Position numbers and translations under genes: made by a program. A stretch of DNA of 22,524 bases, from assembly GCA_044425555.1 (NCBI GenBank), contig JAWXVF010000028.1, positions 1 through 22,524 of the forward strand. The letters run 5' to 3'. The stretch is from Eubacteriales bacterium. Lineage in GTDB: Bacteria; Bacillota; Clostridia; Lachnospirales; Lachnospiraceae. How positions within the stretch are numbered: position 1 is the stretch's first letter; the number at the start of each line of letters is the position of its first letter. Shown here in pieces: positions 1 through 22,524 of this stretch. Below the pieces are notes generated by a model. The model had not been told where the DNA came from, ran no database searches, and saw only the letters and a program-made list of their open reading frames with translations.

Positions 1-228
1 GTTGGGAAACTCCTGTAGTTGTCGCATAAGTTCTTATCCAAGTTCAAAAAAAACGAAAAAAATTTGTAGGGGATAGTCTGCCCTTTTTTTGCTACCCGGA
101 AGGTAGTGTTTCATAGTAAAGGTTAGTAGTGGATAATGGTGTATAAATTGCGATGATTCTACATTAGTTGGGTATATAGGAAAGTATTATACAGGTAAAA
201 ACAAGGGAGAGTCAGTGCATAATCCAGT

Positions 229-291
229 ATTTGCAAAAAGCTGCAAATTCGCACCTGCAACTCTCGTAATTTTGCAAAAAACATTGCAAAA
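229..291. repeat. Cluster of five TGCAA motifs, three of them as TTGCAAAA, within about 60 nt of non-coding DNA
   Basis: Read directly: tatTTGCAAAAAgcTGCAAATTcgcaccTGCAActctcgtaatttTGCAAAAAacaTTGCAAAAtc. Function unknown; it could be a protein-binding array. Confidence 0.35.
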
Positions 292-488
292 TCACTTCAC
301 GGAATATGGTTGTGAAGAGTAACTATAAATAACTATTGAGTAAAACAAATAACCTGTCTGGCAGTTAAATTACAAGAAATAAAAGTTTGCACGTTAAGCA
401 TATTTTGATTAAGAATTTTGGCTGTTATTTGTGAAATAGTGAATAAATGAATTTGTAGAGCATATAATAAAATATGGTAATACATATC

Positions 489-517
489 TTGACAATTATA
501 TTGTTTTGAGGTATGAT
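489..517 (+). promoter_or_regulatory. Sigma-A type promoter: TTGACA, 17-nt spacer, TATGAT
   Basis: TTGACA at 489-494 and TATGAT at 512-517, with an exact 17-nt spacer. It lies about 90 nt upstream of the abi start codon. Confidence 0.5.
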
Positions 518-523
518 TATTAC

Positions 524-592
524 TAGTGATCGTGTTGTAGATACTTGCGAGGACTACAACCTAAAAAAACTTCCTTAGGGAAGTTTTTTTGC
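524..592 (+). ncRNA. Candidate short structured leader or small RNA upstream of the Abi_2 gene (abiF-motif-like or type III antitoxin-like)
   Basis: The predicted transcript from the promoter above contains a 7-bp hairpin, GTTGTAG (534-540) pairing with CTACAAC (554-560) around a 13-nt loop. A terminator hairpin follows immediately. No ORF is present. Confidence 0.4.
563..590 (+). terminator. Intrinsic (bidirectional-type) terminator between the promoter and the abi RBS
   Basis: AAAAAAA-CTTCC-TTAG-GGAAG-TTTTTTT is a perfect palindrome with a T7 tail. The RBS AGAGGA (595-600) and ATG 609 follow. Confidence 0.6.
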
Positions 593-608
593 TATAGAGG
601 AAATAATT

Positions 609-1553
609 ATGGATAACCAAAAAATTTTTTTTTCATACGATGAACAAATTCAAAAACTAAAAGATAAAGGTTTAATTATTAGTGATGAAATAGTTGCAGT
701 TCAGTTATTAAAGCGATATAGTTATTATGCCTTAATCTCTGGATATAAATACCCTTTTAAATCTAAAGACAATCAATATAAAATAAAAACAACAATAGAA
801 GATATATACACTATGTATAAATTCGATGAAGATTTAAGGCATTTATTTTTAAAGAATATATTGGAAGTAGAAAATCACATTAAATCATTAATATCATATG
901 CGTTTTGTTCGCAATATGGTGAGAGTCAATCATATTATTTAAGCAAAGATTGTTATAATAATATAAATGATAACCATGATGGTATAGATAAATTAATTGT
1001 AACTTTCCAAGGATATATTGATAGTCCAGGAAGTTATAGATATATGAGTTATCATCAAAAAAAGTATCATAACATACCATTGTGGGTCATGATGAAAGCA
1101 CTAACGTTGGGTTCAGTTTCTCGAATGTATAGTTTATTAGATTTTAGTATTCAAGGTACAATTAGTAAGGAGTTTGATGGAATCAATGAAAGTAGTTTAG
1201 GTAAGATGTTAGATTTATTGGCGAGGATTCGTAATGTTTCAGCACATAATGAGCGTCTATTCAATTATAGATATAAAAGAAGGACAATTAATGATACATT
1301 CATACATAGTGAATTAAATATACCCAAGAAAAACGGACAATATAGTAAAGGGAAGAATGATTTATTGGCGGTGATTATTGCTTTTCAATTTTTGCAAGAT
1401 AGAGAAGATTTTTTGCATTTAATCAAAACTCTAGATGATATGATAAATAAATTATGTAATGAAGTGAAAAATTTGGACAAATTACAAATTTATAAATATA
1501 TGGGTTTACCTAATAATTGGTTGCAAGTAGCAGATATAAGTAGAAATAGATAA
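609..1553 (+). CDS. Abortive-infection protein, Abi_2 family (AbiD/AbiF-like), HEPN ribonuclease-type
   Basis: 314-aa ORF with an RBS. It carries the Rx4H HEPN motif R-NVSA-H (nt 1230-1247) inside ARIRNVSAHNERLFN, typical of the Abi_2 family. N-terminal YDEQIxxLKxKGL and LKxxSYYxLxxY resemble AbiD/AbiF proteins. Confidence 0.8.
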   Translation: MDNQKIFFSYDEQIQKLKDKGLIISDEIVAVQLLKRYSYYALISGYKYPFKSKDNQYKIKTTIEDIYTMYKFDEDLRHLFLKNILEVENHIKSLISYAFCSQYGESQSYYLSKDCYNNINDNHDGIDKLIVTFQGYIDSPGSYRYMSYHQKKYHNIPLWVMMKALTLGSVSRMYSLLDFSIQGTISKEFDGINESSLGKMLDLLARIRNVSAHNERLFNYRYKRRTINDTFIHSELNIPKKNGQYSKGKNDLLAVIIAFQFLQDREDFLHLIKTLDDMINKLCNEVKNLDKLQIYKYMGLPNNWLQVADISRNR

Positions 1554-1657
1554 AAAGGTGTAATCGAATGAAAGGTTATGTCTTTTTATTTTATACTATT
1601 ATCTTCACATTATATTACCGTAGAGATATAATTTAACAAAGGGAAGTAGGTGAACTA

Positions 1658-1790
1658 ATGTCGGTAAAGACATATTTATGGATAGAAGACCGCAAAGGCA
1701 AGGTGAGTCACTAGCAGATAAAATGCGAAGTGTTTATTTTGGTACATCATTAAGTGTTGAATTTGCAAGGATCTGAGTGGGGGTATCGTT
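1658..1790 (+). pseudogene. Strong-RBS 18-codon ORF (MSVKTYLWIEDRKGKVSH*) followed by broken frames: possible 5' remnant of a disrupted gene, or a leader peptide
   Basis: AGGTG (1648-1652) lies 5 nt before ATG 1658, and the stop is at 1712-1714. Downstream frames are interrupted until the next gene at 1791. The YLWIED start is reminiscent of Toprim/OLD-like N-termini; this is a weak inference. Confidence 0.25.
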
Positions 1791-2219
1791 ATGATAACAA
1801 TATATAAAGACAAGAAGGACATACTGAAAAATAGGGAATACATAGAATTGAATGATATATTTTTTAATCAAAATACAGCATTAAAATTAGACCACATGGC
1901 AAATAACATTATAGAACAAATTGATGATTCCAAATGGAATGGTAAATATAAGATAGAATCAAAATTTAGTGGTGTTACATTAGATGTGGATTGTTTATCA
2001 ACAGGATGTAAAACAGTTTTGAATGTTCTATATTTTCCAGATAAGATTTTTTGCTTGAAAGAATGTGGTGAAAATGCTTTGGAAGTATTATATGGATTAA
2101 AAGATGGAGCTGTATATAGCAACTATGCAGTAATGCCATTTGATATCAATAAAGTTCAGATTTCTGATGAAGAAGGAATCCAAGTAATTGCAGACTATGA
2201 AGAATTGAAGCAGTGGTAG
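1791..2219 (+). CDS. Hypothetical protein, DUF4869-like (recognised from memory only)
   Basis: 142-aa ORF with a GGGGG RBS. It has an ABC-signature-like CLSTGCKTVLNVL followed by KIFCLKECGENALEVL, a pattern I associate with DUF4869 proteins. Confidence 0.5.
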   Translation: MITIYKDKKDILKNREYIELNDIFFNQNTALKLDHMANNIIEQIDDSKWNGKYKIESKFSGVTLDVDCLSTGCKTVLNVLYFPDKIFCLKECGENALEVLYGLKDGAVYSNYAVMPFDINKVQISDEEGIQVIADYEELKQW

Positions 2220-2223
2220 AGTA

Positions 2224-2481
2224 ATGAAAAGTAAACCAATTGTGATGGATAATGCTGATATTTTGTTAGAGGATGATGCAAGAAAGTATATTTCGTTAGA
2301 TGATAAGAACCAGTATTTGATTATTGGTAGAAACCCTAAGAATCTCTTTGCCACAAGTGATAATTTGTTTGAATTAGTGAGTAAAAAGAATGGGGAGCAG
2401 ATGGAGTTTATGTTTAACCATACTTGTAATACCACAGGTGTTATGTGCTGTTATATATTTAATAGGTGCAGTATTTACTAA
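2224..2481 (+). CDS. Hypothetical 85-aa protein, possibly 3'-truncated
   Basis: It starts 4 nt after the previous stop. PIVMDNADILLEDD...NQYLIIGRNP resembles a Walker-B/H-loop-like segment. The Cys/aromatic-rich tail (NHTCNTTGVMCCYIFNRCSIY) looks non-native. Confidence 0.4.
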   Translation: MKSKPIVMDNADILLEDDARKYISLDDKNQYLIIGRNPKNLFATSDNLFELVSKKNGEQMEFMFNHTCNTTGVMCCYIFNRCSIY

Positions 2482-2573
2482 CGATTACTTGACGCATATT
2501 AAAAATTTTATTAGATAGTAAATTATAGTGTAATCAATTATAATAGAAGATAACAAACAGTATCGAACCAGTT

Positions 2574-4622
2574 ATGGAGGAAAAATTGATAGATACAGAA
2601 TTAAAAAAACTAAAAGAAATGTTATGGAGTGCAGCCGATACCCTACGAGCTGATTCTGGGCTAAAATCAACAGAGTATGCAACACCTATATTAGGGCTTA
2701 TCTTCTTAAGATTTGCAGATAGTAAGTATCGTGAATATGAACATGAAATTCTAGAAGAATACAATCAAAATAAAGGTTCCAGAATGGAACGAGACATTAG
2801 TGAAATAGCAATTGAAAAATGTGGATTTTATTTACCAGATGAAGCAAGATACGATTATCTGCTTAATTTACCAGAAAGTGAAAATATTCCTGAAAAAGTA
2901 AAAGATGCTATGTGTATGGTTGAAAACTACACGAAAACACTTGCAGATACACTACCGAAAGATGAATATTATGCAGTAGATGGAAAAGATGGGAAAGCAG
3001 TTGTGAAAAGGTTATTAAAAGCCTTTAAAGACATACCAGATAATACCACTATTGATATTTTCGGTGAAATATATGAGTATTTCCTTGGTGAATTCGCCCT
3101 TGCAGAAGGACAAGGCGGTGGACAATTCTTCACACCACCATCAGTAGTAAAATATATGGTAGAGGTACTTGCACCTGTAGATGGGGAAATCTTTGATCCT
3201 GCTTGCGGAAGCGGAGGTATGTTTGTACAAGCTGCTCATTATATTCAAAAGCATAAGCAACAAGGCAATCCAATTAATCTACGTGCGTATGGTGTGGAAA
3301 AAGACAAATCCACAGTGAATCTTGCTAAGATTAATATGGTACTTCATAACATTAGAGGTACCATTACAGAAGCCAATAGTTATTATGCAGATCCTTATGA
3401 TTGTTTGGGGAAATTCGATTATGTTATGGCGAATCCTCCATTTAATGTAGATGGGGTGGAACTAGAAGCTGTAAAAAATCAGGAACGCTTTAATACATAT
3501 GGAGTACCACAGAATAAAACCAAAAGTAAAAAATCAGCAGGAGAAACAGTTCCTAATGGAAATTATCTATGGATTAATATGTTCGCTACTTCCCTAAAAG
3601 AAAACAAAGGAAAAGCAGCCCTTGTTATGGCAAATTCTGCCTCCGATGCAGGAAATAGTGAAAAAGAAATCCGTATGAAGTTAATAGAAAGTGGCGTGGT
3701 AAGTCAAATGGTTACTTTACCGTCCAACATGTTTTCCACAGTGACCTTGCCAGCAACCCTTTGGTTTTTCGATGCTAGCCATAAAAAGAAAGAGGAAATA
3801 TTATTCATAGATGCAAGGAATATATTTACACAAGTGGATAGAGCCCATAGAAAATTCACAGAAGAGCAGATTAAAAATCTTGCCATGATATCAAGGTTAT
3901 ACGAAGAAAAAAATGAAGAATATACGGTGTTACTAGACGAATACCAAGGAGAAGTATTAGAGAAATCTGCCTTATACCATGAATTACAAAGTACATGTTC
4001 GGAATTAGTGTATCATCTGTATAAAGATTCTGCTAATGAAATGGTAAAAAAATACAACGATAAAACGTATGTGCCATCTAAAAAAGTGCACGATTTCAAT
4101 GGGGTAGAAGATTATCATTTAATAGAAAAAGATTGTATCCATACAGTGGAACAAGCAAGTGCCATACAATCTATGGTAGAAAATCATACGAAAGAATTAA
4201 AGGAGCAGTTTCACGAGGTAGAAAGAGGAATTCATCAGAACCTAGATACTGCTAGCTATAAAAAAGAAATCATGGAAGCTGTTGATATTTTAAATCAATT
4301 GGATGTGTTAAAAGATGAAATTGTGTATTTCTTAGACCAGTGCATTTGGTTACAAGAACGTTTTCCACAAGGGATTTACCAAGATGTAACAGGACTCTGC
4401 AAAGTAGCCACTCTAGAAGGGGAAGATGGAATCAAAGACCAAGATTATTCTCTCAATCCGGGTAGATATGTAGGTGTTGTTATTGAAGATGATGGTATGA
4501 CAGAAGAGGAATTCAAGGAAGAAATGAGGAGTTTATATGTGGAACTTGAAATGCTAAACCAAGATGCAAGGGAGTTGGAGAGTAAGATAGGGGAGAATTT
4601 GAAGGGGTTGTTTAATGAATAG
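2574..4622 (+). CDS. hsdM: Type I restriction-modification system, N6-adenine DNA methyltransferase subunit M (long form, 682 aa)
   Basis: HsdM_N-like LWSAADTLR...LGLIFLRF, SAM motif I DPACGSGGMF, catalytic NPPF (nt 3432-3443) and C-terminal DYSLNPGRYVG. The real start may be in-frame TTG 2586, which is preceded by GGAGG. Confidence 0.95.
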   Translation: MEEKLIDTELKKLKEMLWSAADTLRADSGLKSTEYATPILGLIFLRFADSKYREYEHEILEEYNQNKGSRMERDISEIAIEKCGFYLPDEARYDYLLNLPESENIPEKVKDAMCMVENYTKTLADTLPKDEYYAVDGKDGKAVVKRLLKAFKDIPDNTTIDIFGEIYEYFLGEFALAEGQGGGQFFTPPSVVKYMVEVLAPVDGEIFDPACGSGGMFVQAAHYIQKHKQQGNPINLRAYGVEKDKSTVNLAKINMVLHNIRGTITEANSYYADPYDCLGKFDYVMANPPFNVDGVELEAVKNQERFNTYGVPQNKTKSKKSAGETVPNGNYLWINMFATSLKENKGKAALVMANSASDAGNSEKEIRMKLIESGVVSQMVTLPSNMFSTVTLPATLWFFDASHKKKEEILFIDARNIFTQVDRAHRKFTEEQIKNLAMISRLYEEKNEEYTVLLDEYQGEVLEKSALYHELQSTCSELVYHLYKDSANEMVKKYNDKTYVPSKKVHDFNGVEDYHLIEKDCIHTVEQASAIQSMVENHTKELKEQFHEVERGIHQNLDTASYKKEIMEAVDILNQLDVLKDEIVYFLDQCIWLQERFPQGIYQDVTGLCKVATLEGEDGIKDQDYSLNPGRYVGVVIEDDGMTEEEFKEEMRSLYVELEMLNQDARELESKIGENLKGLFNE

Positions 4623-4899
4623 TGAATTTTTAATTGACATTACAGAATCAAATAATTTTATAATGAATAATAAACCTAATGGTAAATTTGATAGAAAAAA
4701 AGGAATTGCGTTAATTGAGAAGCATAAATCTAAGGATATTGTTCTTGCTATGATTAACTCACCATCGAATAAGTCATTTATTCTATATGAGAATGCTGAT
4801 AATGAATTAATATATAATGTGTTATGTGAAATTAATGTCTATTTGTCTTGTAAAGAAATAATAAATGAAAATACACAGGATGGAGATGCAAATGACTAA
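4615..4899 (+). CDS. Hypothetical 94-aa protein embedded between hsdM and hsdS
   Basis: Its ATG overlaps the hsdM stop (ATGAATAG), and its stop overlaps a likely hsdS start (ATGACTAA). I recognise no domain. The C-terminus is acidic. Confidence 0.55.
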   Translation: MNSEFLIDITESNNFIMNNKPNGKFDRKKGIALIEKHKSKDIVLAMINSPSNKSFILYENADNELIYNVLCEINVYLSCKEIINENTQDGDAND

Positions 4900-6028
4900 A
4901 ATAAAAGTCAATAAATATGTGACTTTGGATAAAGTAGCATATTTTGCTAATGAGAAAATTGAATCAAAATATTTGAACAATAAAAACTATATTTCAACTG
5001 AAAATATGTTGCCAGATAAAAGTGGGATAACTATTTCTTTAAGTAATCCACAAGGGAACAATAAAAGTAAATTTTCGGAAGATGATATTCTTTTGTCAAA
5101 TATACGACCATATTTCAGAAAAATATGGTTTGCAAATATATCTGGTGGATGTTCTAATGATATATTAGTCTTAAAAGCAAAAGATAATATTTGTCCTAAG
5201 TTTTTATATTATGCGTTATCAGATAATAATTTTTTTAATTATGCTACAGTTACTTCCAAAGGTACTAAAATGCCTAGGGGAAGTAAACATGCAATAATGA
5301 AATATTTAGTTCCTAATTTAGACCAATCAGAACAAAAACGTATTACTAATATCCTATCAACCTACGATGATTTAATAGAAAACAACAATCGTAGAATAGA
5401 ACTACTAGAAAAATCAGCACAAGAGTTATACAAAGAGTGGTTTGTACGTTTTCGTTTTCCTAATTATGAGAATACAAAGTTTGTGAATGGATTGCCAGAA
5501 GGGTGGAGCAAAGGGAAATTTAAAAATAATGTAAAATATATTACGGGTAAATTGGATTCTAATGCCATGAAAGATGAGGGCGAGTTTAGTTTTTACACAT
5601 GTGCAAAGACAATTTATAAGACAAATACTTTTTGTTTTGATGGAGAGTGTGTATTATTAGGTGGTAATAATGCAACGGGAGATTTTTCATTGTTTTATGC
5701 TAATGAAAAATTAGATGCTTATCAGAGAACCTATATTATTACGCCACTTAATAATAATATAGGTTGTTCATATATATATTTCGTGTTGAAAAATTATCTT
5801 ATGCATTTGAAGCATGCTAGCATTGGAGCTACAACTAAATTTTTAACAAAGTCTATATTAGATAAAATTAACATAGTATTACCCGATAAGATGATAGCAA
5901 ATCAATTTAATAAAATTGTTTCTTCAATATTTTTAGAGATGAGTAAACTAAAATTAAACAATGTGAACCTAAAAAAACAGCGTGATTTATTATTACCACG
6001 CTTAATAAGCGGTAAACTGGAGGTGTAA
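4865..6028 (+). CDS. hsdS: Type I R-M specificity subunit S
   Basis: Two variable target-recognition halves are separated by the conserved central helix LIENNNRRIELLEKSAQELYKEWFVRFRFP. The C-terminal conserved helix is LKKQRDLLLPRLISGKL. The likely true start is ATG 4892, 6 nt after GGAG. Confidence 0.9.
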   Translation: MKIHRMEMQMTKIKVNKYVTLDKVAYFANEKIESKYLNNKNYISTENMLPDKSGITISLSNPQGNNKSKFSEDDILLSNIRPYFRKIWFANISGGCSNDILVLKAKDNICPKFLYYALSDNNFFNYATVTSKGTKMPRGSKHAIMKYLVPNLDQSEQKRITNILSTYDDLIENNNRRIELLEKSAQELYKEWFVRFRFPNYENTKFVNGLPEGWSKGKFKNNVKYITGKLDSNAMKDEGEFSFYTCAKTIYKTNTFCFDGECVLLGGNNATGDFSLFYANEKLDAYQRTYIITPLNNNIGCSYIYFVLKNYLMHLKHASIGATTKFLTKSILDKINIVLPDKMIANQFNKIVSSIFLEMSKLKLNNVNLKKQRDLLLPRLISGKLEV

Positions 6029-6029
6029 A

Positions 6030-6557
6030 ATGGCTGATAAAAATCAAACTCATGTGATAGAAAATGTATTTGATAATCTAAAAAAGATTACGCCCGTATT
6101 AATTACTATTGATATTTGTACAGGATTAATTATATTTTTGCCAAGTCATATGCTGGAAAGAATGAAATTGAATTTAATTTCAGATGAGTGGTTGTTATAT
6201 ATTAGCCTAATATTTTTATTTAGTGTATCATTAACAATTGTTATTATATGCTATAATATTGTGAAAGCCAAGCTATTGGAATTTCAGGAAATAAACTTGA
6301 GAAAAAAATTAAGGATTAGGTATATTAATTTAAGTAGTAGCCATAAGTCTCTTATTAGAAACTTATTAAATACTAAAGAGAAAAGTATAGAATTAAATGC
6401 TTATTCAGGAGATGTTGTGTACTTAGAAAATAATATTTTCATTATGTCGTCATCTAACATGACAGGTAGGTACGGTCAGAGTGAAATGTATTTACAATAT
6501 GTGCCACAACCATGGTTATTAGATTTATATAATAAAGAACCAGAATTATTTCAATAA
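6030..6557 (+). CDS. 175-aa two-transmembrane protein embedded between hsdS and hsdR; possibly SieB-like superinfection-exclusion family (tentative)
   Basis: It starts 1 nt after the hsdS stop. Two hydrophobic helices are present (VLITIDICTGLIIFLP and WLLYISLIFLFSVSLTIVIICYNIV), followed by a soluble C-terminal domain. The layout resembles what I recall of PF14163-type proteins. Confidence 0.6.
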   Translation: MADKNQTHVIENVFDNLKKITPVLITIDICTGLIIFLPSHMLERMKLNLISDEWLLYISLIFLFSVSLTIVIICYNIVKAKLLEFQEINLRKKLRIRYINLSSSHKSLIRNLLNTKEKSIELNAYSGDVVYLENNIFIMSSSNMTGRYGQSEMYLQYVPQPWLLDLYNKEPELFQ

Positions 6558-6569
6558 AGGAGGGACACC

Positions 6570-9500
6570 ATGCCAAGCTTCATATCCGAAGACATGATCG
6601 AACAAGCAACCATTCAAAAATTAGTTGAATGTAACCAATACAATTCCATTAATTGCTACACTTCCGATCCTGATACTTTGGAGGATGGAAGTGGTAGGGA
6701 ACATAAAAAGCAAGTGGTGTTACCTACTGTTTTACGTGAGAGTTTAGTACGGTTGAATAAACAGTTACCTATTTCCCTTGTAGAAAAAGTTGCCAAAGAA
6801 TTAGAGAAAACACCCACAACCGCTATGGTAATGGAGGCTAATTACCAATCTTATCAAACCATAAGAAATGGTATTGATGTAGAATATGATGAAAACGGCA
6901 AGAAGAAAAAAGGGAAACTAAAAGTAATTGATTTTACCCATCCAGATCATAATGATTTTACAGTTGTTTCCCAATTATGGATTCGAGGTGAGGTTCATTG
7001 GCGTAGACCAGATTTGATTCTCTATGTAAATGGATTGCCAATGGTATTTATAGAGTTGAAAAACTCTAATATTAAGGTGAAGAATGCCTATGACAAGAAT
7101 CTAATGGATTATAAAAAAGATATCCCTTATTTATTTCAGTATAACCAAGTTTGTGTATTATCCAATGGAACGGAGACGAGGATTGGTAGTTTTGCTGCTG
7201 GGTATGAACACTTTTTTGAGTGGCTGAAAATAGAAGATGAAAAAGAAAATCCCAATCGGAAAGAAATCAAAGACAATGCCATTAGCCTAGAATACTTAAT
7301 AAATGGCTTACTACGAAAAGAAGTATTAATAGATTATATAGAAAATTTTATCTTATACGATAGACAACGAATCAAATTAATTGCCAAGAACCATCAATAT
7401 TTAGGAGTGAATAATGCCTATGAAGCCTTTTTAAAGAGAGAACACCTAGAAGGAAAGTTAGGTGTATTTTGGCATACCCAAGGGAGTGGAAAGAGTTATT
7501 CCATGGTAATGCTTACAAGAAAAATAAAGCATAAAGTAAATGGGAATTTTACTTTTCTAGTAGTGACAGATCGAGTAGATTTAGATGATCAAATATGGAA
7601 AAATTTTTATCGTACAGAATTTATTTCTAAAGATGAAAAAGTTCGCCCTGCAACTGGTGCAAAACTTCGTGAAGAATTAAAGAATCATAAAACCATCTTA
7701 TTTACTACGATTTATAAGTTTAAATACGATAAAGGGAAAGAGTATCCTATTTTATCAGAGCGTGATGATATTGTTGTGATTGTAGATGAAGCACACAGAA
7801 CTCAATATAAGGATTTAGCAGAGAATATGCGAAAAGGATTACCTAATGCACAATTTCTAGCATTTACAGGAACTCCTTTATTAGGAGCAAAGCGATTAAC
7901 CAACGCTTGGTTTGGAGATTATGTTTCAGAATATAATTTTACCCAATCAGTCAATGATCATGTAACAGTTCCATTATATTATATCAATGGTATGAAAGAG
8001 GTACGATTGCAAAATGATTTTCTTGATAGTGATTTGTCAGAAATATTGGAAGATGAAAATCTGTCAGATTCGGAACGAGAAAGACTTGAAAATCAGTATG
8101 CCAAGGAATTAGAAGTGATTAAGCGTGATGATCGATTAAAAACCATAGCAAGACACATTGCATACCATTTTCCACGTAGAGGATTTCTAGGAAAAGGTAT
8201 GGTAATTTCCGTTGATAAATTTACCGTAGTTCGCATGTATGATATGGTAAATAATTACTGGAAGGAAGAAATTAAAAATCTAAATGTGGAGATTACGAAC
8301 ACAGCTGATGAAAATAAGCGTATAGAACTAAAAAGAATGGTAGATTATATGCGAAAAGTACAAATGGCAGTTGTAGTAAGTGGAGAAGAGAAAGAAGAAG
8401 AGAAATTTCAAAAACAAGAACTCACCATAAAAGTACATCGTGATAAAATGAATGCAGTCGATGAAAATGGAATGGATATAGAAGATAATTTTAAAGATGT
8501 CAATCACCCTTTAAGCCTAGTGTTTGTATGTTCTATGTGGTTGACGGGGTTTGACGCACCTTCCATATCTACTTTATATTTGGACAAGCCTATGAAGGGA
8601 CATACTTTGATGCAAACCATTGCTAGAGCTAATCGAGTGTACCCAGAGAAAACAAGTGGCATTGTCATTGGCTATTTAGATGTGTTTAAATCTTTGAAAA
8701 AAGCATTACTAGACTATGCAGCAGGGGATGAGGAAGAGCTACCAGTTAAGAATATTGAGAAATTGTACGAACAGCTTTTAGAAGCTATTGAAATGACGAA
8801 AACCTTTTGTACTACACAAGGCATTGATTTAGCAAGTGTAGAGGAGAAAGAGGATGTGTTTGCCAATTTATCTAAGTTAGAAGAATTTGCCAATATCCTT
8901 GTATCCAATGATGAAGTGAAAAATGAATTTCGAGTTCTTGCTAATACCGTTGGGAATTTATATGAAGCATTACGACCAGATATTTTCAAAATGGATTTTC
9001 GTGCCAATGAAAAAGAAATCATACTATACTTAAAAGGAATCCTTGATGGGAAAATAAGACCTGAAAAGATAGAGGCTGCTAAGTATAAGATAGATGAGTT
9101 GTTAAATCAAAGTATAGTTGCAGAAGAAACGACTACCTATGATGTGGGAAATTCTCAGGAAACTTTACCTGCCATTACCACGTCAGAACCTATTGATTTA
9201 TCGAAAATTGATATAGATGCATTAAAAGAGCAAATGCAGAAAGCAAAATATAAGAATCTAGAAATAGCCAATCTACGTGAGCATATTGAGAAAATTTTGG
9301 CACAGATGATAAAGAAAAATAGAACCCGTACTAGTTTTGCAGAACGATTCCGTCATATTATAGATGAATACAATGCAGGAGGGGCATACAATGATGAGTT
9401 TTATAAAAAGTTATTAGAATTAATGCGAGAATTGCAAGAGGAAGAACGTAGGCATATTAGGGAAGACTTAAGTGAGGAAGAACTGGAATTTTACGATTTG

Positions 9501-9776
9501 TTACAAAAAGATAAATTAACGAAGGAAGAATTAAAGCGTGTAAAACTTGCTGCTAGTACACTCTACCAAACGTTGCTTGCGAAAAAAGAAGAATTATTCG
9601 TAGTAGGGTGGGAAAAAGACGAACAGCCAAAAGAAAAAGTAAGAAAAGAAATTATGGCAATCTTAAATGAATATCTTCCGGATAGTTACAACCGTGAAAT
9701 TTTTGCTAATAAATCGGATGTAGTCTTCTATCATATTGTGGACCAAGCGTTGATGGGATTGAATTGGATTGCTTAG
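6570..9776 (+). CDS. hsdR: Type I R-M restriction subunit R (nuclease plus SF2 helicase/translocase)
   Basis: AGGAGGG RBS. PD-(D/E)xK-type motif PDLILYVNGLPMVFIELK, Walker A HTQGSGKS, DEAH-type VVIVDEAHRTQ, motif VI QTIARANR, and a long helical C-terminal domain. Confidence 0.95.
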   Translation: MPSFISEDMIEQATIQKLVECNQYNSINCYTSDPDTLEDGSGREHKKQVVLPTVLRESLVRLNKQLPISLVEKVAKELEKTPTTAMVMEANYQSYQTIRNGIDVEYDENGKKKKGKLKVIDFTHPDHNDFTVVSQLWIRGEVHWRRPDLILYVNGLPMVFIELKNSNIKVKNAYDKNLMDYKKDIPYLFQYNQVCVLSNGTETRIGSFAAGYEHFFEWLKIEDEKENPNRKEIKDNAISLEYLINGLLRKEVLIDYIENFILYDRQRIKLIAKNHQYLGVNNAYEAFLKREHLEGKLGVFWHTQGSGKSYSMVMLTRKIKHKVNGNFTFLVVTDRVDLDDQIWKNFYRTEFISKDEKVRPATGAKLREELKNHKTILFTTIYKFKYDKGKEYPILSERDDIVVIVDEAHRTQYKDLAENMRKGLPNAQFLAFTGTPLLGAKRLTNAWFGDYVSEYNFTQSVNDHVTVPLYYINGMKEVRLQNDFLDSDLSEILEDENLSDSERERLENQYAKELEVIKRDDRLKTIARHIAYHFPRRGFLGKGMVISVDKFTVVRMYDMVNNYWKEEIKNLNVEITNTADENKRIELKRMVDYMRKVQMAVVVSGEEKEEEKFQKQELTIKVHRDKMNAVDENGMDIEDNFKDVNHPLSLVFVCSMWLTGFDAPSISTLYLDKPMKGHTLMQTIARANRVYPEKTSGIVIGYLDVFKSLKKALLDYAAGDEEELPVKNIEKLYEQLLEAIEMTKTFCTTQGIDLASVEEKEDVFANLSKLEEFANILVSNDEVKNEFRVLANTVGNLYEALRPDIFKMDFRANEKEIILYLKGILDGKIRPEKIEAAKYKIDELLNQSIVAEETTTYDVGNSQETLPAITTSEPIDLSKIDIDALKEQMQKAKYKNLEIANLREHIEKILAQMIKKNRTRTSFAERFRHIIDEYNAGGAYNDEFYKKLLELMRELQEEERRHIREDLSEEELEFYDLLQKDKLTKEELKRVKLAASTLYQTLLAKKEELFVVGWEKDEQPKEKVRKEIMAILNEYLPDSYNREIFANKSDVVFYHIVDQALMGLNWIA

Positions 9777-9781
9777 AGTAA

Positions 9782-10570
9782 ATGCATGAAAATAAGAGGG
9801 AGGTAATTATGATTGAGAAGACACAAAATGTATTAATATCAACCTTATTAGGTAAGGAACTAATTTTTGAAATTGATAATGATGATTTAAAACCAAAAAC
9901 AATTGAATTGTTCAAGAGGTTTATTTCTCATATTCCGATTGTAGAAATTCAAAATGAAACCTTTTATAGAGCCAGAGTCATTGCTGATGAGGACGGTATG
10001 GAACAAGGAATTGTGAGAGAAAATGGAATTCCAATTACTGGATATAATACAATATATTCAGGTGTTCCGCCAAAAGAAGTGATAAAGCATGAAGGTAGAG
10101 TAAATCGAATAAATGAACAGGTATTATATATTGCAGAAGATCAAGAAACAGCAATTCGTGAACTAAAAGATGAGAAATCTAAATATTTTTCTGTTGCAGA
10201 ATATTTTGTAAAAGAGCCAATTAAGGTGTTTGATTGTTCTGCATTTACGAAAGAACAACTAGAGGAGACATTGTCACCAAGTATTAGAGATGAGTTTGAA
10301 AATAAATATCAGATGTCATTGACAATATTGTATATAAAGCTACAAGAACATTTAACGTTTGGACCATCAAAAAAAGATGGCGAAAAGGAGTATAAATTTT
10401 CCTTAAAAATGATTGATTTCATGAAGGAATATCATAATATATCAGGAGTTAAATATGTTTCGTCGTACACATATAAATCTAATGTAGCAATTTGGGATGA
10501 TAATAAATTTTTGAAATGTGTAAATAGTATGGTTGAACGAAAGAAGGGGAAGCATAACAAAGACAATTAA
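9782..10570 (+). CDS. RES-domain protein (NAD+-targeting toxin superfamily) with no adjacent Xre-type antitoxin
   Basis: The R/E/S signature is in the canonical order: FYRAR..., EGRVNRINEQVLYIAEDQETAIRE, and GVKYVSSYTYKSNVAIWD. The probable true start is ATG 9809, 5 nt after AGAGGGAGG. Confidence 0.75.
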   Translation: MHENKREVIMIEKTQNVLISTLLGKELIFEIDNDDLKPKTIELFKRFISHIPIVEIQNETFYRARVIADEDGMEQGIVRENGIPITGYNTIYSGVPPKEVIKHEGRVNRINEQVLYIAEDQETAIRELKDEKSKYFSVAEYFVKEPIKVFDCSAFTKEQLEETLSPSIRDEFENKYQMSLTILYIKLQEHLTFGPSKKDGEKEYKFSLKMIDFMKEYHNISGVKYVSSYTYKSNVAIWDDNKFLKCVNSMVERKKGKHNKDN

Positions 10571-10613
10571 GGATTAACTCTAAATATAGCATGTAGAAAC
10601 AAAAGGAGTTCAT

Positions 10614-11816
10614 ATGAAATTAAGAAAAATTAACTTTAAAAACCACCCCATTTTAAAAGATTTACAAGTAAGTTTGGAAGATGAAAAAGGGGAAATAGTA
10701 AATACAGTTATATTTATTGGGGATAATGGAAGTGGAAAAACAAGTATTCTTAGAGGAATTTTGGAGAACTTTCAATCTTCTAAGGTTGAAAAATTCCTAA
10801 AAGGAACAGATTTGGATAGTTTAGAGCTTTCTTTTGGAAAAGAACTACTCAAAACAATACCAGATAATGCATTGTCAGAATATTCTGTGATATATTGGGG
10901 AATAAAAAATTCTGTTTTTGCTATTGACGAATCTGATCAGGATGCAACAAGTATAGGAAAGATTGTATTCATGCCAACGGAAATTAATTTTTCTATGGCA
11001 ACTGCAATAGATACAAGAAAAGAAATTCCAGATCAATTTATTAATATTATTGATCAAAAGATTGCAAATGATATATCTTCTTTTGTTGCTACAGCAATTG
11101 AAACAGAAGTATTTAAAAATGAAGATGTGGCAGTAAAAGAAAGTATGAAAAAAGTTTGTGATGAAATCAATTCTATTTTTCAATGTATGGATTTAGAGAT
11201 TGAACTTGTAGGATTATCTAAAGATGAGAAGAAGCAACCTATTTTCAAGAATCACAATAATGATACGTTTGCAATTGAGGATTTATCATCAGGAGAAAAG
11301 CAACTATTCATACGTGCGTTATCTTTAAAGTTTTTAAACATTAATGATTCTATTATTCTTATTGATGAACCTGAAATTTCGCTACACCCACAATGGCAAC
11401 GAAAGATTATCAGCGTATATGAAAGTATTGGTAGGAACAATCAATTAATTATTGCAACTCATTCGCCCCATGTCATAGGAAATATTAGAAAAGAGCAATT
11501 ACGAGTTTTACATCGAGATCATAATGGTATTCAGATAGTGCCAACGGAGGAAGTAGAACGAACATATGGACAGACTATAGAATCCATATTAACTCACAAT
11601 ATGGGACTTGAAAGTGTACGAAATGAAGAATTACAATTTAAAATAGAACAAATTCAAAAATTATTACGAAATGAGAACGCCTTAGAAAATAAGGAATTTC
11701 AAGAATTATTAATAGATATTTCAGAACACCTAGATGATTCCGATGTAGAGATGGCACTTATCAATGCACAAATAAAACGGATGAAAATGAGGGGTACTAG
11801 AAATGTTGAACAATAA
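10614..11816 (+). CDS. ptuA: ABC/SMC-like AAA ATPase, Septu PtuA-like
   Basis: Walker A GDNGSGKTS, signature LSSGEKQ, Walker B IILIDEPEISLHPQWQ, H-loop IIATHSPH. An HNH partner gene overlaps downstream. Confidence 0.75.
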   Translation: MKLRKINFKNHPILKDLQVSLEDEKGEIVNTVIFIGDNGSGKTSILRGILENFQSSKVEKFLKGTDLDSLELSFGKELLKTIPDNALSEYSVIYWGIKNSVFAIDESDQDATSIGKIVFMPTEINFSMATAIDTRKEIPDQFINIIDQKIANDISSFVATAIETEVFKNEDVAVKESMKKVCDEINSIFQCMDLEIELVGLSKDEKKQPIFKNHNNDTFAIEDLSSGEKQLFIRALSLKFLNINDSIILIDEPEISLHPQWQRKIISVYESIGRNNQLIIATHSPHVIGNIRKEQLRVLHRDHNGIQIVPTEEVERTYGQTIESILTHNMGLESVRNEELQFKIEQIQKLLRNENALENKEFQELLIDISEHLDDSDVEMALINAQIKRMKMRGTRNVEQ

Positions 11817-12375
11817 GAAAGCAAATGAGCCATGCGAGTATACGGATTTGGCAAAGAAAGTATCTAATTATCAGGAGTTTGATACTCATATAAAAGAGAT
11901 ATTGAGAGATAATTTCATTTGTGAGCAAGATTCTTACTGTCCATATTGTGAGCGAATTATTGAGAATAATGTTAACAGTTGTCATATTGAACATATAAAG
12001 CCACAATCTGCTTATCCTAATCAGAGCAAAGAGTATACCAATATGATTTTATCTTGTAATAATAAAAATACATGTGGGATACGAAAAGGGAATCAATACC
12101 ATGAGGATTTTATAAATCCTACGATAGAAAATCCAACATTTTATTTAAAATACGATTTAGCGTCAGGTGAAGTTTATTCCGTTGATGATAATCCTAAGGG
12201 AGAGTACACCATTAAAGTTTTGAACTTAAATGACAAAAAACTGAAACAAATGAGAAGGAATAAAATTTTTACTTATATAAATTTAGATAGTTCCATGCAA
12301 TTAAAACTTATAAATTGGGAACTAGAGAATTTGTATGGGAGTAACTTGATTTTCCGCAAATGCATTTGGAATTAA
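11803..12375 (+). CDS. ptuB: HNH endonuclease, Septu PtuB-like / TIGR02646-like (retron-type HNH)
   Basis: It overlaps the ATPase gene by 14 nt. The Cys/His motifs are CPYCERI...SCHIEHIKPQS...NMILSCNNKNTCGIRKGN. Confidence 0.75.
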   Translation: MLNNKKANEPCEYTDLAKKVSNYQEFDTHIKEILRDNFICEQDSYCPYCERIIENNVNSCHIEHIKPQSAYPNQSKEYTNMILSCNNKNTCGIRKGNQYHEDFINPTIENPTFYLKYDLASGEVYSVDDNPKGEYTIKVLNLNDKKLKQMRRNKIFTYINLDSSMQLKLINWELENLYGSNLIFRKCIWN

Positions 12376-12449
12376 AGGAAAGTTTAGAATTATGATATAA
12401 AAATCTTAGAAGTGAAAAAGTGAGAATTGATATGAAGTATGTAGTATTA

Positions 12450-13604
12450 TTACCCATCCCAAGTCCTTCCTTCCATCCAATCCCTAAATTCCTCCGCTGT
12501 CATACAACCATTAACATAGTCACGTCTAACCTGTTGGAGTTGTTTAGACCAGTTTAGAAAGCTATCACGTATATGGTTAGCAACATCTAAATCATATTCA
12601 TTGTCTACATGACGTTCCATACGTGCATGAGTTGATTTATAGAGTTTGCTATACATTTTTAGTAAAGGATCTTTCTCCACATTTTCTTTATATTTTTGCT
12701 TATTACCGATTTCTTTGCAAGATTTTCCGTTTGTATCTACTCTGTCACAATATAAAGTATCGTGTTTAGAGAGAAGGACAAAATAGCGATTACAGTTTTG
12801 ACATTTACGAATGCGTAGACCACGTTTAATGACTTCGATAAATTCAAAATATAATAATTCTTCAAAGTCTTTGAGTAGTACATACTCAGTAATATTAGCA
12901 CTAGTAGTATTTAGATTATGTATTTCTGTGAGAATGTCCATATGCCGTTGTAAATTACTACTTGCATTGGTACCAATTAATTCTTGCTGTTCAAAGTCTA
13001 ATTTCCCATTTTTCGTGGGAGCTACACTTACTCCGGTTAGAAAGTGAAAATTAGAAAAATCAGGGTATAGACCAAGAAAGGATAGAAAACCTGCTGTAAT
13101 AGATGATAATGGTTTATCAAAATCAATATCGCAACAAAAAGTAATACCCTTTTCAAAGAGTTCCAGTAGTACCAGTACCTCATCTAAAGTAGCAACACCT
13201 AATTGTAACTTTTCAGGATAGGGATTCTGGCTTTGAAAGATTACATTTAATTTTTCACGAGTATAAAAATGTGCAATAGGAAAGCTTTGATATAATATGG
13301 TGACTATTTCATATAAATATTGTTCTGAAATTTTAGAAACAATGGTAATATCGTTATCATTCATATGCTTTGTATCCGTATGCATAGTGGAGATGGTCTC
13401 TTTTGCTTGGTCAACTTTACATTTATATTCGCTTAAATCAGCTAGAAGAAATTCTACCAATAATTTTCCAATATAATCGCAATCAAACATTGCTGCGCCT
13501 GCATCTGCATATACCATATATCTAACCCTATTATGAATGTCTGTATAAGCTTTCATATAGGGTTTCTTTATGTTTGAAAACATAGTGATTATCCTCTCTT
13601 TCAC
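12450..13604 (-). CDS. Hypothetical protein with a C-terminal zinc ribbon (possibly DUF6076-like); a backbone gene divergent from rep
   Basis: 384-aa ORF. The Cys cluster is CQNCNRYF...YCDRVDTNGKSCKE. The likely real start is ATG at 13583, about 8 nt downstream of AGAGAGGA on the minus strand; the track start is GTG 13604. Confidence 0.65.
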   Translation of the reverse strand: MKERIITMFSNIKKPYMKAYTDIHNRVRYMVYADAGAAMFDCDYIGKLLVEFLLADLSEYKCKVDQAKETISTMHTDTKHMNDNDITIVSKISEQYLYEIVTILYQSFPIAHFYTREKLNVIFQSQNPYPEKLQLGVATLDEVLVLLELFEKGITFCCDIDFDKPLSSITAGFLSFLGLYPDFSNFHFLTGVSVAPTKNGKLDFEQQELIGTNASSNLQRHMDILTEIHNLNTTSANITEYVLLKDFEELLYFEFIEVIKRGLRIRKCQNCNRYFVLLSKHDTLYCDRVDTNGKSCKEIGNKQKYKENVEKDPLLKMYSKLYKSTHARMERHVDNEYDLDVANHIRDSFLNWSKQLQQVRRDYVNGCMTAEEFRDWMEGRTWDG

Positions 13605-13824
13605 AATCTAGTAATTTAACCTATAAAAATTTCTTTTGTTACACCTTATTTTTTTAATCTTCCTTTTTTTGTATGATAACACAATGTATATGGTATATTT
13701 TGTCAAAACCTGTCATGGATAATTACTTTTTACAAATTTATGGAAAATTAGTCCTTCATTTTTAATGTATTACATTTGCGATAAACTAAGCAAGTCAACA
13801 AAATAAGAAAGAAAGGGGGAACTT

Positions 13825-14814
13825 ATGGAACACACAAACTATGTATTTTATCGTTTGCCAAAGGTATTGTTTACCAATGAGAAATTACACCAATTATCAA
13901 TTGAGGCAAAATTATTGTATACAGTTATGCTAGATCGTCTTTCTTTATCCATAATCAATCAGTGGAAAGATAAGGAAGGAGAAGTATACATTTATTTTAC
14001 TATTGAACATGGGTGTGAACTTTTAGGTAAGAGTTATTCGAAAATATCCAAAGTAATGGCAGAATTAGAAGCACTCAAGTTGATTGTTCGTAAACGCCAA
14101 GGGCAGGGGAAACCATCTAGGATTTATGTGAAAACAGATATGTTACAGACACCTATCATAGAAGCAGAACCTACAAATATAGCGGACAAGATAGGAGATA
14201 TACAAGTATCAAGAGATAGTTCTTTCACGGTTCAAGACCTATTAGAAACAGATACGAATAAGACTAATAGGAATCAAAATAATACCAATAAGATAGAGTC
14301 AATCCATCTATCCTATGAGAATGGGATAGAAGAAGACACTTGTTTAGAAGATGTTATTTTCAAAGAATTGTTAGAGGAACAAACACTACCTAGAGAATAT
14401 CTTTACCAAGAGGAGAAATTAAGGATTGCCTTTCAGATTTTAACGGAACATGAAATATTTGTTAGGAATAGTAAAAAGAATTATGATTCCCAACAAGATT
14501 TAAGTATTTTGAATTTATTGATACAAGCATTATGTGAAATGCTAACCGAGAAAAAGCCTATGCAGATAAAGGGCTATTTAGTTACGGTTAGTCAAGTCTA
14601 CAAAAAATTAATAACCTATCTTAGCTTTGAACATCATCATCCATCTATGTATACATTTTATACAACTGTGATGGATGACTACAAAACAGGCGCTATTCAT
14701 AGTGAAATAAAACATCATCTTGGCTATATGAAAGCATGTATCTGGAATGTTTTGCTAGTAGGAGACATTAGCCTTCAAACGAAATTGTTAAATCACTTTG
14801 GAGGGCAAATGTAA
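13825..14814 (+). CDS. Replication initiator protein, RepA_N family
   Basis: The N-terminus YVFYRLPKVLF...LSIEAKLLYTVMLDRLSLS...VRKRQGQGKPSRIYV is the typical RepA_N signature. RBS AAAGGGGGA. Confidence 0.85.
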   Translation: MEHTNYVFYRLPKVLFTNEKLHQLSIEAKLLYTVMLDRLSLSIINQWKDKEGEVYIYFTIEHGCELLGKSYSKISKVMAELEALKLIVRKRQGQGKPSRIYVKTDMLQTPIIEAEPTNIADKIGDIQVSRDSSFTVQDLLETDTNKTNRNQNNTNKIESIHLSYENGIEEDTCLEDVIFKELLEEQTLPREYLYQEEKLRIAFQILTEHEIFVRNSKKNYDSQQDLSILNLLIQALCEMLTEKKPMQIKGYLVTVSQVYKKLITYLSFEHHHPSMYTFYTTVMDDYKTGAIHSEIKHHLGYMKACIWNVLLVGDISLQTKLLNHFGGQM

Positions 14815-14820
14815 AGGCAA

Positions 14821-14920
14821 CACACCCAAAGGGTGTGGCAAGCATCCTATCTGTAAGACGCTAACGCATCTTAATCATAAGATTTACAATCTTATGATGG
14901 ATAGGTTCCTGCTAACGCAG
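14821..14920 (+). promoter_or_regulatory. Candidate origin of transfer (oriT) upstream of mobC and the relaxase gene
   Basis: Hairpin CACACCC-AAA-GGGTGTG (14821-14837). An 11-bp perfect inverted repeat, ATCATAAGATT-tac-AATCTTATGAT (14874-14898), is flanked by CCTATC (14846-14851) and GATAGG (14900-14905). The 9-bp direct repeat GCTAACGCA occurs at 14860-14868 and 14911-14919. Confidence 0.5.
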
Positions 14921-14937
14921 ATAAAAAAATAAAAGAA

Positions 14938-15273
14938 ATGGAGAAGTGGAAAATGAATAAAACAAATAGTATTACCTTTCGTGTATCAGACCATGATAAA
15001 AAATCAATTGTAGCAAGAGCGAAAAAAGGGAAGATGAAAACTTCTGATTTCTGTCGTTATGCTGTATTAGGAAAGGAAGTACGACACATTGAAGGGCTAA
15101 AGGAATTGATATTTGAATTAAATAAGATTGGAAATAATCTAAACCAATTAACGGTATTATGTCACCAAAGACGAGTGGATAATCCTAATTTAGAAGAAAT
15201 AACTTACCAATTAAATAGCGTATTTGATGTAATCGTAATGGTACTAGGAGGTGATGACTATAGCAATTGTTAA
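14938..15273 (+). CDS. mobC: Relaxosome accessory protein MobC
   Basis: The ELNKIGNNLNQLTVL motif is typical of the MobC family, with a ribbon-helix-helix-like N-terminus (ITFRVSDHDKKSI). The likely start is ATG 14953, after GGAGAAGTGG. Confidence 0.85.
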   Translation: MEKWKMNKTNSITFRVSDHDKKSIVARAKKGKMKTSDFCRYAVLGKEVRHIEGLKELIFELNKIGNNLNQLTVLCHQRRVDNPNLEEITYQLNSVFDVIVMVLGGDDYSNC

Positions 15274-16417
15274 ACCCATTAAAGTACGAAGTGGAAATTT
15301 GGCTGGACTGAAAGGAGTTTTAACTTATATTCAAGAAGACCATAAAACAGAAGATGGAAAGCTTGTGTGGGGAAAAGATTTGGTAAAAGGGAAGGAATTT
15401 GAGCAGATGTTTATTACAAAAAAAATGCATCAGAAAATAAGCGGTAGACAGTATGCTCATTTTGTGCAAAGTTTTGGTGTAGATGATTTAGTGACACCAG
15501 AGATGGCGTTTACAATTTCTAAGGAATTTATTAAGCGTAATCACAAGTTTGATGATTTCCAAGTGGTATCTGCAGTGCATACAAATGAGAAGCATATGCA
15601 TATTCATTATATTGTGAATTCGGTTGGCATAGAAAAAGGAGAGAAGTGGCAATGCTCCCCTAAAGATTTAGAAAAAATGCGTAATATTTCAGATGAATTA
15701 TGCTACGAGTATGGTTTATCGGTTATTGAACATCGAGGGAACTTCCATCAAAAATATGGGGAATATAAAGCATTTAAAAGTTGGAAACAACAACTTGCAA
15801 GTGACATTGCAAAAAGTGTAGAAGAAAGTTTTTCACTGGAAGATTTCTACCACAATTTAGATAGCAGGGGGATTGATTGTAGTTTTGGTAATCATAATAT
15901 TATGTTTCAGGTGTTTGCTGGGTATTGTGGCTTAAACGGGGAACGATTCTGTAGCAATTATAAGCTAATGTCCTATGGAGATTTTAGTAGGGAGAATATC
16001 TTAAATAGTGTAGATTATAATGATTATAATCTAAAATCAGGATTAATTGCTATACATCAAGGTGGTGATATTTTTCAGGAATTAGCACAACTTGATATAT
16101 GGGGAAAGGAAGATATGAATATAGATATGTCTAGCTTGTATCAGGCAGTAATACAAGAAATAGAATTTAAAGGAAAACCGTGGTATCAGATACAGACTAT
16201 TATTGTCCAATTACATGCAGACCAAATGAAACAAAAATTAGCTAGAGAAGGGCTATTGGCACTACATGAACAAAAGAAACAGAGAAAACAGCAAAACATA
16301 TTTCTGCCATCAATCTGCAATCTACTTGAAGAGTTTTATTATTGGAAATACCAAAAAGAACTTAATAGAAATGACAGGTATAGAGAAGAAGAGTTAGAAG
16401 ATATGTGGGAACTCTAA
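15251..16417 (+). CDS. Relaxase/mobilisation nuclease (MobA/VirD2-type)
   Basis: N-terminus TIAIVKPIKV..., the histidine triad region HTNEKHMHIHYIVNSV, and AGGAGG immediately upstream. It overlaps the mobC 3' end. Confidence 0.9.
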   Translation: MMTIAIVKPIKVRSGNLAGLKGVLTYIQEDHKTEDGKLVWGKDLVKGKEFEQMFITKKMHQKISGRQYAHFVQSFGVDDLVTPEMAFTISKEFIKRNHKFDDFQVVSAVHTNEKHMHIHYIVNSVGIEKGEKWQCSPKDLEKMRNISDELCYEYGLSVIEHRGNFHQKYGEYKAFKSWKQQLASDIAKSVEESFSLEDFYHNLDSRGIDCSFGNHNIMFQVFAGYCGLNGERFCSNYKLMSYGDFSRENILNSVDYNDYNLKSGLIAIHQGGDIFQELAQLDIWGKEDMNIDMSSLYQAVIQEIEFKGKPWYQIQTIIVQLHADQMKQKLAREGLLALHEQKKQRKQQNIFLPSICNLLEEFYYWKYQKELNRNDRYREEELEDMWEL

Positions 16418-16683
16418 TAGCTTGTCATAAAAAGAAAGCAATTCACATAATATTAAACAGCATAATGGAGGTGCAGGAGATGAAAGAAAAGGAAAAATTA
16501 AATATTACATTTCATAATCCAAACACTGGCGATGAGTTAATTAAGGAGTTGATTAGAATTTCTGCGTCAATGGCACATGAAACGGTGAAGAAAAAATTAC
16601 TTGCACTGGAACAAGAAGAAATGAATACATATACTTTGCAAAATGAAACACAAGATAATGAAGATGATGAATGGGAACGATAG
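16405..16683 (+). CDS. Small hypothetical protein; likely start at ATG 16480
   Basis: GGAGG (16467-16471) lies 8 nt before ATG 16480, giving MKEKEKLNITFHNPNTGDELIKELIR.... The C-terminus is acidic. I recognise no domain. Confidence 0.5.
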   Translation: MGTLIACHKKKAIHIILNSIMEVQEMKEKEKLNITFHNPNTGDELIKELIRISASMAHETVKKKLLALEQEEMNTYTLQNETQDNEDDEWER

Positions 16684-16694
16684 GATAGGGATTG

Positions 16695-16733
16695 GGGAAT
16701 AACTTTTACAAGGAGTTATTCCCTTCCTTCTTT
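16695..16733 (+). terminator. Intrinsic terminator ending the rep-mob transcription unit
   Basis: 10-bp stem, GGGAATAACT (16695-16704) pairing with AGTTATTCCC (16714-16723), with a 9-nt loop and a T-rich tail ttccttcttt. Confidence 0.7.
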
Positions 16734-16785
16734 ACATGAGTCAAAAGTTGCTAAAAGAAAATATGATAATTTTCTAGGAAATAGA

Positions 16786-16814
16786 TTGACACATTAACAT
16801 AATGGACTTATAAT
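16786..16814 (+). promoter_or_regulatory. Perfect consensus sigma-A promoter: TTGACA, 17-nt spacer, TATAAT
   Basis: TTGACA at 16786-16791 and TATAAT at 16809-16814, with a 17-nt spacer. It lies upstream of the AlbA_2 gene and recombinase gene pair. Confidence 0.6.
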
Positions 16815-16860
16815 AAAATAGATGTAACAGATATAGAAAAATAACGAATAATATGTCGAA

Positions 16861-18396
16861 ATGGAGGTAATCATGGGGATAGCAACCAATATCAAGACTT
16901 TGCTATCAGGGAATGTAGTTGAATGGGCAAGAATTGAATACAAAGAAACATGGGATGCTGTTGCTTCTTTGAAAACTATATGTGCATTTGCTAATGATCT
17001 TGATAATTGGGGTGGTGGATATCTTGTCATAGGTGTTAAGGAGGAAGAAGGTCGTCCAATATACCCATTACAAGGAATAGCAACTGATAAAATAGATAGT
17101 CATCAAAAGGATATTCTATCAAAATGTAAACTGATTCGTTCAGAATATATGCCAATAATAGAAGTAGTGGAATATCAAGAGAGAAACTTTATCATACTTT
17201 GGTGTCCAGGAGGAAATACAAGACCTTATTCATCACCTAAGACTATGGGTAAAGATAATAAAGATCGGATTTATTATATACGCAAAGGGTCAAGTACCAT
17301 AATCCCAACTTCAGAAGAAGAGAAGGACTTATTTCATTTAGCCAATCGAGTACCTTTTGATGATAGAATAAATAATCAAGGGGAAATGACAGATTTGAAT
17401 ATTACACTGATTCAAAGTTATTTGAAGGAAGTAAATAGTTCTTTGTTTGAAAAATTAAAAACAGAGGATTTTACTTCTGTTTGTCGTGATATGAATATTA
17501 TTGGGAATCTTCCAGAATATACGAAACCTAAAAATATAGGACTTATGTTCTTTAGTCTAGAACCAGAAAAGTTCTTCCCCTATGCCCAAATAGACGTAGT
17601 GCAATTTCCACAAGGATTAGGGGGCGATAATATCATAGAGCAAACTTTTAAAGGACCCATTCAGCAACAACTAAGAGATGCACTTATATATATTAAAAAT
17701 ACAATTATTACAGAAAAAGTGATTAAACACCCTCATAAGGCAGAAGCAGATCGGTTTTTCAATTATCCTTATGCTGCCATTGAAGAAGCCTTATCTAATG
17801 CAGTGTATCATAGAGGTTATGATGAAAGAGAACCCATTGAAGTACGTGTAGAGAATGATAGGATAGAGATTGTAAGCTTTCCTGGTCCGGATCGTTCAGT
17901 AACCGATGAAGGTCTGAAAAGTTATCGTGTGTCCAATCGCAGATATAGAAATAGAAGAATTGGAGAGTTTTTAAAAGAATTGCATTTGACAGAAGGAAGA
18001 AATACAGGATTTACAAAAATATTAAATGCTTTGAACGCAAATGATTCCCCACAGCCTGAATTCGAAACTGATGAGGATAGAACTTATTTTATTGCAAGAT
18101 TTTTCATACATGAATGTTTTAAAATAGAAAAATATGGAGTGGATTTAGAAGTAGAAACACCTTCAATAACACCTTCAATAGCACCTTCAAAAAGCGATCT
18201 GCTATTACAAGAAAAAATCATTAAATTAATAAGAAAAAATCCTAAAATTACAAGAAAAGATATGGAAAACAAATTGAAAATTTCTGAATTTATGTTAAGA
18301 AAACAAGTGGAATTTTTAAAGAAAAATAATACCATCGAGTACGTAGGTTCTAGCAAAGGTGGTAATTGGATTATAAATAGGGAGGGCAACTCATGA
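16861..18396 (+). CDS. AlbA_2 (Schlafen-like 'divergent AAA') / HATPase_c_4-like ATP-binding protein with a C-terminal winged HTH
   Basis: N-terminus GNVVEWARIEYKETW...ICAFANDLDNWGGGYLVIGV is AlbA_2-like. The central region EEALSNAVYHRGYDEREPIEVRV...GRNTGFTKI follows. The C-terminal HTH is KIIKLIRKNPKITRKDMENKLKISEFMLRKQVEFLKKNN. The likely start is ATG 16873, after GGAGG. Confidence 0.75.
   Translation: MEVIMGIATNIKTLLSGNVVEWARIEYKETWDAVASLKTICAFANDLDNWGGGYLVIGVKEEEGRPIYPLQGIATDKIDSHQKDILSKCKLIRSEYMPIIEVVEYQERNFIILWCPGGNTRPYSSPKTMGKDNKDRIYYIRKGSSTIIPTSEEEKDLFHLANRVPFDDRINNQGEMTDLNITLIQSYLKEVNSSLFEKLKTEDFTSVCRDMNIIGNLPEYTKPKNIGLMFFSLEPEKFFPYAQIDVVQFPQGLGGDNIIEQTFKGPIQQQLRDALIYIKNTIITEKVIKHPHKAEADRFFNYPYAAIEEALSNAVYHRGYDEREPIEVRVENDRIEIVSFPGPDRSVTDEGLKSYRVSNRRYRNRRIGEFLKELHLTEGRNTGFTKILNALNANDSPQPEFETDEDRTYFIARFFIHECFKIEKYGVDLEVETPSITPSIAPSKSDLLLQEKIIKLIRKNPKITRKDMENKLKISEFMLRKQVEFLKKNNTIEYVGSSKGGNWIINREGNS
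18157..18192 (+). repeat. Three tandem 12-nt repeats inside the AlbA_2-like ORF, in the linker before the wHTH
   Basis: ACACCTTCAATA, ACACCTTCAATA, GCACCTTCAAAA encode TPSI-TPSI-APSK. Unit-number changes would stay in frame. Confidence 0.8.
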
Positions 18397-19931
18397 ACAT
18401 TGTAGCTTACTGTCGTGTTTCTACCGACAAAGAAGACCAGTTAAACTCCATAGAAACACAGAAGAAGTTTTTTGAAGAATATGCGATTAAGCAGGGACAT
18501 AATCTTGTAACGGTCTATGCAGACGAAGGAATTTCTGGTACGAAAATTAAAAATCGTACCCAGTTTCAACGACTTCTACGTGATGCTAAGCATGGCTTAT
18601 TTGAAATGGTTGTGGTAAAGGATATTTCCCGTTTTGCAAGAAATACAGTTGATTTATTAAATAGTACAAGACAACTTAAGGAACTAGGTATTGAAACTAC
18701 CTTTCTTACAGCCAATATGTCTGTGCTAGGACAGTCCGAATTTGTCTTAACAATTTTTGGAGCATTAGCCCAAGAAGAAAGTGCTAATACATCAAAACGT
18801 GTGAAATTTGGTAAGAAAATGAATGCACAAAAAGGGCGAGTACCTAATATGGTATATGGTTATGATAAGACGAAAGGAGATTACTTTAGTCTTAAGATTA
18901 ATGAATACGAGGCAAGTATTGTACGAAGAATCTACGATTTATATTTAAATAGTGGTTACGGTGCCAACAAAATTGCACAGATACTAAATGCAGAAGGGAT
19001 TCGTACAAAACGAGATTGTAAATGGTCACAAAATGCCATTTGCCGAATTTTAACTAATGAAATTTACACAGGAAAGATTATTAATGGTAAGGAAGAGATT
19101 GCTGATTTTCTAACAAGTAAGCGGGAGAAAAAAGAGGAATGTGATTGGTTTATTGTGGACAAGCCAGAACTTCGTATTATGGAAGATGATGTATTTGTTA
19201 AGGTAGGGAAATTATTAGAGGAACGAAATCTGAGCTTTCATACGAATAAACAACGTCAATCCAATAAGCATTTATTTTCTACTTTAATTCGTTGTTCTTG
19301 TTGTGGCTATAGCTTTCGCCGTGTAGAAAAGCAATATAAAAATGTATACATTCGTTGGGTATGTAGTGGGCGAAATGCCAATGGTGCAGATTCCTGTCCT
19401 AATACCTATAAGATGGACGAGCAGGCATTAAAGGAAGAAATTTCTAAGTATTTGCTTGACATACTCAATCAAAAAGAGAATGTGATGAAAAATATTGTGG
19501 CTGAATTCAATCGCACTTATCATACGAAAGAGGAAAACAAAGATTATGAGAAATCTTTAACAGAACGATTAGGTAAAGCAGGGAAATCAAGAAAGAGATA
19601 TATGGATATGTATGAAGATGAATTGATTACGAGGGAGGAACTTCGTGAAAAAGTTGGTTCACTTAATATAGAAATCGAAAAAGTAGAAAATGAATTAAAG
19701 TTAATACAATATAATCTAACAAAGGGTGACCAATTAGAGGGCGTATTAGAAAGCACATTTAAAAATCTAGAAAATATTTTCGATATTGAGAGCATGTCCA
19801 ATGTACAGCTAAAAGAAATTATAGATAAGATTATAGTGGATGAACAAGGGAAAATAGACGTATATCTAAAGCTTTTATCGGATATAGGAATAGAACAGTC
19901 TGTGATTCTGATTAACTACAACCAAACATAA
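18393..19931 (+). CDS. Large serine recombinase (element integrase/excisionase)
   Basis: Resolvase-type N-terminus VAYCRVSTDKEDQ with the catalytic Ser, VVKDISRFARN, a recombinase domain, the zinc ribbon CSCCGYSF...WVCSGR...CPN, and a C-terminal coiled coil. ATGA start/stop overlap with the upstream gene. Confidence 0.95.
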   Translation: MNIVAYCRVSTDKEDQLNSIETQKKFFEEYAIKQGHNLVTVYADEGISGTKIKNRTQFQRLLRDAKHGLFEMVVVKDISRFARNTVDLLNSTRQLKELGIETTFLTANMSVLGQSEFVLTIFGALAQEESANTSKRVKFGKKMNAQKGRVPNMVYGYDKTKGDYFSLKINEYEASIVRRIYDLYLNSGYGANKIAQILNAEGIRTKRDCKWSQNAICRILTNEIYTGKIINGKEEIADFLTSKREKKEECDWFIVDKPELRIMEDDVFVKVGKLLEERNLSFHTNKQRQSNKHLFSTLIRCSCCGYSFRRVEKQYKNVYIRWVCSGRNANGADSCPNTYKMDEQALKEEISKYLLDILNQKENVMKNIVAEFNRTYHTKEENKDYEKSLTERLGKAGKSRKRYMDMYEDELITREELREKVGSLNIEIEKVENELKLIQYNLTKGDQLEGVLESTFKNLENIFDIESMSNVQLKEIIDKIIVDEQGKIDVYLKLLSDIGIEQSVILINYNQT

Positions 19932-20064
19932 AGATATAACAGACCGTTTAATGCAAATCAATCCAACCTTAGCAATGGAAGCTAGAAAAATATTGGATGT
20001 GAATAAATCAGAACGTCATATTCGTGGTGGATTGGCAACGAAAGAAAAATATTCACACAGTTAA
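19927..20064 (+). pseudogene. spoIIID: 3' segment of the split sporulation regulator gene spoIIID (C-terminal half only)
   Basis: The in-frame translation HKDITDRLMQINPTLAMEARKILDVNKSERHIRGGLATKEKYSHS* is collinear with the C-terminal half of B. subtilis SpoIIID as I recall it (HKDLTERLPEINPDLANEVKEILDYHKSIRHLRGGEATKLKYK). There is no RBS and no N-terminal HTH half. An upstream in-frame stop lies at 19909-19911, inside the recombinase ORF. Confidence 0.8.
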
Positions 20065-20078
20065 GCGGAAACGGGATT

Positions 20079-20100
20079 GCATCTATTAGGGTGCTTTTCT
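20079..20100 (+). terminator. Weak candidate terminator after spoIIID
   Basis: 5-bp stem, GCATC pairing with GGTGC (one G-U pair), a 6-nt loop, and a TTTTCT tail. Confidence 0.3.
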
Positions 20101-20206
20101 GTGTTGTAGAAGTAAAATACGTTAAAATAATAACATAAAAAAGAATAGTCATTCGTGAATATAAATGGTAAAATGGTAAGAGTTACTACGAAGGAGAGAA
20201 AAGAAT

Positions 20207-20884
20207 ATGAATGTTAAAATTGTTGGAGAACCATTACCAGTGGCAATATGTCAAGTGGAAGCAGGAGAAACCATTATCACAGAAAGTGGCGCAATGAGTT
20301 GGATGAGTGGTAATATGAAAATGGAAACCACAGGTGGTGGTTTAGGTAAAGTGTTTGGGCGCATGGTATCAGGAGAAAATCTGTTTCAAAATCGTTATAC
20401 AGCAGAAGGTAGAGAGGGAGAGATTGCTTTAGGTGCTAAGATGGCAGGCTCTATTCGTACTTATGAAATTTCTAATGGTAGATCATTAATTGTACAAAAG
20501 GGAGGATTTTTAGCAGGAACAGAGGGAATTGAGTTAAGCATTCATTTTCGGAAAAAATTGTCTTCTAGTTTGTTTGGTGGCGAAGGATTTATTATGCAGA
20601 AAATTTCTGGTGACGGAATAGCCTTAATTGAATTTGATGGTCATGTGGTAGATTATGATTTGCTAGCAGGGGATAAAATGGTGGTAGATACAGGATATTT
20701 AGCAGCTATGGACGAAACCTGTACAATGGATATTGTAACAGTACCAGGGGTGAAGAATATGTTGTTAGGTGGTGAAGGAATCTTTAACACAGTGATTTCT
20801 GGACCAGGTCGAGTAAGTTTGCAAAGTATGCCGATATCAAATTTAGCATCTACGTTAATTCCATATATGCCAACAGCAAGGTAA
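20207..20884 (+). CDS. TIGR00266 / AIM24 (DUF124) family protein
   Basis: 225-aa ORF with a GAAGGAGAG RBS. The Gly-rich beta-type sequence (GGGLGKVFGRMVSGENLF, GGEGFIMQKISGDG, LLGGEGIFNTVISGPG) matches my recollection of this family. Confidence 0.7.
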   Translation: MNVKIVGEPLPVAICQVEAGETIITESGAMSWMSGNMKMETTGGGLGKVFGRMVSGENLFQNRYTAEGREGEIALGAKMAGSIRTYEISNGRSLIVQKGGFLAGTEGIELSIHFRKKLSSSLFGGEGFIMQKISGDGIALIEFDGHVVDYDLLAGDKMVVDTGYLAAMDETCTMDIVTVPGVKNMLLGGEGIFNTVISGPGRVSLQSMPISNLASTLIPYMPTAR

Positions 20885-20976
20885 GAAAATCATAAGGTGT
20901 TTGGACACTGGTATTATTAAGATAATAATAAAACATAAAATAAGTATGATGGATACGGTAAGAGAATGGAGTATTT

Positions 20977-22524
20977 ATGGATAACAGAGAAAAAGTAATT
21001 GTGATTGATTTTGGGGGACAATACAATCAATTAGTAGCAAGAAGAGTACGTGAATGTAATGTCTATTGTGAAATTTATTCTTATAAAACGGATATTAATA
21101 AAATAAAAGAAATGAATGTAAAAGGAATTATTTTAACGGGTGGACCTAATAGTTGTTATGAGGAGGGAGCACCTACGTATTCAAAAGACTTATTTTCTCT
21201 TGGAATACCAGTATTAGGCTTATGTTATGGTGCACAACTTATGAATCATATATTAGGTGGAGAAGTTAAAAAGGCCGAGGTAGGGGAGTATGGAAAAACA
21301 AAAATAAACATTATAAAATCTTCTCCAATCTTCAAGGAAGTGCCAGAAAAGACAATTTGTTGGATGAGCCATTTTGATTATATTCATCAGGTAGCACCTG
21401 GATTTGAGGTTACAGCTACTACCACAGATTGCCCTGTTGCGGCAGCAGAAGATAGTGATAAGAAATTATATGCTATACAATTTCACCCAGAAGTATTACA
21501 TACTATAGAAGGTAGTAGAATGCTATCTAATTTTGTTTATTCGGTATGTGGTTGTACTGGGACTTGGAGGATGGATTCATTTGTAGAACAATCTATTCAA
21601 GCTATTCGAGAAAAGGTAGGAACTGGAAAAGTACTTTGTGCTTTATCAGGAGGGGTCGATTCCTCAGTGGCAGCAGTACTTTTATCAAAAGCAATTGGCA
21701 ATCAGCTTACTTGTGTCTTTGTGGATCATGGATTATTACGAAAAGATGAAGGGGATGAAGTAGAAGAAATTTTTGGACCATCGGGACAATATGACTTGAA
21801 TTTTATTCGTGTTAATGTGCAGGAACGCTATTATGATAAATTAAAAGGAATCGAAGATCCTGAAGCAAAGCGTAAAATAATAGGGGAAGAATTTATTCGT
21901 GTCTTTGAAGAAGAAGCAAAAAAAATAGGTGCTGTTGATTTCTTAGTACAAGGGACAATCTATCCAGATGTTGTGGAAAGTGGAGTAGGTGGAGAATCTA
22001 CAGTTATTAAATCTCATCATAATGTAGGTGGACTTCCTGATTGTGTGGATTTCAAAGAGATTATTGAACCTCTTAGAGATTTATTCAAAGATGAAGTTAG
22101 AAAAGTAGGGTTAGAATTGGGAATACCAGATTATTTAGTATTTCGTCAACCTTTCCCAGGACCTGGATTAGGAATTCGCATCATTGGGGAAGTCACAGAA
22201 GAGAAAGTGAAAATCGTACAGGATGCAGATTTTATCTACCGTGATGAAATTGCAAAAGCAGGACTTGATAAGGGAATTGGACAATATTTTGCCGCACTTA
22301 CCAATATGCGTTCCGTAGGAGTTATGGGTGATGAACGCACTTATGACTTTGCAGTTGCACTGCGTGCTGTTAATACGATTGACTTTATGACAGCGGAATC
22401 GGCGGAGATTCCTTATGAAGTGTTGAATAAAGTTATGAATCGAATTATTAATGAGGTGCAAGGGGTAAATCGAGTATTGTATGACTTGACTAGTAAACCG
22501 CCGGGAACGATAGAGTGGGAGTAA
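20977..22524 (+). CDS. guaA: GMP synthase (glutamine-hydrolysing)
   Basis: Class I glutamine amidotransferase N-terminus (GLCYGAQL with the catalytic Cys; QFHPE), ATP-pyrophosphatase P-loop SGGVDSS, and the canonical C-terminus KPPGTIEWE. Confidence 0.97.

Follow-up and report, generated by a model that had tools for sequence, protein, structure and literature searches.

A probable AbiF/AbiD-type RNA-protein toxin-antitoxin module with an RNA partner apparently outside Rfam

Near the left end of the DNA examined here (a stretch of 22,524 nucleotides from a Lachnospiraceae genome assembly, which we refer to as the window) a short cassette stands directly in front of a gene of the AbiD/AbiF group, raising the question as to whether this cassette specifies an RNA that acts together with the Abi protein and, if so, whether that RNA belongs to a family already described. 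The original prediction had placed here a promoter, an RNA lacking an open reading frame, a hairpin, a terminator and the abi gene, and every one of these features is present in the window at the position given for it. The features are as follows.

489–517, + strand: predicted sigma-70/SigA-type promoter, with a −35 box TTGACA at 489–494, a 17-nt spacer and a −10 box TATGAT at 512–517.
525–533, + strand: single-stranded 5′ tail AGUGAUCGU, the predicted RNA 5′ end, unpaired in the consensus fold.
525–564, + strand: full match (60.4 bits, E 3.5e-15) to R1, the covariance model built in the present analysis for the window RNA motif.
532–561, + strand: hairpin of the RNA 5′ domain, consisting of P1, an internal loop and an apical P2.
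563–590, + strand: intrinsic terminator with a 12-bp stem that includes A-U pairs, a UUAG loop and a run of seven U.
596–602, + strand: ribosome-binding site AGAGGAA of abi, 3′ of the terminator and unpaired in the full-leader consensus fold.
609–1553, + strand: abi gene, encoding a 314-aa Abi_2 (AbiD/AbiF group) HEPN protein, a predicted RNase toxin (Pfam, PADLOC, phmmer, Foldseek).
1230–1247, + strand: HEPN catalytic motif R208-N-V-S-A-H213 (Rx4H), residues 208–213.

With 11 of 12 consensus positions matched, the predicted promoter is the top promoter-like site within positions 1–2600; transcription would be expected to start at about A525, 6–7 nt past the −10 box. No ORF is found in the leader (525–608), in which stops occur in all three forward frames. 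The terminator arms, AAAAAAACTTCC at 563–574 and GGAAGTTTTTTT at 579–590 on either side of a TTAG loop, are 12 nt each and 100% complementary (−13.8 kcal/mol), and in the RNAfold fold the stem has 13 bp through the addition of U562; termination at this site would leave an RNA of ∼66–68 nt. A terminator scanner missed this element only because A/U pairs carry the stem through the U-tract. Since just 18 nt lie between the end of the terminator and the abi ATG at 609, there is no room for a separate abi promoter. Permissive Rfam matches over 300–700 (STnc370, Phe_leader, csRNA and others) were set aside, because it is the generic terminator hairpin that produces them all and they lie far below gathering scores. 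The abi gene heads a defence island next to a type I RM system, and a megablast search of 1–2600 against plasmid and phage collections found no near-identical DNA.

AT-rich DNA commonly contains promoter-like hexamers and hairpins, and such an arrangement could be fortuitous or a relic, with a terminator that may be part of an upstream or convergent gene lying out of view. Promoter-like hexamers are indeed not enriched (17 seen versus 19 expected from shuffled sequence), the A-tract, stem and U-tract look bidirectional, and the window begins just 488 nt upstream of the cassette. Chance is nonetheless excluded because the same cassette occurs in register ahead of all 19 homologues found via the protein, which have 50–82% amino acid identity (20 of 20 loci with the window), and it does so in flanks that vary and are unrelated among these loci. 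The shared order is TTGACA-17-TATxxT, a near-invariant 5′ AGUGAUCGUG, a 7–8 bp hairpin, a covarying terminator, the RBS and abi; TTGACA-17-TAxxxT stands at a fixed distance from the RNA in all 20 loci and the promoter spacer is only 41% identical, and nucleotide identity is 86.8% in the RNA 5′ domain versus 66.1% in the abi coding sequence. A gene-blind DNA pattern scan recovered the RNA motif from at least 120 metagenome contigs, mostly of the human gut, as independent occurrences linked to Abi. With the covariation of P1 also significant, these comparative data effectively refute a chance or relic origin, which we regard as vanishingly improbable.

The RNA 5′ domain is a two-tier hairpin in which GTTGTAG (534–540) pairs with CTACAAC (554–560) to form the 7 bp of P1, which G532–C561 can extend across a U533 bulge to give 7–8 bp; above it lie an internal loop of AUA (541–543) facing A553, and P2, in which CUU (544–546) pairs with AGG (550–552) around a GCG triloop (547–549). 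The leader fold has −21 kcal/mol with z = −2.6. A check for covariation across homologous loci had been proposed, and it bears the hairpin out: all four variable pairs of P1 are compensated and 99.8% of cells are paired, values that none of 500 shuffles reach, and slid controls give 25–50%. Support for P2 is weak, because the changes there are one-sided only. A hairpin with a U-rich tract lies at the terminator position in all loci examined, and five of its stem pairs have compensatory changes; hairpin and terminator stem are thus under selection at the RNA level. The R1 match is the sole copy of the motif in the window, the runner-up scoring 5.6 bits. The GUUG...CAAC stem ends presumably recall Cas13b direct repeats, a likeness to which we give no weight.

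The 5′ tail is unchanged in 19 of the 20 protein-ascertained loci, with a single T-to-A change in the other (L014), and AGUGAACGUG is retained in a Leptotrichia plasmid homologue with 32% amino acid identity. Because it is invariant the tail gives no covariation signal, and selection at the DNA level is therefore possible for this part; it also overlaps the predicted transcription start, so that AGTGATCGTG at +1 might be a regulator's operator and the remainder an ordinary hairpin and terminator without a specific RNA function. We consider this explanation very unlikely, as the adjoining stem evolves by compensatory changes indicative of selection on RNA pairing, the 10-mer AGTGATCGTG is not palindromic beyond GATC, and no regulator gene is consistently adjacent in the differing upstream flanks. 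When the whole window was searched for a pairing partner of the tail, as a second copy or complement of AGTGATCGTG with at most one mismatch, nothing significant was found; the single 1-mismatch copy (+ strand, 17920) is no more than shuffled sequence yields. A literature search with the 10-mer returned unrelated primers and miRNAs only.

The Abi protein itself scores 149.4 bits against Pfam PF07751 Abi_2 (cut-off 25.6; 1.8e-43), is called AbiD by PADLOC (4.3e-56), and is matched by phmmer (4.8e-11) to 8VZ6_A, the PbAbiF of PbAbiF-AbiFr, a Prevotellaceae AbiF with an ncRNA (PDB 8VZ6; Zilberzwige-Tal et al., Cell 2025, as summarised in PMC12737573 and PMC12373285). Its AlphaFold2 model has a pLDDT of 92.7, and 8VZ6_A ('PbAbiF dimer bound to ncRNA') is the sole significant Foldseek match in the PDB (E 7e-11, TM 0.69–0.73), the second having an E of 0.3. 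The HEPN Rx4H motif, which had been predicted, is there as RNVSAH; it aligns with RNSCCH in PbAbiF, and R208, N209 and H213 are invariant among 48 homologues. Judged by sequence and predicted fold, the protein is a homologue of PbAbiF, and no match to ToxN or AbiQ is found in Pfam, PADLOC or the PDB. We also considered CRISPR-Cas13, but the window contains no repeat-spacer array, there is one catalytic HEPN motif in the 314 aa whereas a Cas13 effector has two HEPN domains, and Cas13 structures appear as non-significant Foldseek matches only (E of 2 or more).

There is tight linkage between the RNA and this Abi clade, which is widespread among Lachnospiraceae and other Clostridia MAGs. In the 78 contigs with sufficient downstream sequence, the RNA is followed directly by an intact Abi in 57 and by a decayed Abi in 15, and decay of abi with the RNA cassette kept is seen in 21; that the cassette outlasts abi fits a toxin whose loss is tolerated. 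Three remoter Abi homologues (L021, L022 and L178; 40–41% identity) carry RNA variants that can still be recognised, and at least one lineage (L032, L142) has the RNA ahead of a different, Apea-like HEPN family. There are also free-standing copies of the RNA without abi in which promoter and terminator are intact (for example L126 and L101), although these orphans could be mere relics. A relaxed pattern scan of viral contigs gave 70 loci, of which only L178 and the known L025 are real by covariance model and context, the others being chance matches.

These data also bear on whether the leader acts solely in cis, setting the level of abi expression by transcription attenuation or autoregulation, for example through modulation of termination by Abi or a host factor, with the short RNA a by-product lacking antitoxin activity in trans. 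The position of the terminator between promoter and gene would suit such a role, as would the single RNA copy without a repeat array, and in the RCd22-AbiFCd system of C. difficile, where a SigA promoter gives an ncRNA ending at a terminator and read-through gives the abiF mRNA, the authors describe a 'riboswitch-like' premature-termination layer (PMC12373285). An alternative helix between the 5′ arm and the apical part of the 5′ domain could be seen in the same light, as it is paired in 92% of cells and, in competition with P1, supplies the MFE structure of 19 of 59 leaders. We have rejected it as a conserved structure, however: it exists, yet 16 of 48 sequences break it, and they do so at the most variable position, exactly where P1 has compensatory changes. 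In the full-leader consensus fold P1, P2 and the terminator form and the RBS stays free; neither an antiterminator nor a pairing against the RBS is conserved. An exclusively cis-acting leader also sits poorly with the abi-less copies, and with the two characterised relatives, in both of which the RNA antitoxin binds the protein directly (PMC12373285; PMC12737573 on 8VZ6), the RCd22 RNA neutralising the AbiFCd toxin in cis and in trans (PMC12373285). We think this explanation unlikely.

The reading that we prefer, and consider probable, is that the locus encodes a toxin-antitoxin (abortive-infection) module of the AbiF/AbiD type, made up of a protein and an RNA partner from a motif class outside Rfam, the small structured RNA upstream of abi being most likely the RNA antitoxin. 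This type III TA-like interpretation is well supported by analogy with PbAbiF and AbiF-RCd22, because the cassette is conserved and covarying and the protein matches PbAbiF. By the same analogy, the constitutive SigA-type promoter would start transcription at the predicted site and the majority of transcripts would end at the terminator, yielding the small RNA, whose 5′ domain (525–561) would present the single-stranded tail followed by the two-tier hairpin; occasional read-through would produce an abi mRNA that begins with this RNA domain. Abi would be a HEPN RNase with R208 and H213 as catalytic residues, probably a homodimer like PbAbiF, which the RNA would bind and hold inactive in cis and in trans, with the terminator maintaining an excess of RNA over protein. 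Infection may then upset this balance, leaving free Abi to cleave RNA and arrest the cell. A shared binding mode would be an extrapolation, because the RNA fails the RF03085 model and has no evident sequence in common with the RNA of either characterised system.

A further proposal, which we put forward tentatively and think somewhat doubtful, is that the AGUGAUCGUG-hairpin RNA constitutes, next to RF03085 and with no structural relationship to it, a second class of RNA antitoxin to the HEPN toxins of the AbiF family, with the invariant 5′ 9-mer occupying or gating the HEPN site and the RNA behaving as a semi-independent module; PbAbiFr is reported to use an internal-loop bulge at the HEPN site. 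If so, the persistence of the RNA with its own promoter after loss of abi, and its position before the Apea-like HEPN genes, would reflect this independence, and HEPN toxins would have repeatedly exchanged or re-invented their RNA partners, a plasticity of the kind that the proposed path leading from AbiF towards Cas13 crRNA would require.

The demonstration that AbiF-type systems are RNA-protein toxin-antitoxins is recent, as is the proposal that Cas13 descends from them, and both characterised examples use RF03085. As the clade described here keeps the gene layout with a different RNA, it offers a natural comparison for how HEPN RNases recognise and are silenced by an inhibitory RNA, and for how this changes in evolution. 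There is also a practical side, in that Rfam annotation misses the RNA entirely, so each Abi gene of this clade will pass as a single-gene system, and such genes may be unclonable or misbehave if expressed without their leader.

The locus can be compared with several known systems. Its logic is that of the classical type III TA systems (ToxIN, AbiQ/antiQ, CptIN and TenpIN), which likewise act in abortive infection, and as in these an intrinsic terminator lies between the predicted antitoxin and toxin genes. ToxN and AbiQ, however, have a non-HEPN fold, unlike the HEPN protein of the window. Classical type III antitoxins are also tandem arrays of 34–50-nt repeats that are processed by the toxin (PMC12373285), whereas no tandem repeat is found near 489–608 and the window RNA is a single unit. 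The type III layout originally proposed holds with respect to AbiF systems, and for ToxIN and AbiQ it is a loose analogy only, given the single RNA copy and the HEPN toxin.

The original prediction had further suggested that the RNA fits the abiF RNA motif, and this is not borne out. The RF03085 covariance model (gathering threshold 37 bits) has no match in the window at gathering score, in 300–700 at E≤10, or in the 19 homologous loci, and it recovers the positive controls, phiC2 RCd22 (37.6 bits) and the region upstream of PbAbiF (58.5 and 55.7 bits); conversely, R1 finds nothing in the RF03085 loci. The RF03085 motif was reportedly described by Weinberg et al. in 2017. It has a 6-bp P1, a 1-nt bulge, a 3-bp P2, a loop of ∼11 nt and a 3′-side internal loop CAAAUC, whereas in the window RNA a 9-nt 5′ tail is combined with a P1 of 7–8 bp, a 3-nt 5′-side loop opposite 1 nt, a 3-bp P2 and a 3-nt loop. 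The conserved nucleotides of RF03085, GCUCAAAU in the 3′-side internal loop, are absent from the window RNA, in which the AGUGAUCGU tail and the A-rich 5′-side loop are conserved instead. Both are small hairpins encoded on the strand of the Abi_2/abiF gene and directly ahead of it, and in both the stem has two tiers, the upper of 3 bp. Judged by these sequence models, the window RNA is a distinct motif class that is absent from Rfam.

The AbiD/F group has been described as two-component protein and RNA systems (PMC13064643), and the link between AbiF and the ancestry of Cas13, raised in the original prediction, is present in the literature (PMC12737573, PMC13064643). For the AbiD group it is reported that upstream sequences are more conserved than the genes and are required for function and for tolerance of the gene. 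R1 has no match upstream of the pNP40 AbiF, nor upstream of a homologue on a lactococcal plasmid; the pNP40 leader has an RF03085-like architecture by eye, and pNP40 AbiF is ∼25% identical to the window protein. PbAbiF and the window Abi are full-length homologues with an amino acid identity of only about 19%, and each has one short structured ncRNA directly upstream on the same strand; the PbAbiF RNA, however, is a textbook RF03085 hairpin, CCCGCCAAGCCUCUCAACGAUGCUCAAAUGUGCGGGU (the match of 58.5 bits), and its locus has a Bacteroidota-type promoter with no strong terminator evident ahead of the gene. The phi027/phiC2 AbiFCd-RCd22 locus differs in that RCd22 contains two RF03085 motifs in ∼100–130 nt rather than one non-RF03085 hairpin in ∼66 nt, that the proteins are about 25% identical, and that the AbiFCd gene lies in a prophage lysis module rather than in a defence island. 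It nonetheless shares with the window the order of SigA promoter, ncRNA, Rho-independent terminator, RBS and Abi_2 gene, in which a toxin mRNA would arise only by read-through, as well as a Bacillota host and a location on a mobile element.

The original prediction placed a promoter, a hairpin, a terminator and an ORF-less leader directly upstream of abi, a gene for a HEPN protein predicted to be an RNase toxin, and each of these is found there:

489-517, + strand: sigma-70-like promoter (-35 TTGACA at 489-494, 17-nt spacer, -10 TATGAT at 512-517; 11 of 12 positions match)
534-560, + strand: 7-bp hairpin (534-540 with 554-560), its stem lengthened by G532-C561 over bulged U533
563-590, + strand: terminator (inverted repeat of 12 bp without mismatches, UUAG loop, 7-U run)
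596-602, + strand: ribosome binding site (RBS) AGAGGAA, 5′ of the abi ATG at 609
609-1553, + strand: abi ORF, 314 aa (Pfam Abi_2 1.8e-43, PADLOC AbiD 4.3e-56)

The promoter is the top-ranking sigma-70-like site of a promoter scan within the first 2.6 kb, the terminator ends 18 nt before the abi ATG, and the leader (525-608) contains no ORF and has stops in all of its frames. A terminator scanner did not report 563-590, because A/U pairs carry the stem through the U-tract and leave no U-tail beyond it. Shuffling yields no fewer promoter-like hexamers (19) than are observed (17), so the evidence from this single sequence is weak, and the comparative data are decisive for the cassette.

The 488 nt 5′ of the promoter are gene-less and contain repeated TTTGCAAAAA / TTGCAAAAT units at 230-239 and 271-280 (region 215-300), together with a 12-nt inverted repeat (266-277 with 284-295). 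Many homologous loci (e.g. L005, L008, L009) have a conserved box, GCATATAATAnTATTGCTGA, about 95 nt 5′ of the -35, and the window carries AGAGCATATAATAAAATATGG at 458-478; a short inverted repeat, GACAnnnnTGTC, lies 3′ of the box in several loci. The box may act as a second promoter or as an operator, or may mark an element boundary.

Nineteen homologous loci, mostly from Lachnospiraceae MAGs, were located by protein alone (50-82% amino-acid identity to the window Abi), and all 19 have the same cassette in register. They share TTGACA, a 17-nt spacer, TAxxxT, 6-7 nt and then AGTGATCGTGT; next come a hairpin, ACC without variation, a second, GC-rich hairpin carrying a U-rich tail, the RBS and finally the ATG. 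Averaged over pairs of loci, the 37-nt RNA 5′ domain is 86.8% identical, the coding sequence 66.1% (nucleotide) and the promoter spacer 41%. The RNAalifold consensus consists of the lower stem P1 (534-540/554-560 in the window), a 3-bp apical helix P2 and the terminator, and P1 pairing is unbroken throughout. The cassette elements and their geometry are thus conserved, and these comparative data rule out a chance juxtaposition. A Leptotrichia plasmid homologue (32% identity) keeps the 5′ AGUGAACGUG and has a different hairpin.

Recognizable RNA variants are also seen at distant loci of 40-41% identity (L022, L021, L178). One of these, L021 (phage-like contig MT835668.1, human faeces), has two RNA-plus-abi modules in tandem, with motifs at 232-271 and 1322-1361; the second match to R1, the covariance model built here for the window RNA, scores 36.6 bits directly 3′ of the first abi, close to the contig end.

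A DNA pattern scan with the stem positions left free matches at least 120 metagenome contigs, mostly human gut, and one viral contig fits it as well. In the set drawn from these matches the scan itself fixed the specified bases, and the free positions alone count as evidence. Among the matches listed, 78 contigs extend 1150 nt or more beyond the RNA start; an intact Abi lies directly downstream in 57, a truncated or frameshifted one in 15, and none in six. The RNA and Abi are tightly linked. The cassette is intact in all contigs with a decayed or missing abi among the matches listed, and this recurrent decay behind a kept RNA is compatible with, but does not prove, a toxin whose loss is tolerated.

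Truncated genes are found, for example, in L044, L073, L095, L105 and L131, and abi is absent or lost in L126, L101, L070, L128 and L076; some remnants retain residues 193-308 or 208-307 alone, and in some the ATG is changed to AGG. In L126 a perfect promoter, RNA and terminator precede an abi cut down to 17 codons, followed by VbhA-like and DUF6088 genes. L046, L077 and L138 have an Abi_2 gene behind the promoter and RNA cassette. In L032 (motif 1136-1175, minus strand) and likewise in L142, the gene behind this cassette encodes a 309-aa HEPN_Apea-like protein (PF18739, E 2e-7, RNRIGH motif), which could reflect cargo replacement behind a kept RNA, or one RNA common to HEPN families.

The hairpin is conserved in the alignment of homologous upstream regions and its stem covaries. 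Across 59 distinct sequences from the pattern-derived set, 99.8% of P1 cells are paired, and each of the four pairs that vary has double compensatory changes; pair 15:36, for instance, occurs as G-C 36 times and as A-U 19 times, and pair 17:34 as A-U 46 times and as G-C 13 times. None of 500 shuffles matches this covariation, and slid controls pair at 25-50%. P1 and the terminator stem are under RNA-level selection; P2 has one-sided changes only and its support is weak. The invariant 5′ tail could be a DNA-level operator, which would account for its invariance but not for the covarying stem.

The apical CCUGCGAGG (541-552) and the P1 3′ arm CCUGCGACC (553-561) are near-repeats in most homologues (alignment A3 columns 11-16 and 22-27), which gives the P1 5′ arm two possible pairing partners. 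The alternative helix, between the 5′ arm and apical CUGCGA, might reflect a two-state RNA or be a by-product. The main alternative to an RNA partner for Abi, a purely cis-acting attenuator, draws on this helix, in which 92% of cells pair and which is the MFE structure of 19 of the 59 leaders (not of the window leader). But a third of sequences break the helix precisely at the site of P1 compensation, and the consensus fold includes neither an antiterminator nor RBS sequestration.

The window RNA had also been said to fit the abiF RNA motif (Rfam RF03085), and this identification fails. At gathering score RF03085 matches nowhere in the window. A 401-nt search covering the leader at E<=10 does not list it either, and it is missing from the 19 homologous loci, while the same tool finds RCd22, the RNA of the C. 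difficile phiC2 RNA-toxin pair, at 37.6 bits. Directly 5′ of the Prevotellaceae PbAbiF gene, located via the 8VZ6 sequence, RF03085 matches at 58.5 and 55.7 bits; both experimentally characterized AbiF systems therefore use RF03085 RNAs. The geometry differs: the RF03085 consensus, CCCGCCAAGCCUCUCAACGAUGCUCAAAUCGGCGGGU, pairs 6 bp in P1 and 3 bp in P2, has a bulge of 1 nt and a loop of 11 nt, and conserves an internal loop on the 3′ side, whereas the window RNA, AGUGAUCGU-G-U-GUUGUAG-AUA-CUU-GCG-AGG-A-CUACAAC-C, starts with a single-stranded 9-nt 5′ tail, carries the larger strand of its internal loop on the 5′ side and has an apical loop of 3 nt. R1, trained on 48 sequences, scores 60.4 bits at 525-564, has no second copy within the window, and finds nothing in RF03085 loci, streptococcal and Listeria phage loci or lactococcal plasmid loci. 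The window RNA is not an RF03085 member. Rfam 15 lacks the motif and a full-text search with the 10-mer returned nothing relevant; the survey in the supplement of the primary Cell 2025 paper may already list RNAs of this class.

About 80 nt 5′ of the L. lactis pNP40 AbiF gene (L148) is CUUCCCA-CGC...GCG-CAUCA-UGGAAAG plus a U-run, of RF03085-like architecture by eye. This leader scores under the Rfam reporting level, so RF03085 may under-detect its own class.

The Abi protein belongs to the Abi_2 / AbiD-F group, and a protein identical to it is recorded from a Eubacteriales MAG. The HEPN Rx4H motif claimed for it is present as RNVSAH at residues 208-213, is invariant across 48 homologues and aligns with the PbAbiF catalytic motif. 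The sole significant PDB match of its AlphaFold2 model (pLDDT 92.7) is 8VZ6_A, 'PbAbiF dimer bound to ncRNA' (E 7e-11, TM 0.69-0.73; second-best match E 0.3). Abi is homologous to PbAbiF.

The abi gene heads a defence island, and further mobile-element genes follow:

1791-2219: DUF4869 gene, with its own promoter-like site at 1604-1632
2574-4622: hsdM, type I RM
4865-6028: hsdS, type I RM
6030-6557: SieB-like superinfection-exclusion gene, inserted between hsdS and hsdR
6570-9776: hsdR, type I RM
9782-10570: RES-domain protein
10614-11816: PtuA-like ATPase
11803-12375: 190-aa partner ORF, Septu-like, overlapping the PtuA-like ATPase gene
13825-14814: RepA_N replication initiator
14938-15273: NikA/MobC mobilisation genes

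Because RepA_N and NikA/MobC genes are present, the contig is probably a plasmid or mobilisable element carrying the island.

The best-supported reading, by analogy, is that the locus is an AbiF-type RNA-protein toxin-antitoxin and abortive-infection module. From RCd22-AbiFCd (PMC12373285) and PbAbiF (PMC12737573, PMC13064643) we infer the transcription start, termination and read-through, as well as RNA-protein binding, toxicity and trigger. A constitutive promoter would chiefly yield a terminated RNA of about 66 nt, and read-through an abi mRNA that keeps the RNA domain in cis; the HEPN RNase would be bound and silenced by the RNA, and perturbation at the time of infection would set it free. 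The concept is already known; what current annotation lacks is this distinct and widespread RNA partner, which makes a useful comparative handle. Of the type III-like reading proposed originally, the layout and logic hold and the RF03085 identity does not. The module would work like AbiF-AbiFr and RCd22-AbiFCd, but it is not a classical ToxIN-type type III toxin-antitoxin system: a repeat array is missing, and the toxin is of the HEPN and not of the ToxN type.

Follow-up and report, generated by a model that had tools for sequence, protein, structure and literature searches.

We found that a type I restriction-modification (R-M) operon in the window (the whole stretch of 22,524 nucleotides analysed) carries, between hsdS and hsdR, a gene for a membrane protein of the SieB family, hereafter SieBL, and that this embedding recurs in related operons. 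Since SieBL has two transmembrane (TM) helices and close relatives of it fill this slot in about twenty other gut-bacterial operons, it probably provides a second-line suicide defence. On balance we lean towards SieBL being an autonomous abortive-infection (Abi) effector of the SieB type, carried as co-expressed cargo in the type I operon.

The SieBL gene and its operon

The reading frame of hsdS ends with TAA at 6026-6028 and, after the single base 6029, SieBL starts with the ATG at 6030. Its own TAA (6555-6557) is followed by a spacer of 12 nt (6558-6569) and by the ATG of hsdR at 6570. Reading of the sequence therefore confirmed both gaps given in the original prediction (1 nt after hsdS, 12 nt before hsdR), and the identity that it had assigned to the two neighbours was established by Pfam, PADLOC and TIGR00348 matches (Table 1). 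The ORF is more than a chance frame, as judged from its length (175 open codons in DNA of 26% GC), its Pfam match and its 155 homologues. The identical protein bears the NCBI name 'super-infection exclusion protein B'. A word-indexed protein search with the single SieBL sequence returned no match beyond SieBL itself. Scanning the AT-rich window for promoters and terminators gave shuffle-level results (61 promoter-like sites vs 60.4 expected). An in-frame TTG (L90, 6297-6299) is found 7 nt after an AGGA, about where the C-terminal domain of SieBL begins.

The hsdR gene of the window is intact (1068 aa). The ORF of 94 aa in the hsdM-hsdS slot gave zero matches in Pfam, PADLOC, PHROGs and NCBIfam, and showed no similarity to the orf104 family, whose members precede SieBL in some of the related operons (see below). 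The surrounding island encodes RepA_N, a relaxase and a serine recombinase. Phage genes are absent from the window and, unlike the prototype SieB, SieBL is here not encoded by a prophage.

Table 1. Features of the SieBL operon and its surroundings, with positions in the window
Feature	Position	Strand	Evidence and remarks
AbiD/Abi_2 gene, same defence island	609..1553	+	Abi_2 E=2e-43; PADLOC AbiD E=4e-56
hsdM, type I methyltransferase subunit	2574..4622	+	HsdM_N and N6_Mtase (Pfam); PADLOC MTase_I E=1e-194; catalytic NPPF motif present
94-aa ORF in the hsdM-hsdS slot	4615..4899	+	Overlaps both neighbouring genes
hsdS, specificity subunit, two target-recognition domains	4865..6028	+	Methylase_S in two stretches; PADLOC Specificity_I
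Shine-Dalgarno (SD) GGAGG of SieBL	6019..6023	+	Inside the end of hsdS, 6 nt 5' of the SieBL ATG; from sequence
SieBL gene (SieB family, PF14163)	6030..6557	+	ATG start, 175 aa
TM helix 1, aa ~20-39	6087..6146	+	Hydropathy; AF2 helix 2-36; conservation
TM helix 2, aa ~54-76	6189..6257	+	Hydropathy peak 2.69; AF2 helix 52-99
Basic cytosolic extension of the TM2 helix, aa 77-99	6258..6326	+	K/R-rich; AF2 single unbroken helix 52-99
C-terminal winged-helix-like domain, aa 100-175	6327..6554	+	AF2 pLDDT 93 for the domain alone
SD AGGAGG of hsdR	6558..6563	+	In the 12-nt spacer, 6 nt 5' of the hsdR ATG; from sequence
hsdR, restriction/translocase subunit, HindI-like C-terminus	6570..9776	+	HSDR_N, SWI2_SNF2, T1R_D3-like, T1RH-like_C; TIGR00348 487 bits; DEAH box present
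262-aa protein with weak RES-domain match	9782..10570	+	5 nt after hsdR; RES 24.3 bits vs cut-off 23.2
Septu system (ptuA 10614-11816, ptuB 11803-12375)	10614..12375	+	PADLOC PtuA E=3e-111, PtuB E=4e-42

Family membership and architecture of SieBL

SieBL matched the Pfam profile PF14163 with 52 bits (gathering cut-off 26; E=7.4e-14), residues 26-169 aligning with positions 3-145 of the profile, 143 of whose 147 positions are covered. This was the sole Pfam match of the protein, and PF14163 is carried by all 55 profile-search matches. Profile-profile comparison with hhalign linked lambda SieB to the SieBL family at 93.6% probability (E=2.2e-7), and BLASTP aligned the two proteins with 21% identity over 116 aa (E=2e-4); the alignment with lambda SieB runs across both hydrophobic helices. 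The top viral fold match (Foldseek, BFVD) was the P22 N-operon ORF Q38660 (probability 1.0, E=0.037). These data indicate that SieBL is a true member of the SieB family, whose relation to the lambda and P22 prototypes is distant yet consistent, and they bear out the resemblance to SieB-type proteins noted in the original prediction.

The likeness to the prototypes extends to the size (175 aa for SieBL, 184 aa for lambda SieB, 195 aa for the P22 N-operon ORF), to the order of two N-terminal TM helices and a cytosolic domain, and to the invariant residues G32, P38, F62, G127 and W162. The genetic setting differs, however: lambda and P22 SieB belong to a prophage PL operon, whereas the SieBL gene lies within type I R-M genes on an island that is mobilisable, and the Esc/sas self-immunity layer of P22 is not evident at the window. 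SieBL had no PHROG match and no tblastn match across 50,697 phage records, and its close clade was found on 1 of 2.9 million viral contigs. No model of PADLOC-DB v2 matched it either; the SieB family is absent from this database and is therefore missed by defence annotation that uses it.

Kyte-Doolittle analysis in windows of 19 residues revealed two hydrophobic segments, followed by a basic stretch (K79, K81, R91, K92, K93, R95, R97) which implies an N-in/C-in hairpin. The AlphaFold model of the full-length protein (pLDDT 92.5) agrees with this hairpin, continues it into a long basic helix and ends in a winged-helix-like domain. Hydropathy and AF2 concur on the two N-terminal TM helices and the soluble C-terminal domain originally proposed, and the model gives the protein a two-module architecture, a TM hairpin joined to a winged-helix-like domain. 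TM helix 1 ends in a family-wide FLP motif, and G32, F36 and P38 are conserved; in the C-terminal domain, conservation concerns G127, Y131, L132 and a Y-x-P-Q-P-W motif (containing W162). The top Foldseek matches of this domain in the PDB were mostly winged helix-turn-helix proteins, all of them weak (E of at least 0.05). At the position of the recognition helix, the residues are acidic and hydrophobic (GDVVYLENN), which would fit protein binding better than DNA binding. We also searched the R-M-embedded clades for a motif of their own that could serve as an R-M docking site and found none: the same invariant residues occur across all the SieB clades compared, and they and Y-x-PQPW are also present in prophage and plasmid members.

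Recurrence of the embedding

An exhaustive search of 1.84 billion representatives yielded 155 homologues of SieBL (E<=1e-3), nearly all of 165-180 aa and aligned end to end. Related loci were found from an alignment of 10 sequences. Among the 23 full-length close homologues with enough flanking sequence, 19 are encoded downstream of hsdS and upstream of hsdR, which disposes of the possibility, raised with the original prediction, that homologues in R-M operons would be lacking. In 7 of the 19 operons an orf104 gene lies ahead of SieBL; in those that lack it there, the gap between hsdS and SieBL ranges from -8 to 39 nt. The gap between SieBL and hsdR is -4 to 46 nt in 13 of the 19. The embedding operons fall into two type I families that are unrelated and differ in HsdR architecture. 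Further related loci are those of Oribacterium F0262 (L002) and Butyrivibrio NC2002 (L007), the latter with a recovered ORF of 131 aa. These results show that the embedding of SieBL between hsdS and hsdR is not due to chance.

The mean identity across operons is 63% for SieBL vs 78-80% for HsdR and HsdM, and the discordance of some SieBL/operon pairs points to module exchange. In both type I families, the SieBL gene is disrupted or reduced to a remnant at several loci (L012, L042, L044-L061 and L071), and the operons persist. One could argue from such data that SieBL is an inert passenger: a silent or degenerating leftover, functionless in its host and carried along in a part of the operon prone to recombination. 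We consider this highly improbable. Many relatives are indeed truncated, frameshifted or interrupted by a nonsense codon, and SieBL is much less conserved than its operon (54% identity between the window and locus L001, against 82-88% for hsdM and hsdR). However, the gene of the window is intact, has a strong SD sequence and has kept every family-invariant residue, its AF2 model is very confident, and a length of 174-176 aa is maintained across homologues at 35-54% identity.

The persistence of operons with a disrupted or remnant gene also bears on whether SieBL could be a non-toxic accessory subunit, which would anchor the R-M enzyme at the inner membrane near the site of DNA entry or tune its activity (for instance by delaying that of HsdR after transfer to a new host), with no role as an Abi effector. 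Tight coupling to hsdS and hsdR is in keeping with such a role, and a membrane anchor with a winged-helix-like cytosolic domain would suit an adaptor. Holubova and colleagues have reportedly observed membrane association of type I enzymes; our literature search on the membrane localisation of these enzymes found no usable paper. Besides the loss of SieBL from operons of both type I families, two facts make an accessory subunit very unlikely: SieB homologues on plasmids, in prophages and on islands other than R-M ones lack an R-M enzyme that they could anchor, and the prototype of the family is an exclusion or Abi factor.

The short proteins of 82-126 aa, which seemed to consist of the winged helix only, were considered as stand-alone inhibitors of the Esc type. 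The loci examined speak against this: the short protein at L071 (P0219) is actually a full-length gene with one in-frame stop, and those of L044-L061 are 3' remnants beside a DUF6414+NERD cassette. The two cases therefore provide no evidence for a separate protein form restricted to the C-terminal domain.

Members of the family also occur outside R-M operons. Within the close clade, one copy adjoins GmrSD (L010), another a KAP NTPase (L027) and a third HEPN/MNT (L008), while a fourth is a prophage moron (L070); more distant SieB members are found in a prophage immunity region, in integrase islands and on small plasmids. Conversely, the same hsdS-hsdR slot elsewhere holds GmrSD_N-HNH, DUF4062, a HipA-like kinase or DUF6414+NERD. 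SieBL has the hallmarks of embedded defence cargo: a gene on the same strand interrupts a complete operon, and its homologues also occur non-embedded in defence or mobile-element contexts.

A probable autonomous effector or a possible guard of restriction

The close-clade copies without R-M genes, the other cargo found in the slot and the lack of an R-M-specific motif favour an autonomous module. In this view, SieBL is an inner-membrane protein whose N-in/C-in hairpin of two helices leads through a long basic helix to a winged-helix-like domain in the cytosol; its gene sits between hsdS and hsdR of a type I R-M operon that is intact and forms part of a mobilisable defence island. Its homology with SieB of P22 and lambda makes it most likely a self-contained abortive-infection or exclusion effector, and it is from this homology that we infer its defence function. 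The cytosolic domain would sense a phage-derived cue and the hairpin would then collapse membrane function, so that phages escaping restriction would be stopped. Through embedding, SieBL would be transcribed with the operon, translated in close linkage with hsdS and passed on together with the R-M genes; regulation by the R-M complex would not be required. Exclusion by SieB was recognised some fifty years ago, but to our knowledge what triggers it and how it kills have yet to be elucidated even for the prototype, so that the statement that SieBL works like SieB is a shallow one.

Three observations count against autonomous cargo. In the embedding operons, SieBL is confined to the S-R slot and is never found in the M-S slot; in all five operons with extra cargo, no other cargo gene lies closer to hsdS; and in type III-like operons, members of a second SieB clade follow the gene of an SNF2 helicase at a distance of 3-11 nt. 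They raise the question of a functional link with restriction, for which PrrC is the classical precedent. In the prr locus, prrC lies in the hsdS-hsdR slot, and the original prediction had pointed to the same position for SieBL. The coordinates in the window and the embedding of PrrC in the type IC EcoprrI locus substantiate this parallel: both are non-R-M genes in the same slot of a type I operon, and both plausibly have second-line Abi functions. However, PrrC is a soluble ABC-ATPase/HEPN tRNA nuclease, whereas SieBL combines two TM helices with a winged-helix-like domain, has no ABC-ATPase or HEPN domain and resembles PrrC neither in sequence nor in fold. That the R-M complex keeps the effector latent was demonstrated for PrrC and is hypothetical for SieBL.

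A closer mechanistic precedent is Ronin, described by Silas et al., which consists of RonA (61 aa, one TM helix), HsdM and HsdS (bioRxiv 10.1101/2023.04.06.535777). RonA is toxic alone, is suppressed by HsdMS and is triggered by ArdA, Ocr and Aop1 (bioRxiv 10.1101/2023.04.06.535777). Compared by description rather than by sequence, RonA and SieBL are both small membrane proteins tightly linked to type I hsd genes, and restraint by HsdMS with release by anti-restriction proteins is the very mechanism first proposed for SieBL. The differences are that RonA is much the smaller protein, with a single TM helix and no soluble domain, and that Ronin is a decoy system devoid of hsdR, while the hsdR of the window is intact. 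The original prediction had regarded a membrane effector guarded by a type I system as uncharacterised. This stands for the SieB family, since our literature search for SieB or PF14163 linked with R-M operons returned no paper and no pairing of the family with type I systems (a search on DUF4391 gave nothing relevant). It does not stand for membrane effectors at large: Ronin is a characterised pairing of a membrane effector with type I subunits, so the idea of a PrrC-like membrane guard is no longer unprecedented.

Applied to SieBL, a PrrC- or Ronin-like guard would be silenced by the type I complex through its winged-helix domain, with HsdS/HsdM or the HsdR motor as the partner. A phage anti-restriction protein, either a DNA mimic or a Stp-like peptide, would disable the complex, and the freed SieBL would kill via the membrane. 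We regard this as tenable but rather unlikely. It accounts for the slot shared with prrC, for the retention of this slot with translationally coupled spacing in two unrelated type I families, and for the independent clade beside the SNF2 motor; Ronin supplies the example of a small TM effector that HsdMS can hold back and that ArdA or Ocr can set off. The GDVVYLENN segment, possibly a protein-binding surface, is compatible with docking, and the repeated nonsense, frameshifted and truncated copies suggest a costly or toxic gene. Against it, however, stand the close-clade members without adjacent type I genes, the prophage moron among them, the plasmid-borne members without nearby R-M genes, the absence of a motif distinguishing the embedded clades, and the operons where other cargo parts SieBL from hsdR. 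Moreover, we know of no need for an R-M system in the action of lambda or P22 SieB.

The finding of one SieB clade in the hsdS-hsdR slot and of a second beside an SNF2 motor nevertheless leads to a concrete hypothesis, in which the partners would be R-M subunits and the triggers anti-restriction proteins. In its broadest form, which we hold to be unlikely, SieB-family proteins would be membrane-acting guards of ATP-dependent restriction motors, released by anti-restriction proteins to depolarise the cell; docking would occur through the winged-helix domain, on HsdR/HsdMS in type I systems and on the SNF2 helicase in type III-like ones. If coupling to R-M were true, a membrane effector would be added to the few anti-anti-restriction guards (PrrC, PARIS, Ronin). 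A general guarding of motors would further make the family a widespread equivalent, at the membrane, of PrrC and PARIS, and would offer a first mechanistic lead to the sensing of infection by classical SieB.

If the coupling is not real, the locus is still a clear case of type I operons of gut Clostridia serving as defence scaffolds with two cargo slots. SieB and PF14163 go unmentioned in those portions of the text and supplements of Payne et al. 2024 ('guilt-by-embedding') that were accessible. A precedent for autonomous cargo is TgvAB, which lies within a type I operon of V. cholerae (T1RM) and works independently; in contrast to what is envisaged for SieBL, it acts on modified DNA, and it does not need HsdR (PMC11411939). 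As in TgvAB and other cases of guilt-by-embedding, a complete type I operon is here interrupted by defence genes on the same strand, and the cargo slots vary between relatives.

Architecture of the SieB-like gene and its operon

The SieB-like ORF (SieBL, a name also used for its close-clade relatives) starts one base after the hsdS stop codon TAA (6026-6028), with its ATG at 6030, and hsdR starts at 6570, 12 nt past the SieBL stop; this spacing, read from the sequence, agrees with the original prediction. The flanking genes form a complete type I system (Pfam, PADLOC, TIGR00348). The ORF is no chance reading frame because 175 codons stay open in DNA of 26% GC and 155 homologues (E≤1e-3, among 1.84 billion representatives), nearly all of 165-180 aa, align with it end to end. 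It is very improbable that SieBL is an inert passenger, since the gene in the window is intact and well conserved and has a strong SD sequence. No + strand terminator-like site was found between hsdS and ptuB, and the only one, at 3199, lies inside hsdM, in a scan that did no better than shuffles.

Features of the window and of related loci (numbered L001 onwards)
Feature	Locus	Coordinates	Strand	Description
AbiD	window	609-1553		
DUF4869	window	1791-2219		
HsdM	window	2574-4622	+	HsdM_N and N6_Mtase
94-aa ORF	window	4615-4899	+	between hsdM and hsdS; overlaps hsdM end by 8 nt and annotated hsdS start by 35 nt
HsdS	window	4865-6028	+	Methylase_S, two stretches
GGAGG	window	6019-6023	+	6 nt upstream of SieBL ATG
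SieBL	window	6030-6557	+	175 aa, ATG start, stop TAA 6555-6557
AGGAGG	window	6558-6563	+	6 nt upstream of hsdR ATG
HsdR	window	6570-9776	+	HSDR_N, SWI2_SNF2, T1R_D3-like, T1RH-like_C; TIGR00348 487 bits
Weak RES-domain protein	window	9782-10570	+	262 aa; 24.3 bits, cut-off 23.2
Septu PtuA and PtuB	window	10614-12375		
After Septu, in order	window			DUF6076, RepA_N, NikA/MobC, relaxase, Schlafen-AlbA_2 protein, large serine recombinase
Island end	window			AIM24, guaA, past the large serine recombinase
orf104	L003	7641-7979		
orf104	L007	7665-7979		
orf104	L013	6682-6996		
orf104	L025	2856-3170		
orf104	L035	1235-1549		
orf104	L042	1313-1627		
orf104	L071	4092-4406		
Second-clade SieB gene	L021	6001-6510		169-172 aa in the three loci
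Second-clade SieB gene	L067	6001-6519		
Second-clade SieB gene	L069	6001-6510		

The proposed resemblance to SieB was borne out. The sole Pfam match is PF14163 (SieB; E=7.4e-14, 52 bits, twice the gathering cut-off of 26), which is matched at 143 of its 147 positions, and an identical NCBI protein is titled 'MAG: super-infection exclusion protein B [Eubacteriales bacterium]'. The relation to the SieB prototypes is distant but consistent: lambda SieB (NC_001416 34482-35036) is 21% identical over 116 aa by BLASTP (E=2e-4) and aligns with a 41-sequence family profile over 136 columns (hhalign probability 93.6%, E=2.2e-7). The best match among predicted viral structures is Q38660 of P22 (probability 1.0, E=0.037, 110 columns at 3.5 Å), an ORF of 195 aa assigned to the 'initial portion of N operon', the part of P22 to which sieB maps. 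PADLOC-DB v2, PHROGs, NCBIfam and PDB sequences gave no match. Each testable feature of PF14163 membership was found, save a prophage location.

Kyte-Doolittle windows place hydrophobic segments at about residues 20-39 and 54-76, in keeping with the two N-terminal helices foreseen in the 175-aa protein; a K/R-rich stretch follows, and an N-in/C-in topology is therefore implied. In the AlphaFold2 model built on the 41-sequence alignment (mean pLDDT 92.5, pTM 0.69), a predicted helix 2-36 runs from an N-terminal amphipathic stretch into TM1, and a helix 52-99 comprises TM2 and its long, basic cytosolic extension. Beyond it a compact alpha/beta domain is predicted (H103-113, E120-123, H127-134, E138-140, E154-159, H161-169). 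Modelled separately (pLDDT 93), the C-terminal domain retrieved mostly winged-helix proteins from the PDB with Foldseek (AbfR2/Lrs14, MarR-family NadR, TcaR, AbsC, HxlR, CodY), with query-normalised TM-scores of 0.5-0.65. Since the E-values were no better than 0.05, the modelled domain is called winged-helix-like rather than a proven wHTH. The sequence at the recognition-helix position, GDVVYLENN, is acidic and hydrophobic, which would favour protein contacts over DNA binding. An AGGA followed after 7 nt by an in-frame TTG (codon L90) occupies 6286-6299 (+), at the domain boundary. A protein initiated there would comprise the C-terminal 86 aa and would be reminiscent of Esc, the truncated form of SieB in P22 that acts as a SieB inhibitor; the signal could easily be chance in AT-rich DNA.

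Conservation of the position in type I operons

Related loci were collected from a one-genome-per-species scan (12 loci) and from metagenome contigs (43 loci), and were annotated by phmmer with the Hsd proteins of both operon types and, for selected genes, by Pfam. Among 23 full-length close-clade copies (35-54% identity) whose downstream flank reaches 1 kb or more, 19 are followed by a same-strand hsdR, at 50 nt or less in 13 of these, and hsdS ends -8 to 39 nt upstream where no orf104 (an ORF of 104-112 aa) intervenes. Homologues embedded in R-M operons, whose absence had been named as evidence against the original prediction, are thus common. Only L001 carries the R-M family of the window (HsdM 88%, HsdR 82% identical). 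All other operons belong to a different, EcoEI-type family, with an HsdR of about 1100 aa (DUF4145, ResIII, EcoEI_R_C by Pfam) that gave no match to the window HsdR by phmmer at E≤1e-4, and an HsdM matching that of the window at only about 65 bits. Their usual order is Fic, HsdM, variable cargo, HsdS, with or without orf104, SieBL, with or without cargo, and HsdR. The hosts are gut and rumen Clostridia (Lachnospiraceae, Oribacterium, Butyrivibrio, Agathobacter, Christensenellaceae).

Within type I operons SieBL always occupies the slot between hsdS and hsdR (S-R slot) and never that between hsdM and hsdS (M-S slot), and it is nearest to hsdS in all five operons with extra S-R cargo (L007, L009, L025, L035, L042). 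These slots are cargo sites: the S-R slot alternatively holds GmrSD_N-HNH, DUF4062, a HipA-like kinase or DUF6414+NERD, and the M-S slot a STAND-like ATPase, Mrr_cat, NERD, HEPN or unknown proteins. In a rough, unbootstrapped NJ tree, the window and L001 form a basal pair and the non-embedded copies nest within the EcoEI-type group.

Several other features of these operons were observed. A Fic-domain gene of about 353 aa directly precedes hsdM in every SieBL-bearing EcoEI-type operon that reaches far enough upstream (L002-L009, L013, L026, L028, L032, L071), and an N-terminal DUF4145 was present in seven of eight EcoEI-type HsdR scanned, L004 being the exception. The conserved orf104 lies 0-4 nt before SieBL in about one third of EcoEI-type operons and could be a partner of SieBL or an antidote to it; the ORF has a weak phrog_2542 match, no Pfam match, and is absent from the window. 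The 94-aa ORF of the window, without similarity to the orf104 family or a match in Pfam, PADLOC, PHROGs or NCBIfam, fills the M-S slot, where relatives carry STAND-like, Mrr, NERD or HEPN genes. The window HsdM (682 aa, against 571 aa in L001) has an insertion of about 110 aa relative to L001 (residues ~462-579), which separates the catalytic domain from the C-terminal helices.

It is recognised that type I operons can harbour embedded genes, as exemplified by PrrC, by TgvAB, which acts independently of HsdR (PMC11411939), and by the 3,231 embedded families of a 'guilt-by-embedding' survey (Payne et al. 2024). SieB and PF14163 are not mentioned in the survey's main text or in its searched supplements, and our literature search found no paper linking SieB with R-M operons. 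The context signal, which marks a SieB clade as a specialised resident of R-M operons, is strong and appears undescribed. The mechanism of SieB is a long-standing puzzle, and a functional coupling with R-M, if true, would be striking; some of the evidence speaks against it.

Copies outside type I operons, probable module exchange and the proposed role of SieBL

Such a coupling would be that of PrrC, with SieBL an effector held in check by the R-M complex. The strict conservation of the S-R slot across operon families argues for it, as does the precedent of Ronin, whose effector RonA (61 aa, one TM, toxic alone) is suppressed by HsdMS and triggered by ArdA, Ocr and Aop1 (bioRxiv 10.1101/2023.04.06.535777). 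The presence of hsdR and a different effector set the locus itself apart from Ronin, and SieBL, which has neither the ABC-ATPase nor the nuclease domain, is no PrrC. We regard this guard arrangement as doubtful, since SieBL also occurs autonomously and the embedded clades lack a distinguishing signature. Close-clade copies lie beside GmrSD (L010), a KAP NTPase (L027) or ORFs read by eye as a HEPN/MNT-like pair (L008, a Neisseriaceae MAG). In L024 and L037 the gene is upstream of the type I operon and outside it, near a caspase-like protein or AbiH in guaA-adjacent islands, and in L070, the only close-clade match in 2.9 million viral contigs, it is a prophage moron between tail genes and an 822-aa protein. 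The settings of more distant members are diverse: P0155 lies in the immunity region of a prophage, P0157 and P0174 in integrase islands that carry ThsB-TIR or HEPN/MNT, P0165 in a Tn7-like element together with AbiJ, and P0158 in a T4SS cluster for conjugation; others are on a 7-kb plasmid of Carnobacterium and on a megaplasmid of B. cereus. The alignment of all clades shows invariant G32, P38, F62, G127 and W162 and a Y-x-[PL]-Q-P-W motif, and no signature of an R-M docking site was found in it.

A second, more distant PF14163 clade (P0182, P0176, P0162; about 24% identical to the window protein) has its own fixed place in three loci, 3-11 nt past a SNF2 helicase gene of about 1075-1105 aa and directly before DUF4391. 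Embedding in ATP-dependent R-M operons therefore arose at least twice in the family. The cargo past DUF4391 varies (a 603-aa unknown protein, SLFN_AlbA_2 or an AAA_15/SMC_N ATPase); next comes a Mod (N6_N4) methyltransferase in two loci (the contig of the third stops short of this point), and past Mod a Res gene (ResIII/RE_endonuc) is present only in L021. In the all-clade alignment this clade is nearer to the prophage and mobile-element members than to the window clade. No description of this operon was found in the literature; it may relate to EcoR22I, an SNF2-linked type III system that kills cells in response to Ocr (bioRxiv 10.1101/2023.04.06.535777).

To judge from mean pairwise identities (63% for SieBL vs 78% for HsdR and 80% for HsdM; Spearman correlation only 0.34), SieBL diverges faster than its own operon. 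This divergence, together with discordant pairs in which HsdR is 96% and SieBL 61% identical (L002/L035), or 71% and 82% (L004/L028), points to module exchange. SieBL is frameshifted in L010 and L042, has a nonsense codon in L071, and is reduced in L044-L061 to 3′ remnants of 67-90 aa, 30 nt before hsdR. Because damaged copies are many, the R-M system can do without SieBL, and the gene may be costly. It is improbable that SieBL serves, without being toxic, to anchor the R-M enzyme to the membrane or to regulate it, given that operons persist with the gene disrupted and that homologues are present where there is no R-M system.

We lean towards SieBL being a self-contained SieB-type abortive-infection or exclusion effector that rides in the S-R slot as a second layer behind restriction. 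Family membership and context suggest its defence function and membrane mechanism. The winged-helix-like cytosolic domain would be the sensor or regulator and the TM hairpin the effector part, and SieBL would be co-transcribed and translationally linked in its slot.

L044-L061 are human-gut contigs (remnants, for example, at L047 6008-6211 and L055 6995-7213). Upstream sequence is available in 11 of them, and there a cassette separates hsdS from the remnant; Pfam identified it as DUF6414+NERD in L047 only. The 5′ part of the gene was apparently displaced by this cassette. More than one hsdS copy is present in several of these loci, and in L030 a tyrosine recombinase lies between two of them, which suggests an hsdS shufflon. 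In L020 a PF14163 gene (5662-6192) forms part of a conjugative T4SS cluster. It is flanked there by genes for a DUF8208 protein and for a VirB4/TraG-like ATPase and shares 32 nt with the ATPase gene; PF14163 may include members with roles such as conjugation entry exclusion.

The surrounding defence island

The window amounts to a defence island carried by a mobilisable element. The RES-like gene begins 5 nt past the hsdR stop with no evident Xre-type partner, and L001 has an unrelated gene in this position. The mobility genes RepA_N, NikA/MobC, relaxase and large serine recombinase lie within 13825-22524, and the island end adjoins guaA. A GMP-synthase gene also adjoins a related island in L013 (141-1124; Pfam GMP_synt_C) and, by eye from translations, in L024 (1-330) and L037 (3-1319); its recurrence beside the islands suggests a guaA-adjacent integration hotspot in these Clostridia.

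Follow-up and report, generated by a model that had tools for sequence, protein, structure and literature searches.

What does a RES-domain gene do when it lies between hsdR and a Septu pair, with no antitoxin gene for company? The window, that is, the whole stretch of DNA analysed here (22,524 nt), carries on its + strand a maximal open reading frame at positions 9782–10570. The start of the RES gene is most likely the second in-frame ATG of this frame, at 9809, giving a coding sequence at 9809–10570 (+ strand) and a protein of 253 residues; the assignment of this coding sequence draws on a Pfam RES match, an AF2 model, Foldseek and identity to a public protein. The ATG at 9809 is favoured over 9782 because three observations agree. 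First, a Shine–Dalgarno-like GAGGGAGG, read directly from the sequence, occupies positions 9796–9803 of the + strand and leaves a spacer of 5 nt to the ATG. Second, the public protein (P0001, 253 aa, annotated 'RES domain-containing protein', from a Eubacteriales MAG) has the identical sequence and begins at 9809. Third, the N-termini of homologues line up with a start at this position. The identical protein is also encoded, by an intact open reading frame, on two further contigs that come from two other sequencing runs. On the upstream side, hsdR ends at 9776, leaving a gap of 32 nt; on the downstream side, PtuA begins at 10614, after a gap of 43 nt. These coordinates and the PADLOC matches bear out the description of the gene, made earlier from the letters of the DNA, as wedged between the two. 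No terminator-like site is found between hsdR and PtuB, and the two short gaps leave room for co-transcription and functional coupling.

The sequence-only reading took the gene product for a RES-domain protein, and profile, family and fold all point the same way. Scored as a single sequence, the protein matches the Pfam RES profile PF08808 over residues 92–233 (10082–10507, + strand) with 24.4 bits (E 3.2e-5), just over the cut-off of 23.2. Despite this borderline single-sequence score, the assignment is secure through the family context: RES is matched by 86 of the 86 aligned family members, the best of them with E 3e-17. Among 1.84 billion representatives, a profile search retrieves 1079 relatives at E ≤1e-3, 20 of which lie at E ≤1e-30. 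The AF2 model computed with the family alignment has a pLDDT of 94.5 and a pTM of 0.90, and a Foldseek comparison with the PDB places RES toxins at the top of the list: MbcT (6fkg_B, E 2.8e-5, prob 1.0) is the best match, followed by ParT, VPA0770 and the P. putida RES, with PARP and cholera-toxin ART folds lower down. Searches of PADLOC, NCBIfam and PHROGs give no meaningful match for the protein, and a PDB sequence search with a narrow alignment (A1) gives only chance-level matches, to GrlR and PAS. The RES gene product is confirmed as a genuine RES-domain protein with its catalytic residues intact.

Across the broader alignment of 86 sequences (A2), residues R54, R56, R97, Y107, E118, Y195 and S218 are invariant, and N99 is nearly so. 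The 'E' of RES is E118 (10160–10162, + strand), in the motif TAIRE, and the 'S' is S218 (10460–10462, + strand), in the motif KYVSS. The R, E and S signature blocks proposed from the letters are indeed all present, and proper alignment reveals no substitution of R97, E118 or S218; what has to be revised is the placement of the 'R', which had been given to FYRAR. The canonical Arg of RES is probably R97, in GRVNR (10094–10108, + strand), to judge from the Pfam coverage and the spacing: R97 sits inside the Pfam match and 21 residues before E118, whereas FYRAR lies outside that match, which starts only at residue 92. FYRAR forms a further motif, which does not vary in the family at R54 and R56, the two arginines of the YRAR stretch (Y53 R54 A55 R56; 9965–9976, + strand).

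Two sets of characterised RES proteins can be compared with this one. The first comprises the toxins of RES-Xre modules (MbcT/MbcA, ParT/ParS, the P. putida RES-Xre pair and NatT/NatR), which have the RES fold and the R/E/S triad in common with the 253-aa protein. TAIRE aligns with ETAMAE of NatT and KYVSS with its YRS, and NAD+ is the expected substrate, as for the RES-Xre toxins. Sequence similarity to these toxins is nevertheless barely detectable (≤15 bits, E ≥0.1), and the 253-aa protein has, beyond what they have, an N-terminal hairpin and a conserved insert of ~35 residues between YRAR and GR.N. The genetic arrangement differs as well: RES-Xre modules have an Xre/COG5642/DUF2384 antitoxin gene upstream, whereas the upstream gene here is hsdR.

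The second set is aRES, described in January 2026 by Osterman et al. from the Sorek laboratory as stand-alone RES-domain proteins that occur in defence islands and are not in operon with other genes (bioRxiv 10.64898/2026.01.28.702374). These proteins protect E. coli from phages, and mutation of the active site abolishes defence; on infection, aRES depletes NAD+, yielding nicotinamide and ADPR-1''-phosphate (bioRxiv 10.64898/2026.01.28.702374). The same preprint finds aRES in ~4% of genomes, and in ~10% of those of Bacillota, the richest phylum; it defines the group bioinformatically by a length of 300–600 aa and the joint presence of RES and PF18870 (HEPN/RES-NTD1), and it names no trigger, sensor or silencing mode for the enzyme (bioRxiv 10.64898/2026.01.28.702374). 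Its supplement contains the sequences of three validated aRES proteins (bioRxiv 10.64898/2026.01.28.702374), against which hmmsearch with profile A2 scores 91, 88 and 77 bits. With the same profile and the same database size, the best-scoring TA RES toxins in the PDB are NatT (14.7 bits) and ParT (10.6 bits), both with E of at least 0.1. A profile from the close-family alignment (A3) scores the validated aRES proteins at 36–49 bits, and hhalign of A3 with the E. coli UC5 aRES aligns residues 47–234 with aRES residues 175–358 (probability 97.9, E 6.4e-13). Compared by hhalign with eight long aRES-like representatives of 350–400 aa, the family reaches a probability of 99.9 and E 8e-35, in an alignment that starts at residue 27. 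All eight have long helical N-termini, several carry CxxC...CxxC Zn-ribbon motifs, and one of them matches PF18870 weakly.

The motifs agree with these scores. Common to aRES and the 253-aa protein are GR.N, LY.A...TA..E, Y.S...N..LF/W and a YRAR-like stretch; GRVNR aligns with aRES GRMN, TAIRE with AIAE and KYVSS with FKS, and the validated aRES proteins carry LFRAR, FYRAR and LHRAR at the position of YRAR. Because the A2 and hhalign scores are high for aRES and the A2 scores for TA toxins do not exceed 15 bits, the RES core of the 253-aa protein is, as judged from these sequence comparisons, clearly of the aRES type. The setting of the gene is alike too, as it also stands alone, with no antitoxin, in a defence island.

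This likeness bears on what the enzyme may do with NAD+. It could be a stand-alone defence protein that, like ParT, ADP-ribosylates a host or phage protein in place of bulk NAD+ phosphorolysis. ParT comes second among the PDB matches of the model, and RES is a fold of the ADP-ribosyltransferase superfamily, as the PARP and cholera-toxin matches lower in the list recall. The best structural match is, however, MbcT, an NAD+ phosphorylase, and the closest relatives of known chemistry, the aRES proteins, make ADPR-1P (bioRxiv 10.64898/2026.01.28.702374); we regard ParT-like chemistry as very unlikely.

The 253-aa protein also departs from aRES, in two respects. Its length lies below the 300–600 aa that the aRES definition requires, and it has neither the N-terminal Zn-ribbon nor the HEPN/RES-NTD1 domain (PF18870) that together take up ~145 residues in aRES. 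It agrees with aRES in homology and in its defence-island location without an antitoxin, and fails the definition in PF18870 and in length. We therefore describe it as a short variant of an aRES-type protein, with the N-terminal domain missing, and not as a wholly new kind of protein. The suggestion that a RES effector in such a context looks undescribed is out of date, as stand-alone RES proteins of defence islands have been both described and tested as aRES (bioRxiv 10.64898/2026.01.28.702374).

What stands in the place of the missing domain? Residues 1–42 (9809–9934, + strand) form a hairpin of two helices, at residues 5–23 and 29–39, that is packed on the domain and modelled by AF2 with a pLDDT above 90. 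This hairpin occupies the place of the Zn-ribbon/PF18870 domain of aRES. Hmmscan finds no match to PF18870 at E up to 1, either in the whole protein or in residues 1–54, and residues 1–54 have no Pfam match at all; by the same hmmscan, validated aRES proteins match PF18870 at E 3.6e-4 and 2.7e-10, over residues ~29–148. Only ~50 residues precede YRAR here, and the PF18870 profile is 131 positions long. The sequence-only reading had seen an N-terminal extension of ~55 residues and proposed a search with HEPN/RES-NTD profiles. That search draws a blank, and the extension turns out to be a hairpin of ~42 residues that is not a separate domain. It looks like an integral part of the RES module because its second helix aligns, by hhalign, with the linker helix located after PF18870 in aRES-like proteins, and because it is kept in an FRG-RES fusion (P0008, 574 aa), in which profile positions 6–249 match residues 328–572. 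The short RES form without PF18870 has no recognisable sensor domain.

The short architecture is common among the relatives. In a tabulation drawn from the best 150 representatives, 92 of 111 full-length proteins have 45–90 residues before YRAR, and only 11 of the 111 have more than 130. The short form appears, on this tabulation, to be a sizeable group that the aRES filter of the preprint misses.

The neighbourhood of the gene is that of a composite defence island. Upstream lies a type I R-M operon (2574–9776, + strand), recognised from the translations and from the Pfam families of the identical contigs; it forms the context of the RES gene and is not part of the RES unit. The operon comprises hsdM (2574–4622), a small open reading frame (4615–4899), hsdS (4865–6028), an embedded SieB-like gene (6030–6557; PF14163, E 7e-14) and hsdR (6570–9776), for which HSDR_N, ResIII and T1RH-like_C are recorded in the identical contigs, all on the + strand. 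Downstream lies the Septu pair (10614–12375, + strand), likewise context only, identified by PADLOC as a full-length PtuA (10614–11816; PDLC00289, E 2.9e-111) and a full-length PtuB (11803–12375; PDLC00332, E 3.7e-42) whose gene overlaps that of PtuA; both are on the + strand. Together with AbiD and a Schlafen/AlbA_2 ATPase, the type I R-M system with its SieB-like gene, RES and Septu make up the island, which sits on a mobilisable integrated element. The Pfam and PADLOC matches of the flanks uphold the view that the RES gene belongs to a defence island, with type I R-M on one side and Septu on the other.

How constant this setting is can be judged from ~18 distinct contexts of close homologues, in which the neighbours were named by Pfam, PADLOC and PHROGs. 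The contexts are highly variable. The order hsdR, RES, PtuAB is that of the window and of the two identical contigs. Elsewhere, a RES gene is divergent from three tyrosine recombinases, stands between a relaxase gene and two GNAT genes, follows a PDDEXK_2 gene, or lies by itself, flanked by a surface-protein gene and by convergent HTH genes; in a prophage, the order is major tail protein, chaperone-like gene, RES and tape measure protein. Several homologues are frameshifted pseudogenes, and the contigs that carry P0011, P0015 and P0017 are too short to tell much about the neighbours. A scan of viral contigs with A1 finds no relatives, and tblastn against a phage collection gives one distant match, on a Salmonella enterica whole-genome shotgun contig in that collection.

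The absence of an antitoxin is the first point on which these contexts can be consulted. Next to the RES gene of the window, on both strands, we find no antitoxin-like open reading frame, only short antisense frames of odd composition, and an Rfam search of the window returns no match; the claim that no Xre/ParS-type or other antitoxin gene lies alongside is upheld. As a candidate antitoxin we weighed the antisense frame at 9706–9915 (69 aa) and discarded it: it is of low complexity, starts with TTG and overlaps hsdR at its 3' end and the RES gene at its 5' end.

A toxin of a TA module could nonetheless be left without a visible partner, if the antitoxin was lost, if its gene lies at another site of the genome, or if it is a small RNA or peptide that goes unrecognised. 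Its RES fold matches that of TA toxins in Foldseek, frameshifted copies exist, and three homologue groups have a neighbour that could be read as an antitoxin: a 91-aa MazE/AbrB-like gene 68 nt upstream in one, a 103-aa HTH_3 gene 54 nt upstream in another, and in the third a 166-aa gene of no assigned family 6 nt downstream. The two small upstream DNA-binding genes belong, however, to unrelated families and occur in only two of the ~18 contexts; the HTH_3 protein (L037) has no match to an Xre/MbcA/ParS toxin-binding domain, and in most contexts a small neighbour is missing altogether. Consistent pairing with a small antitoxin, the pattern that the sequence-only reading had named as evidence against itself, is not what the homologues show. 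The window, in addition, has neither such a gene nor an Rfam match, and the sequence of the protein is far nearer to aRES than to the TA RES toxins. Finally, the open reading frame is intact, keeps all catalytic residues and recurs identically on two further contigs, and an NADase left unrestrained would be unlikely to persist. A TA toxin bereft of its antitoxin is, in our judgement, quite unlikely.

The second point is whether the enzyme belongs to one of its neighbours, either as a guard of the PrrC kind, kept inactive by the type I R-M complex and set free once a phage inhibits restriction, or as an extra effector of an ABC-type ATPase sensor, which would be PtuA. The placement of the gene is reminiscent of PrrC and RloC-type genes, which put a suicidal effector in or beside a type I R-M operon, and it recurs in one homologue, which lies 30 nt downstream of a second type I R-M operon with the order hsdR-hsdM-hsdS. 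The gaps of 32 and 43 nt, the single strand throughout and the lack of a terminator-like site would all fit such coupling. P-loop NTPases, moreover, are adjacent on the same strand in five of the ~18 contexts: PtuA here; AbiLi-like AAA_15/21 ATPases directly upstream of two homologues, one of them a distant one, with gaps of 93 and 22 nt; a KAP NTPase (PADLOC PDC-S49) that overlaps the start of another; and a NACHT/pentapeptide protein downstream of a RES gene that has a divergent DUF488 gene upstream. In one of the AbiLi-like loci, the RES gene is followed by a DUF4379 protein and the island also contains Kiwa. This adjacency hints that some members of the family work with partners.

Several observations weigh against coupling as an account of the RES gene in the window. 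PrrC and RloC are anticodon nucleases, whereas RES is an unrelated family of NAD+ enzymes, and type I R-M lies beside RES in only two of the ~18 contexts, with differing gene orders. Most contexts lack R-M systems and ATPases alike. Since R-M systems and AAA_15/21 ATPases rank with the most frequent genes of defence islands, chance adjacency is to be expected there, and the ATPase at one homologue locus (L068) is unrelated to the PtuA of the window beyond the Walker motifs. The closest relatives of this PtuA (68% and 63% identity) form PtuA-PtuB cassettes inside BREX operons that have no RES. As these relatives keep PtuB without RES, PtuAB and RES are independent cassettes. The validated aRES proteins, finally, work alone (bioRxiv 10.64898/2026.01.28.702374). 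We also considered RES as a third Septu gene and set this aside, as PtuAB and RES are paired at the locus of the window only and the nearest PtuA relatives are without RES. The homologues are not always found beside PtuAB or type I R-M, and the proposal that neighbours control the toxin finds little support in these contexts; an effector role for a neighbouring system seems unlikely.

The reading that we favour, and hold to be probably but far from certainly correct, is that the gene is one cassette of a composite defence island and that its product is an aRES-type RES enzyme which works on its own and depletes NAD+ when infection triggers it. By analogy with aRES, the mechanism can be outlined as follows. 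The RES protein would be produced in an inactive form, without any requirement for an antitoxin, and phage infection would activate it. The active site, formed by R97, E118 and S218 with R54/R56, Y107 and Y195, would then convert NAD+ and phosphate into nicotinamide and ADPR-1''-phosphate. The infected cell would arrest, and phage replication would be blocked, so that defence would amount to abortive infection or growth arrest. Since the 253-aa protein is without the Zn-ribbon and HEPN/RES-NTD1, both control and sensing would reside in the RES core together with the two-helix hairpin. Each of these elements, the reaction, the antiphage role, the autoinhibition and the trigger, is carried over to the 253-aa protein by that analogy and should be read as a prediction.

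A wider reading is possible, although doubtful: short RES proteins may form a sister group of aRES, large and so far overlooked, in which either the core and the hairpin do their own silencing and sensing, or the protein is a plug-in effector for P-loop NTPase sensors. If core and hairpin suffice, the sensor and the switch of aRES would lie in the catalytic module and not in PF18870. If the protein is a plug-in, a NAD+-depleting cassette would serve sensors of the AbiLi-like, KAP, NACHT and PtuA kinds. The concept of a stand-alone antiphage RES protein was known already; what is new is the short form without the N-terminal domain, a naturally pared-down version in which the catalytic core is present and the presumed sensor domain is not, so that it can be used to ask where sensing and autoinhibition reside in aRES. 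This short family is missed both by PADLOC 2.0 and by the criteria of the aRES preprint. Because that preprint's filter drops proteins that are shorter than 300 aa or without PF18870, and 92 of the 111 close representatives (from the best 150) are short, our analysis suggests that RES-based defence is more widespread than current estimates allow, above all in gut Clostridia.

In several homologue loci, the gene adjoining the RES homologue encodes an NTPase. AbiLi-like AAA_15/21 ATPases lie immediately 5′ of the RES homologues at loci L068 (4714–8038) and L067 (4644–6768), matching PADLOC PDLC02335 with E-values of 3e-77 and 5e-73; 93 nt and 22 nt, respectively, separate them from RES. The RES homologues occupy the place expected for AbiLii, and the AbiLi-like ATPase and RES may constitute an undescribed two-gene system. 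At L068, a gene for a DUF4379 Zn-ribbon protein comes next, with Kiwa and a Hypoth_Ymh/HEPN gene close by. A second type of NTPase, a 655-aa KAP-family protein that matches PDC-S49, a candidate system in PADLOC, with an E-value of 1.6e-53, is encoded at L039/L043 (6026–7993), where its gene and the start of the RES homologue share a 14-nt overlap that suggests translational coupling of the two.

The RES core also occurs in fused and broken forms. The 574-aa homologue P0008 carries an FRG domain (PF08867, E 8e-19) N-terminal to the RES core, and the 380-aa homologue P0040 has a winged-helix/MarR-like domain at the C-terminus; these two fusions suggest that accessory domains are swapped onto a constant RES module. 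In several genomes and metagenome contigs of Lachnospiraceae, the RES gene is present as a frameshifted or split copy: L045 (about 8000–8550), L046 (7980–8623), L063 (5971–6722), and L064 (3009–3600). The broken copy at L063 still has a MazE-like gene upstream, and those at L046 and L064 are flanked by transposase-like genes. A prophage tail module at L061 (4689–9950; also at L047 and L060) contains an inserted RES homologue in a moron-like position: genes for the major tail protein (phrog_88) and a chaperone-like protein (phrog_709) precede it, and the gene for the tape measure protein (phrog_58, E 1e-138) follows.

Within the window, the defence island is stretched leftward by genes located upstream of hsdM (within 609–2481): one is an AbiD/Abi_2 gene (PADLOC AbiD, E 4e-56), and another is a DUF4869 gene followed by a small ORF. 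The type I R-M operon itself seems to be a landing pad for additional defence genes. Between hsdS and hsdR lies a forward-strand gene (6030–6557) for a 175-aa SieB-like membrane protein (PF14163, superinfection exclusion, E 7e-14), and a 94-aa ORF (4615–4899, forward strand) without a family match overlaps the hsdM/hsdS junction.

After the defence island comes a mobilisable-element module (12450–19931) comprising DUF6076 on the reverse strand, RepA_N, a MobC/NikA-like gene, a relaxase, a Schlafen/AlbA_2-HATPase_c_4 protein, and a large serine recombinase. The module ends immediately upstream of housekeeping genes, guaA (20977 onward) among them, and the block as a whole has the appearance of a mobilisable element that has integrated. 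The closest relatives of the window PtuA (68% and 63% identity; L076/L077, 5001–6795, and L079, 898–2716) both have a PtuB-sized partner and are located within BREX operons, one ordered BrxC, PtuA-PtuB, PglX and the other PtuAB, PglZ-BrxL. The Septu pair acts like a mobile cassette of two genes, inserting into other defence operons.

Follow-up and report, generated by a model that had tools for sequence, protein, structure and literature searches.

We have analysed a stretch of 22,524 nucleotides from an uncultured bacterium of the Eubacteriales, which we call the window. Near its middle lie two overlapping genes, ptuA and ptuB, which follow a RES gene and, before it, a type I R-M operon. The features of the window are as follows.

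609-1553: AbiD-like Abi_2 gene
1791-2219: DUF4869 gene
2574-9776, plus strand: type I R-M operon, recognised with Pfam and PADLOC
2574-4622, plus strand: hsdM
4615-4899, plus strand: ORF of 94 amino acids
4865-6028, plus strand: hsdS
6030-6557, plus strand: SieB-like gene, in the slot between hsdS and hsdR
6570-9776, plus strand: hsdR
9809-10570, plus strand: RES gene, encoding a divergent RES/ART-fold protein of 253 amino acids; taken as a neighbour outside the Septu system
10614-11816, plus strand (exact ORF limits): ptuA, encoding an ABC-type (OLD/AAA_21-like) ATPase of 400 amino acids
11803-11816, plus strand: overlap of ptuA and ptuB, 14 nt
11803-12375, plus strand: ptuB, encoding an HNH (beta-beta-alpha-Me) nuclease of 190 amino acids, TIGR02646 family
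12450-13604, minus strand: DUF6076 gene
13825-14814: RepA_N gene
14938-15273: NikA/MobC gene
15251-16417: relaxase gene
16861-18396: AlbA_2/HATPase_c_4 gene
18393-19931: large serine recombinase gene
20207-20884: AIM24 gene
20977 onward: guaA

Overall, the window represents the defence cargo carried by an integrative mobilisable element (RepA_N, MobC/relaxase, serine recombinase), which is inserted near guaA. All the genes between 2574 and 12375 are co-directional, with gaps of at most 43 nt; RES and ptuAB follow the 3' end of hsdR, the gaps being 32 nt between hsdR and RES and 43 nt between RES and ptuA. No terminator-like site was found on the plus strand between 3214 and 14000, and the stretch from RES through ptuA to ptuB holds neither a convincing internal promoter nor a predicted terminator. 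Since the gaps are this short and the plus strand shows no terminator, the genes of 2574-12375 are likely to be co-transcribed, which is not proof of a functional unit.

The pair at 10614-12375 is matched by both Septu models when PADLOC is run on the whole window. PtuA hits the model PDLC00289 (2.9e-111, 370 bits) over residues 1-399 of 400 and profile positions 1-402 of 404, and PtuB hits PDLC00332 (3.7e-42). In addition, PtuA has Pfam matches to AAA_21 and AAA_15, and TIGR02646 scores PtuB at 67.8 bits (cut-off 52.15). The ATPase motifs of PtuA are all intact, that is, Walker A (GDNGSGKT, residues 36-43), signature (LSSGEKQ, 224-230), Walker B (IILIDEPE, 247-254) and H-loop (ATHSP, 281-285), and their positions are unchanged in an alignment with 27 relatives. 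In PtuB we have located CPYC (46-49), HIEH (61-64), N80 and C85/C91, which line up with the HNH core of 9n69_F, a solved PtuB-type chain (C..C, HIEH, N and C..C are all kept). The solved structures nearest in sequence come from Septu and from type I-A retrons: PtuA matches Septu PtuA 8ee4 and retron PtuA chains in its C-terminal half, and PtuB matches the PtuB chains 9n69_F, 9l7p_H and 8ee7_C. As for the genes, an RBS (AAAGGAG) stands 5 nt 5' of the ptuA start, and the 14-nt overlap, which can be read straight from the sequence, implies translational coupling of ptuA and ptuB. Of the seven relatives in which an intact pair was called, six show a similar overlap, of 7-17 nt, and one has a 1-nt gap. 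The preliminary description had named a Septu-like PtuA/PtuB pair on the grounds of complete ABC ATPase motifs, a TIGR02646-like HNH nuclease and the 14-nt overlap, and each of these points is borne out. An assignment of the ATPase to the AbiL/HEC-01/PARIS class was also considered and was rejected, as these models reach at most 128 bits, compared with 370 bits over the full length for the PtuA model, and ptuB encodes an HNH protein rather than Toprim or RloB.

Homologous ATPase-HNH pairs also serve in type I-A retrons (Retron-Eco7/Ec78, Ec83), where RT and the msr/msd ncRNA accompany them; neither was found beside ptuAB here. In agreement with what had been stated before, no RVT domain occurs in any ORF of at least 80 amino acids in the window, all of which were annotated, and an Rfam search of the same 22,524 nt returned zero matches, with no tRNA genes either. 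The proteins themselves point in the same direction. PtuA has 400 residues versus 542-552 for the retron PtuA chains in PDB, and the roughly 150 extra residues of the latter, i.e., the N-terminal extension and the helical flap, are missing from it. According to PMC12819146, retron PtuA binds RT-ncRNA-msDNA through elements that it has gained, namely an N-terminal extension, the helical flap and charged loops, and stand-alone PtuA falls into a separate cluster. As the protein of the window is only 400 amino acids long, it would have no room for the retron-type extension and flap elements. Moreover, both proteins fall far under the cut-offs of the NCBIfam retron equivalogs: NF041760 (retron Ec78 PtuA) gives 112.3 bits against a cut-off of 500, on residues 130-393 only, and the retron PtuB equivalog gives 89.8 bits against 150. 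A retron with an unannotated RT was rejected as well, for no unannotated ORF is large enough for an RT, Rfam gives no match, and the PtuA is of the short form. By its length and its profile scores, PtuA is thus classed as the short, retron-independent (stand-alone) type.

With stand-alone Septu (PDB 8EE4/8EE7, Septu Ec-B88), the pair shares adjacent and overlapping genes, no RT, intact ATPase motifs, a TIGR02646 HNH nuclease, and best PADLOC models that are matched over the full length. On the other hand, certain differences do exist. PtuA is 400 amino acids long here compared with 465 in 8ee4, its similarity to the solved E. coli Septu is mainly limited to the C-terminal half, and its host is an uncultured Eubacteriales MAG.

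PtuA homologues number in the thousands, and our survey covers ten distinct contexts of close relatives. Relatives of 68% and 51% identity lie between brxC and pglX in BREX operons, and one of 63% lies just upstream of pglZ-brxL. One of 60% follows another AAA_21 ATPase and a 60-aa gene; one of 58% is a truncated copy in an AbiE island. At 47% identity, one relative is found immediately upstream of hsdR, and another forms a bare two-gene cassette amid housekeeping genes in Peptacetobacter chromosomes, on many contigs. The remaining ones come from a Clostridiaceae MAG (46%) and a viral contig (37%). A ptuB gene lies directly 3' of every intact ptuA copy, mostly overlapping it, the truncated copy being the exception. 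Five of the ten contexts place PtuAB in or beside BREX or type I R-M operons, and none of the ten has a RES gene nearby. A genome-contig scan with PtuA gave one locus (L021), and RES is not there.

We have examined the RES gene upstream in the same way. Its ATG at 9809, preceded by a strong RBS (AGAGGGAGG), is a likelier start than 9782. The preliminary description had called the product a RES protein, and the assignment stands, as the protein narrowly passes Pfam RES (PF08808) with 24.3 bits against the GA threshold of 23.2 and its predicted fold matches RES toxins. Its relatives score at most 35.7 bits with the same model, and the PADLOC and PHROGs scans assigned no family to it. When the RES profile was searched against PDB sequences, no match reached significance, so that the protein had to be placed by its fold. 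The AlphaFold2 model (48 sequences; pLDDT 89.5, pTM 0.86) retrieved with Foldseek from PDB the toxin MbcT (E 1.5e-5), and then ParT, VPA0770 and the P. putida RES, with TM-scores to RES toxins of 0.42-0.57. The family alignment shows R97 and E118 without variation and S218 conserved to at least 90%. We therefore describe the protein as a putative NAD+-targeting toxin, either NAD+-consuming or ADP-ribosylating.

The RES/ART fold and the conserved Arg/Glu/Ser (R97, E118, S218) are shared with the RES-Xre TA systems MbcT-MbcA, ParT-ParS and P. putida RES-Xre. Unlike them, the window protein has two additional helical elements in its model, a hairpin at the N-terminus (residues 5-39) and an insert (residues 148-206), with TM-scores and a Pfam score as modest as those given above, and its gene is not accompanied by an Xre/DUF2384 antitoxin gene. 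In fact, no Xre/DUF2384 gene or other antitoxin candidate flanks it: hsdR adjoins on the 5' side, and the 32-nt gap between the two holds no small ORF. A profile search collected about 70 related proteins, 245-260 amino acids long and nearly all annotated as RES, and within this family the window protein is among the two most divergent members (mean identity 40%, versus 61% among the rest); a profile scan of viral contigs found no relatives. A search for an antitoxin candidate among the flanking ORFs found no gene conserved throughout the family; the MazE-like gene is limited to one subclade. We note separately that this RES-like family is compact, shows no obvious antitoxin and is missing from PADLOC, which makes it a candidate single-gene defence or toxin module.

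The loci of the RES family were gathered by exact-protein look-ups, a metagenome scan and plasmids, and the 51 fetched loci amount to about 16 distinct contexts. Co-occurrence of RES and PtuAB was assessed with hmmsearch and phmmer on every stop-to-stop ORF of 108 fetched loci and of the window. The contexts of RES include the following.

L001-L005: beside three tyrosine recombinases
L006-L010: 3' end of an hsdR-hsdM-hsdS operon; in L006, RES follows hsdS
L011-L015 and L047-L049: after a MazE/AbrB-like gene; in L047-L049, RES is frameshifted
L016-L020: upstream of a gene for a NACHT-pentapeptide protein
L031, L044 and L045: in prophages, just before the tape-measure gene, and once after an RT
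L032-L035 and L043: followed by a 166-aa gene without an assigned family, on RepA_N elements
L036: after a relaxase
L059-L064: in an AbiE/DUF1643/AAA_14 island
L051: a distant relative (31% identity) in the AbiLii position, immediately following the gene of an AbiLi-like ABC ATPase

Neither PtuA nor PtuB was found near the RES-family gene in any of the 51 loci (about 16 contexts), and the window alone has both. Three examples of distant RES proteins on plasmids were also inspected, none of which lies beside an ABC ATPase.

The 3' end of the R-M operon, where both RES and ptuAB lie, can be compared with a close relative. The closest HsdR comes from Acetoanaerobium noterae (72.8% amino acid identity; HsdM there, 79%). 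The homology extends from hsdM across a part of hsdS and through the whole of hsdR, and it ends exactly at the hsdR stop (window position 9775). The A. noterae operon has no SieB-like gene, RES or PtuAB, but it does have a SIR2_2 gene (534 aa), which overlaps the stop of hsdR. As SIR2 stands there where the window has RES-PtuAB, the operon tail is a site of cargo swap. When the whole window was compared with plasmids by megablast, only a 158-bp hsdS fragment was retrieved. As a side observation, type I R-M operons that are closely related exchange different NAD+-targeting genes, namely RES and SIR2, at their 3' ends.

Septu and other HNH-ABC dyads embedded in Hma, BREX and type I R-M systems have already been described (bioRxiv 10.1101/2024.01.29.577857; PMC12839542). 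The nearest PtuAB relatives, which lie between brxC and pglX, before pglZ and beside hsdR, resemble the embedded dyads of HNH and OLD-type ABC ATPase (Payne et al. 2024 preprint; PMC12839542), and so does the pair of the window by its place at the tail of an hsdMSR operon. It differs from them in that it is appended after hsdR, not nested among the core genes, with RES in between.

Based on the above analyses, we consider it very probable that 10614-12375 is a canonical, retron-independent two-gene Septu, forming a self-contained mobile cassette, and that RES is a separate gene stacked there by chance. The preliminary description had gone further and suggested a three-gene RES-PtuA-PtuB variant with RES as a new accessory or regulatory partner. 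In such a system RES would replace the retron RT/msDNA or serve as a second effector controlled by PtuA. Co-directional genes, a 43-nt gap and likely co-transcription do fit this proposal, and two RES contexts lend it some parallel, that is, the AbiLi-like ABC ATPase followed by the RES-like protein of 31% identity in L051, and another family member 58 nt upstream of a NACHT NTPase. The surveys argue against it from both sides, since RES and PtuAB were never met together outside the window in the loci surveyed, PtuAB relatives exist as a bare pair, and RES in L006 follows hsdS without PtuAB. Within the window, moreover, RES is as close to hsdR (32 nt) as to ptuA (43 nt), and the 400-aa PtuA does not carry the N-terminal or insert element with which retron PtuA handles its third partner; in the published literature we found no link between RES and Septu. 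A lack of co-conservation had been named beforehand as the outcome that would speak against the three-gene variant, and this is what the two surveys returned. We thus hold the three-gene system to be extremely improbable: from the earlier reading, the Septu pair and the missing RT are retained, and the joining of RES to them is given up. By its gene neighbourhoods, RES is better described as an independent single-gene cassette and not as a PtuAB subunit. As RES, ptuA and ptuB are probably co-transcribed, a local functional interaction between RES and ptuAB may nevertheless take place, judging from the sequence alone. A broader proposal sees in the RES family a free-standing NAD+-targeting effector recruited in trans by various NTPase sensors, for which PtuA (window), the AbiLi-like ATPase (L051), NACHT (L016-L020) and the type I R-M motor (window and L006) have been put forward. 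If so, the window would hold a dual-effector Septu with an HNH nuclease and an NADase or, alternatively, an NADase guarding the R-M system, comparable to SIR2 at the same position in A. noterae; we consider this recruitment in trans quite improbable too.

The position behind hsdR also invites comparison with PrrC in EcoprrI, where an abortive-infection-type effector is genetically joined to hsdMSR; the SieB-like gene in the hsdS-hsdR slot adds to the likeness. RES, and perhaps PtuAB, would then be PrrC-like back-ups, silent while the R-M complex is intact, which we judge improbable. The same low probability applies to the course of events it implies, in which a phage anti-restriction protein disables R-M and releases the effector, so that the cell dies through NAD+ depletion or tRNA cleavage. 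What favours such a role is that two of the about 16 RES contexts lie at type I R-M 3' ends (the window and L006-L010), that the closest R-M relative bears the NAD+-consuming SIR2_2 at the same position, and that half of the PtuAB-clade contexts, five of ten, are in or beside BREX or type I R-M; the concept, in addition, is established for PrrC and has been proposed for embedded ABC-ATPase systems (bioRxiv 10.1101/2024.01.29.577857; PMC12839542). However, neither protein has PrrC homology, and the association with R-M is not obligate in either family. RES is also found in prophages, beside relaxases and with the MazE-like gene, PtuAB also stands alone in chromosomes, and so neither shows the near-exclusive embedding in type I R-M expected of a PrrC-like guard; the embedding may reflect mere linked transfer and shared expression. 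A further explanation concerns RES alone and detaches it from phage defence and PtuAB: it could be the toxin of a TA or addiction module stabilising the mobile element, with an antitoxin that is unrecognised or acts in trans. We rate this as possible but rather unlikely. The match of its fold to the TA toxins MbcT and ParT argues for it, as do the subclade with a MazE/AbrB-like gene directly upstream, the frameshifts of RES in two MazE-type contexts (three loci), as decaying toxins would show, and the carriage of the family by RepA_N elements, IMEs and prophages. It is opposed by the window itself, where no flanking antitoxin candidate accompanies RES, by the majority of family members, which are without a conserved partner, and by the frequent presence of defence genes (type I R-M, NACHT, AbiE, AbiL) next to RES.

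Returning to the two-gene Septu, its likely way of working can be outlined from characterised systems. Defence by E. coli Septu needs the ATPase motifs of PtuA and the HNH motif of PtuB, and infection triggers the cleavage of tRNA-Tyr in its variable loop (PMC13096335). In PMC12819146 and in Li et al. 2024, which it cites, stand-alone PtuA is presented as a trimer-of-dimers with an inflammasome-like assembly whose C-terminal helices hold PtuB. The same sources describe protein-mediated control of stand-alone PtuA, e.g., by sensing of the phage tail fibre, and nicking of supercoiled DNA by PtuAB in vitro (PMC12819146; Li et al. 2024 cited there). We assign this scheme to the window pair because its catalytic residues and the C-terminal region aligning with solved PtuA are kept. 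By homology, a PtuA oligomer would grip PtuB through the C-terminal helices, the complex would stay idle until a phage infects, and once active it would halt phage production. The nucleic-acid target of PtuB, tRNA-Tyr or DNA, is here inferred from the distant E. coli homologues. As to the origin of the arrangement, the PtuAB mobile cassette would have joined the type I R-M operon at its 3' end, within the element's defence cargo, and RES would be a second, separate single-gene cassette stacked at the same site by chance.

Septu is already well known, and the pair of the window adds one member to it. The practical value of this result is mainly negative: genes that stand close together and co-directional in a defence island should not be taken for a multi-gene system without co-conservation. 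Overall, one more Septu has been catalogued, from a mobile element of an uncultured member of the class Clostridia, and the window illustrates the known pattern in which defence cassettes are stacked on, or embedded in, methylation-based systems.

The defence genes of the window are the cargo of an integrative mobilisable element, whose own genes follow them. The features of the window and of its closest relative by the type I R-M operon, the Acetoanaerobium noterae locus L065 (NZ_CP154629.1), are:

Window 4615-4899, unannotated 94-aa ORF bridging hsdM and hsdS
Window 6030-6557, SieB-like gene (PF14163), 175 aa, between hsdS and hsdR
Window 9809-10570, RES-family gene
Window 12450-22524, element genes (DUF6076 on the - strand, RepA_N, NikA/MobC, relaxase, AlbA_2/HATPase_c_4 and the serine recombinase), then AIM24 and guaA
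Window 18393-19931, large serine recombinase
L065 12189-13793, SIR2_2 gene, 534 aa, overlapping the hsdR stop

Since the element adjoins AIM24 and guaA, its insertion boundary likely lies between 19931 and 20207.

The HsdR proteins of the window and A. noterae share 73% amino acid identity, and homology between the two loci ends at the hsdR stop codon. Here the SIR2_2 gene of A. noterae occupies exactly the position that RES and PtuAB take in the window (9777-12375). That is, related R-M operons carry different NAD+-targeting genes at their tails. The operon interior also differs: the SieB-like gene, which sits in the same hsdS-hsdR slot as PrrC in EcoprrI, is missing from the A. noterae relative, and the window HsdM (2574-4622, 682 aa) contains an additional stretch of ~120 residues, at approximately aa 462-581, without a counterpart in the alignment to the 79%-identical A. 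noterae protein.

The RES/ART-fold family of the window gene comprises ~70 compact proteins of 245-260 aa (comparison loci L001-L020, L031-L050 and L059-L064, besides the window), to whose fold a helical hairpin at the N-terminus and a helical insert are added. Its genes are dispersed as solo genes in prophages, IMEs, RepA_N elements and defence islands; no Xre antitoxin accompanies them in the window or the fetched loci, and neither PADLOC nor PHROGs has a model for the family. The family is a candidate for a defence or toxin module that consists of one gene.

Some RES genes are found beside NTPases. In L016-L020 (e.g., L016 677-3980), an 824-aa NACHT-pentapeptide-repeat gene lies 58 nt downstream on the same strand, and the two may form a two-gene unit. 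In L051 (contig PDYJ01001529.1, 4644-6768), the gene of a distant RES-like protein (289 aa) takes the AbiLii position, 22 nt downstream of that of a 410-aa AbiLi-like ABC ATPase, and the two may represent an ABC-ATPase/RES effector pair; this locus additionally encodes a canonical AbiLi/AbiLii pair, a Lit-like peptidase and PD-Lambda-3_B. In the prophage loci L031 (4569-9957), L044 and L045, family members are morons immediately upstream of the tape-measure gene. The L031 copy is directly preceded by a 421-aa reverse transcriptase, which among PADLOC models matches a generic RT (PDLC01136) best and a homing-endonuclease model next.

The closest PtuAB relatives (47-68% identity; L022-L025, L029-L030 and L054) reside within BREX operons, as brxC|ptuAB|pglX or ptuAB|pglZ-brxL, or directly 5' of hsdR. 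Members of the window's PtuAB clade are frequently embedded in loci for methylation-based defence, in agreement with published 'embedded defence' surveys (bioRxiv 10.1101/2024.01.29.577857; PMC12839542).

Follow-up and report, generated by a model that had tools for sequence, protein, structure and literature searches.

A mobilisable defence island inserted in spoIIID of a Lachnospiraceae bacterium, with a promoter layout that fits excision in the mother cell

SpoIIID is the first dedicated mother-cell transcription factor and is needed for sigK expression. In a 22,524-nucleotide contig of a Eubacteriales bacterium of the Lachnospiraceae (JAWXVF010000028.1 of GCA_044425555.1; the whole stretch is hereafter called the window), a gene for a large serine recombinase (LSR) runs directly into the 3′ part of spoIIID. 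The locus raises the questions of what kind of element has entered this gene, and whether the gene can be rebuilt when it is required. A preliminary description of this DNA proposed that a defence island splits spoIIID, and likened it to intervening elements that are removed during sporulation. The chromosomal side of the junction contains the following features.

19927..20064, + strand: spoIIID 3′ segment of 45 codons plus stop, beginning at the His38 codon
20079..22524, + strand: host flank with a hairpin (20079-20094), an AIM24-family gene (20207-20884), and guaA (20977-22524, running off the window)

The frame that opens at 19927 reads HKDITDRLMQINPTLAMEARKILDVNKSERHIRGGLATKEKYSHS followed by a stop codon, and an in-frame TGA lies upstream at 19909-19911. 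As the preliminary description had stated, this frame has no start codon, ribosome-binding site, or N-terminal helix-turn-helix (HTH) half, and corresponds to the C-terminal half of SpoIIID. The 50-aa translation of 19912-20061 matched Pfam PF12116 at profile positions 35-80 of 82 (45 residues from the frame at 19927; E=2.9e-20, 72.6 bits; gathering cut-off 27) and TIGR02844 (spore_III_D) at positions 34-79 of 80 (E=6.6e-19). The TIGR02844 score of 68 is below the cut-off of 111.5 because half of the SpoIIID protein is missing. In tblastn against the window, full-length Lachnospiraceae SpoIIID aligned with 87% identity over residues 35-81 (E=1.8e-25), which bears out the expected similarity, and SpoIIID of Bacillus subtilis aligned with 62% identity (E=1.3e-14). 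A complete SpoIIID of ca. 82-93 aa combines an N-terminal HTH with a basic region at the C-terminus, and only profile positions 35-80 are encoded here; 19927-20064 is a gene fragment, not a gene. The fragment keeps its native place upstream of guaA, as in related genomes, with the terminator-like hairpin at 20079-20094 on its 3′ side. The order spoIIID then guaA was also found in related Lachnospiraceae loci, with identity up to 83%.

The island side of the junction is formed by the recombinase gene, its upstream neighbour, and an attachment site that spans the border.

16861..18396, + strand: SLFN/AlbA_2 and HATPase_c_4 protein, 511 aa (Pfam)
18393..19931, + strand: LSR, 512 aa, with Pfam Resolvase, Recombinase, and Zn_ribbon_recom domains; PHROG 95 (integrase)
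19895..19950, + strand: attR, with P arm 19895-19926 (ending in GATTCTGATTAACTACAACCAAA), inferred crossover CA 19927-19928, and host B′ arm 19929-19950

The LSR ORF ends at 19931, where it had been placed before, and its stop codon TAA (19929-19931) combines the T of the His codon with AA from the Lys codon of the host. From comparison with 13 complete relatives, the crossover lies at the first two bases (CA) of the His codon (19927-19928), inside the range of about 19912-19930 in which attR had been predicted. By this comparison, the insertion of the island cuts spoIIID inside the recognition helix of the HTH, at the His38 codon. The P arm of the window fits the family consensus ACCGTTCTAATTnnTnACnACCAwA-CA, and attP reconstructed from the 13 relatives is perfectly dyad-symmetric around CA. 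The three LSR domains and this reconstructed, dyad-symmetric attP around a central dinucleotide are those of a serine integrase. At one related locus, L057, the same P arm and CA are followed by unrelated DNA. The window LSR shares 61-62% identity with the LSRs of three relatives (L003, L007, and L014), and the motif YCRVSTDK is invariant across these four family members. Since the stop codon of the SLFN-like gene overlaps the LSR start (ATGA), the two genes are probably co-transcribed. A gene of this SLFN-like type also adjoins the LSR in L014 and L022, and the window protein gave weak PADLOC matches to pAgo-associated models.

When two SpoIIID sequences were run in tblastn with E allowed up to 100, the N-terminal half had no match elsewhere in the window on either strand, and fuzzy matching did not find a P′ arm, expected to resemble CATATGGTTGTAACAAAATAGAACGG, in the window. 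In genome_contigs, metagenome_contigs, and viral_contigs, exact 42-mers and 27-mers had no match, and the window's own 5′ half and attL were absent from these collections; exact look-ups of the AbiD, LSR, and HsdM proteins did not lead to them either. In its own genome, these would lie beyond the window start. The window shows the right-hand 19.9 kb of a mobilisable island together with its chromosome junction.

LSR relatives were found in at least 562 species-representative genomes (genome_contigs). In 79 of the best 80 of these at least 562 loci, the 3′ half of spoIIID follows the LSR directly and begins at the same His codon, and all 79 of these halves have intact reading frames of 45-56 aa. 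Throughout the family, the LSR and the 3′ half that it adjoins lie on one strand. A search with the SpoIIID N-terminus returned, among its best 120 matches, exclusively 5′ halves that end in ...SKSTVH and continue into element-derived tails. In the 13 complete elements (4.1-11.5 kb), the 5′ halves likewise keep intact frames, and in-silico joining of attL to attR at the His-codon CA restored a SpoIIID of 82-88 aa in every case (13/13). All ten restored proteins tested were residue-identical to natural intact genes elsewhere, e.g., in Mediterraneibacter gnavus and Schaedlerella arabinosiphila. An 82-aa ORF in L007 with a weak match to the SpoIIID N-terminus was rejected as a 5′ half and is instead a conserved small ORF.

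Occupied and empty spoIIID alleles both occur within species, and in Christensenella, a non-spore-former, one relative occupies a site other than spoIIID. Several cultured gut commensals are carriers, namely Blautia, Schaedlerella arabinosiphila DSM 106076 (5.3-kb element; the species belongs to the altered Schaedler flora), Laedolimicola intestinihominis CLA-AA-H132 (5.4 kb), and Hominiventricola aquisgranensis CLA-AA-H78B (8.5 kb), and a family element was also present in sequence identical to Mediterraneibacter gnavus. Virome data sets hold fragments of such islands as 'phage' contigs with 'spoIIID'. A scan of viral_contigs with the attP pattern, aimed at excised circles, gave 11 matches, all of them chance matches without LSR or arms. 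Taken over these genomes, the comparisons show that a large family of LSR elements uses the spoIIID site in Clostridia, among them Lachnospiraceae and Oscillospiraceae, and typically carries anti-phage defence genes.

In the window, the cargo upstream of the small-ORF promoter region is arranged as follows.

609-1553, + strand: AbiD (PADLOC E=4.3e-56; Pfam Abi_2)
1791-2219, + strand: DUF4869 protein (Pfam)
2574..9776, + strand: type I restriction-modification (R-M) system, with HsdM, HsdS, and HsdR domains in one operon (Pfam)
2574-4622, + strand: hsdM (Pfam N6_Mtase/HsdM_N)
4615-4899, + strand: ORF without assigned function in the R-M operon
4865-6028, + strand: hsdS (Pfam Methylase_S)
6030-6557, + strand: SieB-like gene (Pfam SieB)
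6570-9776, + strand: hsdR (Pfam HSDR_N/SWI2_SNF2/T1RH-like_C)
9782..10570, + strand: RES-domain protein, candidate toxin/defence gene (Pfam RES E=3.6e-5; no PADLOC match)
10614-11816, + strand: Septu PtuA (PADLOC E=2.9e-111; Pfam AAA_21/AAA_15)
11803-12375, + strand: Septu PtuB, adjacent to PtuA (PADLOC E=3.7e-42; Pfam HNH_4)
12450..13604, − strand: DUF6076 protein (Pfam)
13825..16417, + strand: replication and mobilisation module (Pfam)
13825-14814, + strand: RepA_N (Pfam; PHROG DnaD-like/replication initiation)
14938-15273, + strand: NikA/MobC (Pfam)
15251-16417, + strand: MobA/VirD2 relaxase (Pfam)

The firmly recognised defence systems are AbiD, type I R-M, and Septu, and there are several further candidates. 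The count of at least four defence systems given earlier is reduced to the three that PADLOC and Pfam recognise, plus these candidates. The combination of an LSR, NikA/MobC, a MobA/VirD2 relaxase, and RepA_N is that of an integrative mobilisable element (IME). Pfam detected no type IV secretion system-type domain among the ORFs of the island's right-hand 19.9 kb, and capsid, terminase, tail, and lysis domains were absent from the 20 proteins scanned with Pfam. PHROG matches were limited to integrase, replication, and helicase-like proteins. In the phage collection, the LSRs of true phages were less than 36% identical, and LSRs of the family type were absent from real phage genomes. A phage origin of the island, considered as a candidate explanation, was ruled out on these two grounds, namely the lack of phage genes and the distance of the true-phage LSRs. 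The element looks like a non-phage IME.

Between the relaxase gene and the SLFN-like gene lies a short region that may bear on the control of excision.

16420..16429, − strand: SpoIIID-box-like site TATGACAAGC, a 9/10 match to the high-affinity site TAGGACAAGC, overlapping the −35 element
16425..16453, + strand: sigma-E-like promoter TCATAAA-N14-CATAATAT, by consensus resemblance, upstream of the small ORF
16465..16683, + strand: conserved small ORF, 72 aa (67 aa if the ATG at 16480 is the start), with the motif KLNITFHNPN
16694..16724, + strand: terminator-like hairpin 3′ of the small ORF
16786..16814, + strand: sigma-70-type promoter TTGACA-17-TATAAT (12/12), upstream of the SLFN-like gene and the LSR

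The small ORF had no Pfam, NCBIfam, or PHROG match and no homology to known recombination directionality factors (RDFs). Used as the query in a homologue search, the small ORF of the window matched nothing but itself, and the small-ORF family was defined by its motif and by tblastn on related loci; the motif KLNYRFHNPN...KVE recurs in 74 related loci and the window. In minimal elements, the small ORF lies directly upstream of the LSR. We regard it as a candidate RDF. For the window's AIM24, DUF4869, and small-ORF proteins, exact matches were found only on short Logan contigs (SRR26879388, SRR26557941, and SRR26557943), which repeat the window.

Upstream of the small ORF, 66 non-redundant sequences share the block k-m-[C/A]-T-A-w-t, N14, CATAGtat. 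In the −35 block, 64 of the 66 sequences have T at position 4 and 61 have A at position 5; position 3 is C, not the consensus A, in 48/66. Mother-cell promoters are described as having a −10 element CATA... and a −35 element ATA with T at the position that discriminates sigma-E (PMC3789822, PMC517825). The family block fits this description, and the assignment as a sigma-E-like promoter is by consensus resemblance; in the window, the same promoter also scores 10/12 as a sigma-70 site. For the LSR, at least 24 relatives have a conserved TTTACA-N16-TATAAT at a fixed distance of ca. −73 nt from the LSR start.

In B. subtilis, the consensus for SpoIIID is WWRRACAR-Y. Our reference for SpoIIID boxes was not this consensus but the high-affinity site quoted in PMC11180830, TAGGACAAGC. 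The sequence GGACAA[AG] occurred in 30/66 upstream sequences compared with 1.3 in shuffles, and sites with two or fewer mismatches to the reference occurred in 27 of 66 compared with 4.9 expected. The promoter layout, sigma-E-like for the small ORF and sigma-70-like for the LSR, is consistent with mother-cell-specific excision.

The island is integrated in spoIIID by its own LSR. Taking these features together, we consider it fairly likely that excision in the mother cell, brought about by the sigma-E-driven small ORF, rebuilds the gene. In vegetative cells and the forespore, the LSR would be made from the sigma-70-type promoter. An LSR without directionality factor would leave attL and attR untouched; therefore the island would be stably inherited with spoIIID off. 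After asymmetric division, sigma-E RNA polymerase of the mother cell would transcribe the small ORF (16465-16683), the proposed directionality factor, and the LSR and the small protein would recombine attL with attR at the central CA, so that the island leaves as a circle. Excision would recreate an intact spoIIID, and therefore the mother-cell cascade, SpoIIID and then sigK, could proceed. SpoIIID may then bind the box resembling TAGGACAAGC at the small-ORF promoter and shut it off. The spore would keep the island because the mother cell lyses. The elements of the LSR relatives probably excise in the spore's mother cell only.

A plainer reading is that the island is an ordinary IME for which the recognition-helix sequence of spoIIID is a convenient, conserved attB; carriers would then be permanent knock-outs and asporogenous, and excision would serve horizontal transfer only. 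Such an element would be expected to have the RepA_N, NikA/MobC, and relaxase genes seen here, and the coexistence of occupied and empty alleles within species, the relative outside spoIIID in Christensenella, and the 10/12 sigma-70 score of the window's small-ORF promoter all agree with it. What it leaves unaccounted for is the conservation: the CATA-type −10 and the T4/A5 −35 element are kept at exactly 14 nt in 66 divergent sequences that are mostly unlike sigma-70 sites, SpoIIID-box-like motifs are enriched at the same promoter, and the frames of all 79 3′ halves and the 13 5′ halves are intact. The design also parallels intervening elements that have been proven experimentally (PMC5025042). 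We therefore consider a permanent knock-out unlikely, although it is the strongest of the alternatives. The view that these 45 codons are left over from decay or duplication, at a functionless junction, with a second intact spoIIID elsewhere doing the work, is hardly credible: 79 of the best 80 loci share one breakpoint codon, directly at the attachment arm of the LSR, the frame is intact and 87% identical to functional SpoIIID, the fragment occupies its native position upstream of guaA, and the halves of relatives rejoin to the exact natural allele.

Excision might also be reversible, such that vegetative excision and reintegration maintain a sporulation-competent subpopulation, as bet-hedging or as the 'active lysogeny' reported for yin. 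In C. botulinum, the yin element in yabG is found in both conformations together in pure cultures (PMC10747680), which provides a precedent, and the sigma-70-type LSR promoter would suit such a switch. Metagenome contigs of four samples break at about one place near one relative, and intact and split alleles of identical sequence are present in public data; this coexistence may, however, mean different strains rather than switching. Excised circles that do not replicate would be lost, and replication or primase genes occur in only some relatives (RepA_N in the window; a primase-like Zn_ribbon_DnaG protein with VapE in L003). The conserved mother-cell-type promoter, in turn, points to developmental control, and a population-level switch is in our view quite improbable. 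Mother-cell excision remains the reading that we prefer.

The closest parallel to this reading is skin(Cd) in sigK of Clostridioides difficile, for which a constitutive LSR (CD1231) and a sigma-E-dependent small RDF (CD1234) are experimentally established (PMC5025042). Both are LSR-bearing elements that split a mother-cell regulatory gene; the recombinase of skin(Cd) is expressed from a sigma-A promoter (PMC5025042), and its small protein, like that of the window (67-72 aa), has no database homologues and consists of 72 aa. In both, the small-protein gene follows a sigma-E-type promoter and has a SpoIIID box close to it, an arrangement that in the window is predicted from sequence. In contrast to skin(Cd), which has prophage remnants, the window element has defence and mobilisation cargo, and its target, spoIIID, lies one step upstream of sigK. 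A further difference is that SpoIIID activates the RDF gene in skin(Cd) (PMC5025042). In the window element, SpoIIID cannot exist before excision; therefore the box would act only afterwards, probably as a repressor site. A passage of PMC6957869 gives the expression of B. subtilis spoIVCA as dependent on SpoIIID, and a circuit of this type is impossible for the window element.

In B. subtilis, LSRs reconstitute sporulation genes specifically in the mother cell in the case of SPβ in spsM (SprA and SprB) and skin in sigK (SpoIVCA), and SPβ, too, combines a constitutive recombinase with an RDF that has a sigma-E/K-type promoter (PMC4191935, PMC5595907). The comparison with such intervening elements made in the preliminary description stands in its architecture: the insertion lies in a sporulation gene expressed in the mother cell, the element encodes its own LSR at its edge, 79 of the best 80 loci share this arrangement, and in-silico excision restores the ORF in 13/13 relatives. 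It does not extend to the phage-like nature of those elements, which are active or defective prophages of Bacilli, whereas the window element is non-phage. In this respect, it is nearer to gin in gerE of Bacillus cereus ATCC 10987, a non-phage element carrying an R-M system and splitting a very short mother-cell transcription-factor gene, from which it is excised by an LSR and an accessory factor (GirC and GirX; PMC5595907). gin differs in its target gene, its host class (Bacilli), and its three recombinase genes compared with one in the window element, and its excision was shown experimentally, whereas that of the window element is deduced. Outside this phylum, the XisF/fdxN element of Anabaena heterocysts is similar in that an LSR excises it from a gene in a terminally differentiated cell, but the developmental programme and target are others. 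NCBIfam XisF was among the best named matches to the window LSR (E=6.2e-33), which is not an XisF equivalog because it scored 114 bits against a cut-off of 375.

The preliminary description named no earlier element interrupting spoIIID. One is listed, a 64.7-kb 'skin-like' element in Ruminiclostridium cellulolyticum H10 (Galperin et al. 2022, Table S3, bioRxiv 10.1101/2022.02.25.481979). The two parts of its spoIIID have the same sizes (126 nt 5′ and 144 nt 3′), and a 511-aa LSR lies at its edge; this LSR lies beside the 5′ half on the opposite strand, whereas that of the window family lies beside the 3′ half on the same strand. The H10 element, compared here by its table entry rather than its sequence, is three times the length of the visible part of the window element. 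Apart from this entry, which is listed without analysis, a full-text literature search brought up no study that deals with a spoIIID-intervening element.

Since the family includes cultured gut commensals, the hypothesis is directly testable. Annotations list the split halves either as 'SpoIIID' or as short hypothetical proteins; therefore, genome-based sporulation predictions for gut Firmicutes can err either way. As compact defence carriers with a clearly delimited and highly conserved attB and a matched LSR, these islands could serve as an integration tool for hard-to-engineer Lachnospiraceae. We advance as a tentative proposal, somewhat more doubtful than excision in the window element itself, that non-phage LSR islands widespread in hundreds of gut and rumen Clostridia species use spoIIID as a developmental lock, operated by a self-limiting circuit from sigma-E through the small factor to repression by SpoIIID. 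If this is true, a DNA rearrangement would act one tier above sigK and would gate most of the mother-cell programme, not the late phase alone, and the islands would be a major, cost-free, vertically inherited vehicle of defence (AbiD, AbiL, AbiU, PARIS, Septu, and R-M) in spore-forming gut commensals.

The open reading frame from 19927, which differs from the frame of the large serine recombinase (LSR) gene, translates as HKDITDRLMQINPTLAMEARKILDVNKSERHIRGGLATKEKYSHS* and is closed upstream by TGA at 19909–19911. This translation matched the Pfam SpoIIID profile (positions 35–80 of 82, E = 2.9e-20) and TIGR02844 (positions 34–79 of 80), and showed 87% identity with residues 35–81 of Lachnospiraceae SpoIIID and 62% identity with SpoIIID of Bacillus subtilis. 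No resemblance to the N-terminal half of SpoIIID was found elsewhere in the window when both strands were searched. The preliminary description had placed a C-terminal SpoIIID half, in a separate frame and without its N-terminal half, beside the LSR gene; the profile matches and the 87% identity bear this out. The upstream stop is where it had been reported, and the crossover inferred below (19927–19928) falls inside the interval predicted for attR (19912–19930). It is essentially certain that an LSR island is inserted in spoIIID at the codon for His38.

Genes from 609 to 19931 are all on the + strand except that of the DUF6076 protein.

Table. Genes of the element in the window.
+ strand: AbiD, followed by a DUF4869 protein
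+ strand: type I restriction-modification (R-M) genes HsdM, HsdS, and HsdR
6030–6557, + strand: SieB-like membrane protein (superinfection exclusion), its gene inserted in the type I R-M operon after hsdS and before hsdR
+ strand: RES-domain protein
+ strand: Septu, PtuA and PtuB
− strand: DUF6076 protein
+ strand: RepA_N, NikA/MobC, and MobA/VirD2 relaxase
16465–16683, + strand: small ORF
16861–18396, + strand: SLFN/AlbA_2-HATPase_c_4 protein, directly upstream of the LSR
18393–19931, + strand: LSR, 512 aa, with Resolvase, Recombinase, and Zn_ribbon_recom domains

Pfam and PHROG scans of the window's proteins found no phage structural genes, and two small ORFs in the defence region (4615–4899 and 2224–2481; 94 and 85 aa) had no Pfam or PADLOC match. 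The next genes after the fragment are one of the AIM24 family and then guaA, which is found 3′ of spoIIID in related Lachnospiraceae too, with protein identity of up to 83%. From this gene content and the native downstream genes, therefore, the window covers no less than 19.9 kb of an integrative mobilisable element rich in defence genes, together with its right chromosome junction; the left end lies beyond position 1. The SLFN-like gene is translationally coupled to the LSR gene, whose start overlaps its stop, and its product may serve in defence or as a recombination accessory. An SLFN/AlbA_2 and HATPase_c_4 gene was also directly 5′ of the LSR gene in several relative loci (L014, 5807–7522; L022, 6413–8089).

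Many ORFs of 54–74 aa matched the 50-aa fragment and had ...FQIVTT[VAIT]HKDV... where intact proteins have ...GISKSTVHKDV.... With the N-terminal 40 aa as query, the best 120 matches were all ORFs of 41–68 aa ending in ...SKSTVH plus element-derived tails (e.g., MDVTKWKG and AVVTIRNVL). The LSRs directly upstream of two 3′ fragments were 61–62% identical to that of the window. Scanning one genome per species with an alignment of four LSRs gave at least 562 stretches encoding LSR relatives. Among the 80 best loci, 79 had, after the LSR gene, a 3′ half of SpoIIID that began at residue 35–38; every one was a split copy whose frame was intact over 45–56 aa. The hosts of relatives included Blautia spp., Laedolimicola, Hominiventricola, Schaedlerella arabinosiphila DSM 106076, Sporofaciens, Pseudoflavonifractor, Flavonifractor, and Anaerotignum, and many metagenome-assembled genomes (MAGs) of Lachnospiraceae and Oscillospiraceae. 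The sole exception was Christensenella sp. Marseille-P2438 (LT700187.1; locus L057, 11480–11640), where a family LSR with the usual P arm and CA borders DNA that has no relation to spoIIID, apparently a secondary site of integration. To our knowledge, Christensenella is a genus without known sporulation. In four metagenome samples (L007–L010), every contig started 7.2–7.4 kb upstream of attR, and this shared assembly break might stem from a repeat, or from a heterogeneous population, in the left part of the element. An NCBI MAG lists one split 3′ fragment (P0010, …QPFQIVTTTHKDV…) as 'SpoIIID [Parabacteroides sp.]', probably through a binning error.

Both spoIIID halves were present in 13 relative loci, with element sizes of 4.1–11.5 kb. 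The preliminary description had asked whether an in silico attL–attR join restores a full SpoIIID; joining at the His codon gave unbroken ORFs of 82–88 aa in all 13 of these complete relatives. In an exact-sequence look-up, ten of ten restored proteins occurred elsewhere as intact proteins, several of them on contigs numbering from hundreds to at least 1000, named as SpoIIID of Mediterraneibacter gnavus, Schaedlerella arabinosiphila, Laedolimicola/Anaerosacchariphilus, and others. This identity to natural proteins therefore indicates that the halves are undecayed parts of the native gene, that the join is exact, and that the site is polymorphic, being occupied in some and empty in other members of a species.

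The consensus was ...AGTACGGTA CAT ATGGTnGTAAcAAaATAGAACGG for attL and ...CCGTTCnAAaTaataACaACcATA CAT AAaGATGTnAC... for attR. The reconstructed attP, ACCATA-CA-TATGGT with flanks CCGTTC...GAACGG, forms a perfect dyad centred on CA, and we infer that this CA, bases 1–2 of the codon for His38, serves as the crossover dinucleotide (19927–19928 in the window). The residue before His (V, A, I, or T in relatives; K in the window) varies because it is encoded by the element, as does the residue after His in attL. In most members, the LSR stop TAA is composed of the T of CAT and the host AA of a Lys codon (19929–19931 in the window; 10039–10041 and 7329–7331 in relative loci L003 and L007). The C-terminus of the recombinase would therefore differ in the excised circle. 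Relatives with the His codon CAC lack this LSR stop.

The small ORF (KLNITFHNPN in the window) has counterparts with the motif KLNYRFHNPN...KVE in 74 related loci, had no match in Pfam, NCBIfam, or PHROG, and lies directly 5′ of the LSR gene in minimal elements. Upstream of it, 66 non-redundant sequences shared a two-block motif, the adjoining sequence not being conserved. The first block is a 7-mer with G/T at position 1 (65/66), T at position 4 (64/66), and A at position 5 (61/66); the second, exactly 14 nt downstream, is CATAGTAT or CATAGTTA. A T at the discriminating fourth position is characteristic of sigma-E (PMC3789822, PMC517825). By consensus resemblance, the small-ORF promoter is probably of the sigma-E type; the window site is also sigma-70-like (10/12).

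Table. Candidate regulatory sites in the window.
16420–16429, − strand: SpoIIID-box-like TATGACAAGC, 9/10 match to the high-affinity site TAGGACAAGC, overlapping the −35 element of the small-ORF promoter
16425–16453, + strand: sigma-E-like promoter TCATAAA-N14-CATAATAT, followed by an RBS, the small ORF, and a terminator-like hairpin
16786–16814, + strand: perfect TTGACA-17-TATAAT, upstream of the SLFN-like and LSR genes

At least 24 relatives (e.g., loci L038, L072, and L027) had a conserved sigma-70-type TTTACA-N16-TATAAT at a fixed distance, ca. 73 nt, 5′ of the LSR start. GGACAA[AG] occurred just 3′ of the −10 element in 30 of 66 sequences (1.3 in shuffles), and 27 sequences had at most two mismatches to TAGGACAAGC (4.9 expected), a high-affinity SpoIIID site (PMC11180830). 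SpoIIID of B. subtilis represses at sites overlapping sigma-E promoters (PMC517825). Because SpoIIID cannot exist before excision, the box was read as possible negative feedback after it: restored SpoIIID would bind the putative box at the small-ORF promoter.

Intervening elements are known in other sporulation genes: skin/sigK, SPbeta/spsM, vfbin/spoVFB, vrin/spoVR, gin/gerE, and yin/yabG (PMC5595907, PMC4191935, PMC10747680). In its logic the present family comes nearest to skin(Cd), in which a constitutive recombinase combined with a sigma-E-type small gene is experimentally established (PMC5025042); SPbeta likewise pairs a constitutive recombinase with a small gene under a mother-cell promoter (PMC4191935, PMC5595907). 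In nature it comes nearest to gin, a non-phage element with an R-M system that interrupts a very small gene for a transcription factor. Among the mechanisms considered for the present family, excision under developmental control has the best support and is, in our judgement, somewhat favoured; its chief rival is an ordinary mobile element whose insertion just inactivates sporulation.

The preliminary description knew of no described element interrupting spoIIID. One table entry does exist, the split spoIIID of Ruminiclostridium cellulolyticum H10 with a 64.7-kb element (CP001348.1, 3645999–3711011; Galperin et al. 2022, Table S3). A full-text literature search found no analysis of that element or of this LSR family, its att site, small ORF, or promoter. 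The spoIIID fragments of H10 are of the same size as here, whereas its LSR (Ccel_3111) is encoded on the opposite strand beside the 5′ half, and ours on the same strand beside the 3′ half, which suggests that the site was taken a second time, independently or in inverted orientation.

The defence cargo of relatives included AbiU, AbiLi/AbiLii, and fused AriAB (PARIS), and relatives also carried AAA_21/RloB pairs, primase/VapE genes, and acetyltransferases; the LSR family is a set of compact defence islands. The phage collection searched contained no family-type LSR in a real phage genome. Its single match, the 6.4-kb human faecal 'Bacteriophage sp.' contig MT838016.1, encodes an LSR of this family (58% identity) and, after it, SpoIIID residues 35–84 (2113–3775); it was rejected as a phage, being evidently an element fragment with an LSR and split spoIIID. 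Virome lists of 'phage-encoded spoIIID' may contain such att-site remnants, and the halves, annotated as hypothetical proteins or SpoIIID, can mislead censuses of sporulation genes. The spoIIID-splitting family belongs to a known class of elements but is unusual in its position in the regulatory cascade and striking in its prevalence.
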